Assembly (NCBI GenBank): GCA_051362555.1
Contig: CM120640.1
Span: forward strand, 57,762,788-57,826,787
Direction: 5' to 3'
Source of the DNA: Lingula anatina
Lineage: Eukaryota > Animalia > Brachiopoda
Length of the DNA stretch: 64,000 nt
In this document: one piece after another, positions 1-64,000 of the stretch
Layout of the letters: every line of letters begins with the position of its first letter
Position numbering within the stretch: position 1 is the stretch's first letter
Notes under the pieces: generated by a model
Told to the model about the DNA's origin: nothing
What the model saw: the letters and a program-made list of their open reading frames with translations, nothing else
Database searches by the model: none
Program-made: the position numbers and the translations under genes

Positions 1-189
1 GACAAATATGAATACAATTGCGACAACGAATTGTAAGATTCACGACTTGATTGACTCACAAAAAGTGCAGTCGCGTTCTATTAAACCTGTAGTAAGTCCT
101 TGTAAAAAGGTGCGTTTAACGTGATAAGTATATCGATGACGACATGAAACATATTCAAGGATCACATTGCTGCTAAATCGAAGTCATAC

Positions 190-3100
190 CATCTGGTCAC
201 TCTCTTTAATCTCGCATATTTCCATAGCTTTTCTCATCTCTCCGAATTCTGCGGCATCGTCAATTGTATTGACCGAAATACACTGCCCCTAAAATGATAT
301 TGTGTGTAAAAAAATTGAAAGCAGTATTGCATTTATCACTTTTCTGACCGGCATGTGCTTATTTGAAAATGAAAAAGGAGGAATCAAGAAGCAGGGTGGT
401 GGTTTACAATATTTATTATAAAAAGCTACATAAGAAGATAATGTAAACTTGTATTCAGTCTAACACAAATTTAACGATAAGCGAGAATAGGTTAGAAAGT
501 CAAATTGCAATGCAATAATGGAAGGTGGCTTAGCATATAAGAAAGTTAAGATTGCAATGTATAACAAACTGAACAAATGACAAATAAGAAATATACATGG
601 GGCCCTGTAGGAAAACACCTTGTGTTTTATTTCTTTCGAAATTTCAAAACTGTTTTAACTGTTTTAAAGAGAAGAAAATTTTCACGTTCAATGTCGTTGA
701 ATAAAATCTCGATGTCAACTAACCTTACAAAGAATCGCATACGAGTTTGGATCTTTGTGAAGTCGAAGATGATCTAATAGTTTTCTATCTCCGCTGGCCA
801 GCAACTAGGAAGAAAATGTAAGAATTGGGTCCTTGCTGTTTTCTTAGAACATGTTATACATATTCACAAGCAAGATGGCCTCGATATCTTTAATAAAAAC
901 ACAATAAAAACCACCTATTGTATTACTGAATCGAAAATAAGGTAAAGTACAAAGTATTATACCTGATAGAATATATGGAAATTTCTCTCTCCGGTTGTTT
1001 GGTTGACAATTCTAGATTTTTCTAGTAGGTAGTTGAGGATATGACCGCCTACGGGATGTCCCTGAAATGCCACAGACTGTCACTTTGCACACAGCTGACT
1101 GAATAGATTCCCTGCGATACATGTATAGATCTACAGGGTGGTCCATAAAAAACGACCTATTCCCCCCCTCTAAAAGATGGTTCTAATGATATTGCCCCAT
1201 TATATTTTAGGTGATATAGAGCAGAGCCCCAACAATTCTTCTGATATGTATACTGCCTGTTCAGATCCATATTGGTACCAGAAGAATTGTCTGGGACTCT
1301 ATAAATACTGAAGCACTATCATTAGAAATATTTTTAGAGGGAAAACAAAAAAGGTCTTTTTTTATGAATCACCCTGTCTTTAATAATATTCAAATGACGT
1401 ATAAAATGACATGTGCAGAATCCAATCAGGCACAAAGGCCTTTATTTTCGACTACTTAATTTTATTTATTTAGAAGGACGTTACAAAGGACTCGGTTTCG
1501 CGATTCACCCGTGGAATTGTATGCTGCTCATTCAAATAAATGTTATACGAATGTGTGCAGTTCTTTCTTTGTTATGCTTTTTAATTCATAATGCTATTTG
1601 TATCTTAAGTTTACCGACCTTGATACTGAACTGTATGTCCATGTACTTGCCAAACCGACTAGAGTTGTCGTTTCTCGTTGTCTTTGCGTTTCCAAAAGCC
1701 TAAGGAAGAGAAAGAATCAATTCCTAAAATAATTTGAAAATAAATATAGTAATTGCGTTTTTACCCGGAACACATTTTTGTTTCAGTGTGTGCTTGCACT
1801 TACAGCTTTCAAACACATGCTACACATACATGTAATAACTGGAATTTCAACATATGAGTAGACAAGTAAACATACAAGTTAAAACGTTGCTTACTTCTAG
1901 GATAGGATTTGATTGTAACAGCCGTTTCTTGACTTGGTCTACCTTCACTGTGTGTGGACAGCTGGCGGCTATATAGTGCAAGATTTTTTTGGTAGCTTCG
2001 GTTTTTCCTGCTCCTGATTCCCCAGAGATAAGTACGCATTGGTCTCGGAATTCAGTCACGATAGACCGGTAGGCTGTGTTGGCAATAGCATAACTGGATT
2101 TATAAAACATTATTTAATGTGTCACCTCTCATAAATTTCACAATATAAAAATGATTTTGTTAATACGTTAAAAAAACCAAAATGATCAAGAGTCTTTAAC
2201 ATTTGTATAGTACGCCAGTAATCAGTGTAAGAAGAAAGCGCTCTGGTTCGCTTTAAGGTACACTCCATTGGCTTGAAAATCCCAAAATGCTGATTGTTGC
2301 CATCCTTGGCTTTTTATAAAACCTTAATACACCTTAAAATTGATTTAACCCCTTCCATATTTTTTTTCTGCAGCATACCTGACTTTGATATTTCCATTGG
2401 GTCTTATAGGAAAATGGTGACTGTTATATTGACTGCCCGGTCATTTTACGTTAAAATCAACCTTCATAAATTTCATCAAAGGTTGAATCCCAATGCAGAG
2501 GGGGATTCGTTAGTAAGAGAAATTCGCTTTTTTCCCAGGAAAAACCATTTTGGTGGGCAACTTTCATGGAGTGTACCTTTGAATAAAAAGTAAAACTATA
2601 CCATACCATGTTGTTTATTTTCGTCATCAGGCCAGTTCTTTAAGAAAGTCTTTAAGTAACTGTATACTCACATGTGAGGTGGGACTTCGTAGAATCCAAC
2701 ATTTTGATATAAAGCCACAATACGGTCGTTGTATATGTTCAAGGTCCTGTAGGGGTTGACTGAAATAAGTACTGGACCGATGTAAGTCTGAAATAGTAAA
2801 CCTTAGCTTAAAAAAAATCATAACAGAATGAATGTGAAGGATTTCTTCAAAATGAGTGGTAGACATATGCAAGGGACGAACCTCAGGACAGGGAGGGACA
2901 AAACGCAAAACCTTCTTTCATTTAAGTTTGAAAATGAGGAAAATGCTATAACGTTTGAACGCAGAAGCTGATAGTTAAGAGGTAGAGCTATGTAACGCTA
3001 TATGTAACAACTACATTTTTTTACAACACAAAAGTACATCATAATCGATTCAATCGCTTTTAAATAGCTTTTACGTGAGTTTTAGATTAGAGCAATAAAT

Positions 3101-3278
3101 TGTGTCTTTTAAATCATTCTGTACATACGTATATTAGATCCTCTCGAAATCTTTTCTGTAAGTTATCCACAAAAGCCTGCATGGACTTATAGTCCTCCAA
3201 AAGGACACAGTCCTGAACTCCAACTTTAGTTCGAGCACTCAGTGTATCCATGGTTTTCTCTTGGTTTGTTGTCAACAT
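190..3278 (-). CDS. Class I myosin (MYO1C/H-like), 5' exons; gene continues off the left edge
   Basis: GT-AG exons 3278-3129, 2787-2672, 2093-1895, 1699-1619, 1061-963, 804-724, 288-190 join in frame. They give [21 protein letters not shown]...[17 protein letters not shown]-loop [27 protein letters not shown] and NYLLEKSR. Confidence 0.92.
1134..1376. mobile_element. Tc1/mariner-type MITE in a myosin intron
   Basis: TA|CAGGGTGGTCCATAAAAAA ... TTTTTTATGAATCACCCTG imperfect TIRs; the interior is also partly self-complementary. Confidence 0.7.
2256..2578. mobile_element. MITE with 13-bp TIRs
   Basis: AGGTACACTCCAT (2256) and ATGGAGTGTACCT (ends 2578); left end in a TTAA context. Confidence 0.6.
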
Positions 3279-6199
3279 GTTTGAGAAAGGTCCGTGTTCA
3301 TCTTACGTTGAATGTTTTGTTTCCTTGGCAATATGGCGTATTCATTAACCCCGGATCGCAGTCTCAATTCCACAAATTGGTATTAATCATAGATGTCTCA
3401 CTCTAGGTTTCATGGTGTCGTGACATATTTGTTATATGACATTATCAACAAGCTGGAATTATAAGCAATAATACGTATGTATAATAACCTTTGATTATCA
3501 TTTCAAATTAGATTAATTACTAGTAAACGATCCTTCATTACTGAAACGCCCATTTATCCCACCAATTGTGTTTAATGTCCACTGCAATTACGACCTATTA
3601 ACTCCACCTGCAACTTCACTGGAAAGGTTAATGATAATTGACCCCAGGTTTTTGCTATATCACTAACGTCAGAGAATCCAGCATATGTTTCAAAAGCACA
3701 AGTAAAACATTTGCATATCAGTGTACTTACTGTGACCACCGCTGTTTGAAAAAGACTACACAACCAATAAGTATAAAAGTACGTTTGAGTCTACACGTTT
3801 TACATATCGAAATCAGCGAACTAATAGGCACGTCAAAGAACAGTTCCAAATTTTGGATAAAGCGAATTTTGAATTTAAGTATATTTTTGCCAGCGTGAAA
3901 TGTTCAGATTGAGCCTTACCTTGTCATGCAGAGGACTGAACGACTACACAGTCACGTAGGCTCCTAGTTCCACCCACTGTACCACCTGGCTTCATTGAAG
4001 TAAGCCTGGTGACAACCGGCCTGTCTAACAGATAGACGGCGACATGGACAGCTGGTGCACGGACAGCTTATGGTCGCAAGTTGTGAAAAGACTTACACAA
4101 TATGATCAGTCTCTTCGACAGAGCTAAACAATCCCAGACTATTCTGCCCTCAACACATGGAACATTCTGCTTCCTGGGATTCCTTTCCTTGTTATTTTTA
4201 CATTCCTTAAATATCTTAAATAAACGGGAAATTTTTATGGAAAGCGAAAGAGGTGCATAAATGAAGCGTCACTGGTCTCCCCAAATTAAAGAGGTGAACG
4301 ATTCTTGTACAAATTAATTACTTTATTGAAGTGAAAGATAAGAGCCAGCTGTACGAGCGCGTAACCGGCTGTAATGAAAGATCAAAGGATGGCAAAAGTA
4401 AATGAGTATTATGATAAACATCAAAGCTTTAATTAATAAGAACGTTCACAATATATTTTGTCTAAAAATATAAAGTTAGCTGGACAGTTTCATTTCTTTT
4501 TCTATTATCAAACGCCAACGAACATCATGCAAATGTATGGTTGCAATCTAATGAAAAACGTCGGTCCATATTTATGTCGTAAACCGAAATTGTACAAGAT
4601 ATAAACAATTTGCAATCAAGGCAAATTCAGGAAAATTTCAACAAAGACAATAAGTTAACATTAATTATGGCGCGTGAGAATTTTGGCGTCAATATTTCAG
4701 GAAGACGCTTCCAATCGAGCAATGACGAAGAGGTTCAAAACCGTCGTTAAAACTTTAGTGCATATATTCAGGGTATCGTCAAGCTGTTGAGCTATTAAAA
4801 AATAAACATATGACAAGTGTTCTGTTTTTATGTTACCATATGCAGATACAAAATGTCATCGACTTACTTGAATTTCAGAACCATGTCACGAGTTTGCATA
4901 CGAATTAGTCACTTTCAAATATTGTATACTTAAAATTAAGCTGCATTCATAAGATTTTAATAAAATCATGATCCTGAAATTCCCATCAGACATATTTAAG
5001 TGATTGGCATCCGTTTAAAAATTCCAAAGTCTATTTAATTATATATATCTTACCAGTCATTTAAAAGGTGGTAGAGGAATGACAGATATTTGAATAAATC
5101 AACAATTGGAATATATATCATATTTTTGGTCATGTACACATTATAAACTCATTCATTATTGCGCCAGATGGCGATTGCTGATGGCGCCTTAAACAGCTGA
5201 TCGTGACTTGTACTTGTCAAAACTATGTAAATAAAAGTGTCCTGATTTGTCCGCAAAAAAAGATAATTCTAGGCACATTTCTAATATCATAAATTGGGGG
5301 GGGGGGGGGGGCTTCCACCTTTATTTCAGCATTTTTTTCACAAAATAGATACTTATATTGATTATAACTATATTGAAATAGAGAACAACAATCATTGTTG
5401 AATACACGATATGACACTTTTAACTTTCATCAACAAGAAGCAACTAAAATGGTTTGTATTTACACTTATTTTACGTTTTCACACACTTGTGGAACTTTGG
5501 CATTAGGAAAGATTAGTATTCAATTAATGAACTCAGACTCTTTCCTTATTACAATACTGGTTCTTACTCACAATGCCACACTGAAAGGGCTAAGTCAATT
5601 CAAGTTGTTCAAATAAATACATACAGTGCAGATTTTAGTTTTGTATATGTCACACATTCAGTATGAGGGATAAATAATAAACCCATTAAATTACATGAAA
5701 GCACTTATTGCAACTCCAAAAGAATTCAGTTGTAACTGGTTTTCAGAGCAACCAGAGTCAATAAAATAGGGATGGATCCATGAATTTGACTGTTTATATT
5801 ATTCACTCTTAAATATGTAATACATACATATCTTATACATTGAATAGTTTGCATAAAATTAGGTTGAATTCATTAGTATCAAATCAAATAACAAGCACTC
5901 TCAGAAAAAAAATGCTAGCTTATTATATCCATGATGCTCAAATTAAAATTAAGTATTTGGAAATGTCCACATTATCTTTAAAATGGCAATGTTACACTTT
6001 GTAAAAAGCTCACTAAATGCAACAGATGGGTTCTTAAGGTCACCATAACAACCTTGTTTCAGAGAGTTTTTTTTATAAGCACACAAAATCATCAAAAGAA
6101 ATGGATTCTCCCAGAAAATCTTCAAATGTTTTCCTCAATATTATTCTATCACAATACATTACTATTTTCATTGAAAATATACTTCATGGAATATAAACT

Positions 6200-6352
6200 T
6201 CACATCTTTGACTTGAAATATCTTTTGAATTCCTGCCGGGCTATGGCTCTCATATGGACCTCATCTGGACCATCAGCTATCCTTAATATTCTTGCCCACA
6301 TGAACATGGCTGCCAATGGAACATCAGAGTTCACTCCAGCCCCACCAAAAGC
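6200..6352 (-). CDS. ACAD10: ACAD10 distal alternative last exon (ends ...KSKM*)
   Basis: ttctag acceptor, 153 nt: [50 protein letters not shown]. Confidence 0.9.
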
Positions 6353-9300
6353 CTAGAACAGAAAACTTAAATCCTGACAGAAAGTTGAGCACATCAAATG
6401 GACGCCAAGAGGACAGGAAGAGTAAGATGCAGCAGAGAGTTACAGCTTTGATTTCAATAACTTCCTGAGTTCCCCCCTGGCTATAGAGCGTAAATGAACT
6501 TCATCAGGACCATCTGCCAATCTGAGTGTTCTTGCTGCAGCAAACATGGCAGACAGTGGAATGTCGGAATTGACCCCAGCACCTCCATGAGCCTATGGTT
6601 ATAATGCAACAAATGACAAAATGCAAAATGTACAAAGTGTAAGTTGCACAAATAGAAAGTTAAAAAAAAATGTAGACCTTCACAAACTGAAGCAAATATC
6701 CAAACAATACATAGAAAAGTGAGTACCAGCACGAGATGGTGATTATATTAGTTATAACAATAAGTTAGCATTTCCAATATAGTAACTCTACCTTGTGACA
6801 GTGTTTGCCTTTCTTGTAATGTATTGTCTTATTTTCTGTATTATTATTATTAGTGTAAGTTAACATTTACAGAACACATTTTTAATAACTTAAAGTAGCA
6901 AAAATTGTTTTCACCTGAATTGCTCTATCAATCACATTAAGTGCCATGTTAGGAGCTGCCACTTTTATCATTGCTATCTCTGGAGCAGCAACCTAGAGGC
7001 AGAGACAAATATAAAATTCAACTTTCAAAGTTTATGTTGAAGCACAATCGGTATTAACTCTATCAGAATCACTTTTAGACAAAACAAAATGAAGAATATA
7101 TTAAGCAAGATCAAACTTTGCATAAAGCTACACTATACATAAAATGATAAAATAAAACTCACTTTCAAAAACAGTTTCAGAATTAAGACAAATTACTTTT
7201 AAACTGTTACTTTCAAAAGATGCAAGCAGACATTATACATACATGACAACTCTTACAGCACCAGATGCTAGTTTAACACAGTGATAATTCTCAAGCATGA
7301 AATAATGCCCTGGTCTCCATCTAATACCTTATTTCCTACAGTGTCCATCATATGGGCAGCTTTGAGCACCAACAGTCTGGTCTGTTCTATCTCTATTCTA
7401 GACTTGGCAATGTCAGCTCTGATGGTCCCTTGATCAGCAAGAGGCCTACCAAAGGCAACACGGTTCTGAACCTACACAGAAAAGTGAATATATAAAGATA
7501 CTATTATTTTAACATACGTCAAAACAAACCTGCCATTCCCTATCAGACGAGATCAAAGTTTTCACATTTTTCTTTCACTATAAAAACAATTTTCTTGACT
7601 ATTTAGTTTAATTCATTCTTACATCTCCATAGGGATATTGCATTTTCCTTGAAAATTTCTTTTTAAAAATTAATAAATACATAAAGCAGTGGATTTTTTA
7701 TAGTAAAACTATATTTCAATTGCTCTTACTCTATCTAACATAAGATCCAAAGCTCTCTCAGCAGATCCTATCAGTCTCATGCAGTGGTGGATTCTTCCTG
7801 GGCCAAGTCTACCCTGGGCAATCTCAAAGCCTCTCCCTTCACCCAGCAGTAGATTACAAGCTGGCACTCGAACATTCTCAAACAACACTTCTGCATGGCC
7901 ATCTGTGAAAACAAAATAATAAATTTCCTTTAGTTTAGGTTTAAAATCTTTAACAACAGAACAGGGGCAACCTCCATGTTTACAAACAAAAAATAAATAA
8001 AACTGCTTATGAACTGTTGGTGGTAAATTTAATTATGGAACTCAAATTTGCACTTCAGCTCAAATTGTTTAATTCTAAATTATCACAATATCCTTTAAGA
8101 GGCTCTGAAAGTTAAGAAACACAAAAACATACGTGGTGCATCCTGGGATCCGAACACATTAAGAGGCCTCAGTATTTTCACCCCTGGGGCATCCATTGGC
8201 ACCAGGATCATACTCTGCTGTCTGTGCATTGGTGCCTCAAGGTCTGTCTTACCCATAAATATGGCCAATTTACAACGGGGATCCATTGCACCTTAATCAA
8301 TATATGAATGAGAAAACCCAAAATCTATATAATGTAAGACAACTCACATCATTACCCAATCACTTACAAGTTACCACCAAACAAAAAAAAAAAAAAAAAA
8401 AAAACAAAACAAAAAAAAAATGCAATTTATCACAATAAATTTAATGTGTGAAAAGATATCCTATTTGAAAATGGAAAATTCTTTTATGAAACAATGAAGT
8501 TTTACTCTTACCTGATGTCCACCACTTGTGTCCATTGATCACATATGAATCTCCATCTCTTCTAATGGAGGATTCAATATTAGTTGCATCAGATGATGCA
8601 ACCTAAACCATGAGAAAAACATTTATATAACAAATTCTAATCATGTATCAACTGAAGCCAGATCATTTTAAAGGAATAATAACTGTTTGCTTTGGCCAAA
8701 AAATGAATTTTCCTGGAGTAAACAACAATTTTCCCATACTTACCAATGGTTAACGAATCTGTTTCTACATTCAAAGTTAGTCCCTGTTTTTTTTTTTTCT
8801 AAAAAGTTTGGTTTTATGTTATAATCTCTTAAGAGATTATTACAGAGTATATCCATCTATGGAGGTCACATTAAGTTAATTATGAAAATTAATCTACAAT
8901 GATCAAAACTACTATGATCTAAATATCTTGTACCTCCATATCAATCAGACCTTATATAATATTTTGACAATATGATACTAAAGTTAAGATCTTGTGTCAG
9001 TTTCAAGTACTTTGTACCACTTAAAAAAGTATCTGCACCTCATTTCTTACTTTGTGGCATTTGAAGTCTAATGAAGGACACAACGGCATGAAGAATCTTT
9101 GAGAAGAATCTAATCTATTTTTACTTTTGTAACACAAAAAAGACCTATCCACCAATCAACTTCAAATTTATCAATGAATATTATATAAGACTTCTTGCCA
9201 ACCAAACATTACCTGTGGTTCAGTCATGGCAAAGCAAGACCTAATTGTTCCCTCCAGCAATGGAGTCAACCATTTCTGCTTTTGTTCCTCTGTTCCGTAA

Positions 9301-12300
9301 CGTATTAAAACTTCCATATTACCAGTGTCAGGGGCACTGCAGTTGAATATCTGTGAGGTAAAGAATGTGATTGTGGAGACCAGTTTATTTGTAAGCAAGG
9401 GTAGCCTTATGTAAAAAGAGACTAAGATCATCTATTTTTTCCAAGAAGAAAAAAGAAGAAAAAAATTTAAAGACAAAAATAAATAAATATATAAAAGAAA
9501 TAAAATAACTCACAATTTTATGATCCTAACCATAAAAATCATCCAGATGATATTACGATAACTGTAAAGGTAGCGTAACATATCATTCACAACTAAGGGT
9601 ATAGGACACATATTATAATACCTCTGGGGCAAACACACACTTCCCCATCTCCTCACATATCATAGCATACTCCAGATTGGTCAGACCAGCCCCATAGTGA
9701 CAGTCTTGGTCAGATTCAATTGGAATGAACAAATTCCATAAACCTTCAGCCTTGGCTTTGGCCTGTTAAAAGAAAAAACAAGGCAGCAAAGCTGTCAAAT
9801 GTACAGACAAAAAACAGAAAATAAAGATGCAAAATAGGTCATTTTGTCAATTTTGATGCAATAATAAATAATGCTTATAATAACACAGTCAGTTAACACT
9901 GATTTTTAAACATGCACAACAGGTAACATGGTCAATAACAGGAGCAGATCAAGAGATATTTTCTGACAGTATTCCAAAGTATCTTTGTTGATCCATCCTC
10001 CACTTTTGATGGTCTTCCAACAGAAAAAATTGATACCAGGCAATGTAAACTTTAAAATCTGACCGTCATCTGACCCAGAAGACGGCCTCAATCCACCCCT
10101 GCAATAAGATTACAGTTTCTGGACTATGAGAGTTCAAATTCACATAATGAAAATCCCAATATTTGAAAAATGTTGACAGTGCATAAAATAATATTATATA
10201 ATGTTTAAAGACATAAAAACCTATGCAACTGCTTATGTGGAAATACAGAAAATCTGAAGAGCTTCAGGTGGATGGGAGTTGAAAATGCCAGTGTTTAGAA
10301 AAAAATTAAAAAGAAAACACAAATAAAAAAAAAATATTCCAATAAAGCTGCTATTCAAACTTTTAATCTTGCTGTATTAACATGATATGAATAATCCCAA
10401 TGTGTTTGAGGATAATAAGGCACTGTTATTCATCTATAGCATTAATGTTGGCATTGCACAAATTTTTTTTCTTTTGTAAACTTATTTGCAATATTAAACA
10501 ACATTTACCTGCATAATTATCACCAATTCCTAATTATGTGACACAGTTAAGAGAGCTTAACCTATAGGACTTGAATGGGAAATCTCAACGTGTGTTTTAT
10601 GTAATCTTATTTAATGGGCACTTGAAAATCAATTAGGCAAGTAATTTTATAGCTCTGAATTTGGCTAGTGATTATCCCAAGGGACAATTACCACCATCCA
10701 TAAACAGTAGCCCCATATAGCACTCCATAGAGCTGCATTGCTTCCAAAACAGAAAACAATCACACTGATTTCCAACACAAGCTACACTAGTCCTATGAAA
10801 CTTTTCAGTAAGTTAGAATATCATAAGTAAAATGGTTTTTCCTTAATGGTCATCCCAGCAGCGATGTCCAAAAAAGTTTTTTTTCATCTTTTATGCAATT
10901 TAACATAATGCTTAACAGCACAATGGCCATCAATTTTTAATAATAAAGAAAATGTATCATAGCTATTCAAAAGATGTGACTAGCAATGGTATTCAAGCCA
11001 ATGAAAGTTCAAAGACTAAGTCACACCTTGAAAATGTCCATATGTGAAAATTTTAATTGTAACAAAAAACTATATAATCTCCAAGAAAGTTAACAGATGT
11101 AACAGGTTTTCCAACTGAAGCTATAATTTAGTGCTATGCTACATTTCTATAAGTTTGAGAAGAGTAAGTGACTTGGTTTTCCTTTAATGGTCACTATGGA
11201 GGCATTGTCTAAAATGGGGTTGTCTTCAATTTTGATGCAATATTACATAATGCTTCACAGCATAATGACCATCAATTTTTAATAATAAAATAAAAGTATC
11301 ATGGATATTCAGAAAATTTGATATGGAAAGGTCTTCAGGGCCATGGAAGTTCAGAGTCACAACTTCAAAATCAGGCCTACCCAACTGCCAGACTCGGCAC
11401 CTAAGGATCCTGAATTAACCGGTATATATCGGACCACACTTCCCGTTTTCAAGGTGTGTGTCAGATCGCATTTCGGAGTATCAGCCAGAACACCGACAGG
11501 ATGAGCCCTGGCATGCTCGGCTGTCACCTTGATTGGATAGTAAACGATTGTCGTAAAATCGCTATATGATTTTAAAACCAGGTGCATGATTTTGAAAGCC
11601 ACCTAGATGAACCTTAGACTGCCACATTAATCTAATACAATGCAAAAAAAGCCCTATCAAAAGTGGTTAAAACATTCAAACCGAATGTTGTCAAGTCCCC
11701 ATATATCCCCATAGAGACAATAAAATAGAGTGCTCTAAAGTAAGAGTACAGTTTAAGGTTGTTCAGCCGAGCGTGGACGAGCCTGCAGTCGTGCTACAAA
11801 ATTTGTTCTGGGGTATGATACTCCGAAATGCGATCTGACACACACCTTGAAAACGGGTAGCGTGGTCTGATATACCGGTTAATTCAGGATCCTTAGGTGC
11901 CGAGTCTGGTAGTTGGGTAGGCCTGAAAATGCCAAAATGTACAAAAGAGATAACTGTACTGAAATGAATTTCTTTCCACTTTCAACACTTTTTTTACATA
12001 TATCAAAATAATCAATTTACTGTTGTTTTTAAATGATCAACTAAGAAAGTTGTTGACATAGGAAAAATATCAATAGAACAATTTCAAATGTCCAATTTGT
12101 TCCATTCTGAGATTCTGAACATGGTGAATGATTGAATCTGACAAACTGTAAAGATATGAGTTTATTTCCATTTTTGACACATTATTACAAAATGCACAAT
12201 AACAGGTTTACCATCATTTTTATATAATCAACTAACAATATTGTTAAGATGCAGAAAACGTCAAAAGAACACCTTTACATTACTAATTAGTTCACAAATG

Positions 12301-15300
12301 AGATTGTTAACATGCCTAAGAATTAAATCCGAGGAAAAAAGACTTATATACAAAAAAAGGCACAATTTCACCAAAACTGAACCGATCAAGCTTATTTTCG
12401 AACCTCATCTGTATTTTAGTAAATCTGATCACCCCTGTGAATTTCAAGACGATTGGCCAATTGATTTTCCTTGAAATGTGTTATCGGTGTTGCACATATG
12501 CTGAAATAGTGAAAAAACAGCATAACTTCCATAAAAAAGGCCCGATCAGACTGATTTTTGAACTTGACCTGCGTATTATGAATATTCATCATTTCTGTAA
12601 GTTTCAAGCCAAAAGGTAAAACTGTTTTTCACTTATCGTGTTATCGGTGTTGCATTTATGCTGAAAAAAATGAAAAAATTGCATAACTTCCACAAATATG
12701 GCCCGATCAAGCTGATTTTCGAACTTGACCTGCGTATTATGAATATTCATCAGTTTTGTAAGTTTCAAGCCAAAAAGTAAAATGGTTTTCCACTTATCGT
12801 GTTATCGGTGCTGCATATATGCTGAAAAAAGTGAAAAAACAGCATAACTTCCCTACAAGTGACCCGATCATGCTGATTTTCGAACTTGACCTGCGTATTA
12901 TAAATATTTATCAATTCTGTAAGTTTCAAGCTGAAATGAAAAACAGTTTTCCACTTATCGTGTTATCGGTAAAAGTGCACGGCGACGACGACAGACGCAG
13001 GTGATGGCTATATGTACAGACACATCTGTGTCTGTACATAAAAAAGTGACAGCATATACTGTTTAAAATTTTTCATGCCAGCATTACAAAGGGTCATGAT
13101 GTTTTGGTAATATATTTGGTATATTTGATGAAATAATTTATCATATTAAACATTTATAGCAAAGCAGAAAACAACTGAATTTAGAAAAAAATTCAATGGC
13201 TTATCATTTCTCACATTTTATCATCCTTATTGCCCATACCTTAAGTTCCTCTGTTTTAGGATGAATGGTCCACCTGTTATCAGCAAATGAATGCTGTGTA
13301 AACTCTCCTTCTAATGGCAAAATGTGCTCTTTAATAAACTGTTTCACTCTTTGATGGTAGTTTTGGGCCTTGAAAGACAGTGCAGACACTGTCACTGGCA
13401 TGGGTGCTGGAATAAAAACAAAATAGTAGGAAAATAATTATGTACTGGGAGAAATAAATAATTACAAAAGTTGACTCACACTGGCATGATCTAATATCAT
13501 CCAATCTACTCATAAGTTACTAACTAAGCTAAATTAATTTTTGGTCAAAACACATTTTGCCTGTTATACTTCTAAAATGAAAATTGAAAACACTGGTGAA
13601 AATTCTAAATGTAAGTGTGAATTCTGCACTATTCAACATCCATTAGTCTACAGTATTTTAATATATTGTGTAAAGTGTAACTCAACTTTGTGAAGATAAT
13701 ATTAATATTGCTAATTACATTTACCTATTTCTTTTCCAGGCATTGTTGATGTGGGCTGTGTTAAATAGTGCTGCCTCCCTCTACTTGTGTTATCAGTGCT
13801 TGCCGTGTTGTTACTATTTGATGCTATTCCCCAGCCTACATTAGCTGTCAATTCTGCTAGGGAACCAATGGCTTCTGCATCTGGAGCTGCTCCCTGTCCT
13901 GAAAAAAAAAAGCACATCCAAATGTGATGTTGGAGTCACTTCTTATTAAGTAAAGAAAAGCCAATCTTGCATCCTAAATCCTACATATATGTATGCCTGC
14001 CCAGATAAGGAGGGGGGGCTTTAAAATTTACTTGGCAAAAAAAGCTTTGGAGACCATATTTTGTGTTAATTTACCCCCTGTGGTATAAACAGTAACTGCT
14101 AACACACACAAATATATACACTAATGGAATTTCTTATAGGTTTATACATTATATGAGTGCATTTTATGGTATGCCACTTCTCAAGTGGCATCACCTGACA
14201 ACAACATTAAAGTAAATGAGACTTAAATAAGGAGAATCATATTGAAGCGAGTAAACATTTCAGAAGTCTTGAATATAGTTCCTTATAGATTCCAATCTTT
14301 TCAAATCATAAATAACAATGAGTGTAATAATTACCCACAACCTTTGTCCAAAGGTGTTTCTTAATTGTCAAATTATAGTGTCCTGAACATAAAAGTTTTA
14401 CACCTCTTAACCTTCGAAGGCTGTGCATGGCCAAAGTCCATCCAAGTTATTAACTAGTGCCAACAAATAATCAAGTCAGTGTTAGTCAATATTTGGGACT
14501 AAGATAAGCACAGATAAGCACCAATGGTAAGGTCAAACATTTTCTGTAGAGAACATATGCATTTCCTAATGAATAAATGTGCATATATTATAGGTGGAAG
14601 TAAACATGCCTTAGAAAATAATTTTGAGTTTTTTTCACCCCCAAACCAGATTATTTACTTCATTGAAAAACCATTTAAAGAGTTTTTTGGTTGTTTTTCC
14701 CTGTCACTTGACAATTCATCAAACACAATGCACTTAACACTGTACAATTACTGATCTGATAAGGCTGCCAGATCCAAAACTGAACAGATTTAGAACCCAG
14801 TGAGCAAACCAGAAGAGGAAAAAAACTGCCCATCAATATCAGGCTAAAGTGTAATTAACAACATGTTTCCCTCTGCATCACTAAAATCCTGCACTTGACT
14901 TACCATATTCATCTTTACCACATGTCAATAACTGTTTACACTATGACATACACAGTATCTTAGTCAAATCCCAATAATTTAAAATTTTTACATCATAAAC
15001 ATTTAGAATACTTTCCATACAGGTGCAACTACCTGAAATTGCTCTCTTATATACTCCTTGTAAAATAGCAGCCCCTCTGAAGCACTGAAATGCCACATAA
15101 AAGTTCCAGTTGGCAATGGGTGGGATGTTCAAGTTCCTGCAATATGTATCTAAATATTCCTGTTCTGAGGGAAGCCCTAGTTGCTGGATATTTTTGTTGG
15201 CAAACCCTAAAAATAAACAAAGATGAAGGCATAACTGAATGGTTAATATCGAATTAACTATAAATAAGACATTAAGGTTAATAATGTGAACAATGAAATC

Positions 15301-16661
15301 AACTAAGATAAAACCTATTATCATCAAAAACACTTGCAATTTACTGAATATATTCTATTCAGTAATCATAATCATCATCAAAATTCCTGGCAGAAAAGTA
15401 CTCAAAACTGCATGTAATTTTATTCCTTTGTCATTCTTGAAGGTTCTTTATCTATGAAAAATACCTCACACTTGTAGCATGTAGACTAGAAAGCTATGCA
15501 ATTACAGCATTACTGTGAAAAACATACTGGTAAAGGAGAGTAATGTAGGTAAATACACCTGGTCTTTTAAAATAGGGATTTCATACAAACCTGTAAGTGG
15601 TCCTGGGATCTCTGGCATGTGATATGCCAAACAGTTGGTAGCCAGGTCAGTCAGAGGATCTCCTAAAGTGGACAGTTCCCAGTCTAACACAGCCACCACC
15701 TCAGGTCTAGTAGGGTGGTAGATCAGGTTGTCTAATCTTCAATAGATGAAATATATTTTGCTTTGTAATTATTTTACAGGCAAAGATAAAATAAAAAAGT
15801 CTTAATGGTTTCAAATTCTCAATTTGAAAATATTACATATTTTGATTCAGAATTTACTTGTACTATCAGCTTCTTCGAATGACAGCAAAAAAGGTAGTAT
15901 TTGATTACTTCCTAAACCAAAACCATAAGCAATCATGTATCAATTTTTTTCAAGTATCTCATAGAAAAAAACGTGTAGTAAAAATAAAGGGTATCTCTGC
16001 AGTTATAATACTTTTAAAACGACAATCTAGCATAATGTCATATTTACCTAAAATCCCCATGAACTACAGTGCACCTCTCATGAGCAGGGAGATGATCCTG
16101 AAGCCATTTTGACAACTTGTCCATTACAGGCATGTCCTTTGTCTTGCTGGCTTCATACTGTCTGATCCACCTTGTAAGATTTCTCTGAACATAATTGCCT
16201 AAAACAGTGATCAACAGTTTAATTTATATGCATGAACATCGGGTGTAAGAAAAAAAACTCTTTTTGAAGACACAGGTAATCAAATGCAGAGAAACTGCAA
16301 TCCTTTCAAGTGTTGTCACTGTTTTTCAACATAACAACTGCATTTGACAATTGTCATTTGACAAAATATTTCAAAATTAACTTTTACCATGTTTTCCATA
16401 ATCCTCCAAATTAGCCTTAGCTATATCCACAGCATGTATCTTACAAAGGGTTTCATTCATTGCAGCATAGATTTGCTTCCTCTCCTCAAAATGCATTTCT
16501 GGGAGGAGAGGATTCTTGAATATTCTTCCTGGGACATGCTCCATTATGTAGAAGGGTGTTCCCAATAAACTAAAATTAGATTGCCAAATCTAAGATGCAA
16601 CTATGTCTGATATCTACACATACTAGTACAAAATAGGCTGGTAGTTTTGTCAACCCTTAAC

Positions 16662-16692
<31 letters not shown>

Positions 16693-19600
16693 CCGCTCTC
16701 TCTGTCAAATATTTAAAATCTTTTCCACAAAGTAATCGTTTATGTTCTTCAGTATAATGACAAATTTGGAAACATTTTGAAAACAAGTGCCATTATGTAT
16801 ATTCAACAAAAGAAAGAACAAAAAAGGTGTTTTTATACATATTAAAATATGTCTTAATGATTGTACATTTATTAATAATAGCTAATGCATGCTTACCTGT
16901 CTTCCTCACAGAGTGCTAACATTTTAGGAACAGGTACTCCCTGGGTGCCCACTGCTTTCATGACTCGGTACTCTCTTTCCACAGCATGAGCGGAGGGCAA
17001 AAGTTTCCCTGGCTGGAAAAATTCAGAATTTGGTGAAAAACAACATTCTTTATTTCAATATGCATCTCAACCTCTATCCCTTTTCTATCTCAACAGATTT
17101 ACTACTTTATAGTATGTAATGTGGCCACCTACAAATTAAACAGATAACTTATTACAATATTAAAAATCACTGTGATTAGCACAATAAAACAAACAGCATG
17201 TGTAAGATAGATATTTATAAATCTAATATTATGACAAGCAAAGCTGAACTTAGTTATGACAAACAACCATTACATGTACCAGAGCTGTTGCCAGATATAT
17301 TGCGGCAATGCTAAGCATAACATAAATACAGTACATGGCTTATAAGGATATATAAGACTTCTTTTCTTTACTTACTGGTTTCTTTCTTAAAACCAAATTT
17401 TTTCCACCATAAGAAATGAAGTAAGTAGGATTTGACTGACCGTGGGCAAAACATCTGACAGCAGGTGGATCTGAAACAGCAACATTCATGGTTTGACTAA
17501 TATATACTATAAAGAAGAATACATTTCTGATATCAATATTGCTGTATATATAACAAACTATGCCATTTATATTGCTGTAGGCTAATGTTTTATCAAGAAA
17601 CCACTGGCCCACTTCTCCCAGGTCAGTGACCATTCCAGACAGGCAAGTAAAATCTGAACTTAACTTGTCCAAATGACTAGCATCTGACTGTAAAATAAAT
17701 GATTCTGAGCCAAGCTAATATCCTTAGAGATCTATTAACATGCTTGTCCAGTGCAAAAGAAAACATTTTGTAACACTATATATGCTATCTTCATAGCATA
17801 TCTCTCACATTAACACTGTACTGAACCTACAGCATTATTAAACACATACTAAACTTGCCTTTTGAGTGAATCTTTAATACCCAGTTCATGTATCTTGTAA
17901 GTTTCATAACAGGTAACTGTAGATTTTCTGGAACAGCTATTGTGCCAGGGTAAAAACCTCTTACACCAAACCCAACTTCTGACTCCAACTTCCTTATTGA
18001 CTGATCAACCTCACCTACATCAACCTAGAAGAATGGCACAGAGCCTTTTACCAGGATTGAAAAGAGATACAGACATTTCCTCTGTTGCTGTCCCTCATTG
18101 GGGCTTTTTTGTTTCATCACTCCCATATCAAGTAATAATCAATTTTGCACTAGAGCAATCCTCAAAACCCTGTTCCCATTTTTATAGGAAACCACAAAAA
18201 ATGTATTTCCAATATAGCAGATGCATCTGACAAAGGAAATGGCAATCTATCCCTTTCCACTCACATGGCAACAATCACATTTTGAACATTTATTTCACAT
18301 AGTACTTGCCTTGGGAATGAAGATCCAAAGCCTCATTGAGGTATTTTGTTAATTTGTCAATTGGAAGCTCCAGCCTCTTTGGTACTAAAGTTGTTCCGGG
18401 ATAAAAACCCCTCAATGAAAAACCCAGGTAAGTCTCCAATTGTTTCAAACTCTGTAAAGGCTCAGTCTGTGAGACCTCCAAAACAAATCAAAGAACAATG
18501 TCAAGCAACAGCCTGTATATATCACCACAAACACTACGGGTATATTGCTTGCTTTGCATGCTATGCACCAGTTGTTTAGCCATTAATAATTACATGAATT
18601 GCAATGTATTTAAGGCATTGTCAACAAAATTTATCATTTTCATCAAAATTTAGAAAGATACCATTTAGAAATCACGCACTGAAACTGAAGCACACTGTGG
18701 ATGCAAAAAATAAAGCATATATATATATATCAGACAATTTTATTGAATTTCATAAATTACAATGTTAAAGGATATTATTACTAAACAAATCAATAATCAC
18801 TATGAAATAACTATGAACTCATAAACAGTTAAAGCTAACATAAAAACTGATGATTGCTAATATAATTTACTTATAAACATCAGCTGAATAATCCACACTT
18901 TACACCTTACCCTTATTTAGTAAATTTTTGAGAATGTCAAAAAATAATTTAAACAATAAATTAAATCAAAAGAAGATTCCATTAGAAAATTCCTTTTCAC
19001 AGTAAAACATAAAGATCACCTTTATTGTCCTCATTCCCATTTCTTTTGCTGGTTTCAGGTTCCTTCCAATGTCATCAAGAAATATCACTTCCTCTGGATG
19101 AACATTCAGGGCTTCTAGGCACATCTGGTATATCTTAGGGTTTGGTTTCTTGATTTTCACGATACATGATTCCAATATCTAAAACATTTAAAAAATGATG
19201 TATCCTTTACTCGATAACAGTGTTATAACTGTTCAGTCATGCATTATGTTCTTATCAAAATTATTTGAATTTTTAATGTTTCTTGGAAAACATAAGCCAT
19301 TCAATTACAAAGATAAATTAGCCATTTAACCAAAAGTCTCATTCCTTAAAATATTTTTTAAAGCTACGCACTACATCAAAAAGTTTTCTGTCCAAAGGCA
19401 TTGCAGACTGTGTAGGAGTAATAAGCCAGTTGTTGGTGATAAGGGCTGTCTTAATCCCTTCTGCTCGAATACACTGTATGGCATCAAGCATCTCTGGATA
19501 TGGTCTCGCAGTCATATCTGTCAGTCCATAAAATAAGGTGGAAGCATCAATCTTTTTCCCAACCTATGTTCATAAAAGAAAAAATATTGAGGAGAATACA

Positions 19601-21071
19601 TGAACAGTAGATATGTGGATACACAGAGATCTTTTTCAGAGTCTCTGCAGAGAGCTTAAATGTGTAAACAACAAATACATTTACAGTCTAAGTAAATGAA
19701 CATTTTATTGAAATGGAGCAATGGAGATACTTTACAGTGTATATGAACTAAATATTGTAACATAGATGCTGCATTACAATTATTTAGATGCTGAGAGATA
19801 TTATGTGGACAGTGGCAATATATGCTTTACTCGTCTTTAGGGGTGCTGGTAATAGCAGTACCTTCTCTCTTCATGCATATCAAATATAATACACTGACCC
19901 CCTCTCATGCTACGTATATGCCTTTAACACCTTGAGCATTAGGAAGAGATGTTCTTGCATATATCGCTTGGGTAACTAACATGGCATTTATGGGTGACAG
20001 TGTATTATCTAACACATAATCCCAAACTGACTTCAATATGTTTTGAAAAATAAAAAAGTTTGCAGAAATATTGCAGCAATATTGTTGCAAACTGAAAGAT
20101 TGCAGCAACTAGTTTGGAGGATGTTGCAAAAAATAATTTACTGTTGGTAACTTGCAGCCATATTGCAGCAAAAAATTGCTGCAGATTTGCAAGAAAAAAT
20201 TGCAGTTTGCAGAAATATTGCAGCAGGCCTGACATTTTGCTATGGAAAATCTCACACTTACGTGACAACTTCACTTATTCATTAAAAACAAACAAAACAA
20301 CAGTTGATAAATGGAGAAACCCAAGTAAATCCTATACCTTGTCAGATAAACCTCTGTTGAACTCCTCAACATACTCCTTGAATGTCATCTCTCCTCGATC
20401 CAGTTTGGCCCAGCCACCTTGTTCTCCAAGACTAACTATGAACTCATTAACACTGTTTTTAGGAAGGTTGAGTGCAGCTTCAAAATCTAAAGAAAAATTT
20501 GACATTGCATGCTTATGATGTGTAACATGTAATTAAATTATGTTAAAAAAAAAAACTAAACAAATAAATCAAATCAAAAGCAGGCTGGAAAAAAAGCCAT
20601 ATGAAATACATTTTATCTTTCCTTGACACCTTTTAAACTTTTTGGAAAGAAAAAATTAGTTTTCCATAGAATTATAATTAAACTTAATTTTGTCATGTAG
20701 CATAAAAGCCTGTTGCTTGACAATGTTATTTGGTTTTGGGGTCTCACAGACTGAACCCTTACAGAGTTTGAAACAACATTTACATGTAAAATCTGGATAC
20801 TAATACATAAAATTACATTACATTATATAACGTACTGGATATTAAAAATAGGTAAATGGTATATACACCAGTACAAACCATTGAAAGCCTGGAATGGAGA
20901 TGGTAAAAGCACCCCTCCCATATCAAATATGACTGCTTTGGTAGGTGTAGTAGTAGAGCCATATCTCCTGGATCCTCTACCCTCACTGCACACTGATGTC
21001 GCTACAGCAGGGGAATGCTTCAATACATGACCAGAAAGGCTCTTCAATCTCATCTGGGCCAAACGCATCAT
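6200..21071 (-). CDS. ACAD10: Acyl-CoA dehydrogenase family member 10 (HAD + APH-like kinase + ACAD domains)
   Basis: Coding exons (approx.): 21071-20879, 20486-20338, 19563-19372, 19178-19020, 18475-18310 (6a) or 18024-17859 (6b), 17470-17376, 17012-16897, ~16569-16389, ~16198-16048, 15736-~15591, ~15207-15033, ~13898-13724, ~13407-13240, ~9762-9622, ~9349-9213, ~8602-8512, ~8291-8133, ~7902-7730, ~7471-7328, ~6992-6915, then 6592-6440 or 6352-6200. Motifs: [21 protein letters not shown] and FLDD; kinase GQSNPTY and [12 protein letters not shown]; [24 protein letters not shown] and ADGPDEVH. Confidence 0.95.
6440..6592 (-). CDS. ACAD10: ACAD10 proximal alternative last exon (ends ...KSKL*, canonical PTS1)
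   Basis: catag acceptor, 153 nt, phase 0, open: [50 protein letters not shown]; 34/50 aa identical to the distal exon. Confidence 0.88.
9777..13045 (+). mobile_element. Helentron-associated (HINE/pearl-like) element with internal tandem repeats
   Basis: 5' end ACAAGGCAGCAAAGCTGTCAAATGTACAGAC; ~370-bp degenerate units then ~160-bp units (CCGATCA.GCTGATTTTCGAACTTGACCTG); GACG-type microsatellite; 3' hairpin TATGTACAGACACA-tc-TGTGTCTGTACATA followed by an A-run; no TSD seen. Confidence 0.75.
11372..11925. mobile_element. MITE with ~120-bp TIRs and 5-bp TSD, nested in the HINE-like element
   Basis: CAGGCCTACCCAACT... / ...AGTTGGGTAGGCCTG; AAAAT on both sides (11367-11371, 11926-11930). Confidence 0.9.
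16668..16703. repeat. (CT)n microsatellite
   Basis: Direct reading. Confidence 0.9.
17859..18024 (-). CDS. ACAD10: ACAD10 mutually exclusive exon 6b
   Basis: ttctag acceptor, 166 nt, GC donor (AAG|GCAAGT): [55 protein letters not shown]; same length and phase as 6a, 28/55 aa identical. Confidence 0.88.
18310..18475 (-). CDS. ACAD10: ACAD10 mutually exclusive exon 6a
   Basis: Rare GAG acceptor, 166 nt, GC donor (AAG|GCAAGT): [55 protein letters not shown]. Confidence 0.88.
20710..20776 (-). promoter_or_regulatory. Intronic element complementary to the exon 6a branch point/acceptor/5' end (candidate long-range RNA pairing)
   Basis: Inverted copy of 18440-18511; the 36 exonic nt give 34 Watson-Crick + 2 G-U pairs on the transcribed strand. 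The regulatory role is inferred. Confidence 0.7.
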
Positions 21072-21625
21072 TTCATTGTTTTCTACAAACTGAACGAAAA
21101 ACATGATTTAATTTTTTAAAAAAGAATCTGAATTACTACTCTGTATGATACAATGCATCCTCTATACAAACATAATGTATTTTGACTGTATATGAAATGT
21201 AATATTTGTGGTGTGAAAGATCACAAAGTGCAACCATTTAAAGACTGCCATACTGGTAACACTTTTGTATTCACAATGAAACTATATGGTATATATTACA
21301 AGTATATAACAGGGACTCTTGCTTTAGAAATGCAATGGTCAGATTAAAAGATTAACACGCCTAGTTCCTCCTGGTGTTGAGTAGAATACAGAAAAGCTGG
21401 AGATTATACAAGTATGTTGGAAACAAGAGGAGGCGGGTTAATGTGTTAATCTGATTGCAATCAGCCAGAGTCCCCGTGGAGTTCAAACTTCAGCTGTCGA
21501 CAGTATGTAACATCGAAACAACAACTCTAGAAGTCGCCCGAGAGATAAGTCATAATGAAAGAAACAAAATAACTCAGACGTAGAAATTATGCATTTTCTG
21601 GGGGTGGGACACAATTACAACTCAC

Positions 21626-21925
21626 CGTAAGGTCACTAACAAAGTACACCCTGCTGCGTACAACAACACATGTTACTAGGTCAAGTTCGATATAATAAAA
21701 TACTGGTTCAAAATTTCTGATCATTTTTTTAATCTGATGGACCAATATTTTGCATTTTCAAATATAAATGATAAATAATATCTTAATTGAATACACATGT
21801 ATCAAAACTTTTTAATCTGGCAAACTAATGTTCTTTTTTAACCCTCTTTTCTTCAGATTCCTACAGTCTGTCTTGCCTAGTTGTTTTCCTTTTCATACCC
21901 CGTGCAAAAAGGGAAGGGGGTAATA
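21626..21925. promoter_or_regulatory. Head-to-head ACAD10/DPH1 promoter region
   Basis: Likely ACAD10 non-coding exon 1 donor (G|GTGAGT, exon ends 21626 on -) lies ~300 bp from the DPH1 ATG (21925, +). Confidence 0.55.
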
Positions 21926-23418
21926 TGGAGTTGTCACAACCTGTTGTGATTTCAGCGAAGCCTTCACGAAAAGTGTTTTCAGGAGGAAAAAGTAATCTTT
22001 GAGTGTTTTGGATTAGGTTTATTTCTGTTGTTTTATCTTTAATCAGAAGTTTTGTAGATTGTTGCTGTCTTCTTAGTTAGGGGTTAGGATCAGTAGTTAG
22101 GTAGATCACAATCCGCTAGGGGCGCTACAGTCGTAACTGTCCACGGGCAGTGAAGTGTTAAACTGAAGTCGGCCTGCTGACAGTTCGCCTATGGAACCCC
22201 TTTTTTAAATCTCTCTTTTAGCGCTGCGTAAAAAAAACTAATACAAGCCATTAACTAAATAAGTTGTAAATCAAAGAATAAAATCCGGTCACATGATTTT
22301 CCCATGTTGCAGTCTTTGACAAGTTTCGGTTCTGCTTGTTTTAAGTTTTGCCTCTACAAAATGCTAAAAAATTTCAGGTAAGTGCTGGTATCATCTTTTT
22401 GAAATTTATATCCAGCAAAGTTTATGAAATTTGCTATATTATGTAGAAAAATCATGAAATTTGAAGGTTGCGAAGTATAGTTAATTTAATCCGCAATATT
22501 ACATGATGTGAAAATTACCACAGGGAAATAGCTCTGCCCTGATTAGTCACAGGCTATGTGAGCCAGACAATAGGCTGAGCACACAAAGACACACAGGGTG
22601 CTCTGCTGTGCCTGAGTGATCACTGCTGGTCAGTGGGCACAGGTTTTGAGCTGAGAAGTGTGGACACTTTTGGTGGATTTTTGCAGTTAAAAAACTTCAA
22701 TATCTTTGTTGCTTGTAGGAATATTTAAAAAATTCCAAATGATTTCATCCGGTTTTTGCATTACCTTTCAGATGATATAAGTATTTTAATTTTCTGATCA
22801 GTTTGAAAATTTTTCTGATATACCTACAGTAGTGATTTGAGCTGGGAAGGTCACATCTGTGATATTTGTAAAAAAGCAAGTAAAAGGCTACACAATCTTA
22901 AGCTTCTGAAAAGAGCGGGTATTCCAACCAATGAACTTGTAAGCTTTTACACATCAGTAAGCAGACCTACATTAGAATATGCATGTCAGGTGTGGCACCC
23001 AGATCTCACACAACAAGTTGATAAAATTGAATCCATCCAGATAGAGCACATGTAAGATTATATTCCCAGAGCTGCCCTATGATGGGGCACTTGAAACATG
23101 TAAACTTATCACTCTTGCTTGTAGAAGAGATGAACTATCTAAAACATTATTGCATAACATGTACTCTGAAGGACACAAAATCCATCATTTGCTACCAGAT
23201 ATAAATGAAAGTTAATTCCTACACTTTGCGACGGGTTTATAAGTACACTGTGCCAAAATTGAGGACTGTACGATCGTCAAAAACTTTTATCCCATGGGCT
23301 TTATCAAATTTTAAGAACTGAGGTTTTTATGAACTTACAAGTATATTTTAAGATTGTGCATCTCACCACTATTTGTTTTTATTGTAAAATCCAACTTTTT
23401 AAGTTGCAAATAAATACA

Positions 23419-23464
<46 letters not shown>

Positions 23465-26400
23465 GTATAATACTGTGATTATAGATATCCATGTTTTGAT
23501 ATTTTTTCTATCAGACTATCTCGCTGAAAAACTAGCATAACATCTGTTTAAATTAAAATTGGTTGGACTTGGTAATATGCTGGTAATTAAGTATTTGATT
23601 AGTAATTTTCAGACTTTCTATTGTTATCTAAGATTTATTTGAATGGATAAAAGAATTTATTTACCCAAATAATCTTTTCTGTTACCTTCGAATGATTGGT
23701 ATTTTGATACATTAACTTATTTAAGGTAAGCGGATCGCCCACCAAATTCCAGATGAGATACTAAATGATGTTCAACTTCAGAAAGCTGTCCAGCAGGTAT
23801 TGTTTGTTTCAAGCTCTTGCTTGTATATAATTACTAAGTAACATTTTGCCAAAGTATATTAATTTTCTTTTTATGATTTCGATGAGTAGTAATTTGATAA
23901 ATGGTATGTAAATATAAATGTACTTTTATATTTTTTTCTTGTTATTTGCAGCTTCCAGCCAATTACAATTTCGAAATATATAAAACTGTTTGGAGGATAC
24001 GTAGTGCACAAGCTAAAAGAGGTAGGATAACACGGATTTGCTATAAAGCAGAACTTGACTGTGTTTTTATCACTAACTGGGCTATTTATCATTTGTTGTG
24101 AAGAAATTCTCTTTTCTGATTGGTTAAGCCTGCATGATGTTGATCTTTGCCCATATTTTCAATTTAAATAATCAATCCATTGACTGGTATCAGGCCTAAA
24201 AAATTGCTTTGGTTGTTTTTATCCTTGTCAGGTATAAGCCACCTGCATGTTTCTTCCATCTGTCCAGGTCTTGAGCTATCCTCTCTAGCTCTTTCCAACT
24301 TCAGACTAGTCTCTTGGTTTTGGCCTCCAAGTCATGATGCCAGGTGTAACATGGCTTACCCCACCTCCTTTCTCCTGTTGGATGCAATATGAATCATGAA
24401 TAAGTGATGAATTAGTTATTCCATATTTGTTTAAAGGATTGTATACCATTTGACAACCACATCCTAAAGGCCATATGATACATATAAACCTGTATATGCA
24501 GCACTTAATAATTTGTCTGTAAGAAAAATATATTTCCTATTTGTCAGGATATGCTTGTTTCTTTAATACAGTGTGATCAACCCAACAACAAACAAAAACA
24601 TCCTTAATGAGCTATACATTATTTCCATCAAGTGTTGATATATTATTGGCAGAAATTTAGAAAGAAGTGACTTATTGTATTGTAGTGGCCCTGCAGTTTC
24701 CAGAGGGACTACTATTGTTTGCTTGTCCAATTGCTGATATCATTGAAAGGTTGGTAAGATTTTTTAGGAATCATTGAGTTACTGATATTGAAATCAGCTT
24801 GTGTTATCCTTTAAAGAAGCTGATAATAGATTTAAGATGAATTCAAAAGAGTACAAAAATGTATATCAAATAAGTTTTAGTTTTGTATTTTATCTATTTT
24901 CAATAAAAATGTGGTTCTGTAATATGTGGCATGGCTTTTGATTCTTAATTGTAGTACCAGGCATAAGAGTGCATAAGATTTTTTTTCCATATAGATTTAC
25001 AGATGCAGATACCTTGATTATGGGGGATGTCACATATGGTGCTTGCTGTGTGGATGATTACACTGCCAAGGCTCTTGGTGCAGACTTTCTTGTGCACTAT
25101 GGACATAGCTGTTTAAGTATGTGAACACAGTAATCACCAAAAGTTTGAATACTTACTTGTAGCATCTGTGACTCAAAAACATTTGAAGTATAAACATTTA
25201 TAGTTTAGAGGATTCCACCCTTCTTATCAATTTGACAAAAAAAAAAATATATATATATATATATATTAAGTGATGTGAACTTGTATTGCATCGGTTGTTG
25301 GTATAACATTTTGTATAATTGTATTTTAGTGAGGAGCAAATAAGTATTAAGTAGACATTTCTTATTAAATACTTGTCATTTGAAGATTGTATTAGTTTAG
25401 TAGGTTAGTGCTTTTCTTTTGACAGTGAGTCAACAATAGTTGAATGATGATTATATATAATTGATTGCCTTTTGTTTTTCAAGTACCAATTGACACACAT
25501 GAAGGCGTCAGAATGCTGTATGTTTTTGTTGACATCAAAATTGACCTGGATCATTTTATACAAACTGTAAAATACAACTTTGAGCCTGGTTCATCCCTGG
25601 CCTTGGTCAGCACAATTCAGTTTGTTGCTGCAATCCAGGTAAAATTGAAAATTATGTATATTTTAGCCTACATTGTTTAAAATGACAGAATGTCATGTAT
25701 GTTTAGGTTCTGGAAATTCAAATTACAATAAACTAAAGCAAATAATCTAACTTTGTCTGATTAATAAGTTTTTACTACTTTAACGTACTTAGGCCCTTCA
25801 CCCTTTTACTATTATAAAAATGTTAAAACATAAATGCTGTATTATGTTTTGATTTTATTATTGTAAGAGTAAAATGAGATATATTGAAGTTGATCTATAT
25901 CAGGCATCATCTCAGCAACTAAACTCTGAATATAAAGTTACCATCCCTCAGTCCAAACCTTTGTCTCCTGGTGAAATCCTTGGCTGTACCTCCCCAAGAC
26001 TTGAAGATATAGATGTTATTATGTAAGTATTTAGTATGCTTAAATCCCATACACTATCATGTAATATTGTCAAATAAGAAAAATGTGATAGCTGTGTTTG
26101 AACTATTTTAATTAAAAAATCTTAAAATCTTCTATTTTAAAATCTTAAAGACTTGATGCTTCTAAGCACATATTTAGAAGGATATATTATTAATTCGTAA
26201 TGTTAAATCAGGACATCAATTTTTCTTAAGATAATTTTAGAATGTAAAATATAATTGTTTTTAGAGTTGACACGTTTCTATTTTCAGTTATCTTGGTGAT
26301 GGAAGATTTCATTTAGAATCCATTATGATTTCAAATCCTGAGATCCCAGCTTATAGGTAAGACAAGGGTCATACTAAGCGTTTGTATGTGTGTGTGTGCA

Positions 26401-27876
26401 TGAGTGTTTCTTGGTAATTGTGCTAAAAAAACAATAGCAATGGACCAAAGCAAAAACAATTGACCATAGCTGTTGATTTGCTTTATAACTTTTTATATTT
26501 TGAAGGTATGATCCCTACAGCAAAGTTTTCTCTAGAGAACATTATGATACAGAAAAAATGCTTCAGATGAGAAAAAGTGCAATAGATGTAGCTAGTAAAG
26601 CTAAGAAGTTTGGTATAATACTAGGGACTTTGGGGAGACAAGGATCTACACAAGTATTTGAGGTATTTAAGGTTACAAATAATTTGTTAGATTTTAATTG
26701 TTAATTTGATTGTTAATTTGTTAGAGCTTAATTGTTACTGAACTACATAAAATGTTACGGCAGTTAGCTAATTGAATATTTTCTCATAAATTTCTTATAA
26801 ATTTTGGTGCAAAGGAGCACAAATGACTGTTGTTACTTTTGCCGTTTTAATTTAAAAAACTGTTTATGTTTTAGTCAACCTTTTTGGATATATATACTAA
26901 TGTTGCCAATTTTAGCTTTTGGGCCATGTTTAATGGCAATCATTTTATTGACTTGCCAGGTTTTAAAATCGATTCATTATCATTTCAGAATATACAAAAA
27001 AGGATTGAGGAAGTTGGTAAAGAATATGTTCTGGTGCTGCTGTCTGAAGTTTTCCCAGATAAATTGAGGATGTTCAGTGATGTTGATGCGTAAGATGTTT
27101 ATAGGGGTTTACAAAAACAACAGTAATACAATAATGTTGAACATTAATTCATGTGAATTACTTTCTTGTCATCTTGAGAGTTCAATTAGTAATTTATATA
27201 ATATTATTCCCTTTTTTAAAAAATGAATTTTGACTTTTGAATAACAAGAAGTTTAGTTGAAGTAAACAAAGATTATTCATTTTCAGTTGGGTCCAGGTAG
27301 CATGTCCCAGGCTGTCAATAGATTGGGGAACAGCTTTCGACAAACCGTTGTTAACTCCATATGAGGTAAGTGGGCTCCATGTCTGCTGTTAATAAGATTA
27401 TGCATCATACTTAGTGGTTTTTTTTGTGCCTTTTTCTAAAATGCATAAAGCACCTTTTGGTTTAAAATCTTTGGCTTTAAGGTGCTTTAATTACTATAAA
27501 CATTAAATAGTCATGTTAAAGTAAAATGGAAAGTTAACACAACTTCTATCCTGTGTAATATGTGCTTTCAATTGATGTTTAGGTCTCTGTTGCACTGGAC
27601 AGTGTTGCATGGCAGCAAAGGTATCCAATGGATTATTATGCAAATTCAAGTTTAGGGCAATGGACCGTCAATCATGAAGCTAACAGGCCATCCAGAACGA
27701 GAAAAAGAATACCCAGAACTGATGAAATAAGTAATAAAAGGGTTGAATCTCAAAAACAGACAAATTTAAATGAAACGCCAAGCTCTGCAGATAAAGAAAA
27801 GCGGTCTAGGTCACCAGGTTGTGAAGGAACGTGCGACAAGTGCAAAGATAAACAGAAAGAACCTGAAATTTATTAG
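21925..27876 (+). CDS. DPH1: Diphthamide biosynthesis protein 1
   Basis: Exons 21925-21991, 23726-23796, 23952-24021, 24686-24749, 24995-25116, 25484-25638, 25904-26022, 26288-26356, 26506-26662, 26989-27089, 27287-27365, 27583-27876. Motifs [65 protein letters not shown]. Confidence 0.95.
22830..23462 (+). mobile_element. 5'-truncated CR1/L2-group LINE remnant in DPH1 intron 1
   Basis: RT C-terminal region [17 protein letters not shown]...[13 protein letters not shown] with downstream stops, then AATAAA and an (ATT)n tail at ~23420-23462. Confidence 0.8.
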
Positions 27877-28418
27877 AGAATGATTAAATGGTCTATGTAA
27901 AAAGATTGTAACTCACAGCTTCTATTATTCAGAAAGTGTTTAAAAGGCCAGTGCCTCTTCATGCTTTTGAGGGGAGACACCAAGAAAACACAAAACTTGA
28001 TGCCTTCATTCCAATGTGAAAACTGAAAAGCTCATCAACTTATAAAAAAAGCAAACTGTGCACCAACTTAGAAAGTTTATATCACATCTTTTGCTACCTT
28101 TTTTTGCAGGGATCAGGATGCAGTTGTACTTGCTTGATAATGTAAAGTAAACATATTGTTTCAGTTTTCTAAAATGTTTTATTACTCCTAGTTTTACACT
28201 GCAAACACACAGTGAGATAAAGACTGTTAAGAGGAAAACAACATTTCAACAAAAGTATGAAAGTCGATATTTGCATACTATGGCTTTTTGTGACCGTCAC
28301 ATCAAAGAGTTGTTACTTTGAAGTACAAAACATTGACAATGAAATTGGTCACGTTAATTGCTGCCTTTGATAAAAACAAATTATATCACCAGGAGCTTCA
28401 TTAAAACATAGCAACTTC

Positions 28419-29945
28419 TCAGTCTCTCTTAGCAATTCTCTCTGATCTCCTAGAAGGTGAATGGTGCCGTGGCACGTGTGTGAAGTGACCATGCATCCCA
28501 TAATTCTCCTCCTTCACCATGAAAACCAGTAGCAATACAGGAATGATACCAAAGGGGAGAATGGTTGTGATCAGCCGTTGTCTTTCTTCAGAAGTAGTTG
28601 GTCCAGGGTATTTTTGCTTGCTGAAGTCGTGCATGAAGAGATGGTACATATAGGCTACCATCATGGTCAACACATGAGTGGCATAGATGATTGATGGAAT
28701 GCGGATCCAGCGCTGCTTACCTGAGATAAAAATGAACTGACATAATGTGAATAAATTTATCAATATCACAATGAAAACCAATTATAATTAAAAATCTATA
28801 CGTACCAGATCTTTTGACTTATAAAACAACACTCACTAAGAATAAATAATAAATAATAATTTTAATTTCGCAAAATAATGTGGCTAATAAAGTTGATGTC
28901 CTAAAGATGAGGGTTAATGAAATACGTATATGGTAAATATGATAAAAAACTCAAAAAATACAAAAAAAAAAAAAAAATAGTAATAATAAAAATTTATAAC
29001 ATATTTCCAACCTTTGTAAAATGCATATGCTGCCACAAAGCTAAAAGGTACCAGGAAGAGCTGCTCACACCATGCAAAGGCCTGCAGCCACTCTGGAGGA
29101 TTTAAAGGTAATGGATCTTTGTAGTGCTCTGTATACCATACCAGAACCTTTGGCACCTGAAAAGATGAATGAAATAAAATACTTAATGCTCAAACTCTAA
29201 TCTTTGATTAATGATTTTTAAAATAAATTATTTCTAATAATTTTAGGACCTTTTTGACTTTCATGTAAGACCTCATTGACAAACCTGAGATACCCAGATT
29301 GCTTTTGTTGCGGAAGTTCATTATTTCATGACACCTAACGCATTACAAGTAGATCTGCAGTAAGTGCGTGAATACCTTCATAAGAAATTTTAAAATTTTG
29401 TCAAGCCAACCAAAAACAAATTAGTCTGGCCAATGTCGATTACGGAATATGCTAAATCAGGGGAAAGTTTACAACATTAATAACTCAAGTGACATCAATC
29501 TGTCATAAAATGACTTTCCATGGAGTCGTCCGTACCAGTCAGTCAACTACAGTTCACGGTCACAGAGGTAGCCTGCCGCATTCACAGCAAACTGGCAGAA
29601 AAAAGAGCCATAACACGTGAGACGGTCTGCGACAAATGTGCCACGCCCTCTCACATAGTTCATTTTTTCAATGTGTTCGCAGTTGATAAAGTGTCATTTC
29701 TAAAAATTGATTATATAAAAGTAAACGGTTAACCATACGCCTGCTGTTGAGAGCATATTATGCGATACGTGGCTTTCAGTCTGAATAAACACAATCGAAC
29801 AGGACAGGCTAACCAACATCGAAGTGCAACTTACAAATTCTGGATACAGCCATTTCGGATATACCATGAAAGAATCGAAGACTAGTCCCCAGACGGCAGA
29901 GAAACCGAAGAAGACACAAAATATCCACTCAAATATGCGTATCAT
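28419..29945 (-). CDS. TMEM97: TMEM97/sigma-2 receptor-like EXPERA protein, copy A (divergent)
   Basis: Exons 29945-29835 (111 nt), 29156-29012 (145 nt), 28720-28419; EW...D...LYP / WY...KDP...PP.W...CEQ / WIRIPSIIY.TH. Confidence 0.85.
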
Positions 29946-30646
29946 CTCTGACTTCACTGGTAACCTTCCTCGTTACCATAGGTCACAGTTGCGAGTTCAT
30001 TCCAGGTCAACTCGCGTACCGTACAGTCTGACATGTCGACACCTGGCGACCAAATTTTTTTTTTTTAGCGCGATGCATGGTGTTATTATTCGAAGTGGTT
30101 ATTGTTGTAAAGTAGGGACAAATAGCATATAATGCAGTTATTGCGTCTTGATGACAACCACAACAGACTGCAATGGGGACAGGGGGTGGGGTGAATTCCT
30201 TTATATTACAGAAATAGTAAAAGAAGATGCAATTTGCAGAATTTATTTCTAATGATTATTATTCAGTGTACACTGCCATTAATTAAAAAAATCAATATCA
30301 AATCAACAAACGAGTGAAAAATAAATAAATCTGTATGACACTATAAAAATATTTTAATTGAAGCCTGCCCATGTGGCAAAACATTGCATGAAAGGTAAAG
30401 TTTCTATAAATGCAAAAAATATTTAATATACATTCATTATACTACAATATTTAAATTTTTGATTTCCTAGCCCAAGTGTTCATAGTTTTAGGATATTTTA
30501 ATTTTTTAAAATCCCATGCATGACCACATTACTATTTCACAATAAATTTTTATTTAAAAAGTCAGTGATGTATATTATTCTCAATATAAAATACACGATT
30601 AATCTATTGGGCATGTGCATAGTCAACCAAGCATGATCGCTAATTA

Positions 30647-30824
30647 CAGACATGCTGAAAACGCTTTGTGTTTTATATAATTTTTTTAGTGAAGTATGTC
30701 AAATGATGACTGTAAATTCTTAAAACTCTTGTCGGTCCTGTGGACAGACCAAGTCCAATTTTCTACCGATCCAGACAAATTTTCCCGGTCATGACCGATC
30801 GGACCGGCAGTTTCAGCATGTCTG
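30647..30824. mobile_element. Short MITE
   Basis: 14-bp TIRs CAGACATGCTGAAA / TTTCAGCATGTCTG flanked by TAATTA on both sides. Confidence 0.75.
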
Positions 30825-31784
30825 TAATTAACAGAACATAATATATGTACTTTCTTAAAAAAGATCACACAATTTACTGTCAACTTCTTTATAATGTCAC
30901 TCACAAAATTCAAACAGTCCTACGCACATTTAGCAAATCTAATTAATTTATTATCATAAAATGTACATTGCCTCTAACAAAGGTGACCCAATTTAGGTGT
31001 TCTGTTTGTTCTTTGGATGCTAGAACATAAATGTACACAAAAGGCCTTGGAATTTGCAGCATCAGGATTTAACAAATGTAGATTCACTAAAAACTTGCAT
31101 GGACTCAGTAAACTGACATCAGCAATGAACAAGTACAACATATCTAGGAATGTTAAGAAGTGCAAAGAAACTCCAGGAGCTATGGATGCTCACCTGGTAT
31201 GATGTACAGTTGACTTGAATGAAGAAAGGAAGATTGTACTTGAATGATGTTTCTACTATTAAAACAGCAGAATGCATATCATCAATAGCTGTTTGGCTGG
31301 CAAATAACATACGTGCAACTTTAATTACTAGTAGTTAAAACTAGAAAGAGGACAAAATTTAATAAATGTAAAATTAGATACTCTACTCGTACTCGTACAG
31401 TACTCATATACAGCAGCAATCTGAGTTTATTATATAAATTTTTTCTGAACTTCACCTCAATATTCAATAAGTGATACACATAAAAACACACCCTTATTAA
31501 TAAAATCCAATAATTCTAAAATATGAAATTGTGTCACCAAATAGAACTGCTCATTATTATGATACTTATGAATAACTTGGACATGAAAACAAATATAAAA
31601 ATGTCTTGCTCATCATCCTTCTACATTCATGTAGACATCTTTACCAATAATTTGGCTTGCAAATCATTTTTTTTTTTTGCATACCTAAACAATCAACACA
31701 AGTAAATTTACAATTACAACTGTGCTATATTAACTATCAGCATGCAATTCTAAACGTTCTCTTTCACTAACATCAACTTCAGGA

Positions 31785-32930
31785 CTATTTTTTCTTAAGT
31801 CTAAGTGATCTCCTTGGTTCTGGTTGAAGAGGACCTTTAATACTTGCATGTGATCCATAACCCTCATCTGCCACCATGACAGTAAGAAGCAAGAGTGGTA
31901 TGACAAAGAATGGCAGATAGATACTAATCAAAGTCAATCTTTCCATCATAGTGCTGGGTCCTGGATACTTTGACTGGCTGAAATCATGCATTGCAATGTG
32001 GTACAAGATGGCAACCAATGTAGTTACAACATGTGCAGAATAAATGATGGCTGGCATCCTTACCCATCCACAATTTCCTGTAAAAAATTTAAAAACATAC
32101 CAGCAATAAAGTAACTCATAACTACTGGCACAGCAATATCCACTAGTTCCTTATAATTACAAAAGGAATAAGTGTCCTAACAATATGTAAGCAGTATGAC
32201 AACAAGTCAAAAATGTGAAAAACATTCCACTTAGAAAACCACAATTTGCACAAAAGTACAAAATACTACAAAGAAAGAAACAAGGCAGCAAAGCTGTCAA
32301 ATGTACAGACAAAAAGCAGAAAATAACAATGCACAAAATAGGCTACTGTCAATTCTAATGCAAAAGTACATTATGCTTAACTGCAAATTCAACATCAAAT
32401 TTTAATTATGCTCAACAGGTTATACCAATGTTAGTAAAATGTGTAACAAGCATAAGGCTTCAGGCCCGTGGGGGTTCAAGTTCACACTTTGAAAATGCCA
32501 GAATGAGAAAAATGAAAATTTCACACACAATTGCATAAATTCAATAATAAATGATAACCCAACTGAGCTGGTTTTCTAATTTGAACTGCATGCTAATCCT
32601 AAAAATCATACTTGTAAGTTAAAAATAATATTACTGTGCTAAATTCCTGGAATGAAACCAGTGTCCCCTGTAAGTTACTAGCAAGTGAGTAATACAGCTA
32701 GATTTCCAATGGCAATCACACATCTCACTTAATCATACACCACTTGATAAATTCAATACATAAGCAAAAAGTAAAGTATATGTACCTTTATAAAATGCAT
32801 AGGCTGCTGCAAAAAAGAAAGGCAACTGCAGGAACTGTTCACACATACAAAATGCCTGGTACCATGCAGGAGGCTCGAGCATCATGGGGTCTTTCATGGT
32901 CTTCCCATACCAAGACACAGCATCTTTCAC
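31785..32930 (-). CDS. TMEM97: TMEM97-like exons 2+3, module B (no own exon 1 found)
   Basis: Exons 32930-32786 (145 nt) and 32077-31785, intact and with canonical splice sites; KDPMMLEPPAWY...CEQFLQLPFF, C-terminus KKK. Confidence 0.85.
32279..32630 (+). mobile_element. 5' fragment of the HINE-like element
   Basis: Near-identical to 43934-44285. Confidence 0.8.
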
Positions 32931-33164
32931 CTAAGTTAAATTCATAGATAGAAAGTTAAGTCAATCAGCTGGATAGTGTGAATTTTGTGACAGAGTTGAG
33001 GGTACAAATGCCTCTGTCTGCAATGTCCACCTATTGCAGAGTGTAAGACCTTTGTCAACCTTAGCATATGCTTATATGTATTTATCTGCAGATCCAGCAA
33101 TTCAAGAAATATCTATGGCGGTACTTCTTTTAATATTTTTAATACTAACTTCAGTGCTAGACTA

Positions 33165-33202
<38 letters not shown>

Positions 33203-33226
33203 GTTTTTAGTTCAATGTGAGTTAAC

Positions 33227-33402
33227 GGGGGCGTCTCGATAGTCCGAAGGTTCATTGGTCCGAAGGTTCATTGGTCCGAAAAATGGTAACATTTTCATCG
33301 ATTTTTTTTAATCAAGGGTTCATTGGTCCGAAGGTTCTATAGTGAACATTCGGACCAATGAACCTTCGGACTATTGAACCTTCGGACTATCGCTACGGCC
33401 CC
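33227..33402. mobile_element. Foldback-type MITE with GGTCCGAAGGTTCATT subrepeats
   Basis: GGGGGCGTCTCGATAGTCCGAAGG / CCTTCGGACTATCGCTACGGCCCC termini; GAGTTAAC flanks both sides (8-bp TSD). Confidence 0.8.
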
Positions 33403-34769
33403 GAGTTAACATGGGCCTTACTTATAGTAACTTATAGTAACTGGCTCGCGCTGCCAGTAATTACGCCATGGGACATTCAGGGCACAGACCGTGATCACAA
33501 GATATACCGCGAATAGAAAATAGATTTTTAGAAAATAGACTTTCCATGTGAACGAAGCCTTAGACTGTCCCTTTATTTAAATTTTTGTCAGAAATTTAAC
33601 CTATTTATGTGAACTACTTTTCTGCCCCATTCATGTACAGCATAGAAAGCTAGCAGAAAAACTGTTCAACTTTCATTTTTGGGTAATATTAAGCAATGTC
33701 TTTTTGTAATTCTCTTATAGTTATACTATTTGAAACTATATACTGGCATTTGGTTGGTTATTATGGCAAAAATTGACTTCATATGCACCTTTTAAAGTTA
33801 ATTTTGGTGTGTTAAAGCATTTTTAACGGGTCTTGTGTTTTTTAAATCTATTATCAGTTTTAAATAATGAACATTACAGTTTTGAGTTGACAGTTGAGTG
33901 AAATGTCAACTATTGAAAGTTTGACGTAAATATTCTGTTTATTTAGTGAGTTACTTCTAGTATTCGTAAATCACCAAGTAAAAAAGGGGAGGAGGCATCC
34001 TGCCATTAAAACAGGAGGATATTATAAAAACCACTTTCCATGCCACACAAAGCAAAGAGCTGTCTGTTGTCAACATTGTTACTATTTCAATGTACGTCCT
34101 GCTAAGTAAGGCATGATAGTTTGTTACTCAAGTGTCACGCCACGGAACGGTCAAAGTGCGGAAAAGCCTCGATCATAAAAATATGTATACAGAAATTCTG
34201 CAAGCTGTAGTTAACTTACAAATGTTGGGTACATCCATCCAGGATATACAGCTTGTGAATCAAACAATATTCCAATTGGGATGTGGACAACAAAATAAAG
34301 GAAAAATATCCACTCCAAAACACGCGGCATTTTGGTAGCAACTCTCTAAAAAAAGGAGTATATTACAGTCAAGACGAGCCAGTGTTATTTTCCAAGAGGC
34401 GAATCACTTTTGCCCTCAAAATCATAGATCTAACGTCTTTTTCATCTGTACAATATTAATTGAGTGTTATAGAATGTAATTCGTCAACGGGTTTTGATTT
34501 AAAAAGTTAAGGTATTTCTTTCACCATTTAATTATCTGTGATTGAAACTGTCCCAAAGCAATATTTTTGTCATTATAACTTTCAAAGCACTTTGCAAAGC
34601 TGTGTCTTTCCAAATCAAGACCTTAAAATGATAAAACTGCAAATGAAAGTAGATATTGTTGATTTTTCACTGTGACGGTTAATGTTTCAACCTAAATTAT
34701 CTTTCAAATTTAGTAGAAAGCTTAAAATCCAAGTGTAGGGATGATTGGTAGAAAATACCCTTTTTATTT

Positions 34770-34804
<35 letters not shown>

Positions 34805-34807
34805 TTT
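34770..34807. repeat. (TTTA)n microsatellite
   Basis: Direct reading. Confidence 0.85.
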
Positions 34808-34909
34808 TTTGAAGAAGAAGAATGTGGTTTGTCTGGAAAATCATGGATAGGATAATGTTATTATTTTAAAAATTAATTAATTTTTATTAATTGCTAAATC
34901 AAGATATAA

Positions 34910-36088
34910 GTACAATGTTAAGCTGTCAAAGAGTTCGCTTTTCTTTGCTTTTCACCCAAAATTGTAATGAGCTGTATGTCAATTCTAAGAATCTTTCTTA
35001 TAAGTTAAAAAAAATAACACAATTTTCTTTTCATAATGTTTGTGGTGGCAGCTAGTGCACAAAGTAGGTTTTTGTCAATTTTGATGCAATATAATGTAAT
35101 GATTAATGGTATAATTACCACGGATTTTTAATTATCTACTACAATGAATATGGACCTTTAAAAAATTTGATGACCATTCAAGACTGTGGGAGTTTTAAGT
35201 AAATGCCAATATGTGAAAAAAGAAAATTTCACAAAAATGTATAACTTCCAGAAAAAAAGTCAATTAGACTGGTTTTTCATTTGAAGCTGTATTTTAGTCC
35301 TTTGTTTCTTTCCTGTAAGTTTGAGAAAAGTGACATGCTCTTCCCTTAATGGTCACTCTGGCAGCAGAATAGGCCAAAATAGGGTTTTCTTCAATTTTGA
35401 TGCAATATTATGTAATGCTTAACAGCAAAATCACCACCAATCTTTTTTGCACTGCAGGTAGCATAGCTATTTAGAAAATGTGACTAGCAAAGGCCTTCAG
35501 GCCCATGGAACTTCAAAGACCCCATTCCCAGAGATTAGATTGATCCAAACTAGATCGACCTAACTCCCTGGGGGTTCACGCTAATAGCTGTTAGCCGAGG
35601 GGGCACGAAAGTTAATTACCCCCTTACAGCTTGTAGTAGGCCGGATGGACATTTAAGCCGGATTATCTGACAGTAATCTAGTGAGACTCCCCACGGGGAT
35701 AGATCGATCTAAATGTCTGGGAATACGCCCAAAGTCACACCTTGAAAATGCCAAAATGTACACAAAAGATAACTGTACTGGAATGAGCTTATTTCCATTT
35801 TTAAGCATTTTTTAAAACAAAAAATGCAATTATTAACTTACTGTCATTTTTATATGATCAACTAACGGATATTGTTGAGAAGAGAAAAAATATCACTACA
35901 CATTTTTAAATGCCAATTTGCTCCATTCTGAGATTCTGAACATAGTGAACGATTGAATCTGACAAACTGAAATGATATGAGTTTATTTTAATTTTTGACA
36001 CTTTATTACACAATACACAATAACAGGTTTACCATCACTTTTATATAATCAACTAAAAATATTGTTAAGATGCAAAAAATGTCAACAG
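34910..36088 (+). mobile_element. Truncated HINE-like element (internal units)
   Basis: Colinear with 44290-45150 and ~11000-12265; breaks off at ~36088. Confidence 0.75.
35519..35730. mobile_element. Small inverted-repeat insertion in a HINE unit
   Basis: ATTCCCAGAGATTAGATTGATC / GATCGATCTAAATGTCTGGGAAT; interrupts the host motif CTTCAAAG^TCACACC with AAAG repeated. Confidence 0.65.
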
Positions 36089-36089
36089 T

Positions 36090-37651
36090 ATGATAAGGTT
36101 TATTTGGGTTCAAAGCTGAGGGACTGTGAAAGTATTCTATTCACACTTATTTGAATGAAGTCGAAAAAAAAAAAAAAGATGTGTTGGCATTCATTAGGTG
36201 TGTGTGAAAGTTATCTTCCAGAGTTTCTCAATGGAAAGTAAAAGAGATACACGTGAAAAAATGTTATTTTGACTAGCAATTTGTAATAAATATCTGATTG
36301 AAATTGAATAAAGCAACCTTTTTGATTTTGGAACTGAGACGGCAGTTCTGTTGTTACTGACACCGACATCTCTCGCTGATAACTTTTAATTGTAACTGTT
36401 AAAAGGAAAGATCCCGGAAAAAATGAAAAAATTTACACCAAGAGAAACAAGAAGTTTTACGGCTGCAAACAGAAAAACTGAAAGAGACAGCTTAAAAGAC
36501 AAACTAAGATCAATCAGTGGGGATGTTGGTGCGTCAGTAGAAGAAACTGTTAATATAAGTCCACAGCTGCCATGGGCAACAGCAACTTCAATGACAGAAA
36601 CTTTGCCTTAGCCAACCTACACAAGTATGCTGCAGTCGACCAAACATTCCTTACCGCAAGCCAGCAGTCAAGAGCCCACAGTTCCCATGAGTGATCAGGC
36701 TACCGCCATGAATCCAAACGGACAACAAATGCCTATGAATCCTAACACTAAGCAATCACCAGGGCCTTCCCGTAGTCAGGACACCACCACATTGTCCAGT
36801 GAGCTTCAAACTCCAGTGAGTGCAAGAAATCCAGAACTAACAAAGACACAAGGTCCCCAAGTTCCAGATTTTTTTTACAAGAACTCCACTACCTACATCT
36901 AGAGCAACAGACAGGAATCACGTTTCTTTTCCAGTGACTTCTATAAGCCAACAAACAAGCCAACAAACTAGTGGAGAGCAAGTAAACACTTCTGTTATTA
37001 TTACTGTACCACAACATATAAGTCCACTTCCTTTCCTAGGAGAAGATAATGAAAATGGAAAAGACTGGCTGGATAATGACATTCAATATTGTAACTTATT
37101 GCAATATTCAAATGAACAAAAAGTAGCTCTTTTTCAATTTTTCATGTCCGGTAAGGCCAAGCAATGGTTTCTATCTTTAGAGGCCAATGTAAAAAATAGT
37201 TTTGATTCTATAGTAACACAATTCAAACAGAGATATGGTGAAAATAGTCTATCTACCAGAGCCAAAATGGTTCATTTATTTTCTTTAAAGCAAGGTAGTG
37301 AAAATGTACAAGACTATATAGCAACAATGATAAATCTAGGGAAAGATACAAATCTTCCTGAGGAACATCTCAAAATGGCCATCATAAATGGTCTAGATAT
37401 TGGAATTAGAACAACAGTGGTGCAGCAAAATCCAAGATCAATCAATGATTTGATAAAATATTCAGTTTTAGCAGAAAGTGCTGTCAAGGAAAATAACTCA
37501 GCTACCGTAAGTGCACTTGAGCACAGCAATGAGAGCAACGTGTTCGGAACAAACAGGTAGACGTGGCGCTTAAGTTGCAGAACGAGCGTGCTGCATGATT
37601 TTGAGTCCAGACCGCATGTTGATGTTTGCGATTACTGTACGAGCGCTAATG
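36090..37651 (+). mobile_element. Degenerate Ty3/Gypsy element: LTR-like leader, gag, start of integrase tail
   Basis: ORF 36934-37560 has capsid-like PFLGE..KDWL, GKAKQWF, FKQRY, LKQGSENVQDY, INGL; upstream frames broken by stops; AATAAA at ~36307. Confidence 0.75.
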
Positions 37652-40600
37652 CAGTGATGCATCCAGGGAGCGGCATCAGGGCATTGCCCCCTTTTCCTAA
37701 TGAATGCCCCCAATTTTAGGAAACAGTGCGCAAAAAATGCCCCAGATTTGAACTAATGAGCGCATTTTCAGCAAATAATTTGCGCTCAAAAGTTTCTAGA
37801 GCAATCTCCGTATCGCCAATCTAAGGGGAAATGCTCCTGCAGCGAGAGGGATTTCCAGGTAATGGTTTTTCCAATACGTCATCAATAGCTATTTATAGCA
37901 CTTATCTGATTTAATTGCTTGGTTAATTATTACTTAATCATGGTCATCACAGCGACCTCTGTATCACGTGTTAAAAAACAATGGCTGCCAAAAAAAAAAA
38001 CGATTCTCGATTTCTTCTCAAAGAAAACCATCTATAAGCCGAGTCTGTCGAGTCGGAAGAACCGATGGACTTGGAAAAGGACACTTCGCCCGATTCCTGA
38101 GACTGTCTCGCTGAACGAAGGATCGGAGAATGTGGAAACTGCACAGGAACCACGGAAAGAAAAACCATAAGAGGAAAGCAGGTCAAAGCCTGCGGTGGAT
38201 CGGGAAAACAGCAAAAATATTTCGTTCGTGAGTTCGTGAAAAACCAATCGTCCATGGGTGGTATTAAATGAGAAAAATTAAATGTTGTGCAAATACTGTG
38301 TTGAAACTGGAAAATCCAATTCATTTACGCAAGGAAATACAAACTACAGAACCTCTACATTGGATCGGCATTGCGAATTGCCGGGCCACAAACAGGCCAT
38401 CCAGGACTTGCGCCAGCACGATAATATGAACACTTTGTGTAATAAAAATTTGGACAAAAAATCTGAAGTGCTTATAAAAGCTTTTAAAGCTGTGTATTTC
38501 ATGGCCAAAGAAGGCATCGCCTCTTCAAAATATGGGGCTTTTATGGATTTTATGGAATCGGTGGGTGTTGACATTGGAGCATTTAACATTGGTGAAAATG
38601 CAACTTATTCATCTCGGACTACTGCTGAAGAAATACAGGTAAAATTGTACATGTTCTGCATTATAAGCAATTTTATGTTCTGTCATAGATATAGATCTAT
38701 ATCATAATATTATTTTCTACATGTGTAATTTAGTCTATAAATAATATAGATCTAGTTTATAAAATTTAAAGGGTAACTTTAGCTTATAAATGGAGAGCAA
38801 TTTGTTCCCAAAGTGATTTTGAAGGATGACTGTTCTATTTTAGGAGGGAAGCCTACTTAATTGGATGGGATGTGTTTTGATAAAGAGAGCAGAGTAACAG
38901 ATAGAGGGAGATTTTTTGAAAATTTTGAAATTCAACCCTTTTTATTTCTTATTGAAACCCTATCAAGTGACCACTTAAAATAATCGTCTCATTTAATCGA
39001 GTTTTGATAAGAAATAAAGAAGTTTGGGGCATAAACGTTCAGTTTCACTCCTATCTGTTGCTCAGAGAGAAGCTGCTCCAGTGTGGCTTGTCTTGTGACC
39101 TAGTTTTCCGTTGAAGAATCCATTGCAACTCATGTGTTATCGTTGGTCTTAATGTTTTAATACAATTTTCAAGTCTTTATCAGCGTGTTTCTTATTCTGT
39201 TGCTGAGACGTTTACACTTTACTGGCGTGGTGGCAGCAGTGGCGAAGCAAAAGACCCACAAACCAACAATGAGGGTGTTACATGGCAAAAAAAAAAATCA
39301 AGAGCCTCTCCTCTCCGTGGCTTCCAAGATGATGACGCAGAGGTTCCAAACAGCCGCACAGCACAACAAAAAGTTACTCAACTAGAACTGATGCTTGGGC
39401 AAAAAGCAAACTTTTGCCCCATTATATCTAGAAACACGATAGTGAAAAATTCAACATCTTTACCTAATATTTGGCAGGCTATTCGTCTCCATTATGGTTT
39501 TCAGTCATCGGGTGCACACTTCCTTGATCTCGCAAGCATCAAATTAGAGCATAATGAAAAACCAGAAGACTTATATCAGCAATTACTTGCCTTCATTGAT
39601 GATAGCCTATTGCAGGCAGGCGGCGAAATTTCATATCACGGTGAAAAACCTACTGAAGATGAGGCAACTTCACTCAAGGTTTAGCCATGTATTCGACCCA
39701 CACTATAAGGGATACAATGGAACATCAAGTCCCTTTAAGGCCATTGTAAACATGGGAACCGAACTGCCACCACAACGAAAAGGGCAGATTCCCCAATATG
39801 CTAGGGATAAGTTGGATGAACTACAGAGTAAATTTGATGACCTTGAAGCTCTCGACGTCTTTGCCAGACCGGAGGACGTTGGTGTCGTGGTGGAATATCT
39901 GAACCCTTCCTTTCTTGTGAGAAAACCCAATGGCGGCTTCAGATTAGTTACAGCATTCGCTGAGGTAGGGCGATATTGCAAACCACAACCTTCCGTTTTG
40001 CCAGATGTCAATTCAACACTGTAAACCATAGCGCGCTGGAAGTTCATCGTTGTGTCAGACCTAACTAGTGCATTTTACCAAATTCCCCTCTCAAAGGAGT
40101 CCATGAAGTACTGTGGTGTTGCGACTCCTTTCCGTGGTGTTAGAGTATATACCCGATGTGCCACGGGGATGCCTGGATCAGAAACAGCATTGGAAGAGCT
40201 CATGTGGAGTGTGTTGGGTGAGCTAATCCAGGAGGGCATAGTCACTAAATTAGCTGATGATCTTTATTGCGGTGGCGACACACCTGCACAATTGTACAAC
40301 AACTGGAAGCGTGTCTTGGAGGCCCTTAGCTCTAATGGCCTAAATCTTGCAGCTGCAAAAACCATTGTTGCTCCGAGACAAACTGTTGTCTTAGGATGGG
40401 TTTGGTCCAGTGGAAGTACACATGCAAGTCCTCACCGCATTTCTGCATTATCAAATTGCCCCCCGCCTGAGACAGTCAGTGGAATGAGATCATTTATTGG
40501 CGCATTCATAGTCTTAGCCAGAGTAATACCCAATATGCTGCTCAAATACTCGATCCACTAGAGCAATCCACTGTAGGTCTCCAGTCCAAGGACAAGATTA

Positions 40601-42490
40601 AGTGGAGTGAAAACTTGCAAGACGCCTTTGCTGCAGCACAAATGTCATTGTCCTCCAACAAGTCAATCTTACTACCACGACCAGAGGACCAGCTATGGAT
40701 TGTGACATATTTGAAAAGTACATTTGAACCCGTTTTCAGAAACATATATTACTATTTTGATAAATCTGCAAATAGGGCTGCAGAACTGAAAGAACTTCAG
40801 AAAGTATTTGATGGACCTCAACTTAAAATGAAGGAAGTTCATGATATAAGGTGGCTTGCCTTTTATGAAGCACTGAATGCTGTATTTCACAGCTGGAAAG
40901 CACTAGTGAAGTACTTTCAGGCCAATCAGAAAACCAAACAGTCCCATGATTTGCTTTCCAAGATTACGGACTACAGGTTTGTGACATTGTTATACATCAT
41001 GATGGACATTATTTCACAGTTATCGCAAGTTAGTTTGTTGCTTCAGAAGTCTGAGCTAGACATAACTGCTATGGGTCCAGCTCTGGACCAAAATAAAGTC
41101 GGTGAAAGATGAGAAATCCTACTATCAGAAGCAATTAGAAGAACATTTAAAAATTACAAAGAGTGGTAGTGTCACTTTCTATGGGGTTGAACTTCTTATT
41201 TCAAGGAGCACATTTAAAAAAGCAAAGGATGACACAAGGAAGATAAGAGATGAATTCATCAGTTCCTTGCAGACCCAAATGTCCAAAAGATTTCCAAAAG
41301 ACTGAACCAAGGCAGCATCAGCTTTTAGTGTACTGGGGGTCAGAAACCTTACATTTCTATCAGCTGAAGAACTTGAATCTCATGGAGATGACAAAATCAA
41401 GATTCTGTGTGACCACTTTGGTGTGGAACAGAAGATAGGAGATAAATCAAGTCCTGCTATTGTGGATCCAGCCAAAGTGTTGGTAGAATGGGGTCTTGCC
41501 AAGACCGTTATTAAGCAGGAAATGTATCCAAGGGACAAACTTTCAAATTTATGGCAATTAGTTCATCAGCATCATGCAGAGACATTCCCCAATCTTCTTA
41601 AGCTTGCTGTTATCTGTCTAGTAATGCCATACCAAACAGCTGACTGTGAGAGAGGCTTCAGTGCCCAGAATCATACAAAAACTGTAAGTAAGAATCGCCT
41701 GCAACAGGACAGTCTTAATAGGCTCATGCTTATTAAGATTGAGGGTCCACCAGCAAGGGAGTTCAATTTTTAAGATGCACTGAAGAAATGGAAGGGAAAG
41801 AAGGAAAGAAGACTTTTCAGACAATAGACTGATGATTGTGTAGTGCTTGATGAAACTTTGCAGTCATTATAAGACAATTCTACAAGTATGTGTGCCCATT
41901 GGACCAGACTTAATTTAGGAAAACTCAAACCTGTTTGTGAAGCCAAACATTCATCATAATTACGTCTAAGTGATCATGTGTTTGACAAACTTTGCTTATC
42001 AGCATACAAGTACTAAAATAACTGAGGTGACATTGCACATTAAACCATCAAAATGGTTTCTGAATTTTGTGAAATCCCTATCACAGCTTCACCATGCACA
42101 AAACAAAAATCAGGATACTGACAGTGGAAGTAAGTTTTCATATTAAACTTTATTTAACCATATGTTTATTCAAATGCATATCTTGATTTCTAGCTCTTTC
42201 CATTTTGAGAGAAGCTTGGACCTAAATATAATCATTTGAATAATAGATGGTTTGATACATGTTCTAAGCCAATTAACTCTTAATAACTCAGAAGCTTGCA
42301 CTTGGTTTTCAGCTCCTTCCAAACTGGAAGGAGCTGGGAACCATTTGCAAGCTTATGAGTGATTAAGAATGAATGGCTTAAACATAAACAAAATGACCAT
42401 TTAACCATACTTTTTAACTTCTCATGCCCCCTTTTTGCCAGATTAGGGGGGCATATGCCCCATATTTTGGAAATCCTGGATGCATCACTA
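37652..42490 (+). mobile_element. hAT-superfamily DNA transposon (ZNF862-like transposase, disrupted), 5-bp TSD
   Basis: TIRs CAGTGATGCATCCAGG / CCTGGATGCATCACTA (15/16); TAATG at 37647-37651 and 42491-42495; Zn-finger CKYC...H...H, IRWL, and dimerisation-type motif FPNLLKLA...TADCERGFS...KNRL; frameshifts present. Confidence 0.9.
39030..40705 (+). mobile_element. Internally deleted Gypsy fragment (gag, RT, RNase H start) inside the hAT
   Basis: PBS-like TGGTGGCAGC at 39228; [41 protein letters not shown]; stops and deletions. Confidence 0.85.
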
Positions 42491-42495
42491 TAATG

Positions 42496-43224
42496 CAAAG
42501 TGGGTTCCAGGGGTTATCACTGAGAAAACCGGACCAGTGCATATCGAGTACAGGTAGGAAATGGTACTTGGCATAGGCATGTTGATCAAATACATGATTC
42601 AGTGGCACAAAATAAGGAAATGCACTCTCAAAATGTGCCCCAGTCGGTGAGGGAATATAGTTATTCAGGGGGTCAGACTCATAAATTGTGTTTCCACAGT
42701 GTAGTTTTAAGTAGAGATATGTGATTTAAAATGATTATCATAGTCAGCTGAATTTATATTAAATCTTGTTTGTTTTATGAGAAGTATTTTGTTTTCTTAT
42801 AGTAATGTTTCAAACGGCCCAAAAAAACGAGGCCCCATTGTATTGGAGAGAACATAATGTATACTGTATGTGATCGTATGATCACATACAGTATACATTA
42901 CTGTATACTGTATGTGATCATACGATCACATACAGTATACTGTATACTGTATGTGATCGTATGATCATCAATTTGTTTGTGTATATATATATAAATTTGT
43001 TGGCAACAGTTGTGATTTGTGGCACCTCACATTTCAGCGGGGAGGATGCGGAGATGTACCAGGGATGTACCGGTGTATCTTAGGGACTATATTGTGTGGC
43101 ACGTTACACTGCGCCCCTGCACATTGATATGTACTTTTGATATGACCAATAAAGTCAGTTCCAACAAATGCATTGAATGATGTACACGAGTTATTGCCAG
43201 ACACTCAGACAACATACATAACGG
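42496..43224 (+). mobile_element. Gypsy integrase tail, PPT-like purine run and LTR remnant (continues the element split by the hAT)
   Basis: KWVPGVITEKTGPV..YRVQVGNGTWHRHVDQI directly after the TSD; AGCGGGGAGGA then TG at ~43046; AATAAA ~43148. Confidence 0.6.
42855..42967. repeat. Tandem perfect hairpins with flip-flop loops
   Basis: 21-bp stem with loop GTAT, 17-bp stem with loop ATAC, then a partial third unit with loop GTAT. Confidence 0.9.
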
Positions 43225-43233
43225 CAATGTATT

Positions 43234-43520
43234 GGTTACATGTCGATATGTCCCTGCACCGATACTCCCCCCCCCCACCGGTATATCCCCGCACCAATAC
43301 TTCTTCGCACCGATACTCCCCTACAATTAAAGATACACTGAGGGGGAGTATCAGTGTGGGGAAGTATCAGTGCGGGGGAGTATCGGTGTGGGGATGTACC
43401 GGTGCAGGGATCTATCAGTGTGGGGTCGTACATGTATCGATGCGCATCATATAAAAAAATTACTAAGGGGGATTATCGGTGCGGGGGAGTAACGGTGCGG
43501 GGGAGTATCGACATGACCCC
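43234..43520. mobile_element. Foldback-type MITE (CACCGATACTCCCC subrepeats)
   Basis: GGTTACATGTCGATA / TATCGACATGACCCC termini; (C)AATGTATT duplicated (8-9 bp TSD). Confidence 0.8.
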
Positions 43521-43933
43521 AATGTATTCTGAGTTGTCGTCCTGAGGAGACTGAGGAGTCAATAACGGACTATATTATTCATGCTGAAAACGTCGCGGCT
43601 GCACTGGATAATGCCAGAGAGACTGTAAGTGATGCCTTACTAATTGCAATGATTTTGAAAGGACTTCCAATTGAACATAAAGCACTCTCTGAAGTGTTAG
43701 CACAGGGAGAGATAGAACTAGACTTCACCCAATTTAAAGCACCCGCATACGGTGAGCAATTGGCGCACGCCACTTTTCTCATCGTCTGCAGGGGTATTTT
43801 GATGAGATTTTTGCCTCTTGCGCAGCTGAGCAAAATATCTTGCATGTTTGATATTTTTGGCCTCTCGAGGCAAATGGCACCGATTGCTCAAGACATGCCA
43901 ACAATGCGCATGTGCTGGTAGATGGAAACAAAG

Positions 43934-45773
43934 AACAAGGCAGCAAAGCTGTCAAATGTACAGACAAAAAGCAGACAATAACAATGCACAAAATAGGCTA
44001 CTGTCAATTCTAATGCAAAAGTACGTTATGCTTAACTGCAAATTCAACATCAAATTTTAATTATGCTCAACAGGTAATACCAATGTAAGTAAAATGTGTA
44101 ACAAGCGTAAGGCTTCAGGCCCATGGGAGTTCAAGTTCACACTTTGAAAATGCCAGAATGAGAAAAATGAAAATTTCACACAAAACTGCTTAAATTCAAT
44201 AAATAATGATAACCCAATTGAGCTGGCTTTCTTCTTTGAACTGCATGCCAATCCTAAAAATCATACTTGTAAGTTGAAAATAATAATAAGTAACACAGTT
44301 TTCTTTTCATAATGTTTGTAGTAGCAGTGCAAAAAGATTTTTGTCAATTTTGATGTAACATTACATAATAAATTACAGAAAAATTATCACTAATTTTTGA
44401 TTATTGACTATAAATAGCATGGACATGTAGAAAATTTGATTACCATTTGGCTTCATGTCCATGGGAGCTTCGAGTCATGTTGAATATGCCAACATGATAA
44501 AAATGAATATTTCACTAAAATGTATAACTTCCAGAAAAAGAAGCCAATTAGACTGCTTTTCCAACACAGGCTGCATTTTAGTCCCATGTTTCTTTCCTGC
44601 AAGTTTGAGAACAGTAAGTGACATGGTTTTACTTAAATAGTCATCATGGGAGCAGTGCCCAAAATAGGGGTTTCTTCAAATTTTGATGCAATATTGCATA
44701 ATGCTTAACAGCATAATGACCATCAATTTTTAATTATAAAATATTAGTATCATGGATATTCAGAAAATGTGACTAGCAAAGGTCTTCAGGCCCATGGAAC
44801 TTCAAAGTCACACCTTGAAAATGCAAAAATGTAAACAAGACAGCACTATTCTGAAATGGGTTTATTTCCATTTTTAACACTTTTTTAACATAAAATTAAC
44901 AGTTTACTGCCATTTTTATATGATCAACTACGAAAATTGATGAGATGTGAAAAATATCAATAGAACAGTGTCAAATGTCCAATTTCCTCCATTCTGAGTT
45001 TCTGAACATAGTGAATGATTGAATCTTACAAACTGCAATGATATGAGTTTATTTCCATTTTTGACACCTTATTACACAATACACGATTACAAGTTTACCA
45101 TCATTTTTAAGTAATCAACTAACAATGTTGTAAAGATGCAGGAAATGTCAAACAAACACTTTTACGTATCTTATTAATTAAATAATGAGACTGTTAACAT
45201 GCCTAATAATTGAATCTGAGGAAATGTGAAAAAACAGCATAACTTATAAAATAATGGTCCGATTATGCTGATTTTCGAACTTGACCTGCATTTTAGTAAG
45301 ATTGATTACTCCTGTGAGTTTCATGATAACAGGCCTATGGGTTTTCCTTGAAATGTGTTAACAGTGTTGCATATATGCTGAGAAAAAACAGCATAACTAC
45401 TAAAATAGTGGCCCGATCATGCCGATTTTCGAACTTGATCTGCGTTTTAGTAAGATTGATTACTCCTGTGAGTTTCATGACAACAGGCCTATCAGTTTTC
45501 CTTGAAATGTGTTAACAGTGTTGCATATATGCTGAAAAGTGAAAAAACAGCATAAATTCTACAATAATGGCCCGATCATGCTGATTTTCGAACTTGACCT
45601 GTGTTTTATGAATATTCATCAGCTCTGTAAATATAAAGCCAAAAAGTAAAACTGTCTTCCACTTATGGTGTTAACGCTGAAAGTGCACGGCGACGGCGAC
45701 GGCGACATGATCGGCGACGACAGACGCAGGTGATGGCAATATGTACAGACACATCTGTGTCTGTACATAAAAA
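43934..45773 (+). mobile_element. Full-length HINE/pearl-like element
   Basis: Same 5' end, unit structure, GGCGAC microsatellite and 3' hairpin as 9777-13045. Confidence 0.8.
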
Positions 45774-45779
45774 TAAAGA

Positions 45780-46800
45780 TTGCATAGTGAAAATGAGACG
45801 AGACCATGCAAGTAAGGACCTGAATGACATTACTAGAAAGTGCAGAAGCTTAGAGAATTTTGTCAGGATGAAGTCTGCTGTATTAAACTTTTTTGAGATG
45901 ACGTTGGAGATCACGTTACCCTATGTAACCCAGGAAAAAAGATGCCATCTTGACAGAAACAGAAAAAAATGCAGACTAGAATACTCACTGATTATCTCTC
46001 AAATATTGGAATTTTCTGTGATGTCATGGTTTAGGGTGGAAGTAGGTTGACGCAGGCAGCTTGGAATTTCTAGTAAATCTGGCAAGCTAAGTTGACATCA
46101 TCCTTTAAAAGTGCACGTTCTGTCGATAAATTTACTTAGCAGCTATAGCAGTGAATTAACAGTCGGTACAAGATGGCACAATCAGCAATCACTAAATTTT
46201 TGAGGGGCACTAGCCCAACTGTCAACTTTCAAGATGGACGATAGTCAGACGATGACCAGTCAAGTCCTATACGTCATATGGTACATGTACCAAGCTAGGT
46301 AGGCCAAACAGAAACAGAAAAATTGCAGGCTAGAATACTCACTGATTATCTTTCAAATATTCACTAAAAATTTTTATCAGAGAATCCAGACATAAATGTG
46401 TCGTTTGCACAGTTTTGTAAAATGAGACCCAAACACATTAGGCTGACAAATTTGTTGTCAAGAAATACCTGTCTCTACACTATACACCAAAACATGGCAT
46501 TAAAACTAAAAGCTGTGTGAAATGTTGGTGTTAACATTTCTCCCAAATCCTGAGGTTGACAGAAAAACTACAACTCTGGAGGAATTAAAAAAAAAACTGG
46601 GGGACATATCAAATATAATGACAGGTTATGATAGCAAAGGATAGAAAAAGATGGAGAGAAGAAAATGAGGATTGTGAAAGTGGAAGTTACCAGAACAGCT
46701 TTTATTTAATAGATGACATCTTCCTATGAATTGTTTCTTGCTCACTGGCAAAACAGTTTAGCATGAAATAAATGTGCAACTTTTAGCTTTTGTGTGTTAC
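45780..46800 (+). pseudogene. Degraded putative DNA-transposon ORF remnant
   Basis: FCKMRPKHI...RNTCL.TIHQNMALKLKA motif amid stops and frameshifts; ~50-bp direct duplication (~45957 and ~46311). Family not determined. Confidence 0.4.
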
Positions 46801-47029
46801 TAAAGCATCCTGGTGCCAAAATATGACCTAGAAATACATTTATTTCATCAATTCTATATTGATCAAAATGTCTTTGAAAATTTGTTCAGTATACTGGAAA
46901 TGTCCTTGAAAAGTACTGGGGAAAAATTATATGAAACCTGTGCAAACCATGTGTTGAGTGAAGTTCAGCAGTTATATCTTGATACAGGAACAGTCTGCAC
47001 AGGCTCAGAAGAAGCCTGGTAACTGAATT

Positions 47030-47575
47030 TAGAGATCAGTGGGGAAAATGTCACATTTAATATTGACTCTTGCGCAGACACTACAGTGATAAGTGAGAAG
47101 TCTTATAACAGCAGAAAACCAGTGTCACGTTGCATAGTCCAGGTTGAAAATTGAATAGTATGGACACGTTTGATGCTGTCACTCAACTAAAAGGGAAGAT
47201 GTACAGATTCGTGTGTGTTGTCAAAAGGACAATATCCTTGGTAGGAGTACTGCAAGCACCATGGGACTGACTGTAAAGGTTGATAATGTAAAAGCTTATG
47301 TATCTGGATCAACAGGTCACCTCGACTGTATACCAGTGCGAATCACTGACGGAAAATACCCAGCCATACTATTTGTCTATAGCACATATTCCCTTTCTGC
47401 TTATGGGAAAAGTTAAAGAGAAACTACATATTTTAGAGCAGGAAGGACTCATCAGTTCACCCTTATGGTGTTAATAAATAAGAAAAATGACAATGTCAGA
47501 ATTTCCCTTCATTTTAAAAAACTTAATGAATCAGTCATGTGTGAGAACTTTCTGCTGCCAAACTTAGATGACAAT
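47030..47575 (+). mobile_element. Degenerate Gypsy protease/RT fragment
   Basis: FNIDSCADTTVISE (aspartic protease-like); ILEQEGLI, KKLNESV and LPNLDD remnants. Confidence 0.6.
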
Positions 47576-47579
47576 CTTC

Positions 47580-47800
47580 CCAGCAAATTAACCTCGTTTT
47601 CATATAACATACAAAACTAACAACTTCACACCGATGCAAATAAGGCAGAGAGACGTGTATTTGGGCAAACTAACAGTCAGCGAATCAAAGACCCTTCTGA
47701 ATTTTTGGACATTTTTTTCAGTGATGAGGCAAATTTCCAGCTTAATTGTTACATGAACAAACTGAATACGCACTTCTGGGCTCAGCCTCAAAAGCATCAG
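47580..47800 (+). mobile_element. Tc1/mariner transposase fragment
   Basis: Plus frame reads EFLDIFFSDEANFQLNCYMNKLNTHFW, resembling the first catalytic Asp motif (FSDEA). Confidence 0.6.
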
Positions 47801-48549
47801 TATAGCACACTTAGTGTGGAGAAAGTGACTAAAGCATGTTTTGTCATAATAACATTAACAAATAGGGATGACTAAAGTTGGTATGTAAAGACACGCCATA
47901 TAACAATCTTGAATGGCTGACATATGTCCAGGTGAACCTGAATCCTGTGCCAGGGCCAGAACAAACTGGAAGTTCCTCATCTGACAAGCAAGAAGTACTT
48001 TTGAGAATAACAGGTCCCAGCACTTGGCTGCTGCAAGGGACTGATGTCATAGGGTCCCTTCCTCCTCAACTCACCAATTGAGATAACTGTAGAGGTGTGT
48101 GTGCTTCTAGTTTCAGACTGTGGAGCCACTTTCGTTGTCACTGCTAATTTTAACAGAAAAGTCATTGTCTGCTTCTGATGGAAAACATACTACTGCTTCT
48201 CTAAACTTGATTACTATACTGGTAAATCTTATTGAATGTCAGTATAATGATACATGATTACAGCAGAATTGCTAATCTTACTGGAAATATCTTCATGATG
48301 GCAGTAAGATGTCAGAGCATTGACTTGGTCCATTTTTCAGAGAAAACTCCTAAACTTTCATCTTCATCTTGTGGTGACAAGCCAATGGAATCAATCTTGA
48401 AGCAACCAATAGACAAGGTACCCAAGAAACTGTAGGACAAGCTACTCTGAGCACTACACTACTGGTACATGTGAATGTTAGGTACAAGTGTGGCAAAGAT
48501 TTGGGACATTCTGCCTTTGCTTTATTTCTTGCTTTAAGCAAAATAATCT

Positions 48550-50778
48550 CTATGCATTTTTCAGTCTTTGTGACCTTCGTGGAGATTGCTTATATGCACC
48601 TTCAGCTTCTACATGTAATCCATAATCTTCATCCTGTACCATGACAGTTAGAAGTAAGAGTGGTACAACAAAGAATGGCAGATAGGCCCAACTCAGAGTC
48701 AATCTTTCCATCATAGTGCTGGGCCCTGGATACTTTGACTGGCTGAAATCATGCATTGCAATGTGGTACAAGATGGCAATCACTGCTGTTATAGTATGTG
48801 CAGAATAAATGATGGCTGGCATTCTTATCCATCTACAGTTACCTGTAACAATGAAATGATTCTTGCAATAAAGCAATTTGAAATGAAGTCTTTGTTTCCA
48901 TAAAATAAATATAATATAGAAATAAATTTGGTCAATTAAATAGTAGTTTCATCAACTAAAACACAAAAGTGTGATATATTATCAAATTGTCTCATTGCTG
49001 TGGATAAACAGCTGTCAGATAATGGTGGAGATCAAAGTTTGTATCATTTCATATACAACAATCACTTAATATACAGCATTAGTGCACATGGCAGTTATCG
49101 CTAGTCATTAAAGGATATTGAACAAAGTACAATACCCCAGAAAATTGTCAAAAATAAAACCTTAACCTACTAACAACCATAACTTGCACCATGGAATTTT
49201 TACCAACAGAGCTTACCAAAAGCTTATTTTCTAAGCAATTATCATAAAACTGTTTATAAATTCTACTTTGTATCACCTTTATAAAATGCATAGGCAGCTG
49301 CGAATGACAATGGTGTATGCAGGAACTGTTCACAGAAGAAAATTGCCTGGTACCATGGTGGAGGATCCAAATACATGTTGTCTTTTATGCCATTGCCATA
49401 CCATGAGTGCAATCTTCTTAACTACAAATATCATCAAAAGATTTTTTTTTCAATCTGAAAAGTGCAAATTTCTAGAACGTTAAAATAAGGACATCTCCAC
49501 CTTAGCGCAAACACGTCTATGAAAACTTTCATTGATTTACAACCTCAAAATAAAGTCCAGGGTATTAATGAAAAAATAAAAGTCTAAATAAAAAATATCT
49601 AATTCTAGAATGAATGACAATAATTTACATTTTTGTGATTTCTTCAGGACTTTCACTTTATTAAAGCATATTCAACAGAGCTTTGATTATTGGGATGAAA
49701 AAGAGAGACTCCTTGTAAAAGTGACTATAAGACATTAAATATTTAGCAATATGCAACCTGCAACTGGCCCTGAGTTTACAAGGCTTGGGTACTGACTAAA
49801 GTTAAGAGAGAAGCTTCAAATAAGTGATGGATAAAAGCATAGGCTGCATGTCTTGTTTATTTATTTATTAAAGTAATGACAACAGGCAGCTTTACAGTAG
49901 GTGCTAATTGTTTTTTCAAACCGCAAAAAAAGTGTCCTGCATGCTGTTTCTAAACCACTGAGTAGGAAACTTATCTTTGTCAACATAGGACTAAGCGCAG
50001 CTGATACTGCCACACGGGCAATGTTTTGACAATCTAAGAATGGTTGAAAGTGAAAAATGTTAATTTTTAAATTGAATTTTATTCATTTTTCTTTTCTTTC
50101 TTTCCTTTTTTGTGTGGGGAGACCTCCCGAGTAGATTTGACCTGATTTTAGCCAGTTTATAACAGGTGTATGATTTTACAACAGTCAAACTGGTAGACAG
50201 ACAGATGAAGTTAAGGAAAGTGGGAAAACTGGTTGGCTTCACAGTAATGTGCGTGTTGAGGAGATGAGATGTAAAATAAAAATTTGAGAGCTGCCGCACT
50301 GCAGCTGGTTCAGCAACCTGTTTTCATTTCCAACTTTTTGAGGCCTTTGCTTTCATGCATTAGCTCAGCCAGTACATATCGGAATCGTCAATAGGAGTGC
50401 TAACGCATGGATTTTCGTGCCACTCTACTCACAATAGGAGAATGTGTAAGGGGAGACAACTTAATTGGCTGTCAGTCCAAAAATGGTCTTACTCGTGGTT
50501 TAAGATCATGCAAGACTATATGTGATCTTAAATTGCACTTTAAGACCAAATCATGCCCACTAGCGTAAGTAATTAATATCGTTGAGCCAACTTAACAAAC
50601 AGTTGCAATTTTGGCTACTTTATTTGGGCTATGACTCCTGTTGGTTTAGCTTATCTGCTTTACTTACAGACTGTGGGTAAAGCCAGCTGGGAAAGACGAT
50701 CTGTGAGTCCATAATTATAACGATTGGAATGTTGATTAAAAAGTAAGTGAAGAACATCCACTCTAAAACACGACGCAT
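48550..50778 (-). CDS. TMEM97: TMEM97/sigma-2 receptor-like, copy C (complete)
   Basis: Exons 50778-50668 (MRRVLEWMFFTYFLINIPIVIIMDSQIVFPSWLYPQS), 49421-49277 (145 nt), 48842-48550. Confidence 0.9.
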
Positions 50779-51155
50779 GTTGCAAAAATAATGTGTGAAG
50801 TGAAAAGATTATTTTTTCTACTTCCAAATAGTAAAGAACCCTGGAAGGTGAAAGTCAAGACGAGCTGGTGCAGACTGCGGAGGTAAAGTTACGTTAATGT
50901 CAATATTAAACTCCACTGGCTCATTTTTGTATGATCTGTTCAATTTAAAAGAAAGTTTTTCGTTTTTCCTTTTGTAATAAAATGAGGAAATTATATCATA
51001 AAACATGAATAAATCAAGAACAAAGGGGGAAATTCCGAGAAAATCCCGATAGCAGGCCACAAGGACCGTGACATGGAACGCACAGATTTCTCTGTCTACA
51101 CAACATGAATTCATATTGATTTGCCGAATTTTTTTGTCTTATCAACACTTTCAGG
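50779..51155. promoter_or_regulatory. Head-to-head TMEM97/importin alpha promoter region
   Basis: TMEM97 ATG at 50778 (-) and a probable non-coding importin exon ending CAG|GTATTG at ~51154 (+); the importin ATG directly follows an acceptor at 52210. Confidence 0.45.
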
Positions 51156-52210
51156 TATTGTCTATACTATTGAATCGTACGGGGGATTATTAACTACTTT
51201 TAATTCATACAAAATATAATTTGCCGTTAGGCGGCGTGATATGTTCTTTAGTTTAGTGAAAACCCTATTTTATTAATATGGAGGATTGAAATCACGCTGT
51301 CAAGAATGTAAAGGTTTGTTCGTTTACTGGAGCATATTTCAGATTTTAACATGTTATATGTAAAGGAGGTTTCTATATTTTTCTTTAATATGCGTGTCAA
51401 GTTACGTGTGATCTCTAAAGATATAGGAAATAGGTGTGGTCTTCCAGTACCATCATGTGTTCATCATCAACTCAAGATGGCCGGCCACCACACTGCCGTC
51501 TGCATGTTTAGATGTAGAAGTAGTACAGTGTAAATGCTGTAGAATCTCACAGATTTATGCTTGACCTCATTGGACTTTCGATGATAGACGGAAAATATAA
51601 GATATTTTATTGAATATGTTTGGTCATTTGTGACTTCACTGGCAATGTCTTTCATTCGAACAGCAATTTAGGGACACCCAATTATAAGTTCTCGTCAGCA
51701 AACCAAATGCAGGTGTATCTCTCTTCAGGCAAGTCCCTTGACATGCCATGTTTGGATTATGCTATAAGCATGCAGTTATGTCTTCCTTACCATGCCTAAC
51801 TTGGTGAATGAGAAAAAAATATGTATTGCACCCTTTTAATGTGTTAGATATTGTATCCTAACAGTATTAATTCCTCCTTAAAAGTGTTCAAAGATCAAAA
51901 GCAGTCTTTTTTTCAAATCCAATTTTTGGATTTTCCTTTTAACATGCAGTTGTCTTTCTTACCTTGCTTTACTTGACCTCATGGTATACTGCACATCATT
52001 GTGTTAGATGTTGTTAGATTGAAAAAAAATATATTATGGCACAGTATAAATATTGCTGTAGAATCAGTTCACATTGTTGGTTAGATAAGGTGCTTGTTTG
52101 TTTTTTCATTTATTCAATTTTTTAAAATTTTCTTGTCCACTTAATCAATTTAACAAAACCTTTGGATATGCCATCAATAAAAATGTCATTTCTGCTCTTT
52201 GTTTTTGAAG

Positions 52211-55200
52211 ATGGCTAGTACAGATCCTGATAAAGCAGAGAAGGCTGCTAATAGTCGCCTCAAATCGTACAAAAATGTAGGCCTTGATTCTCAAGAATTA
52301 CGAAGAAGAAGAGAAGAAGAAGGAGTTCAACTTAGAAAACAAAAAAGAGAAGAACAGGTATGAAAACAACTTCGAGAATCTTTTGGTATAGAATGGTATT
52401 CTATACCTTGTCTTCGGTATGTTCTATCCTTTTTACTGTCTCTTTATATATAAGAAGTAAGATTATGACATGGTTTGACTATCAAGGTCCAAAGCCAAAA
52501 CGGGAAGAGGGCATGCTTTGTGAACAAATTGAGACTTTAAGTGTTATACCAGAAGTACATGATGAAATATCAGTAATGACCTCTTTTAAAATGTTAACCA
52601 AGACAATAACTGATGCTTCAGTGACCCACCTCTGTATGAAGAGGTTATTGAACATCTGTTGAACTTAATGAATAAAGATAGATTTGTTTCAGTCACATAT
52701 ATTGTGGATTTTTTCCAGTTATTCAAAAGGCGTAATGTGTCTGTTCATGAGGACAATGAAGATGATGTTGGTGATATACAAGATCCAATGGTCAGCTCAT
52801 CTCTTGTGGTAAGAGCATAGCTTGTTTTATGCTTAAATGACTTACAAAGAACTATTGAAAACAGTTTAGGCCACTTAATTGGTATTGGTGTATTTTAAAC
52901 TAATCCAATAATTTGTTTTTCACTTTCCTTATATTGGTTAAAATTAATCACAAAGTGAATGACATTGAAGAAACTTAAATTGCTATTATTCAGCTCTTTT
53001 TTCTTCCTTATCGTCAATTTTTTTTTCTGCATACTTTCCGTAGGGGATGACTTGTGTGTTTTATTATTGATAAGCTGTCATAATAAATATCTAATGTAGG
53101 GTGGCATCACACAAGATATGGTACAGGCTTTGTATAGTGAAAGTGTAGAACAACAGCTGCAAGCAACTCAGAAATTTAGAAGACTATTGTCTAGAGGTAA
53201 ATTTAGCATCATTAAAGAAAACAAACCAAATCCATCTTTGAAACTAGTGAATTTTACTTAATGTGTTGGTTTTTCAGTTTATATATTGAATTGATTTACA
53301 TGAAGTATGTTTTGTAATGTATTACTATTTACATGTAGTATGTTTTGTAATATAGAATTGTGAATTGTTATTGGGAATGAATTGCATACCTTGTGAAATG
53401 CCTTTTAAAAATATATTTTAGAGCCTAATCCACCTATAGATGAAGTAATACAAACAGGAATTGTGCCACGTTTTGTGGAATTTCTTAGAAATGATACCAA
53501 TTTTACACTACAGGTATGTTAGATTTTAAACTGATTGATGGTAAATTTAGTTAAATGCATTGGCTTTTGAAAGATATACACATATGTTCAAGTGGACAAA
53601 TGTGTATTTGTAGCAACACAATCGGAGTGAAATGCAACTTTTATCTTTTTAACTGGTGATTAAGGAAGAAGAATATATGTGTGCTTACATGATAGCAGTT
53701 TTACAGTTGATGAAGTTTATAGAAAAGTGTTCTATGGACAAAATATTTTTGTTATTCAGTTTGAAGCAGCTTGGGCACTGACAAATATTGCATCAGGGAC
53801 ATCATTTCAAACGAGAGTTGTGATTGAAGCTGGTGCAGTACCTATTTTTATCAGATTACTTGCATCTGAGTTTGAGGATGTCCAAGAACAGGTAAAACGA
53901 TAGTACTGTTTATTGTGCAGAGTGAAACTTAAAGCAAAAAACATGCCTTTGTATTATGTTTTGCTAAGGTACATGTATATAACATGGGGAATACAGTTTT
54001 GAGAGATTTTATGCTGCCTAAACAATGAAATGTTTACTCCATTTTTTGTCTCTGGGGAACAAACATTGTTTTATGTGGTAAGTTATATTAAATTGTTTCA
54101 AGTTCAATTCCCTGATATAGATGTTATGGGTAACCATATGATGGATTAATATTGGATTGGTAGTATATGTGTAACTTTATCTTTTAGGCTGTATGGGCTT
54201 TAGGAAATATTGCAGGAGACAGCCCAGAATGTAGGGACTATGTTTTAAATGAAAGTATTTTAGTCCCTCTTTTACAGTAAGTAAATATCCATATTTTGTT
54301 GTTTGAATTAAGAATTTGGATATCTGGTAGTCTGATCAAATGCTTATCAAATGTTGTTTAGTAAGGTAAATTGAATTATTGATTTTAAAAAAGTTTCACT
54401 TTGATAGGAAACCAGCTTTTATAGTAGTCAGTTGGTTTATATTATTAACTGAAAGTTTTCTGAGGACATGATTACATTTTTCTTCATAAGTGTTAATTGT
54501 TACATGGTGTATGTATTTCAGGTTGTTGAGTAAATCCACCCGTCTAACAATGACAAGAAATGCTGTATGGTGCTTATCCAATCTCTGCCGTGGCAAAAAT
54601 CCTCCTCCTGAATTTACAAAAGTATGTGTGCTTATAGATATTATCTGGTTTAATGTTCTATTATAGTAAATGTCATTGAAAACCTGGGTATCCACTTCAT
54701 ATATTGAAGTTTCTGTTCAAAGTATCTAGCAAGTTTTGATTTTATCCACTATTGGCTTCAAGGCTATAAATGGAACAATTTGAAACTCTAAATCATTTTG
54801 ACTGTTTTAAATGACCATAATACTTTTGTCTTACCATGTTTTTAACATCAATTAGGAACCAGTACAAACCTGTCAATTTCTTCCCAGGTTTCCCCTGCAT
54901 TACCAGTGTTAGCCAGGCTTTTGTTTCACAATGATGCTGATGTGTTAGCAGATGCCTGTTGGGCCCTGTCTTACCTATCAGATGGGCCAAATGAGAAAAT
55001 TCAAGCTGTTATAGATTCTGGGGTTTGCAGGCGGTTGGTGGAACTTTTAATGTAAGTTTTGGTATTTAATCTGTTGTATGAAATTAAAAAAATAAATGCA
55101 CAATTCACTCAGTTTTCAATATAGAATAAAACTTAACGCCATTTAATATTTATTGTGTTTTGGTCATAGGGTGGGAAATTGACAAGCAATTTCAACATTG

Positions 55201-56892
55201 CTGTCAGTTTAAAAATCTGAGCAAGTAAAAAGGCAGCTAATCAGACATCTTCATTTCAGGCATAACCAACAGAGTGTGGTTTCTGCAGGACTGAGAGCTG
55301 TAGGCAATATTGTAACAGGAGATGATGTGCAAACACAGGTAGAGTGGACAAGGTCTCAGTTGTGCTAAATATATTTGTCCAAATATATGCTAGTTACCGT
55401 TTAAGTTTTTCAGTTTAAAGAACTATAATGTGTGAAGTGCTGTGATAGTAGTAGTAGAAATGTTGATTGTGTAATTAATTATTTTTTTAATCAAGGTTTC
55501 TCTCATTCCAGATAATTTTAAATTGTTCAGCATTGCCCTGTTTATTACATTTGCTTGGCAGTTCAAAAGAATCTATTCGCAAAGAAGCATGCTGGACAAT
55601 CTCCAACATTACTGCTGGGAATAGAGCACAGATACAGGCAAGTTTCGTTGATGTTTAGCATTGATTGAAATGTTTCAAGTTCAATTTCCCATTCTGCTAA
55701 GTTAAACATAAGAACTTCAAAAATGGACTGCACATGCTTGTTTGATTTTCTTCTATTTAAACAATTTGTGATTAAGTTGTCATTGAAATCTCATGTAAGG
55801 TGGAATAGAAGCATATAAACATTTACGTGTCTATTGTTTTTGTTTTCAGGCAGTTATTGATGCCAATATCTTCCCAGTTCTGATAGAAATACTGGGCAAG
55901 GCTGAATTTAAGACAAGGAAAGAAGCAGCATGGGCCATCACGAATGCCACATCAGGAGGAACACCAGAACAAATAAAGTACAAACTTTAGGCTGTTTAAC
56001 AAAACAGTCTCTACAAAACTGATTAATTACAAAAGTTAATAATTCACATGCTTTTAATTTTGTTATTGGAAAATCACCATTAAAATGATGCCTTTCAAAC
56101 ATACTCACTGATTTAACCCAGTATCAGGGATTTTTTTATGCTTAAAAAGAATTGTAATCAAATAACAAGTATTTTTTCCACTTTATAACGGGTACTGTTT
56201 AACTTTCCACATTATATATAACTTGAATTTAGTGTATCAGTCTGTTGATTATAACTTTTTATTTCCCAATATTACTTGCAATGATTGCTGTTTTAAGATA
56301 AAAATGACCATGTTTGGCTTCAGGTTCTTAGTGCAGTCTGGTTGTATTCCGCCACTGTGTGATTTGTTGACAGTCATGGATGTGAAGATAGTACAAGTAG
56401 CACTAAATGGTTTGGAAAATATCCTCAAACTTGGAGAGCAGTATGCCAAACAGCTGGGAGGGGCTAATCCCTATGCCGTGATGATTGAGGAATGTTATGG
56501 TATGGAAAAACATTATACGCAACATTGTTTTCATAGTAAAATAAGTGGAGATTATAGAATTGCATATTCATGATGTACAGAATTGGAAATTATGGATTTC
56601 AAAACCCAGGAGAAATATATTTTGTAACTGAAAGATATTTGTGGTTAATGTGGCGATGCAGTGTTAATTAGAATACGCCTATTTTTTGCCTTTTGTTCCA
56701 GGTTTAGACAAGATCGAGTTTCTCCAGAGTCATGAAAATCAAGAAGTTTACCAAAAGGCTTTTGAGATAATAGAAAAATACTTCGGCACTGAAGAAGAAG
56801 ATAAAACTTTAGCCCCACAAGTTGATGAAAATGCTCAACAGTTTCAGTTCAATGGAGGACAAAATGCACCCCAGGGTGGCTTTGAATTTTGA
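52211..56892 (+). CDS. Importin subunit alpha, alpha-1 clade (KPNA1/5/6-like)
   Basis: 13 coding exons from 52211; IBB domain [37 protein letters not shown] repeats ([35 protein letters not shown]), [13 protein letters not shown]; one GC donor at 55638; AATAAA at 58206. Confidence 0.95.
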
Positions 56893-59177
56893 GGATTTAA
56901 CATGCTTTCTCCTGTTCAGATTTGAGGATGCTGTGCTACTAGTCAAGTCTGGCTGTCCTTTTAAGTCTTTTAAAAAGTTTTTCCAAATTTAAAAGGCACA
57001 TTTGTACTCTGAGATATGGGGCATAATGCTGCTAGCTGTTGTCTGGTTAGAGAATATGAAACGGTGTCACTTCTGAAGATTATTAAGTAAACATTGTTTG
57101 AAATATTGCCATCATCTAAGTTGTAAACAGCATAGAAAAAAATATTTATTTTGTTGGTCTTTCTGTAAAATTGAAGTGTAATATAAATATTATACTGAAT
57201 AAGTCGCTTCGCTTTATTGTTAACAGTGGCCAAGTCAAGACTGATGAGGTCTAATACTGATGAAGAAATTTGCTTTATCGCTGTAGGTAACTTTCCAGTT
57301 TATCTATTCTTGGAAACACCACTGACATCGAGTCTGATATAAGCTTAAAATGTTAAGTTGTTCTGATGTTGCTCCACAGATTGTCTATTTTGTTTCATAA
57401 AAAACTCCCAATTGTTTGTGTTGGCTGGTTTCCTGCCAAAATCTCAAACATCTTGTGTGTGCATTCAACTTGAGCATAGTGGTGGCAACAATCAAAAATT
57501 GCCACTTTAAGCTTCCAAATGTAGTGGCAGTACAGGTAAAATGAAATGACATATTTACGCATGTGAAAATACTTAGTATTGCATATTGCTGTCAAGGTTA
57601 AATGATCAAGCTTATAGTTAACACTCAGTTGTGCTTTACTTCATGGGCTTGGGGTGGGGAATGCAGCTGGAGTCATTCCATGAAAAATTGTCATTTGAGA
57701 CTAATGGGTTATTTTGTGTAATATGTTCACAATTTTGACTTGCTCCACTATTTTCACAGTTTTAGTAGCCTCTAATATAAAAAGAAATCAATAGTAATCA
57801 AAAGGAGGCATAAAACACAAAATATGTGAATCACAGATATGACCCAGATGTTCAGTTTTTTATGGTATGACCCACTGATGTGATAAAAGAATTGTTAATG
57901 AGTGCATGCAACCAAGTTATCAGGCTGTTTGTTTTCAAGTAGTGGAGGATGTGGCTTTAAATGCCTTCCTTTTACAGGATATCAGAAATTTGGATACAAG
58001 GTACAGATTCTACTATTATTACCCTTTGTGACACATTCATGTCAAACAATGCCAAACAACTGAAATTGAGAACTCACCGAATGTAACATGTACATAAACA
58101 CACTTGCTTACATTCATGTACATAAAAACTTTTGTACAGAAATCAAAGCCACACGATATTGATCAACTACAAGGTTAAATATTGTGTAAAACTTGGCTCT
58201 TTTCCAATAAAAATTAAAGAACATTTGTTCTTATTGTCATTTTATTAATTTTTTATTTTGTCATCACAGCGCAATCACGGCTCTTATTTATTTCATCTTT
58301 ATTTATTGTACAGCAACAATGCCATCAACACAGTCATGCATCTGCTGGTGTCAACAGCTGTAGCCAGAATGAGGTTCACATTTCTTGTTACTGACATAAA
58401 TGAGAAGCAATGCTTCAAACTCGGCACTTACTACTTTAAGACAGCTCACCTTCAAATATAGTCATTTACTCCTTATTGAAAGGATAAACAAAAAAAATTT
58501 GTTTGCTCAACACTAGGGTAGAATATATTAGGGAGACTCCTTGGCACATGTTTAGATAAAGATATGTAGTAACTTGTTTTCTTGCACATTTTATGGGGAC
58601 AACTGGACGCTGTTTAGCATTTGCCTGTTAAATAACTCCAAGACAAATTGTTTAAGATTTTATTAATAACATTTTAACAGTATAAAGTTTTCATTAAAAA
58701 AACTACATTGTTATATTGTATTCAATTTTACCATGAATCAACAAGTTAAACAAAATATAATTTTCTAAATATCTAGGTTAATTGATATCTTTATCAAATT
58801 GCAACTAAATAGTGAAAGATGCATTAGGCAGAAATAAAACAAATACAAAAAATACTGTTTTTAAAATAAAGACCTTCTAAATGTCCTTGAAACAACCTGT
58901 TTCATCCATTAAAGATGTCACATAAATTTATGATTTCTGAGTTGAAACCATCAACGAATAATTTTTCAATTGCTACAATCATTTCTCATAAAAATAAAAG
59001 GTGAGCTGACAGCACCATCACTGTCAAATCCAACTGCAGTCAAATTATAAGACTAATGTCCCACTGAAATTCCTGCAGTTCATTTCTATTTCCCACTCTA
59101 CATGCAAGAGTATAAAGCATGGTCAGGGCTATCCATCACAAGTCAGAAAGTTGGCAGTCTGATCATACCAACTTAGT

Positions 59178-62100
59178 TCAGACCTTGGGTCTGTGCTCTT
59201 TGCTAAAGATACAGTTTCTTCTGAACCACCATAGGTGACTGATGTGGCTTCAGCTCCAGAGTAAAGCAAATCACTGAAATCAACCATTACATCTTAAAAG
59301 TAAAAGCATCAGTGTTCTTTCATTTTTTACATAATTCAGTATTTATTGTGGCATTGATGTACAAATACGACTGGATGAACACAAATAGAGGCTCCTGTTT
59401 TAAACTGTCCTTACCTCTCCTCACTCTGTATCTCTATAATCCCTTGATCTATCAAAGACTGGTACGCATATGGCTTAGGTTGACCAGGGCAAGGAACGTG
59501 TGTGTATAATTCTATACTGGCTGGGAAACCATGGGCCTATATATTCAATAAACATAAGTAAGATCACCCCTGAAGTCATGACAAGTTGTTTTAAAATTCT
59601 TCAAAAATATTCATTGTTAAACCTTCTGTTTAAACCTTTGGTCTTTAAAGCTGATGACAACAGGCTTAAAATTGTTGTGATCTACATGAAAGTTTTTACA
59701 TATTTTTAAGCATACTCCAAGTTTATGTATATGAAATACAATGTAATTTATATTTCATTTTATCTTCAAACTGATTCAAACTTACCTTTACAACAGCAAC
59801 CTTGACACTGTCCCCAAGTTCATTAGAAATCAGCTGTACATCTTCTAAAGTTGCAGCATGTATAGAGTGAGAAATCAAGCCCTCAATCTTTACAGGGGCT
59901 GCCTGAGCAGGGAGACTGAGAAATTCTTCTGGGATATGACGTAATCTGAAACATTAGACAAAGATGAACAAATATATACATATTTGGCAAACAAGTTGGG
60001 TTCCAGAACATTCTCATATCACTCCCTTTTAGTCAACCCCTTGGATTCACATGTTCATTGGAAAGGAATTAGACACCACCAACTTAATACAAGATACTGG
60101 AGTATACTTCCTTAGGTGCCCAAACTACAAAATAGTGCAACAATCAAGTTGCCGTTCAAATTTATCTTATTTCAGCTATCAGGGGGAAAATTGATAACGA
60201 GAAAAAATATTGCCACAACAAGCAATGTCTGACCTTTCCTTTGGTACGATTTCTTTGTTCCCATAATCCACATAGAGCACTGCAGCTTCACAGATCTCCT
60301 CCACCTTAATAACTAAGCCCCTGTACCAGCAGCCATCAGCAGTGAACTGGGCCACACAAGCCATACCTGCCAAAAGCCAAAACAGACCTTCAGCACTTCC
60401 AATAAAATAAATCTCACTACACAAAACAGTTTTATTTAGAATTGTAATTTGACTCAATTAAAAAATAATAATAATAAAATCACAACATTCATTTTCCATT
60501 CCCAAAAGAAGAACTGGCAAATAAACATTTGCAACATTTCACTCACCCTCACTGATAGTCTCTACTGAAGGATAGTTCTCAGCTGAAGCATTCAGCTCCA
60601 TGGTTATGCTGAGGAGGGCCTCCAGCTGTTGGTTTGCTAGGTACACCTTGGGGTCCTCTGTCTCTTCCACATGGCACTTCTGGATGTACATCTTAAAAGA
60701 AACATTTAATTCCAATATTCATCAGAAGAAAACCTTATGAAAGAAGAACTTTTTAATTTCACCTTACCAAAAATGATTGACTTTAAGCGATGAATTTATG
60801 CCAACTTTCAACTTTAACTTTTTTGTTCATTATGAGAATAAGTACCTTAGTAAAACCCTTTTTACCTGTCATTTTTAGACTAGAAATATCATTATCATAA
60901 CTATTTATTCTCAATACAACTGAATTAAAATTTTCTTACTCACATGTTCAACAGATAATGCTTCCATTGATTCTCACCTTATCAACTGCATCCACCTGTG
61001 TGACAATTGCTGTAAAAAGTTCATTCACAGCTGGAAGTTCTAGTGGTGTGTAAGGTCCCAAATCCTCTCTCTAACAAATACATCATTTATCAGCCATTAT
61101 CAAAATAAAAGATTTCTGAATAAAAACAAACTGTCTAAAAGTGTAAGTATGCCTCAGTCTAATAAGTATTAAAATTGCATTCTAAGTGCTAAAAGGACAG
61201 GTCTTGCCACAAGGTAAATATCCCATTTAAAAAGCATAAGAAAATAAGTATAATATTGTTATAAAAGGAGTAACTGTTGGGGCTTAAGAGCATGAAACCT
61301 GAAAGAACACCTGTTCAACTTCTTCAGATGTCACAGGCAGTGCATGCTGATCTTCATATCTGACAGCTATGTCTAAGAATAGCAGTATTTGTTCCAAGTG
61401 TCTGTCATCCGATGTTGTTATTGACACTGCCAATGGTTCACCTTCTTTTGGCTTCATCTAAGAATAACAGACATATGCAAAACAAACTCAACTAAAAACT
61501 AGACAGCAAAACTTGAAAATATACAGACACCATACAGAACAAGACAGCAAAGCTGTCAAATGTTCAAACATTACACAGAAAAAAGTGCACAAAATAATGT
61601 TTTGGACAATTTTGATGTACTGTTATATAGTGCTTTAAAATAGCATAATCACCTTTACCCTCTTACATTATGTACTACAGGTAACATGGACATTGCAAAA
61701 ATAACAATTGATTCAGTTCCATGGGATATATAAAACACTGAAAGTCCCAATGTGGGAAAAATGAAAATTTCACACACAAAGAAACAATAATTACCGTAAA
61801 TGTAAACCAATCATGCTGATTTTCAAAAGAAACCTGCCAATTCACCAAACAAAGCCACTGAGTAAATTTAAATAGAGTTTGGAAGTTATTGAGCCAACAT
61901 CAGCAAAATTGTGCAAAAAAAAAAAAAAAATAATAATAATAATAATAATAATAATTACCGTGAATGTAAACCAATCATGCCAATTTCCGAAAGCAACCTG
62001 CCTCTTTACCTAACAAAGCCCCTCAGTAAATTTACAGTAAAACAAAAATACCGTTGGGAAATTATTAGACGAATATCAACAAAATTGTGCAAAAAAACAG

Positions 62101-63423
62101 AATAATTACCAAACAAAGCCCCTCAGTAAATTTAATGTAAATCAAAAATATGGTTTGGCAGTTATGGGATGAAAGTCGTGTTGGACAGCGACAGACCAAT
62201 CAAAATATATACAGACACTCATAGTGTCTGTATATAAAAACTGTTTGGTTCTTTTTACCAATTGTGTTACAATGAACAAATCTTAAGAATTATTAATTAA
62301 TAATATATCAACTTCAAAGAAAAGAAATACACAATTATCAAATGTTCCAACCTGTAACTCCATGATACAGGACACCCCTACTATGGTGTCATGGATGAAC
62401 TCTGTAAATGACTTAGTCCAATGGCCATCTGCTGTATTCTAGCAAAAAAAAAAAAAAAAATGCTCAGAGACATCTCAATATTCAGATTAAATAAAAACAA
62501 GTTTTATAATTTTTTTCAGTCTGTTAATGTTTGAGATTTAAGGGAATTGTAACCCTTTATCATCATCCAGATACCAAAAATGAGTTTTTTCCTGCATCTA
62601 ATTATTCAATAATGCATTTATCTTTGTGTTGATTTAAAACAATAACCCCCCCTCAAAAATATAAACATCAGTGTTTATATTTCTTGTTGCAATGTATAAG
62701 CATAGGCAACTCAAAGCTTTTATCATCAATTTAATACCTTTCTATTTCGAAGTGAGATAGCAATCGGTATGGGGTAACTTCATCCTTGAACAAGATTTTA
62801 TCACGAAAATTGGCAGGGTTGACCACAAGTGTATGAACTACAATCCTGTGCCATCTTGGTTTATATGTTTTTGTTATGGAGTTATGAGCCCCTTATTGCA
62901 GATTTTCATTAACAAAGGCATTATTTTGGTTTATTGATGATAAAATCTGAACCAAGACTTCTAAAAAAAACACTGGCAGGGTTTTGAGTACTAAATGGTA
63001 TCATTAAATCCGCATTGAAATGGTGATCGTAAGTGCTCAGGTAAAGGAGAAATTTGAAAAACCAATTTTTCAGTTTTTACCCTAAAATTGCAATTATGAT
63101 GTCATCCCTAAAATGACATAATTATGACATTGTGTAAATGTTAATTAACTTAGTCACTGAACACTGAAGAATTATCTATTACCCAAAAGAATGTATATAA
63201 GGCAGTAAATAAGTAGTTTTGGGTGTGGGGTGACAACAATATCTTGAAATGGGTGTGATCCAATAAACGAAATATATAATAAGAGTTGGACAATTTTTCT
63301 TACTGGTTTGATCCCAAATAAAATGCACTCCAGGCACTGCTGAGGAATCTGAGTCAAAATGACATCACTCCTTAAATTTTCAGGCAATACATACTCATTG
63401 TTGCCAAAGTCGATGTAGTGGAC
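59178..63423 (-). CDS. Multi-Tudor-domain protein (RNF17/TDRD-like), 3' exons; 5' end beyond the window
   Basis: Exons ~63423-63304, 62438-62352, 61459-61310, 61071-60978, 60690-60545, 60368-60234, 59945-59785, 59536-59411(15), possibly 59273-59178. Extended-Tudor motifs VHYIDFGNNE and CVAQFTADGCWYRG...YVDYGNKE. Confidence 0.8.
61498..62240 (+). mobile_element. Divergent HINE-like element
   Basis: ACAAGACAGCAAAGCTGTCAAATG start at ~61540, ~160-bp units, 3' hairpin TATACAGACACT-cat-AGTGTCTGTATA plus A-run. Confidence 0.65.
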
Positions 63424-64000
63424 CTAAAAGGAAAATATTGTATACGGTAATATGCCAAACAATTCGACCAAGATTAATTAATTAATTTCATGGAAATGTC
63501 AGTTTGGTCGAATTGATTAAAATACAGCAAATGGAAACCTTTGATATCGTCGGATTGTTAGGGGCATCTGCCAAAACGTCCATCTTTCCAGAAGTATTGC
63601 ATTTTACCGGAAGTGTTACGCAAGATAAGCCGCAATTTTCGCCTAACACGTGTTTCAGGCATTTTTTATCCTCCTTCTGAAATCTTATTTTGCTGTGTAC
63701 AATATGTACTAACATTACTTAACATTACAAAAGACGACAATTATAATTTCTAATTATATATTTCCCTCACATACGATCATTTCCATGATGCGCTTCACGT
63801 ACAAGTGGGACGAGTATTTCCCCGGAGACAGGTGTTGTAAACAAAGGCCAGTCACTTATATTTGAAACCGGTAGCTTTAGTGGACTTAAACTAGTTATTT
63901 GAATTTTAATATGACAACTGAAATCAACCGAATTGAATTTTTTTACCAGTCTGAGATCAGTTGTTTTCAACCCGGCTTGCTCAGCGTCGAGGCGTAGACG

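What the first reader, a model, noticed from the sequence alone, without database searches (positions are those of the whole stretch)
6200..6592. Duplicated alternative last exons: SKL vs SKM and different residues around the catalytic loop
Two tandem 153-nt phase-0 exons, both open and both with ADGPDEVH, are 34/50 aa identical with many synonymous changes, which implies both are under selection. Proximal: [17 protein letters not shown] (canonical PTS1). Distal: [17 protein letters not shown] (weaker PTS1). From memory of the families, the distal exon looks more ACAD10-like and the proximal more ACAD11-like. Only 87 nt with no AATAAA separate them, so choice is probably acceptor competition with a shared polyA site. 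The AA vs MW swap may resize the acyl pocket (inference).
Basis: partly seen in the sequence, partly recalled or inferred. Interest (0 to 1): 0.8.

Follow-up and report, generated by a model that had tools for sequence, protein, structure and literature searches.

The report
Twin last exons diversify lophotrochozoan ACAD10
A lamp-shell lipid-metabolism gene (ACAD10) splices to either of two copies of its last exon, one with and one without a tryptophan near the catalytic residue; the same either/or appears in gene models of a ribbon worm, snails and bivalves, and likely lets one gene supply the two enzyme versions that vertebrates get from ACAD10 and ACAD11.

Summary
Confirmed. Two tandem 153-nt last exons (6592-6440, SKL; 6352-6200, SKM) of an ACAD10 gene; 34/50 aa identical, pN/pS 0.31. 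RNA reads join the 6915 donor to both: 18 proximal and 10 distal in four runs; four other runs list only the proximal joint. One 3' UTR is shared. Both isoforms are already automatic gene models (X1/X2). New: 13 of 26 lophotrochozoan ACAD10 clusters looked up hold alternative last exons, and in 12 one exon keeps Trp at catalytic Asp-8 while the other lacks it and mostly has Thr at Asp-5. That mirrors ACAD10 (Trp 57/59) versus ACAD11 (Trp 1/119; Thr/Ser/Cys 111/119). Both classes end in PTS1-like tripeptides, so SKL versus SKM is not the conserved point. The non-Trp exon is an ACAD10 copy, not ACAD11-derived (p-AU 0.028). One origin versus several is unresolved, leaning several. Catalytic effect and ACAD11 loss in these animals are untested. 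A new member of a known kind (tandem duplicated exon substitution), with natural chimeras for asking whether ACAD10 and ACAD11 differ chemically. Earlier scan notes cover only bacterial homologs.

The parts
6440..6592 (-). Proximal last exon (coding part, aa 997-1046, ends SKL-stop); non-Trp class: Ala at Asp-8 (6538-6536), Thr at Asp-5 (6529-6527), catalytic Asp 6514-6512; major isoform
   Evidence: joint 6915->6592 in 7 of 8 runs, 36 reads; identical to the C-terminus of P0115
6200..6352 (-). Distal last exon (aa 997-1046, ends SKM-stop); Trp class: Trp1015 (6298-6296), Ile at Asp-5 (6289-6287), catalytic Asp 6274-6272; minor isoform; also part of the 3' UTR of the proximal isoform
   Evidence: joint 6915->6352, 10 reads in 4 of 4 runs, not listed in the 4 runs; identical to the C-terminus of P0216
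6353..6439 (-). 87-nt spacer: 3' UTR of the proximal isoform and holder of the distal acceptor (AG at 6354-6353); no AATAAA
   Evidence: Read depth similar to the flanking exons
6915..6992 (-). Penultimate exon with the single GT donor (6914) that both acceptors compete for
5300..6199 (-). Shared 3' UTR; AATAAA at 5325-5320; read depth ends in the 5281-5361 bin (end approximate)
18310..18475 (-). Second duplicated pair, internal exon A (aa 232-287, HAD-kinase junction), 166 nt, GC donor
   Evidence: models P0115/P0216; no reads laid here
17859..18024 (-). Second duplicated pair, internal exon B, 166 nt, GC donor; including both A and B would shift the frame
   Evidence: model P0219; no reads laid here
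5300..21071 (-). Whole ACAD10 gene: HAD + APH kinase + acyl-CoA dehydrogenase-fold domain, 1046 aa
   Evidence: Pfam on exons; 1043 of 1046 residues of P0115 and P0216 read exactly from the window; tree

Best explanation
The ACAD10 gene splices one donor (6915) to either of two duplicated last exons, giving two 1046-aa proteins that differ in 16 C-terminal residues, and the swap likely tunes the dehydrogenase-fold active site so that one gene supplies an ACAD10-type (Trp at Asp-8) and an ACAD11-type (no Trp, Thr at Asp-5) enzyme. Shown: both junctions, shared 3' UTR, purifying selection, invariant catalytic loop, recurrence of the Trp/non-Trp pair in gene models of three phyla, match to the ACAD10/ACAD11 signature. 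Inferred: choice by acceptor competition without a polyA switch; a catalytic difference (flavin environment or substrate range in 4-phosphoacyl-CoA elimination); both isoforms peroxisome-competent; ACAD11 missing in these animals; several independent duplications rather than one.
For: Junction reads to both exons, with 57-61 nt on the short side in three runs and no read fitting two places. pN/pS 0.31. In the diverged-lineage run X8 the distal exon has 3 substitutions in 153 nt against 9 in the next 106 nt of UTR (Fisher p 0.017; p 0.064 with the spacer added) and no listed indel. Asp-8 is the only column that differs in all 12 within-species pairs; Asp-5 is Ile/Val in 12 of 12 Trp exons and Thr/Ser/Cys in 11 of 14 non-Trp exons. 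Non-lophotrochozoan ACAD10: Trp 57 of 59, Thr at Asp-5 0 of 59; ACAD11: Trp 1 of 119, Thr/Ser/Cys 111 of 119. Haliotis, unionids and Babylonia each have sister gene copies, one Trp and one non-Trp, each pair starred in the body tree. Both sites sit on the predicted helix 1007-1022 just before catalytic Asp1023 and align with MCAD D368 and I371. No named lophotrochozoan among the 120 best ACAD11 hits; the 16 unnamed ones are closest to coral, echinoderm or vertebrate proteins. C. elegans lacks ACAD11 and its ACAD10 is peroxisomal (bioRxiv 10.1101/2025.09.10.675409, passages).
Against: No biochemical or structural-contact evidence. Recombinant mammalian ACAD10 and ACAD11 had comparable activity on 4-hydroxyacyl-CoAs (PMC11342911 abstract), so the signature may not matter catalytically. 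None of the substrate contacts named for ACAD11 (R626, R631, H634, R637, D753; PMC12440821 section 7) differs between the isoforms. Exceptions: the C. angulata X1 model and one Logan oyster protein have Ser for Trp; a second short Aplysia locus has no Trp in either exon; Holothuria has only a non-Trp form listed. 13 of 26 lophotrochozoan clusters show no alternative exon (Ostrea unclear), and I chose clusters that had many members or isoform names. The non-Trp residue is heterogeneous (A, G, K, T, S, H), which also fits relaxation. Exons were classed by Trp, so that column's separation is partly circular, and the pairs are not independent. The distal joint was not listed in 4 of 8 runs. ACAD11 absence rests on the top 120 of 2811 hits.
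Confidence: 0.58

Rival explanations
1. Redundant copies: both exons are kept functional, but the Trp loss in one copy is relaxed constraint, and the isoforms are catalytically equivalent; the duplication persists for dosage or splicing reasons.
For: Non-Trp residue is heterogeneous; mammalian paralogs are similar in vitro; many lineages list one exon only; C-terminal exon duplications are common (77 of 236 human events, PMC9741552 passages).
Against: Trp is kept in 57 of 59 outgroup ACAD10s yet lost in one copy in 12 of 13 pairs, with a coupled move to Thr at Asp-5 that no outgroup ACAD10 shows; gene duplicates in three lineages split the same way; synonymous sites near saturation (dS about 1.9) show long joint retention.
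Confidence: 0.22
2. The swap mainly changes targeting: SKL gives strong peroxisomal import, SKM leaves more protein for mitochondria through the N-terminal presequence.
For: The tripeptides differ in this species; the N-terminal 40 residues are disordered in the model and Arg-rich; mammalian ACAD10 and ACAD11 differ by compartment (PMC11342911, PMC12440821).
Against: No consistent direction across the 12 pairs: AKL/SKL, AKL/AKI, SKL/AKL, AKI/ANL and others; Met-ending signals are the commonest among ACAD11s; both tails are Lys/Arg-rich upstream.
Confidence: 0.1
3. The swap alters subunit contacts in the tetramer (or permits mixed tetramers) more than the active site.
For: ACAD11 is a tetramer (PMC12440821 section 7); the exon covers the last two helices; C-terminal helices and the glycine loop of ACADs contribute to subunit and FAD contacts (recalled).
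Against: The consistent changes are confined to two residues 5 and 8 before the catalytic Asp; the last helix varies by lineage, not by class.
Confidence: 0.07
4. The non-Trp exon is a captured piece of an ACAD11 gene.
For: It carries the ACAD11 residues at Asp-8 and Asp-5.
Against: With those two columns removed, ACAD11 exons form their own group (80/88, not starred) and all non-Trp exons sit with ACAD10; forcing them with ACAD11 is rejected, p-AU 0.028 (41 columns only).
Confidence: 0.03

Closest known systems
Mammalian ACAD10 (PMC12440821, PMC11342911; bioRxiv 10.1101/2025.09.10.675409)
   Same: HAD + APH kinase + ACAD architecture, HCMR motif, catalytic Asp in [12 protein letters not shown]10 clade; Trp at Asp-8 in the distal isoform.
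   Different: Ends in a PTS1-like tripeptide (most outgroup ACAD10s listed do not) and has two alternative last exons; none seen in the 4 deuterostome clusters looked up.
Mammalian ACAD11 (PDB 8V3U, 8V3V, 2WBI)
   Same: PTS1-like end; no Trp at Asp-8 and Thr at Asp-5 in the proximal isoform (mouse I745, T748 by alignment).
   Different: ACAD11 has no HAD domain and is a separate clade (100/100); the proximal exon is not ACAD11-derived.
Tandem duplicated exon substitution events, e.g. ACOX1 exon 3a/3b, KHK, PKM (PMC9741552, PMC3791418 passages)
   Same: Homologous exons swapped in a metabolic enzyme, ligand-binding core conserved, few changes beside it; ACOX1 is a related peroxisomal flavoenzyme whose isoforms are reported to differ in substrate specificity.
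   Different: Here a terminal exon chosen by alternative acceptors with one UTR; it carries the catalytic residue and the targeting signal; the variable site tracks the difference between two known paralogs.
C. elegans ACAD10 (acds-10)
   Same: Protostome ACAD10 with a PTS1 (SRL), peroxisomal, in an animal without ACAD11.
   Different: No alternative last exon mentioned in the passages read; lacks the mitochondrial presequence.

Membership tests
ACAD10 | N-terminal HAD domain | tested here: met
   PF13419/PF00702 on exon 19178-18969
ACAD10 | APH-type kinase domain with catalytic Asp | tested here: met
   PF01636; HGDF aligns with ACAD11 D220
ACAD10 | ACAD domain with HCMR motif and catalytic Asp | tested here: met
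   Alignment to 8V3V/8V3U; Asp invariant in both exons
ACAD10 | Falls in the ACAD10 clade, apart from ACAD11 | tested here: met
   Tree of the ACAD domain without the last exon, 44 proteins, split 100/100
ACAD10 | N-terminal mitochondrial presequence | tested here: inconclusive
   Residues 1-40 low-confidence and Arg-rich; no targeting predictor run
ACAD10 | 4-hydroxyacyl-CoA kinase / phospho-elimination or alkylglycerol kinase activity | not testable with these tools
   Needs enzyme assays
ACAD11 (proximal isoform) | No HAD domain | tested here: not met
   Both full-length models carry HAD
ACAD11 (proximal isoform) | ACAD11 clade | tested here: not met
ACAD11 (proximal isoform) | PTS1-like end; no Trp at Asp-8, Thr/Ser at Asp-5 (signature derived here) | tested here: met
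Tandem duplicated exon substitution event | Adjacent homologous exons | tested here: met
   34/50 aa
Tandem duplicated exon substitution event | Each spliced from the same donor; exclusive at protein level | tested here: met
   Both joints in RNA; the proximal exon ends in a stop
Tandem duplicated exon substitution event | Both copies under purifying selection | tested here: met
   pN/pS 0.31; cross-lineage substitutions
Tandem duplicated exon substitution event | Tissue- or stage-regulated use | tested here: inconclusive
   Distal:proximal joints 2:7, 3:5, 4:2, 1:4; distal unlisted; too few reads, tissues not known

The most novel reading that the evidence does not exclude
Lophotrochozoans lost ACAD11 and re-evolved an ACAD11-type enzyme several times over (brachiopod, nemertean, molluscs) by duplicating the 50-codon last exon of ACAD10 and changing the same two residues beside the catalytic Asp; where the whole gene later duplicated, each copy kept one type. 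A lost paralog would be rebuilt by convergent exon duplication, and Trp at Asp-8 would be the chemical switch between ACAD10 and ACAD11.
Probability: 0.3. Interest if true: 0.72.

Novelty: new member of a known kind. Interest (0 to 1): 0.52.

Why it matters
The functions of ACAD10 and ACAD11 were assigned only in 2024-2025, and whether they differ in chemistry or only in compartment is open (PMC11342911 abstract; bioRxiv 10.1101/2025.09.10.675409 discussion). These isoforms are natural chimeras: same body, both with a PTS1-like end, 16 residues apart, with the recurring difference at the two sites that separate the paralogs. They point to one residue (Trp1015 here; I745 in mouse ACAD11) as a cheap test. 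If the duplications are independent, this is a clean case of convergent exon duplication replacing a lost gene.

Tried and rejected
No whole genome is held for this window, so ACAD11 absence in this species and exon order in other genomes could not be searched directly. No RNA holder was listed by the index; nine same-label raw-read runs were offered and eight laid. Mis-mapping between the exons rejected: 67% nt identity, reads laid at 85% or more, none fits two places. Unspliced pre-mRNA as the source of spacer reads rejected: intron bins 6658-6900 are empty. Stop-codon read-through across the in-frame spacer considered and dropped: it would bury the PTS1 and meets a TAG at the acceptor. Origin test inconclusive: one clade for all 15 non-Trp exons is not rejected (p-AU 0.128, two long annelid rows left out); the Lingula pair is a clade only in the 49-row tree, unstarred (67/89), and open in the 51-row tree. 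Atlas look-ups named ACAD10/11 clusters but gave no usable taxa. The structure model gave secondary structure only (monomer, pLDDT under 50 at 1000-1005). In one search exon 7471-7328 was read one base out of frame; corrected (four changes, all synonymous). Model X5 (P0217, 824 aa) is not taken as an HAD-less promoter isoform: it joins both internal exons and starts in the off-frame of exon A.

Full report
Observation. On the minus strand, 6592-6440 and 6352-6200 are two 153-nt, phase-0, open exons behind AG acceptors, ending SKL-stop and SKM-stop, 87 nt apart. Both hit PF00441. They share 34 of 50 residues and 101 of 150 nt; Nei-Gojobori pS 0.69, pN 0.21, pN/pS 0.31, bootstrap 0.18-0.49.

Gene. 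Upstream exons encode HAD, APH kinase and ACAD domains. The window reads 1043 of 1046 residues of two database models that the source names Lingula anatina ACAD10 isoform X1 (P0115, proximal exon) and X2 (P0216, distal exon). So both isoforms already exist as automatic annotation. A tree of the ACAD domain without the last exon (44 proteins, 351 columns) puts the gene with ACAD10, split from ACAD11 at 100/100.

Splicing. Eight of nine offered RNA runs were laid. In X2, X3, X6, X8 the donor at 6915 joins the distal exon in 2, 3, 4, 1 reads and the proximal in 7, 5, 2, 4; 10 of 28 is 36% (95% interval 19-56%), an upper view because 19 further short-overhang reads all point to the proximal exon. 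In X1, X4, X7, X5 the proximal joint has 11, 4, 3, 0 reads and the distal joint is not listed, that is below 3 reads from 2 starts. The spacer and distal exon are covered as UTR, the intron is empty, depth ends near 5300, and the only canonical AATAAA from 6600 to 5200 is at 5325. This is alternative acceptor use in a terminal exon with one UTR; competition as the control mechanism is inference. Runs X7 and X8 come from a diverged lineage under the same label; in X8 the distal exon has 3 substitutions (one synonymous, two making Phe to Asn at codon 46) against 9 in the following 106 nt of UTR (p 0.017; 0.064 with the spacer).

Recurrence. I looked up 30 ACAD10 clusters, chosen for many members or isoform names: 26 lophotrochozoan (one unnamed, assumed so), 4 deuterostome. 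Thirteen of the 26 hold models with the same body and different last exons: Lingula, Lineus, Physella (three exons), Biomphalaria, Aplysia, two Crassostrea/Magallana clusters, Saccostrea, Mytilus, Ruditapes (three), Dreissena, Mizuhopecten, Ylistrum; 0 of 4 deuterostome clusters do. In 12 of the 13, one exon has Trp eight residues before the catalytic Asp and the others do not; C. angulata has Ser and Lys. A second short Aplysia locus also lacks Trp in both. Patella, Littorina, Watersipora, Tubulanus, Owenia and cephalopod clusters list only the Trp form, Argopecten only the non-Trp form; Ostrea has a separate short non-Trp model. These are gene models; I saw no reads for other species. Asp-8 is the only column differing in 12 of 12 pairs (partly circular, since I classed by it); Asp-5 is Ile/Val in 12 of 12 Trp exons and Thr/Ser/Cys in 11 of 14 others (Fisher p 5e-5, pairs not independent). 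Haliotis, unionids and Babylonia have sister gene copies of opposite class, with one annotated exon seen per copy.

Match to the paralogs. Among 59 named non-lophotrochozoan ACAD10s, 57 have Trp at Asp-8 and none has Thr at Asp-5. Among 119 of the 120 ACAD11-search hits with the motif, 1 has Trp and 111 have Thr/Ser/Cys at Asp-5. It is not descent: with both columns removed the ACAD11 exons group apart (80/88) and forcing non-Trp exons with them is rejected at p-AU 0.028 (41 columns, so weak).

One origin or several. Families keep both exons orthologous (Physella/Biomphalaria, oysters, Ruditapes/Dreissena, scallops: 5-7 class-grouping sites, 0 species-grouping). Across phyla the sites lean the other way: Lingula against 11 others gives 17 species-grouping, 6 class-grouping and 3 crossed sites (comparisons overlap). 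Fused ab initio models in Biomphalaria, Magallana and Mytilus place the Trp exon first, the reverse of this window. Both favour separate duplications or homogenisation, but one clade for all non-Trp exons is not rejected (p-AU 0.128).

Targeting. 34 of 40 named lophotrochozoan ACAD10 representatives match a loose PTS1 pattern of my own, and both classes do so without a consistent direction; two non-Trp tails (HKL, NKL) are non-canonical. ACAD11s often end in Met. SKL versus SKM looks species-specific.

ACAD11 in these animals. A placozoan ACAD11 query returned placozoan, cnidarian, echinoderm, amphioxus, vertebrate and Capsaspora proteins, and no named lophotrochozoan in the 120 listed of 2811; the 16 unnamed hits are nearest to coral, echinoderm or vertebrate proteins. 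The listing stops at about 860 BLAST bits while Lingula ACAD10 itself scores 821, so a diverged ortholog could be hidden. C. elegans lacks ACAD11 and its ACAD10 ends SRL and is peroxisomal. Loss is suggested, not shown.

Structure. The model puts Trp1015 and Ile1018 on helix 1007-1022, before Asp1023. They align with pig MCAD D368 and I371 and mouse ACAD11 I745 and T748. That I371 packs against the flavin is recalled, not checked (one search found no paper). The ACAD11 substrate contacts named by Rashan et al. lie in shared exons or are invariant. An effect on flavin surroundings or cavity is therefore inference.

Literature seen. PMC12440821: passages, sections 7 and 10. PMC11342911: abstract, outline, first part of the discussion. 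bioRxiv 10.1101/2025.09.10.675409: abstract, sections 6 and 12, passages; its supplements are closed and its Figure S2 on distribution may bear on ACAD11 loss. PMC2761260: passages, section 13. PMC9741552 and PMC3791418: passages. No supplements were opened. Searches listed no paper on ACAD10 alternative last exons in invertebrates (listings only, top 25, 2, 20 and 1); the library omits most subscription papers. Earlier scan notes: three bacterial split-gene ACAD10/11 findings by sequence, none by words; none bore on this reading.

Verdict. Real and expressed; a new member of a known class of splice event. The interest lies in the recurrence and in the residue it singles out. Interest 0.52; best explanation 0.58; most novel reading 0.3 likely, 0.72 if true.

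Noticed in passing
window 18475-18310 and 18024-17859 (-): A second duplicated exon pair in the same gene, at the HAD-kinase junction; 166 nt each, both with GC donors, frame-enforced exclusion. Lineus models differ at the same place (aa 232-281); within-species similarity exceeds cross-species similarity. No reads laid.
   Followed up: partly
P0099 vs P0276 (Ruditapes models): A third swapped segment, aa 465-509 in the kinase domain (22 differences), suggesting another duplicated exon in this gene family.
   Followed up: no
window about 48950-48550, 32900-31790, 29190-28420 (-): Three similar EXPERA (PF05241, TMEM97/EBP-like) last exons and at least two copies of the preceding exon, likely tandem gene copies upstream of ACAD10.
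   Followed up: partly
runs X7, X8 on window 5200-7600: Runs under the same species label differ by about 8% in the 3' UTR with many indels: a diverged lineage or cryptic species.
   Followed up: partly
P0145, P0158, P0174 (cephalopod ACAD10): Cephalopod ACAD10s list only the Trp exon and end without a PTS1-like tripeptide (KYK, RRR, KHR), unlike other molluscs.
   Followed up: no
window 2113-1850 (-); 53660-56890 (+); 59700-63800 (-); 36800-41800 (+): Myosin head exon (Pfam); exons resembling importin-alpha and Tudor-domain proteins, and transposon remnants (recalled resemblance, not tested).
   Followed up: no

What the first reader, a model, noticed from the sequence alone, without database searches (positions are those of the whole stretch)
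17859..18475. Mutually exclusive exons 6a/6b at the HAD-kinase junction, both with GC donors
Two 166-nt exons with the same phases (0 in, 1 out), 28/55 aa identity, a shared RGFYPGT core and the same AG|GCAAGT donor. Including both or neither shifts the frame, so exactly one must be used. 6a has a rare GAG acceptor (an in-frame CAG lies 9 nt downstream); 6b has TAG. Only 6b has in-frame ATGs (MKLTRYM) near the kinase start, so it could also initiate a HAD-less, presequence-less protein (inference).
Basis: partly seen in the sequence, partly recalled or inferred. Interest (0 to 1): 0.8.

Follow-up and report, generated by a model that had tools for sequence, protein, structure and literature searches.

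The report
Swappable hinge exons in brachiopod ACAD10
In the lamp shell Lingula, the lipid-metabolism gene ACAD10 carries two old copies of one exon, both spliced into RNA (one commonly, one rarely), which swap the hinge between its phosphatase-like and kinase parts and likely fine-tune the enzyme; a ribbon worm's annotated proteins show the same swap, but exon swaps of this kind are well known.

Summary
Confirmed. The window holds Lingula anatina ACAD10. Exons 6a (18475-18310) and 6b (18024-17859) are 166 nt, 28/55 identical, both with AG|GCAAGT donors. RNA reads show 6a is the major exon (43 listed reads into exon 7). 6b is a real minor exon: exon 5>6b loose ends in run X6, and 4 reads ending exactly at its donor, about 8%. 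RefSeq already annotates both (X1, X3). Exclusivity looks leaky: RefSeq X5 and a UniParc protein imply a 6a>6b join, which hits a stop at once. The exon encodes the last HAD helix, the linker and the first kinase helix; 6b's kinase helix is basic (+4 against -1). The nemertean Lineus swaps the same segment (0 against +5); the tree favours a separate duplication without rejecting an ancient one. A HAD-less protein starting in 6b is unsupported. The last exon is also swapped, in nine spiralian genera.

The parts
18310..18475 (-). exon 6a, major copy; residues 232-286 of the 1046-aa protein (RefSeq X1, X2)
   Evidence: joints 18475-19020 (14 reads) and 17470-18310 (21 reads); 22 more loose-end reads
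17859..18024 (-). exon 6b, minor copy (RefSeq X3, X5)
   Evidence: 3 loose ends at its acceptor in X6 with exon 5 consensus, 2+2 reads in X3 and X6 ending exactly at 17859
18304..18309 (-). GC donor of 6a (GCAAGT)
   Evidence: joint with ends CT..GC, 21 reads
17853..17858 (-). GC donor of 6b (GCAAGT)
   Evidence: depth drops to zero exactly here in X3 and X6; one X4 read pair runs through it unspliced
18476..18478 (-). GAG acceptor of 6a
   Evidence: used by 14 reads
18025..18309 (-). 285-nt intron between the copies, ending in 6b's TAG acceptor; long enough to be spliced out
18020..18022 (-). TGA met immediately if 6a is joined to 6b
   Evidence: matches the end of protein P0008
18334..18336 (-). 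ATG inside 6a that is in frame with 6b after a 6a>6b join; start of RefSeq X5 (824 aa, no HAD, no presequence)
   Evidence: its use is untested
17887..17907 (-). two in-frame ATGs of 6b (Met271, Met277), inside the first kinase helix
   Evidence: no evidence of use as starts
19020..19178 (-). exon 5 (HAD core), upstream partner of both copies
17376..17470 (-). exon 7 (kinase N-lobe), downstream partner of both copies
6440..6592 (-). alternative last coding exon, upstream copy (ends SKL)
6200..6352 (-). alternative last coding exon, downstream copy (ends SKM)

Best explanation
Exons 6a and 6b are two old tandem copies of one ACAD10 exon that are spliced as alternatives, 6a in most transcripts and 6b in roughly a tenth, and the swap likely tunes how the HAD domain sits on and restrains the kinase. 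Shown: both are spliced to flanking exons; each gives an open 1046-aa frame. Predicted by model and homology: the 55 residues form the last HAD helix, an ordered linker and the first kinase helix, away from the catalytic motifs. Inferred: exclusivity is not enforced by intron size or spliceosome type; two equally weak GC donors and unequal acceptors compete, occasional 6a+6b transcripts are made, and these would be removed by nonsense-mediated decay because a stop follows the join at once. Inferred: the basic, Trp-bearing helix of 6b changes the HAD-kinase contact or a surface the enzyme binds. History: the same segment is swapped in the nemertean Lineus, more likely by a separate duplication (about 0.6) than by one ancient event.
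For: Reads: 5>6a 14 and 6a>7 21 (4 runs); 6a>7 22 loose ends (4 other runs). 6b: 3 loose ends at its acceptor with exon 5 consensus (X6, agreement 0.78); 2 reads each in X3 and X6 stop exactly at 17859; X6 depth at exon 7's edge equals 7 6a reads plus 2 reads joined at 17470 (140 = 7x16 + 2x14) and 2 of its 15 reads are laid whole. Share of 6b at exon 7's acceptor 4 of 47 (8.5%, 95% range 2-20% if reads were independent). RefSeq X1 and X3 differ only here. Old and constrained: 8 of 12 four-fold sites differ, 16 of 28 identical residues use different codons, 40 of 55 second positions are kept, flanks are no more alike than shuffles. Structure: helices 237-248 and 270-279, block pLDDT 88-95; stand-alone HAD frames end with the first ~20 positions of the segment; mouse ACAD11 aligns from residue 268. 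In human ACAD10 the HAD stays joined to the kinase after maturation and restrains it (PMC11342911 sections 6, 8). Charge of the last 18 residues: 6a -1, 6b +4, Lineus X1 0, X3 +5. No short intron, no branch-like motif near the 6a donor, no duplex beyond shuffles.
Against: 6b support is thin: no 6b joint reached the tool's 3-read listing, the 6b>7 join is read from depth arithmetic, and read pairs may be single molecules. 6b had no reads in 2 of 8 runs (X2, X8); in X4 its only pair runs unspliced through the donor, and one X6 read is unspliced at the acceptor. Runs were matched by species label, not indexed to this DNA. No protein-level or activity data; the effect on the enzyme is inferred from a human paper. 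The tree tests reject none of the pairings (p 0.37, 0.17, 0.29), and in the best tree 6b groups with nemertean sequences rather than with 6a.
Confidence: 0.78

Rival explanations
1. One ancient spiralian duplication produced a neutral and a basic, Trp-bearing version of this exon; Lingula and Lineus kept both (with partial homogenisation) and other lineages kept, or are annotated with, only one.
For: The Trp-type helix occurs in 15 of 58 rows, only among spiralians where the row is named, and needs 7 changes on the tree of the rest of the protein. Lingula 6b groups with Lineus and Tubulanus (98/86) and not with 6a. In the last 18 residues 6b is closer to Lineus X3 (11) than to X1 (7). The a-with-a and b-with-b pairings are not rejected (p 0.17, 0.29).
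Against: The Lineus copies are sisters (98/85; 36 of 55 identical against 25-28 across species) and share nemertean-specific indels; both Lingula copies share a length not seen in the other rows. Both Lineus copies have the Trp. No swap at this exon in the other 21 of 23 groups compared. In the first 37 residues 6a and 6b are about equally like Trp-type rows.
Confidence: 0.3
2. The point of 6b is to make a HAD-less, presequence-less, ACAD11-like peroxisomal enzyme from the same gene, either from the ATG in 6a after a 6a>6b join (RefSeq X5) or from ATGs in 6b.
For: RefSeq X5 has this architecture and ends SKL; UniRef names it ACAD11. 24 of 33 named spiralian homologues end in a strict PTS1-like tripeptide against 0 of 65 named non-spiralian ones (consensus recalled). 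One of 3 X6 loose ends disagrees with exon 5 to the degree that 6a would (0.778 against 0.78).
Against: About 11% of random 30-mers give the same match count, so that read is only compatible. In a transcript that carries exons 1-5, the ATG lies at the end of a 287-codon upstream frame that stops in 6b, a poor setting for initiation and a likely decay target (background knowledge). No transcript start near 6a or 6b was listed, and no reads lay in the five bins wholly inside intron 5. Lineus has no such isoform among 3 members.
Confidence: 0.1
3. 6b is a leftover duplicate included by splicing noise and has no function.
For: Low inclusion, unspliced reads at both its ends, no reads in 2 of 8 runs.
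Against: An open frame and both splice sites, including a full GC-donor consensus, survive although synonymous sites are near saturation and the flanks have lost all likeness; 6b scores almost as well as 6a on the family profile and is the copy closer to nemertean sequences.
Confidence: 0.07

Closest known systems
Tandem-duplicated, mutually exclusive homologous exons (catalogued for human in PMC9741552 and PMC5740500)
   Same: Adjacent homologous exons of equal length and phase, embedded in folded structure, one common and one rare, length not divisible by three so joint inclusion shifts the frame; recurrent duplication in orthologues is already documented.
   Different: Not in human ACAD10 as far as seen: PMC9741552 main text does not mention ACAD10 or ACAD11 (supplements not opened). 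Both copies use GC donors and one a GAG acceptor; the swapped piece bridges two enzyme domains.
ACOX1 alternative exon pair (55 aa, 28 conserved; passage in PMC9741552)
   Same: Homologous exon swap of the same size and identity in an acyl-CoA-oxidising flavoenzyme.
   Different: The ACOX1 region includes FAD-binding residues; here the swap is in the HAD-kinase hinge. The ACAD10 last-exon pair, which carries the catalytic Asp, is the closer parallel.
Mammalian ACAD10 (HAD + APH-like kinase + ACAD; PMC12440821, PMC11342911, PMC13596139)
   Same: Same three domains and catalytic motifs, N-terminal presequence-like region, disordered kinase-ACAD linker.
   Different: Lingula protein also ends in SKL or SKM and has two exon swaps; its activity and location are untested.
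Mammalian ACAD11 (PDB 8v3u, 8v3v)
   Same: RefSeq X5 of this gene has the same kinase + ACAD + PTS1 layout.
   Different: X5 is a predicted isoform of an ACAD10 gene, not a separate gene; its translation is unshown.

Membership tests
Tandem-duplicated mutually exclusive exons | Adjacent homologous exons with the same length class and phases | tested here: met
   166 nt each, phase 0/1, 28 of 55 identical; two copies only
Tandem-duplicated mutually exclusive exons | Each exon spliced to the common upstream and downstream exons | tested here: met
   6a by listed joints; 6b by loose ends and depth arithmetic on few reads
Tandem-duplicated mutually exclusive exons | Joint inclusion absent, or frame-shifting if present (criterion as in PMC5740500) | tested here: met
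   6a+6b gives an immediate stop; no 6a>6b joint listed; two database proteins imply it occurs
Tandem-duplicated mutually exclusive exons | Both isoforms made as protein, with regulated (tissue or stage) choice | not testable with these tools
   No proteomics; samples are coded and depth is low
Steric-hindrance MXE | Donor-to-branch-point distance under about 50 nt | tested here: not met
   Intron is 285 nt; branch-like motifs only 104-115 nt before the acceptor; AG-free zone 18 nt (simple motif scan)
U2/U12-incompatibility MXE | The two exons flanked by splice sites of different spliceosomes | tested here: not met
   Both donors are the same AG|GCAAGT, both acceptors AG
Docking-site/selector RNA-structure MXE | Competing, conserved intronic base pairings | tested here: inconclusive
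   No duplex beyond shuffles in 5 region pairs (2-7 of 10 shuffles as low); no related intron DNA to test covariation
ACAD10 | HAD + APH-like kinase + ACAD in one chain with catalytic motifs | tested here: met
   Pfam list and name; E 1.5e-229 to mouse ACAD11 and 9e-29 to the epoxide hydrolase 2 N-terminal domain; HGDF, DWE and [10 protein letters not shown] present
ACAD10 | Kinase, phosphatase and ACAD activities; mitochondrial import | not testable with these tools
   Inferred from homology only
ACAD11-like product (RefSeq X5) | No HAD, no presequence, C-terminal PTS1 | tested here: met
   Sequence of P0005; PTS1 consensus recalled
ACAD11-like product (RefSeq X5) | Actually transcribed and translated in that form | tested here: inconclusive
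   One compatible read at most

The most novel reading that the evidence does not exclude
Spiralian animals run a single, doubly addressed ACAD10 (presequence plus PTS1) as a modular enzyme: an ancient or repeatedly re-evolved swap of the HAD-kinase hinge (neutral against basic helix), a swap of the catalytic last exon found in nine genera, and a 6a>6b route to a HAD-less product together supply from one gene the diversity that vertebrates get from ACAD10 plus ACAD11. The natural hinge variants would then be a ready-made test of how the HAD domain restrains the kinase.
Probability: 0.2. Interest if true: 0.6.

Novelty: new member of a known kind. Interest (0 to 1): 0.33.

Why it matters
How ACAD10's HAD domain restrains its kinase is open (PMC11342911), and its substrates are debated (4-hydroxyacyl-CoA against ether lipids; PMC13596139). 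A natural pair of hinge variants, kept under selection in a brachiopod and paralleled in a nemertean with the same neutral-against-basic split, marks the segment as tunable and gives two variants to compare. It also adds a metabolic enzyme to the cases of recurrent exon duplication. The splicing type itself is ordinary and both isoforms are already in RefSeq.

Tried and rejected
No RNA holder was listed by the index; nine runs came by species label and eight were laid. No whole genome is held, so paralogues (a separate ACAD11 gene) could not be sought. A search with the 6b peptide alone found nothing at E 0.01 among 9 candidates (weak test). Use of the CAG 9 nt inside 6a: no such joint listed. 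Steric, U12 and RNA-pairing mechanisms: not supported. Proteins holding both copies: 0 of 188 with a hit. Animal genomic DNA for relatives: the metagenome scan with exon 5 returned 80 loci whose matches to the segment cover only its first ~20 positions at the end of uninterrupted HAD frames, so none tests for a second exon. The search of cluster representatives did not run, so other lophophorate copies remain unsought. The group table lists the Lingula pair as one side of a branch only because ungrouped rows are ignored; the drawn tree does not join them. The W label was off by one column; the last-exon pattern was read by eye from the printed rows. The last-exon tree is unresolved at depth. 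Eight earlier scan notes found by sequence concern bacterial split ACAD10/11 operons and do not bear on the exons; none exist for this place.

Full report
Identity. The 6a peptide matches, at 100%, acyl-CoA dehydrogenase family member 10 isoform X1 of the brachiopod Lingula anatina. The gene runs on the minus strand from about 21.7 kb to 6.2 kb and encodes a presequence-like start, a HAD domain, an APH-like kinase and an ACAD domain.

Observation. Either exon alone keeps the frame; both together stop at once, and neither stops 27 codons after exon 5. A profile of the segment finds just these two copies in the window.

Expression. Eight of nine offered RNA runs were laid, four on 16800-19700 and four on 17361-18071; only 6-26% of each run was read, and runs were matched by species label. 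6a: exon 5>6a in 14 reads (2, 4, 6, 2) at the GAG acceptor, 6a>7 in 21 reads (9, 6, 6, 0) through the GC donor, plus 22 loose ends carrying 6a sequence at exon 7 (6, 7, 9). 6b: no joint reached the three-read listing. In X6, three reads stop at its acceptor and continue with exon 5 sequence (agreement 0.78, so one of the three differs); two reads each in X3 and X6 stop exactly at 17859; in X6 the depth at exon 7's edge is exactly that of seven 6a reads plus two reads joined at 17470, and 2 of 15 reads are laid whole. In one search, X1 (106 nt), X7 (40 nt of a 150-nt read) and X5 (two reads, about 17883-18026) also cover 6b with empty flanks, partner unknown. Against: X2 and X8 have no 6b reads, the X4 pair runs through the 6b donor unspliced, one X6 read is unspliced at the acceptor, and mates may be one molecule. 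6b's share at exon 7 is 4 of 47, about 8% (2-20%).

Annotation. The RefSeq cluster has six members. X1, X2, X4 use 6a; X3 uses 6b and differs from X1 only there. X5 (824 aa) begins with nine residues read from the 3' end of 6a in another frame and continues into 6b, and a 326-aa UniParc protein ends with the Gly-stop that a 6a>6b join gives. These look like two frames of one double-inclusion transcript (inference), so exclusivity is probably leaky. The discordant X6 read fits 6a (0.778) but about 11% of random 30-mers would fit equally.

How exclusivity works. The intervening intron is 285 nt with no branch-like motif near the donor, both exons have the same splice-site type, and no intron pairing beats shuffles. 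What remains is splice-site competition with frame-shift decay as backstop, a class described for human MXEs (PMC5740500, section 7 read). Decay itself is inferred.

Age and constraint. Eight of 12 four-fold sites differ, 16 of 28 identical residues use different codons, and 200-nt flanks are no more alike than shuffles (147 and 122 of 300 as high), while 40 of 55 second positions, the length and the GC donor with four further bases are kept. Of five read variants in 6a, three are silent and two change one codon; none breaks the frame.

What is swapped. AlphaFold2 on a 60-row alignment (mean pLDDT 84.8, pTM 0.55) places helices at 237-248 and 270-279 with block pLDDT 88-95 across the exon. Stand-alone HAD frames in metagenome loci end with the first ~20 positions of the segment, and mouse ACAD11 aligns from residue 268. 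So the exon is the HAD-kinase hinge. Human ACAD10 is cut between kinase and ACAD, leaving HAD and kinase joined, and the HAD restrains the kinase (PMC11342911, abstract and sections 6, 8 read). The last 18 residues carry charge -1 in 6a and +4 in 6b. That the swap tunes this coupling is my inference; nothing was assayed. The low pTM means domain packing in the model was not relied on.

Relatives. Isoforms were compared in 23 groups drawn from 21 clusters (one cluster held a single full-length protein per species and was not compared, and the Mytilus and Magallana clusters were only partly listed). Only Lingula and the nemertean Lineus longissimus (X1 against X3) swap this segment; the Lineus pair has charges 0 and +5. 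In a tree of the segment (32 of 58 rows, 53 columns) the Lineus copies are sisters (98/85), then Tubulanus, then Lingula 6b (98/86); 6a is unplaced; AU tests reject neither the Lingula pair (p 0.37) nor a/b pairings (0.17, 0.29). Shared indels within each species favour separate duplications. A basic Trp-bearing form like 6b occurs in 15 of 58 rows and needs 7 changes on a tree of the rest of the protein (56 rows), which keeps an ancient duplication alive. No genomic DNA of related animals was reachable, so unannotated copies are untested.

The HAD-less idea. Met271 and Met277 lie in the first kinase helix, about 19 residues inside ACAD11's N-terminus, and no transcript start was seen. Still, 24 of 33 named spiralian homologues end in a strict PTS1-like tripeptide against 0 of 65 named non-spiralian ones over 900 aa (consensus recalled), and C. 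elegans has a single, peroxisomal ACAD10 and no ACAD11 (PMC13596139, section 4 part 1 and section 12 read), so a presequence-less isoform would plausibly go to peroxisomes. I give this route 0.1.

Literature. Searches for 'ACAD10' with 'isoform' or 'mutually exclusive' and 'mutually exclusive exon' with 'Lingula' showed no title or abstract start on this event (listings only; most subscription papers are missing; the MetazExp database listed mentions Lingula and was not opened; no supplements were read). PMC12440821: outline, passages, section 6 part 1 and section 7 read. PMC9741552: passages only; it documents convergent tandem exon duplication and the ACOX1 case. Searches were seen as listings.

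Verdict. A real, expressed, selected pair of alternative homologous exons, already in RefSeq and of a familiar kind; its parallel in a nemertean and its position at the HAD-kinase hinge add modest interest. Score 0.33.

Noticed in passing
window 6440-6592 and 6200-6352 (-): The last coding exon, which carries the catalytic Asp and the PTS1-like end, is also tandemly duplicated (RefSeq X1 against X2). Alternative last exons occur in nine spiralian genera (Lingula, Lineus, Dreissena, Ruditapes with 3, Mytilus, Magallana, Saccostrea, scallops counted as Mizuhopecten, Physella with 3; also Pecten and Ylistrum). By eye, in each of the nine one copy keeps the Trp seen in outgroups and the other replaces it; mouse ACAD11 lacks it.
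   Followed up: partly
P0016 against P0131 (Ruditapes), residues 465-509: A third homologous swap in ACAD10, covering the kinase DWE motif region.
   Followed up: no
C-termini of homologues: Spiralian ACAD10s mostly end in a PTS1-like tripeptide as well as starting with a presequence-like region (24 of 33 strict) whereas 0 of 65 named cnidarian and deuterostome ones do: possible dual targeting.
   Followed up: partly
window ~13745-13790 (-), residues about 605-632: The disordered kinase-ACAD linker holds an Arg-x-His-Tyr-Ser-like stretch resembling the internal processing site reported for human ACAD10 (PMC11342911 section 6).
   Followed up: no
window 11357-11504 and 11763-11920: Two inverted copies of a ~140-nt element and a tandem array at about 12300-13000 lie in the long intron of the ACAD part; probably a small transposon remnant.
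   Followed up: no
runs X7, X8: Reads of one study are mostly 95-99% alike to the window, with many fixed differences, suggesting a distinct population or cryptic lineage under the same species label.
   Followed up: no
window ~24900-26030 (+): Exons of a neighbouring gene on the opposite strand that look like diphthamide synthesis protein DPH1 (name recalled from motifs, not tested).
   Followed up: no
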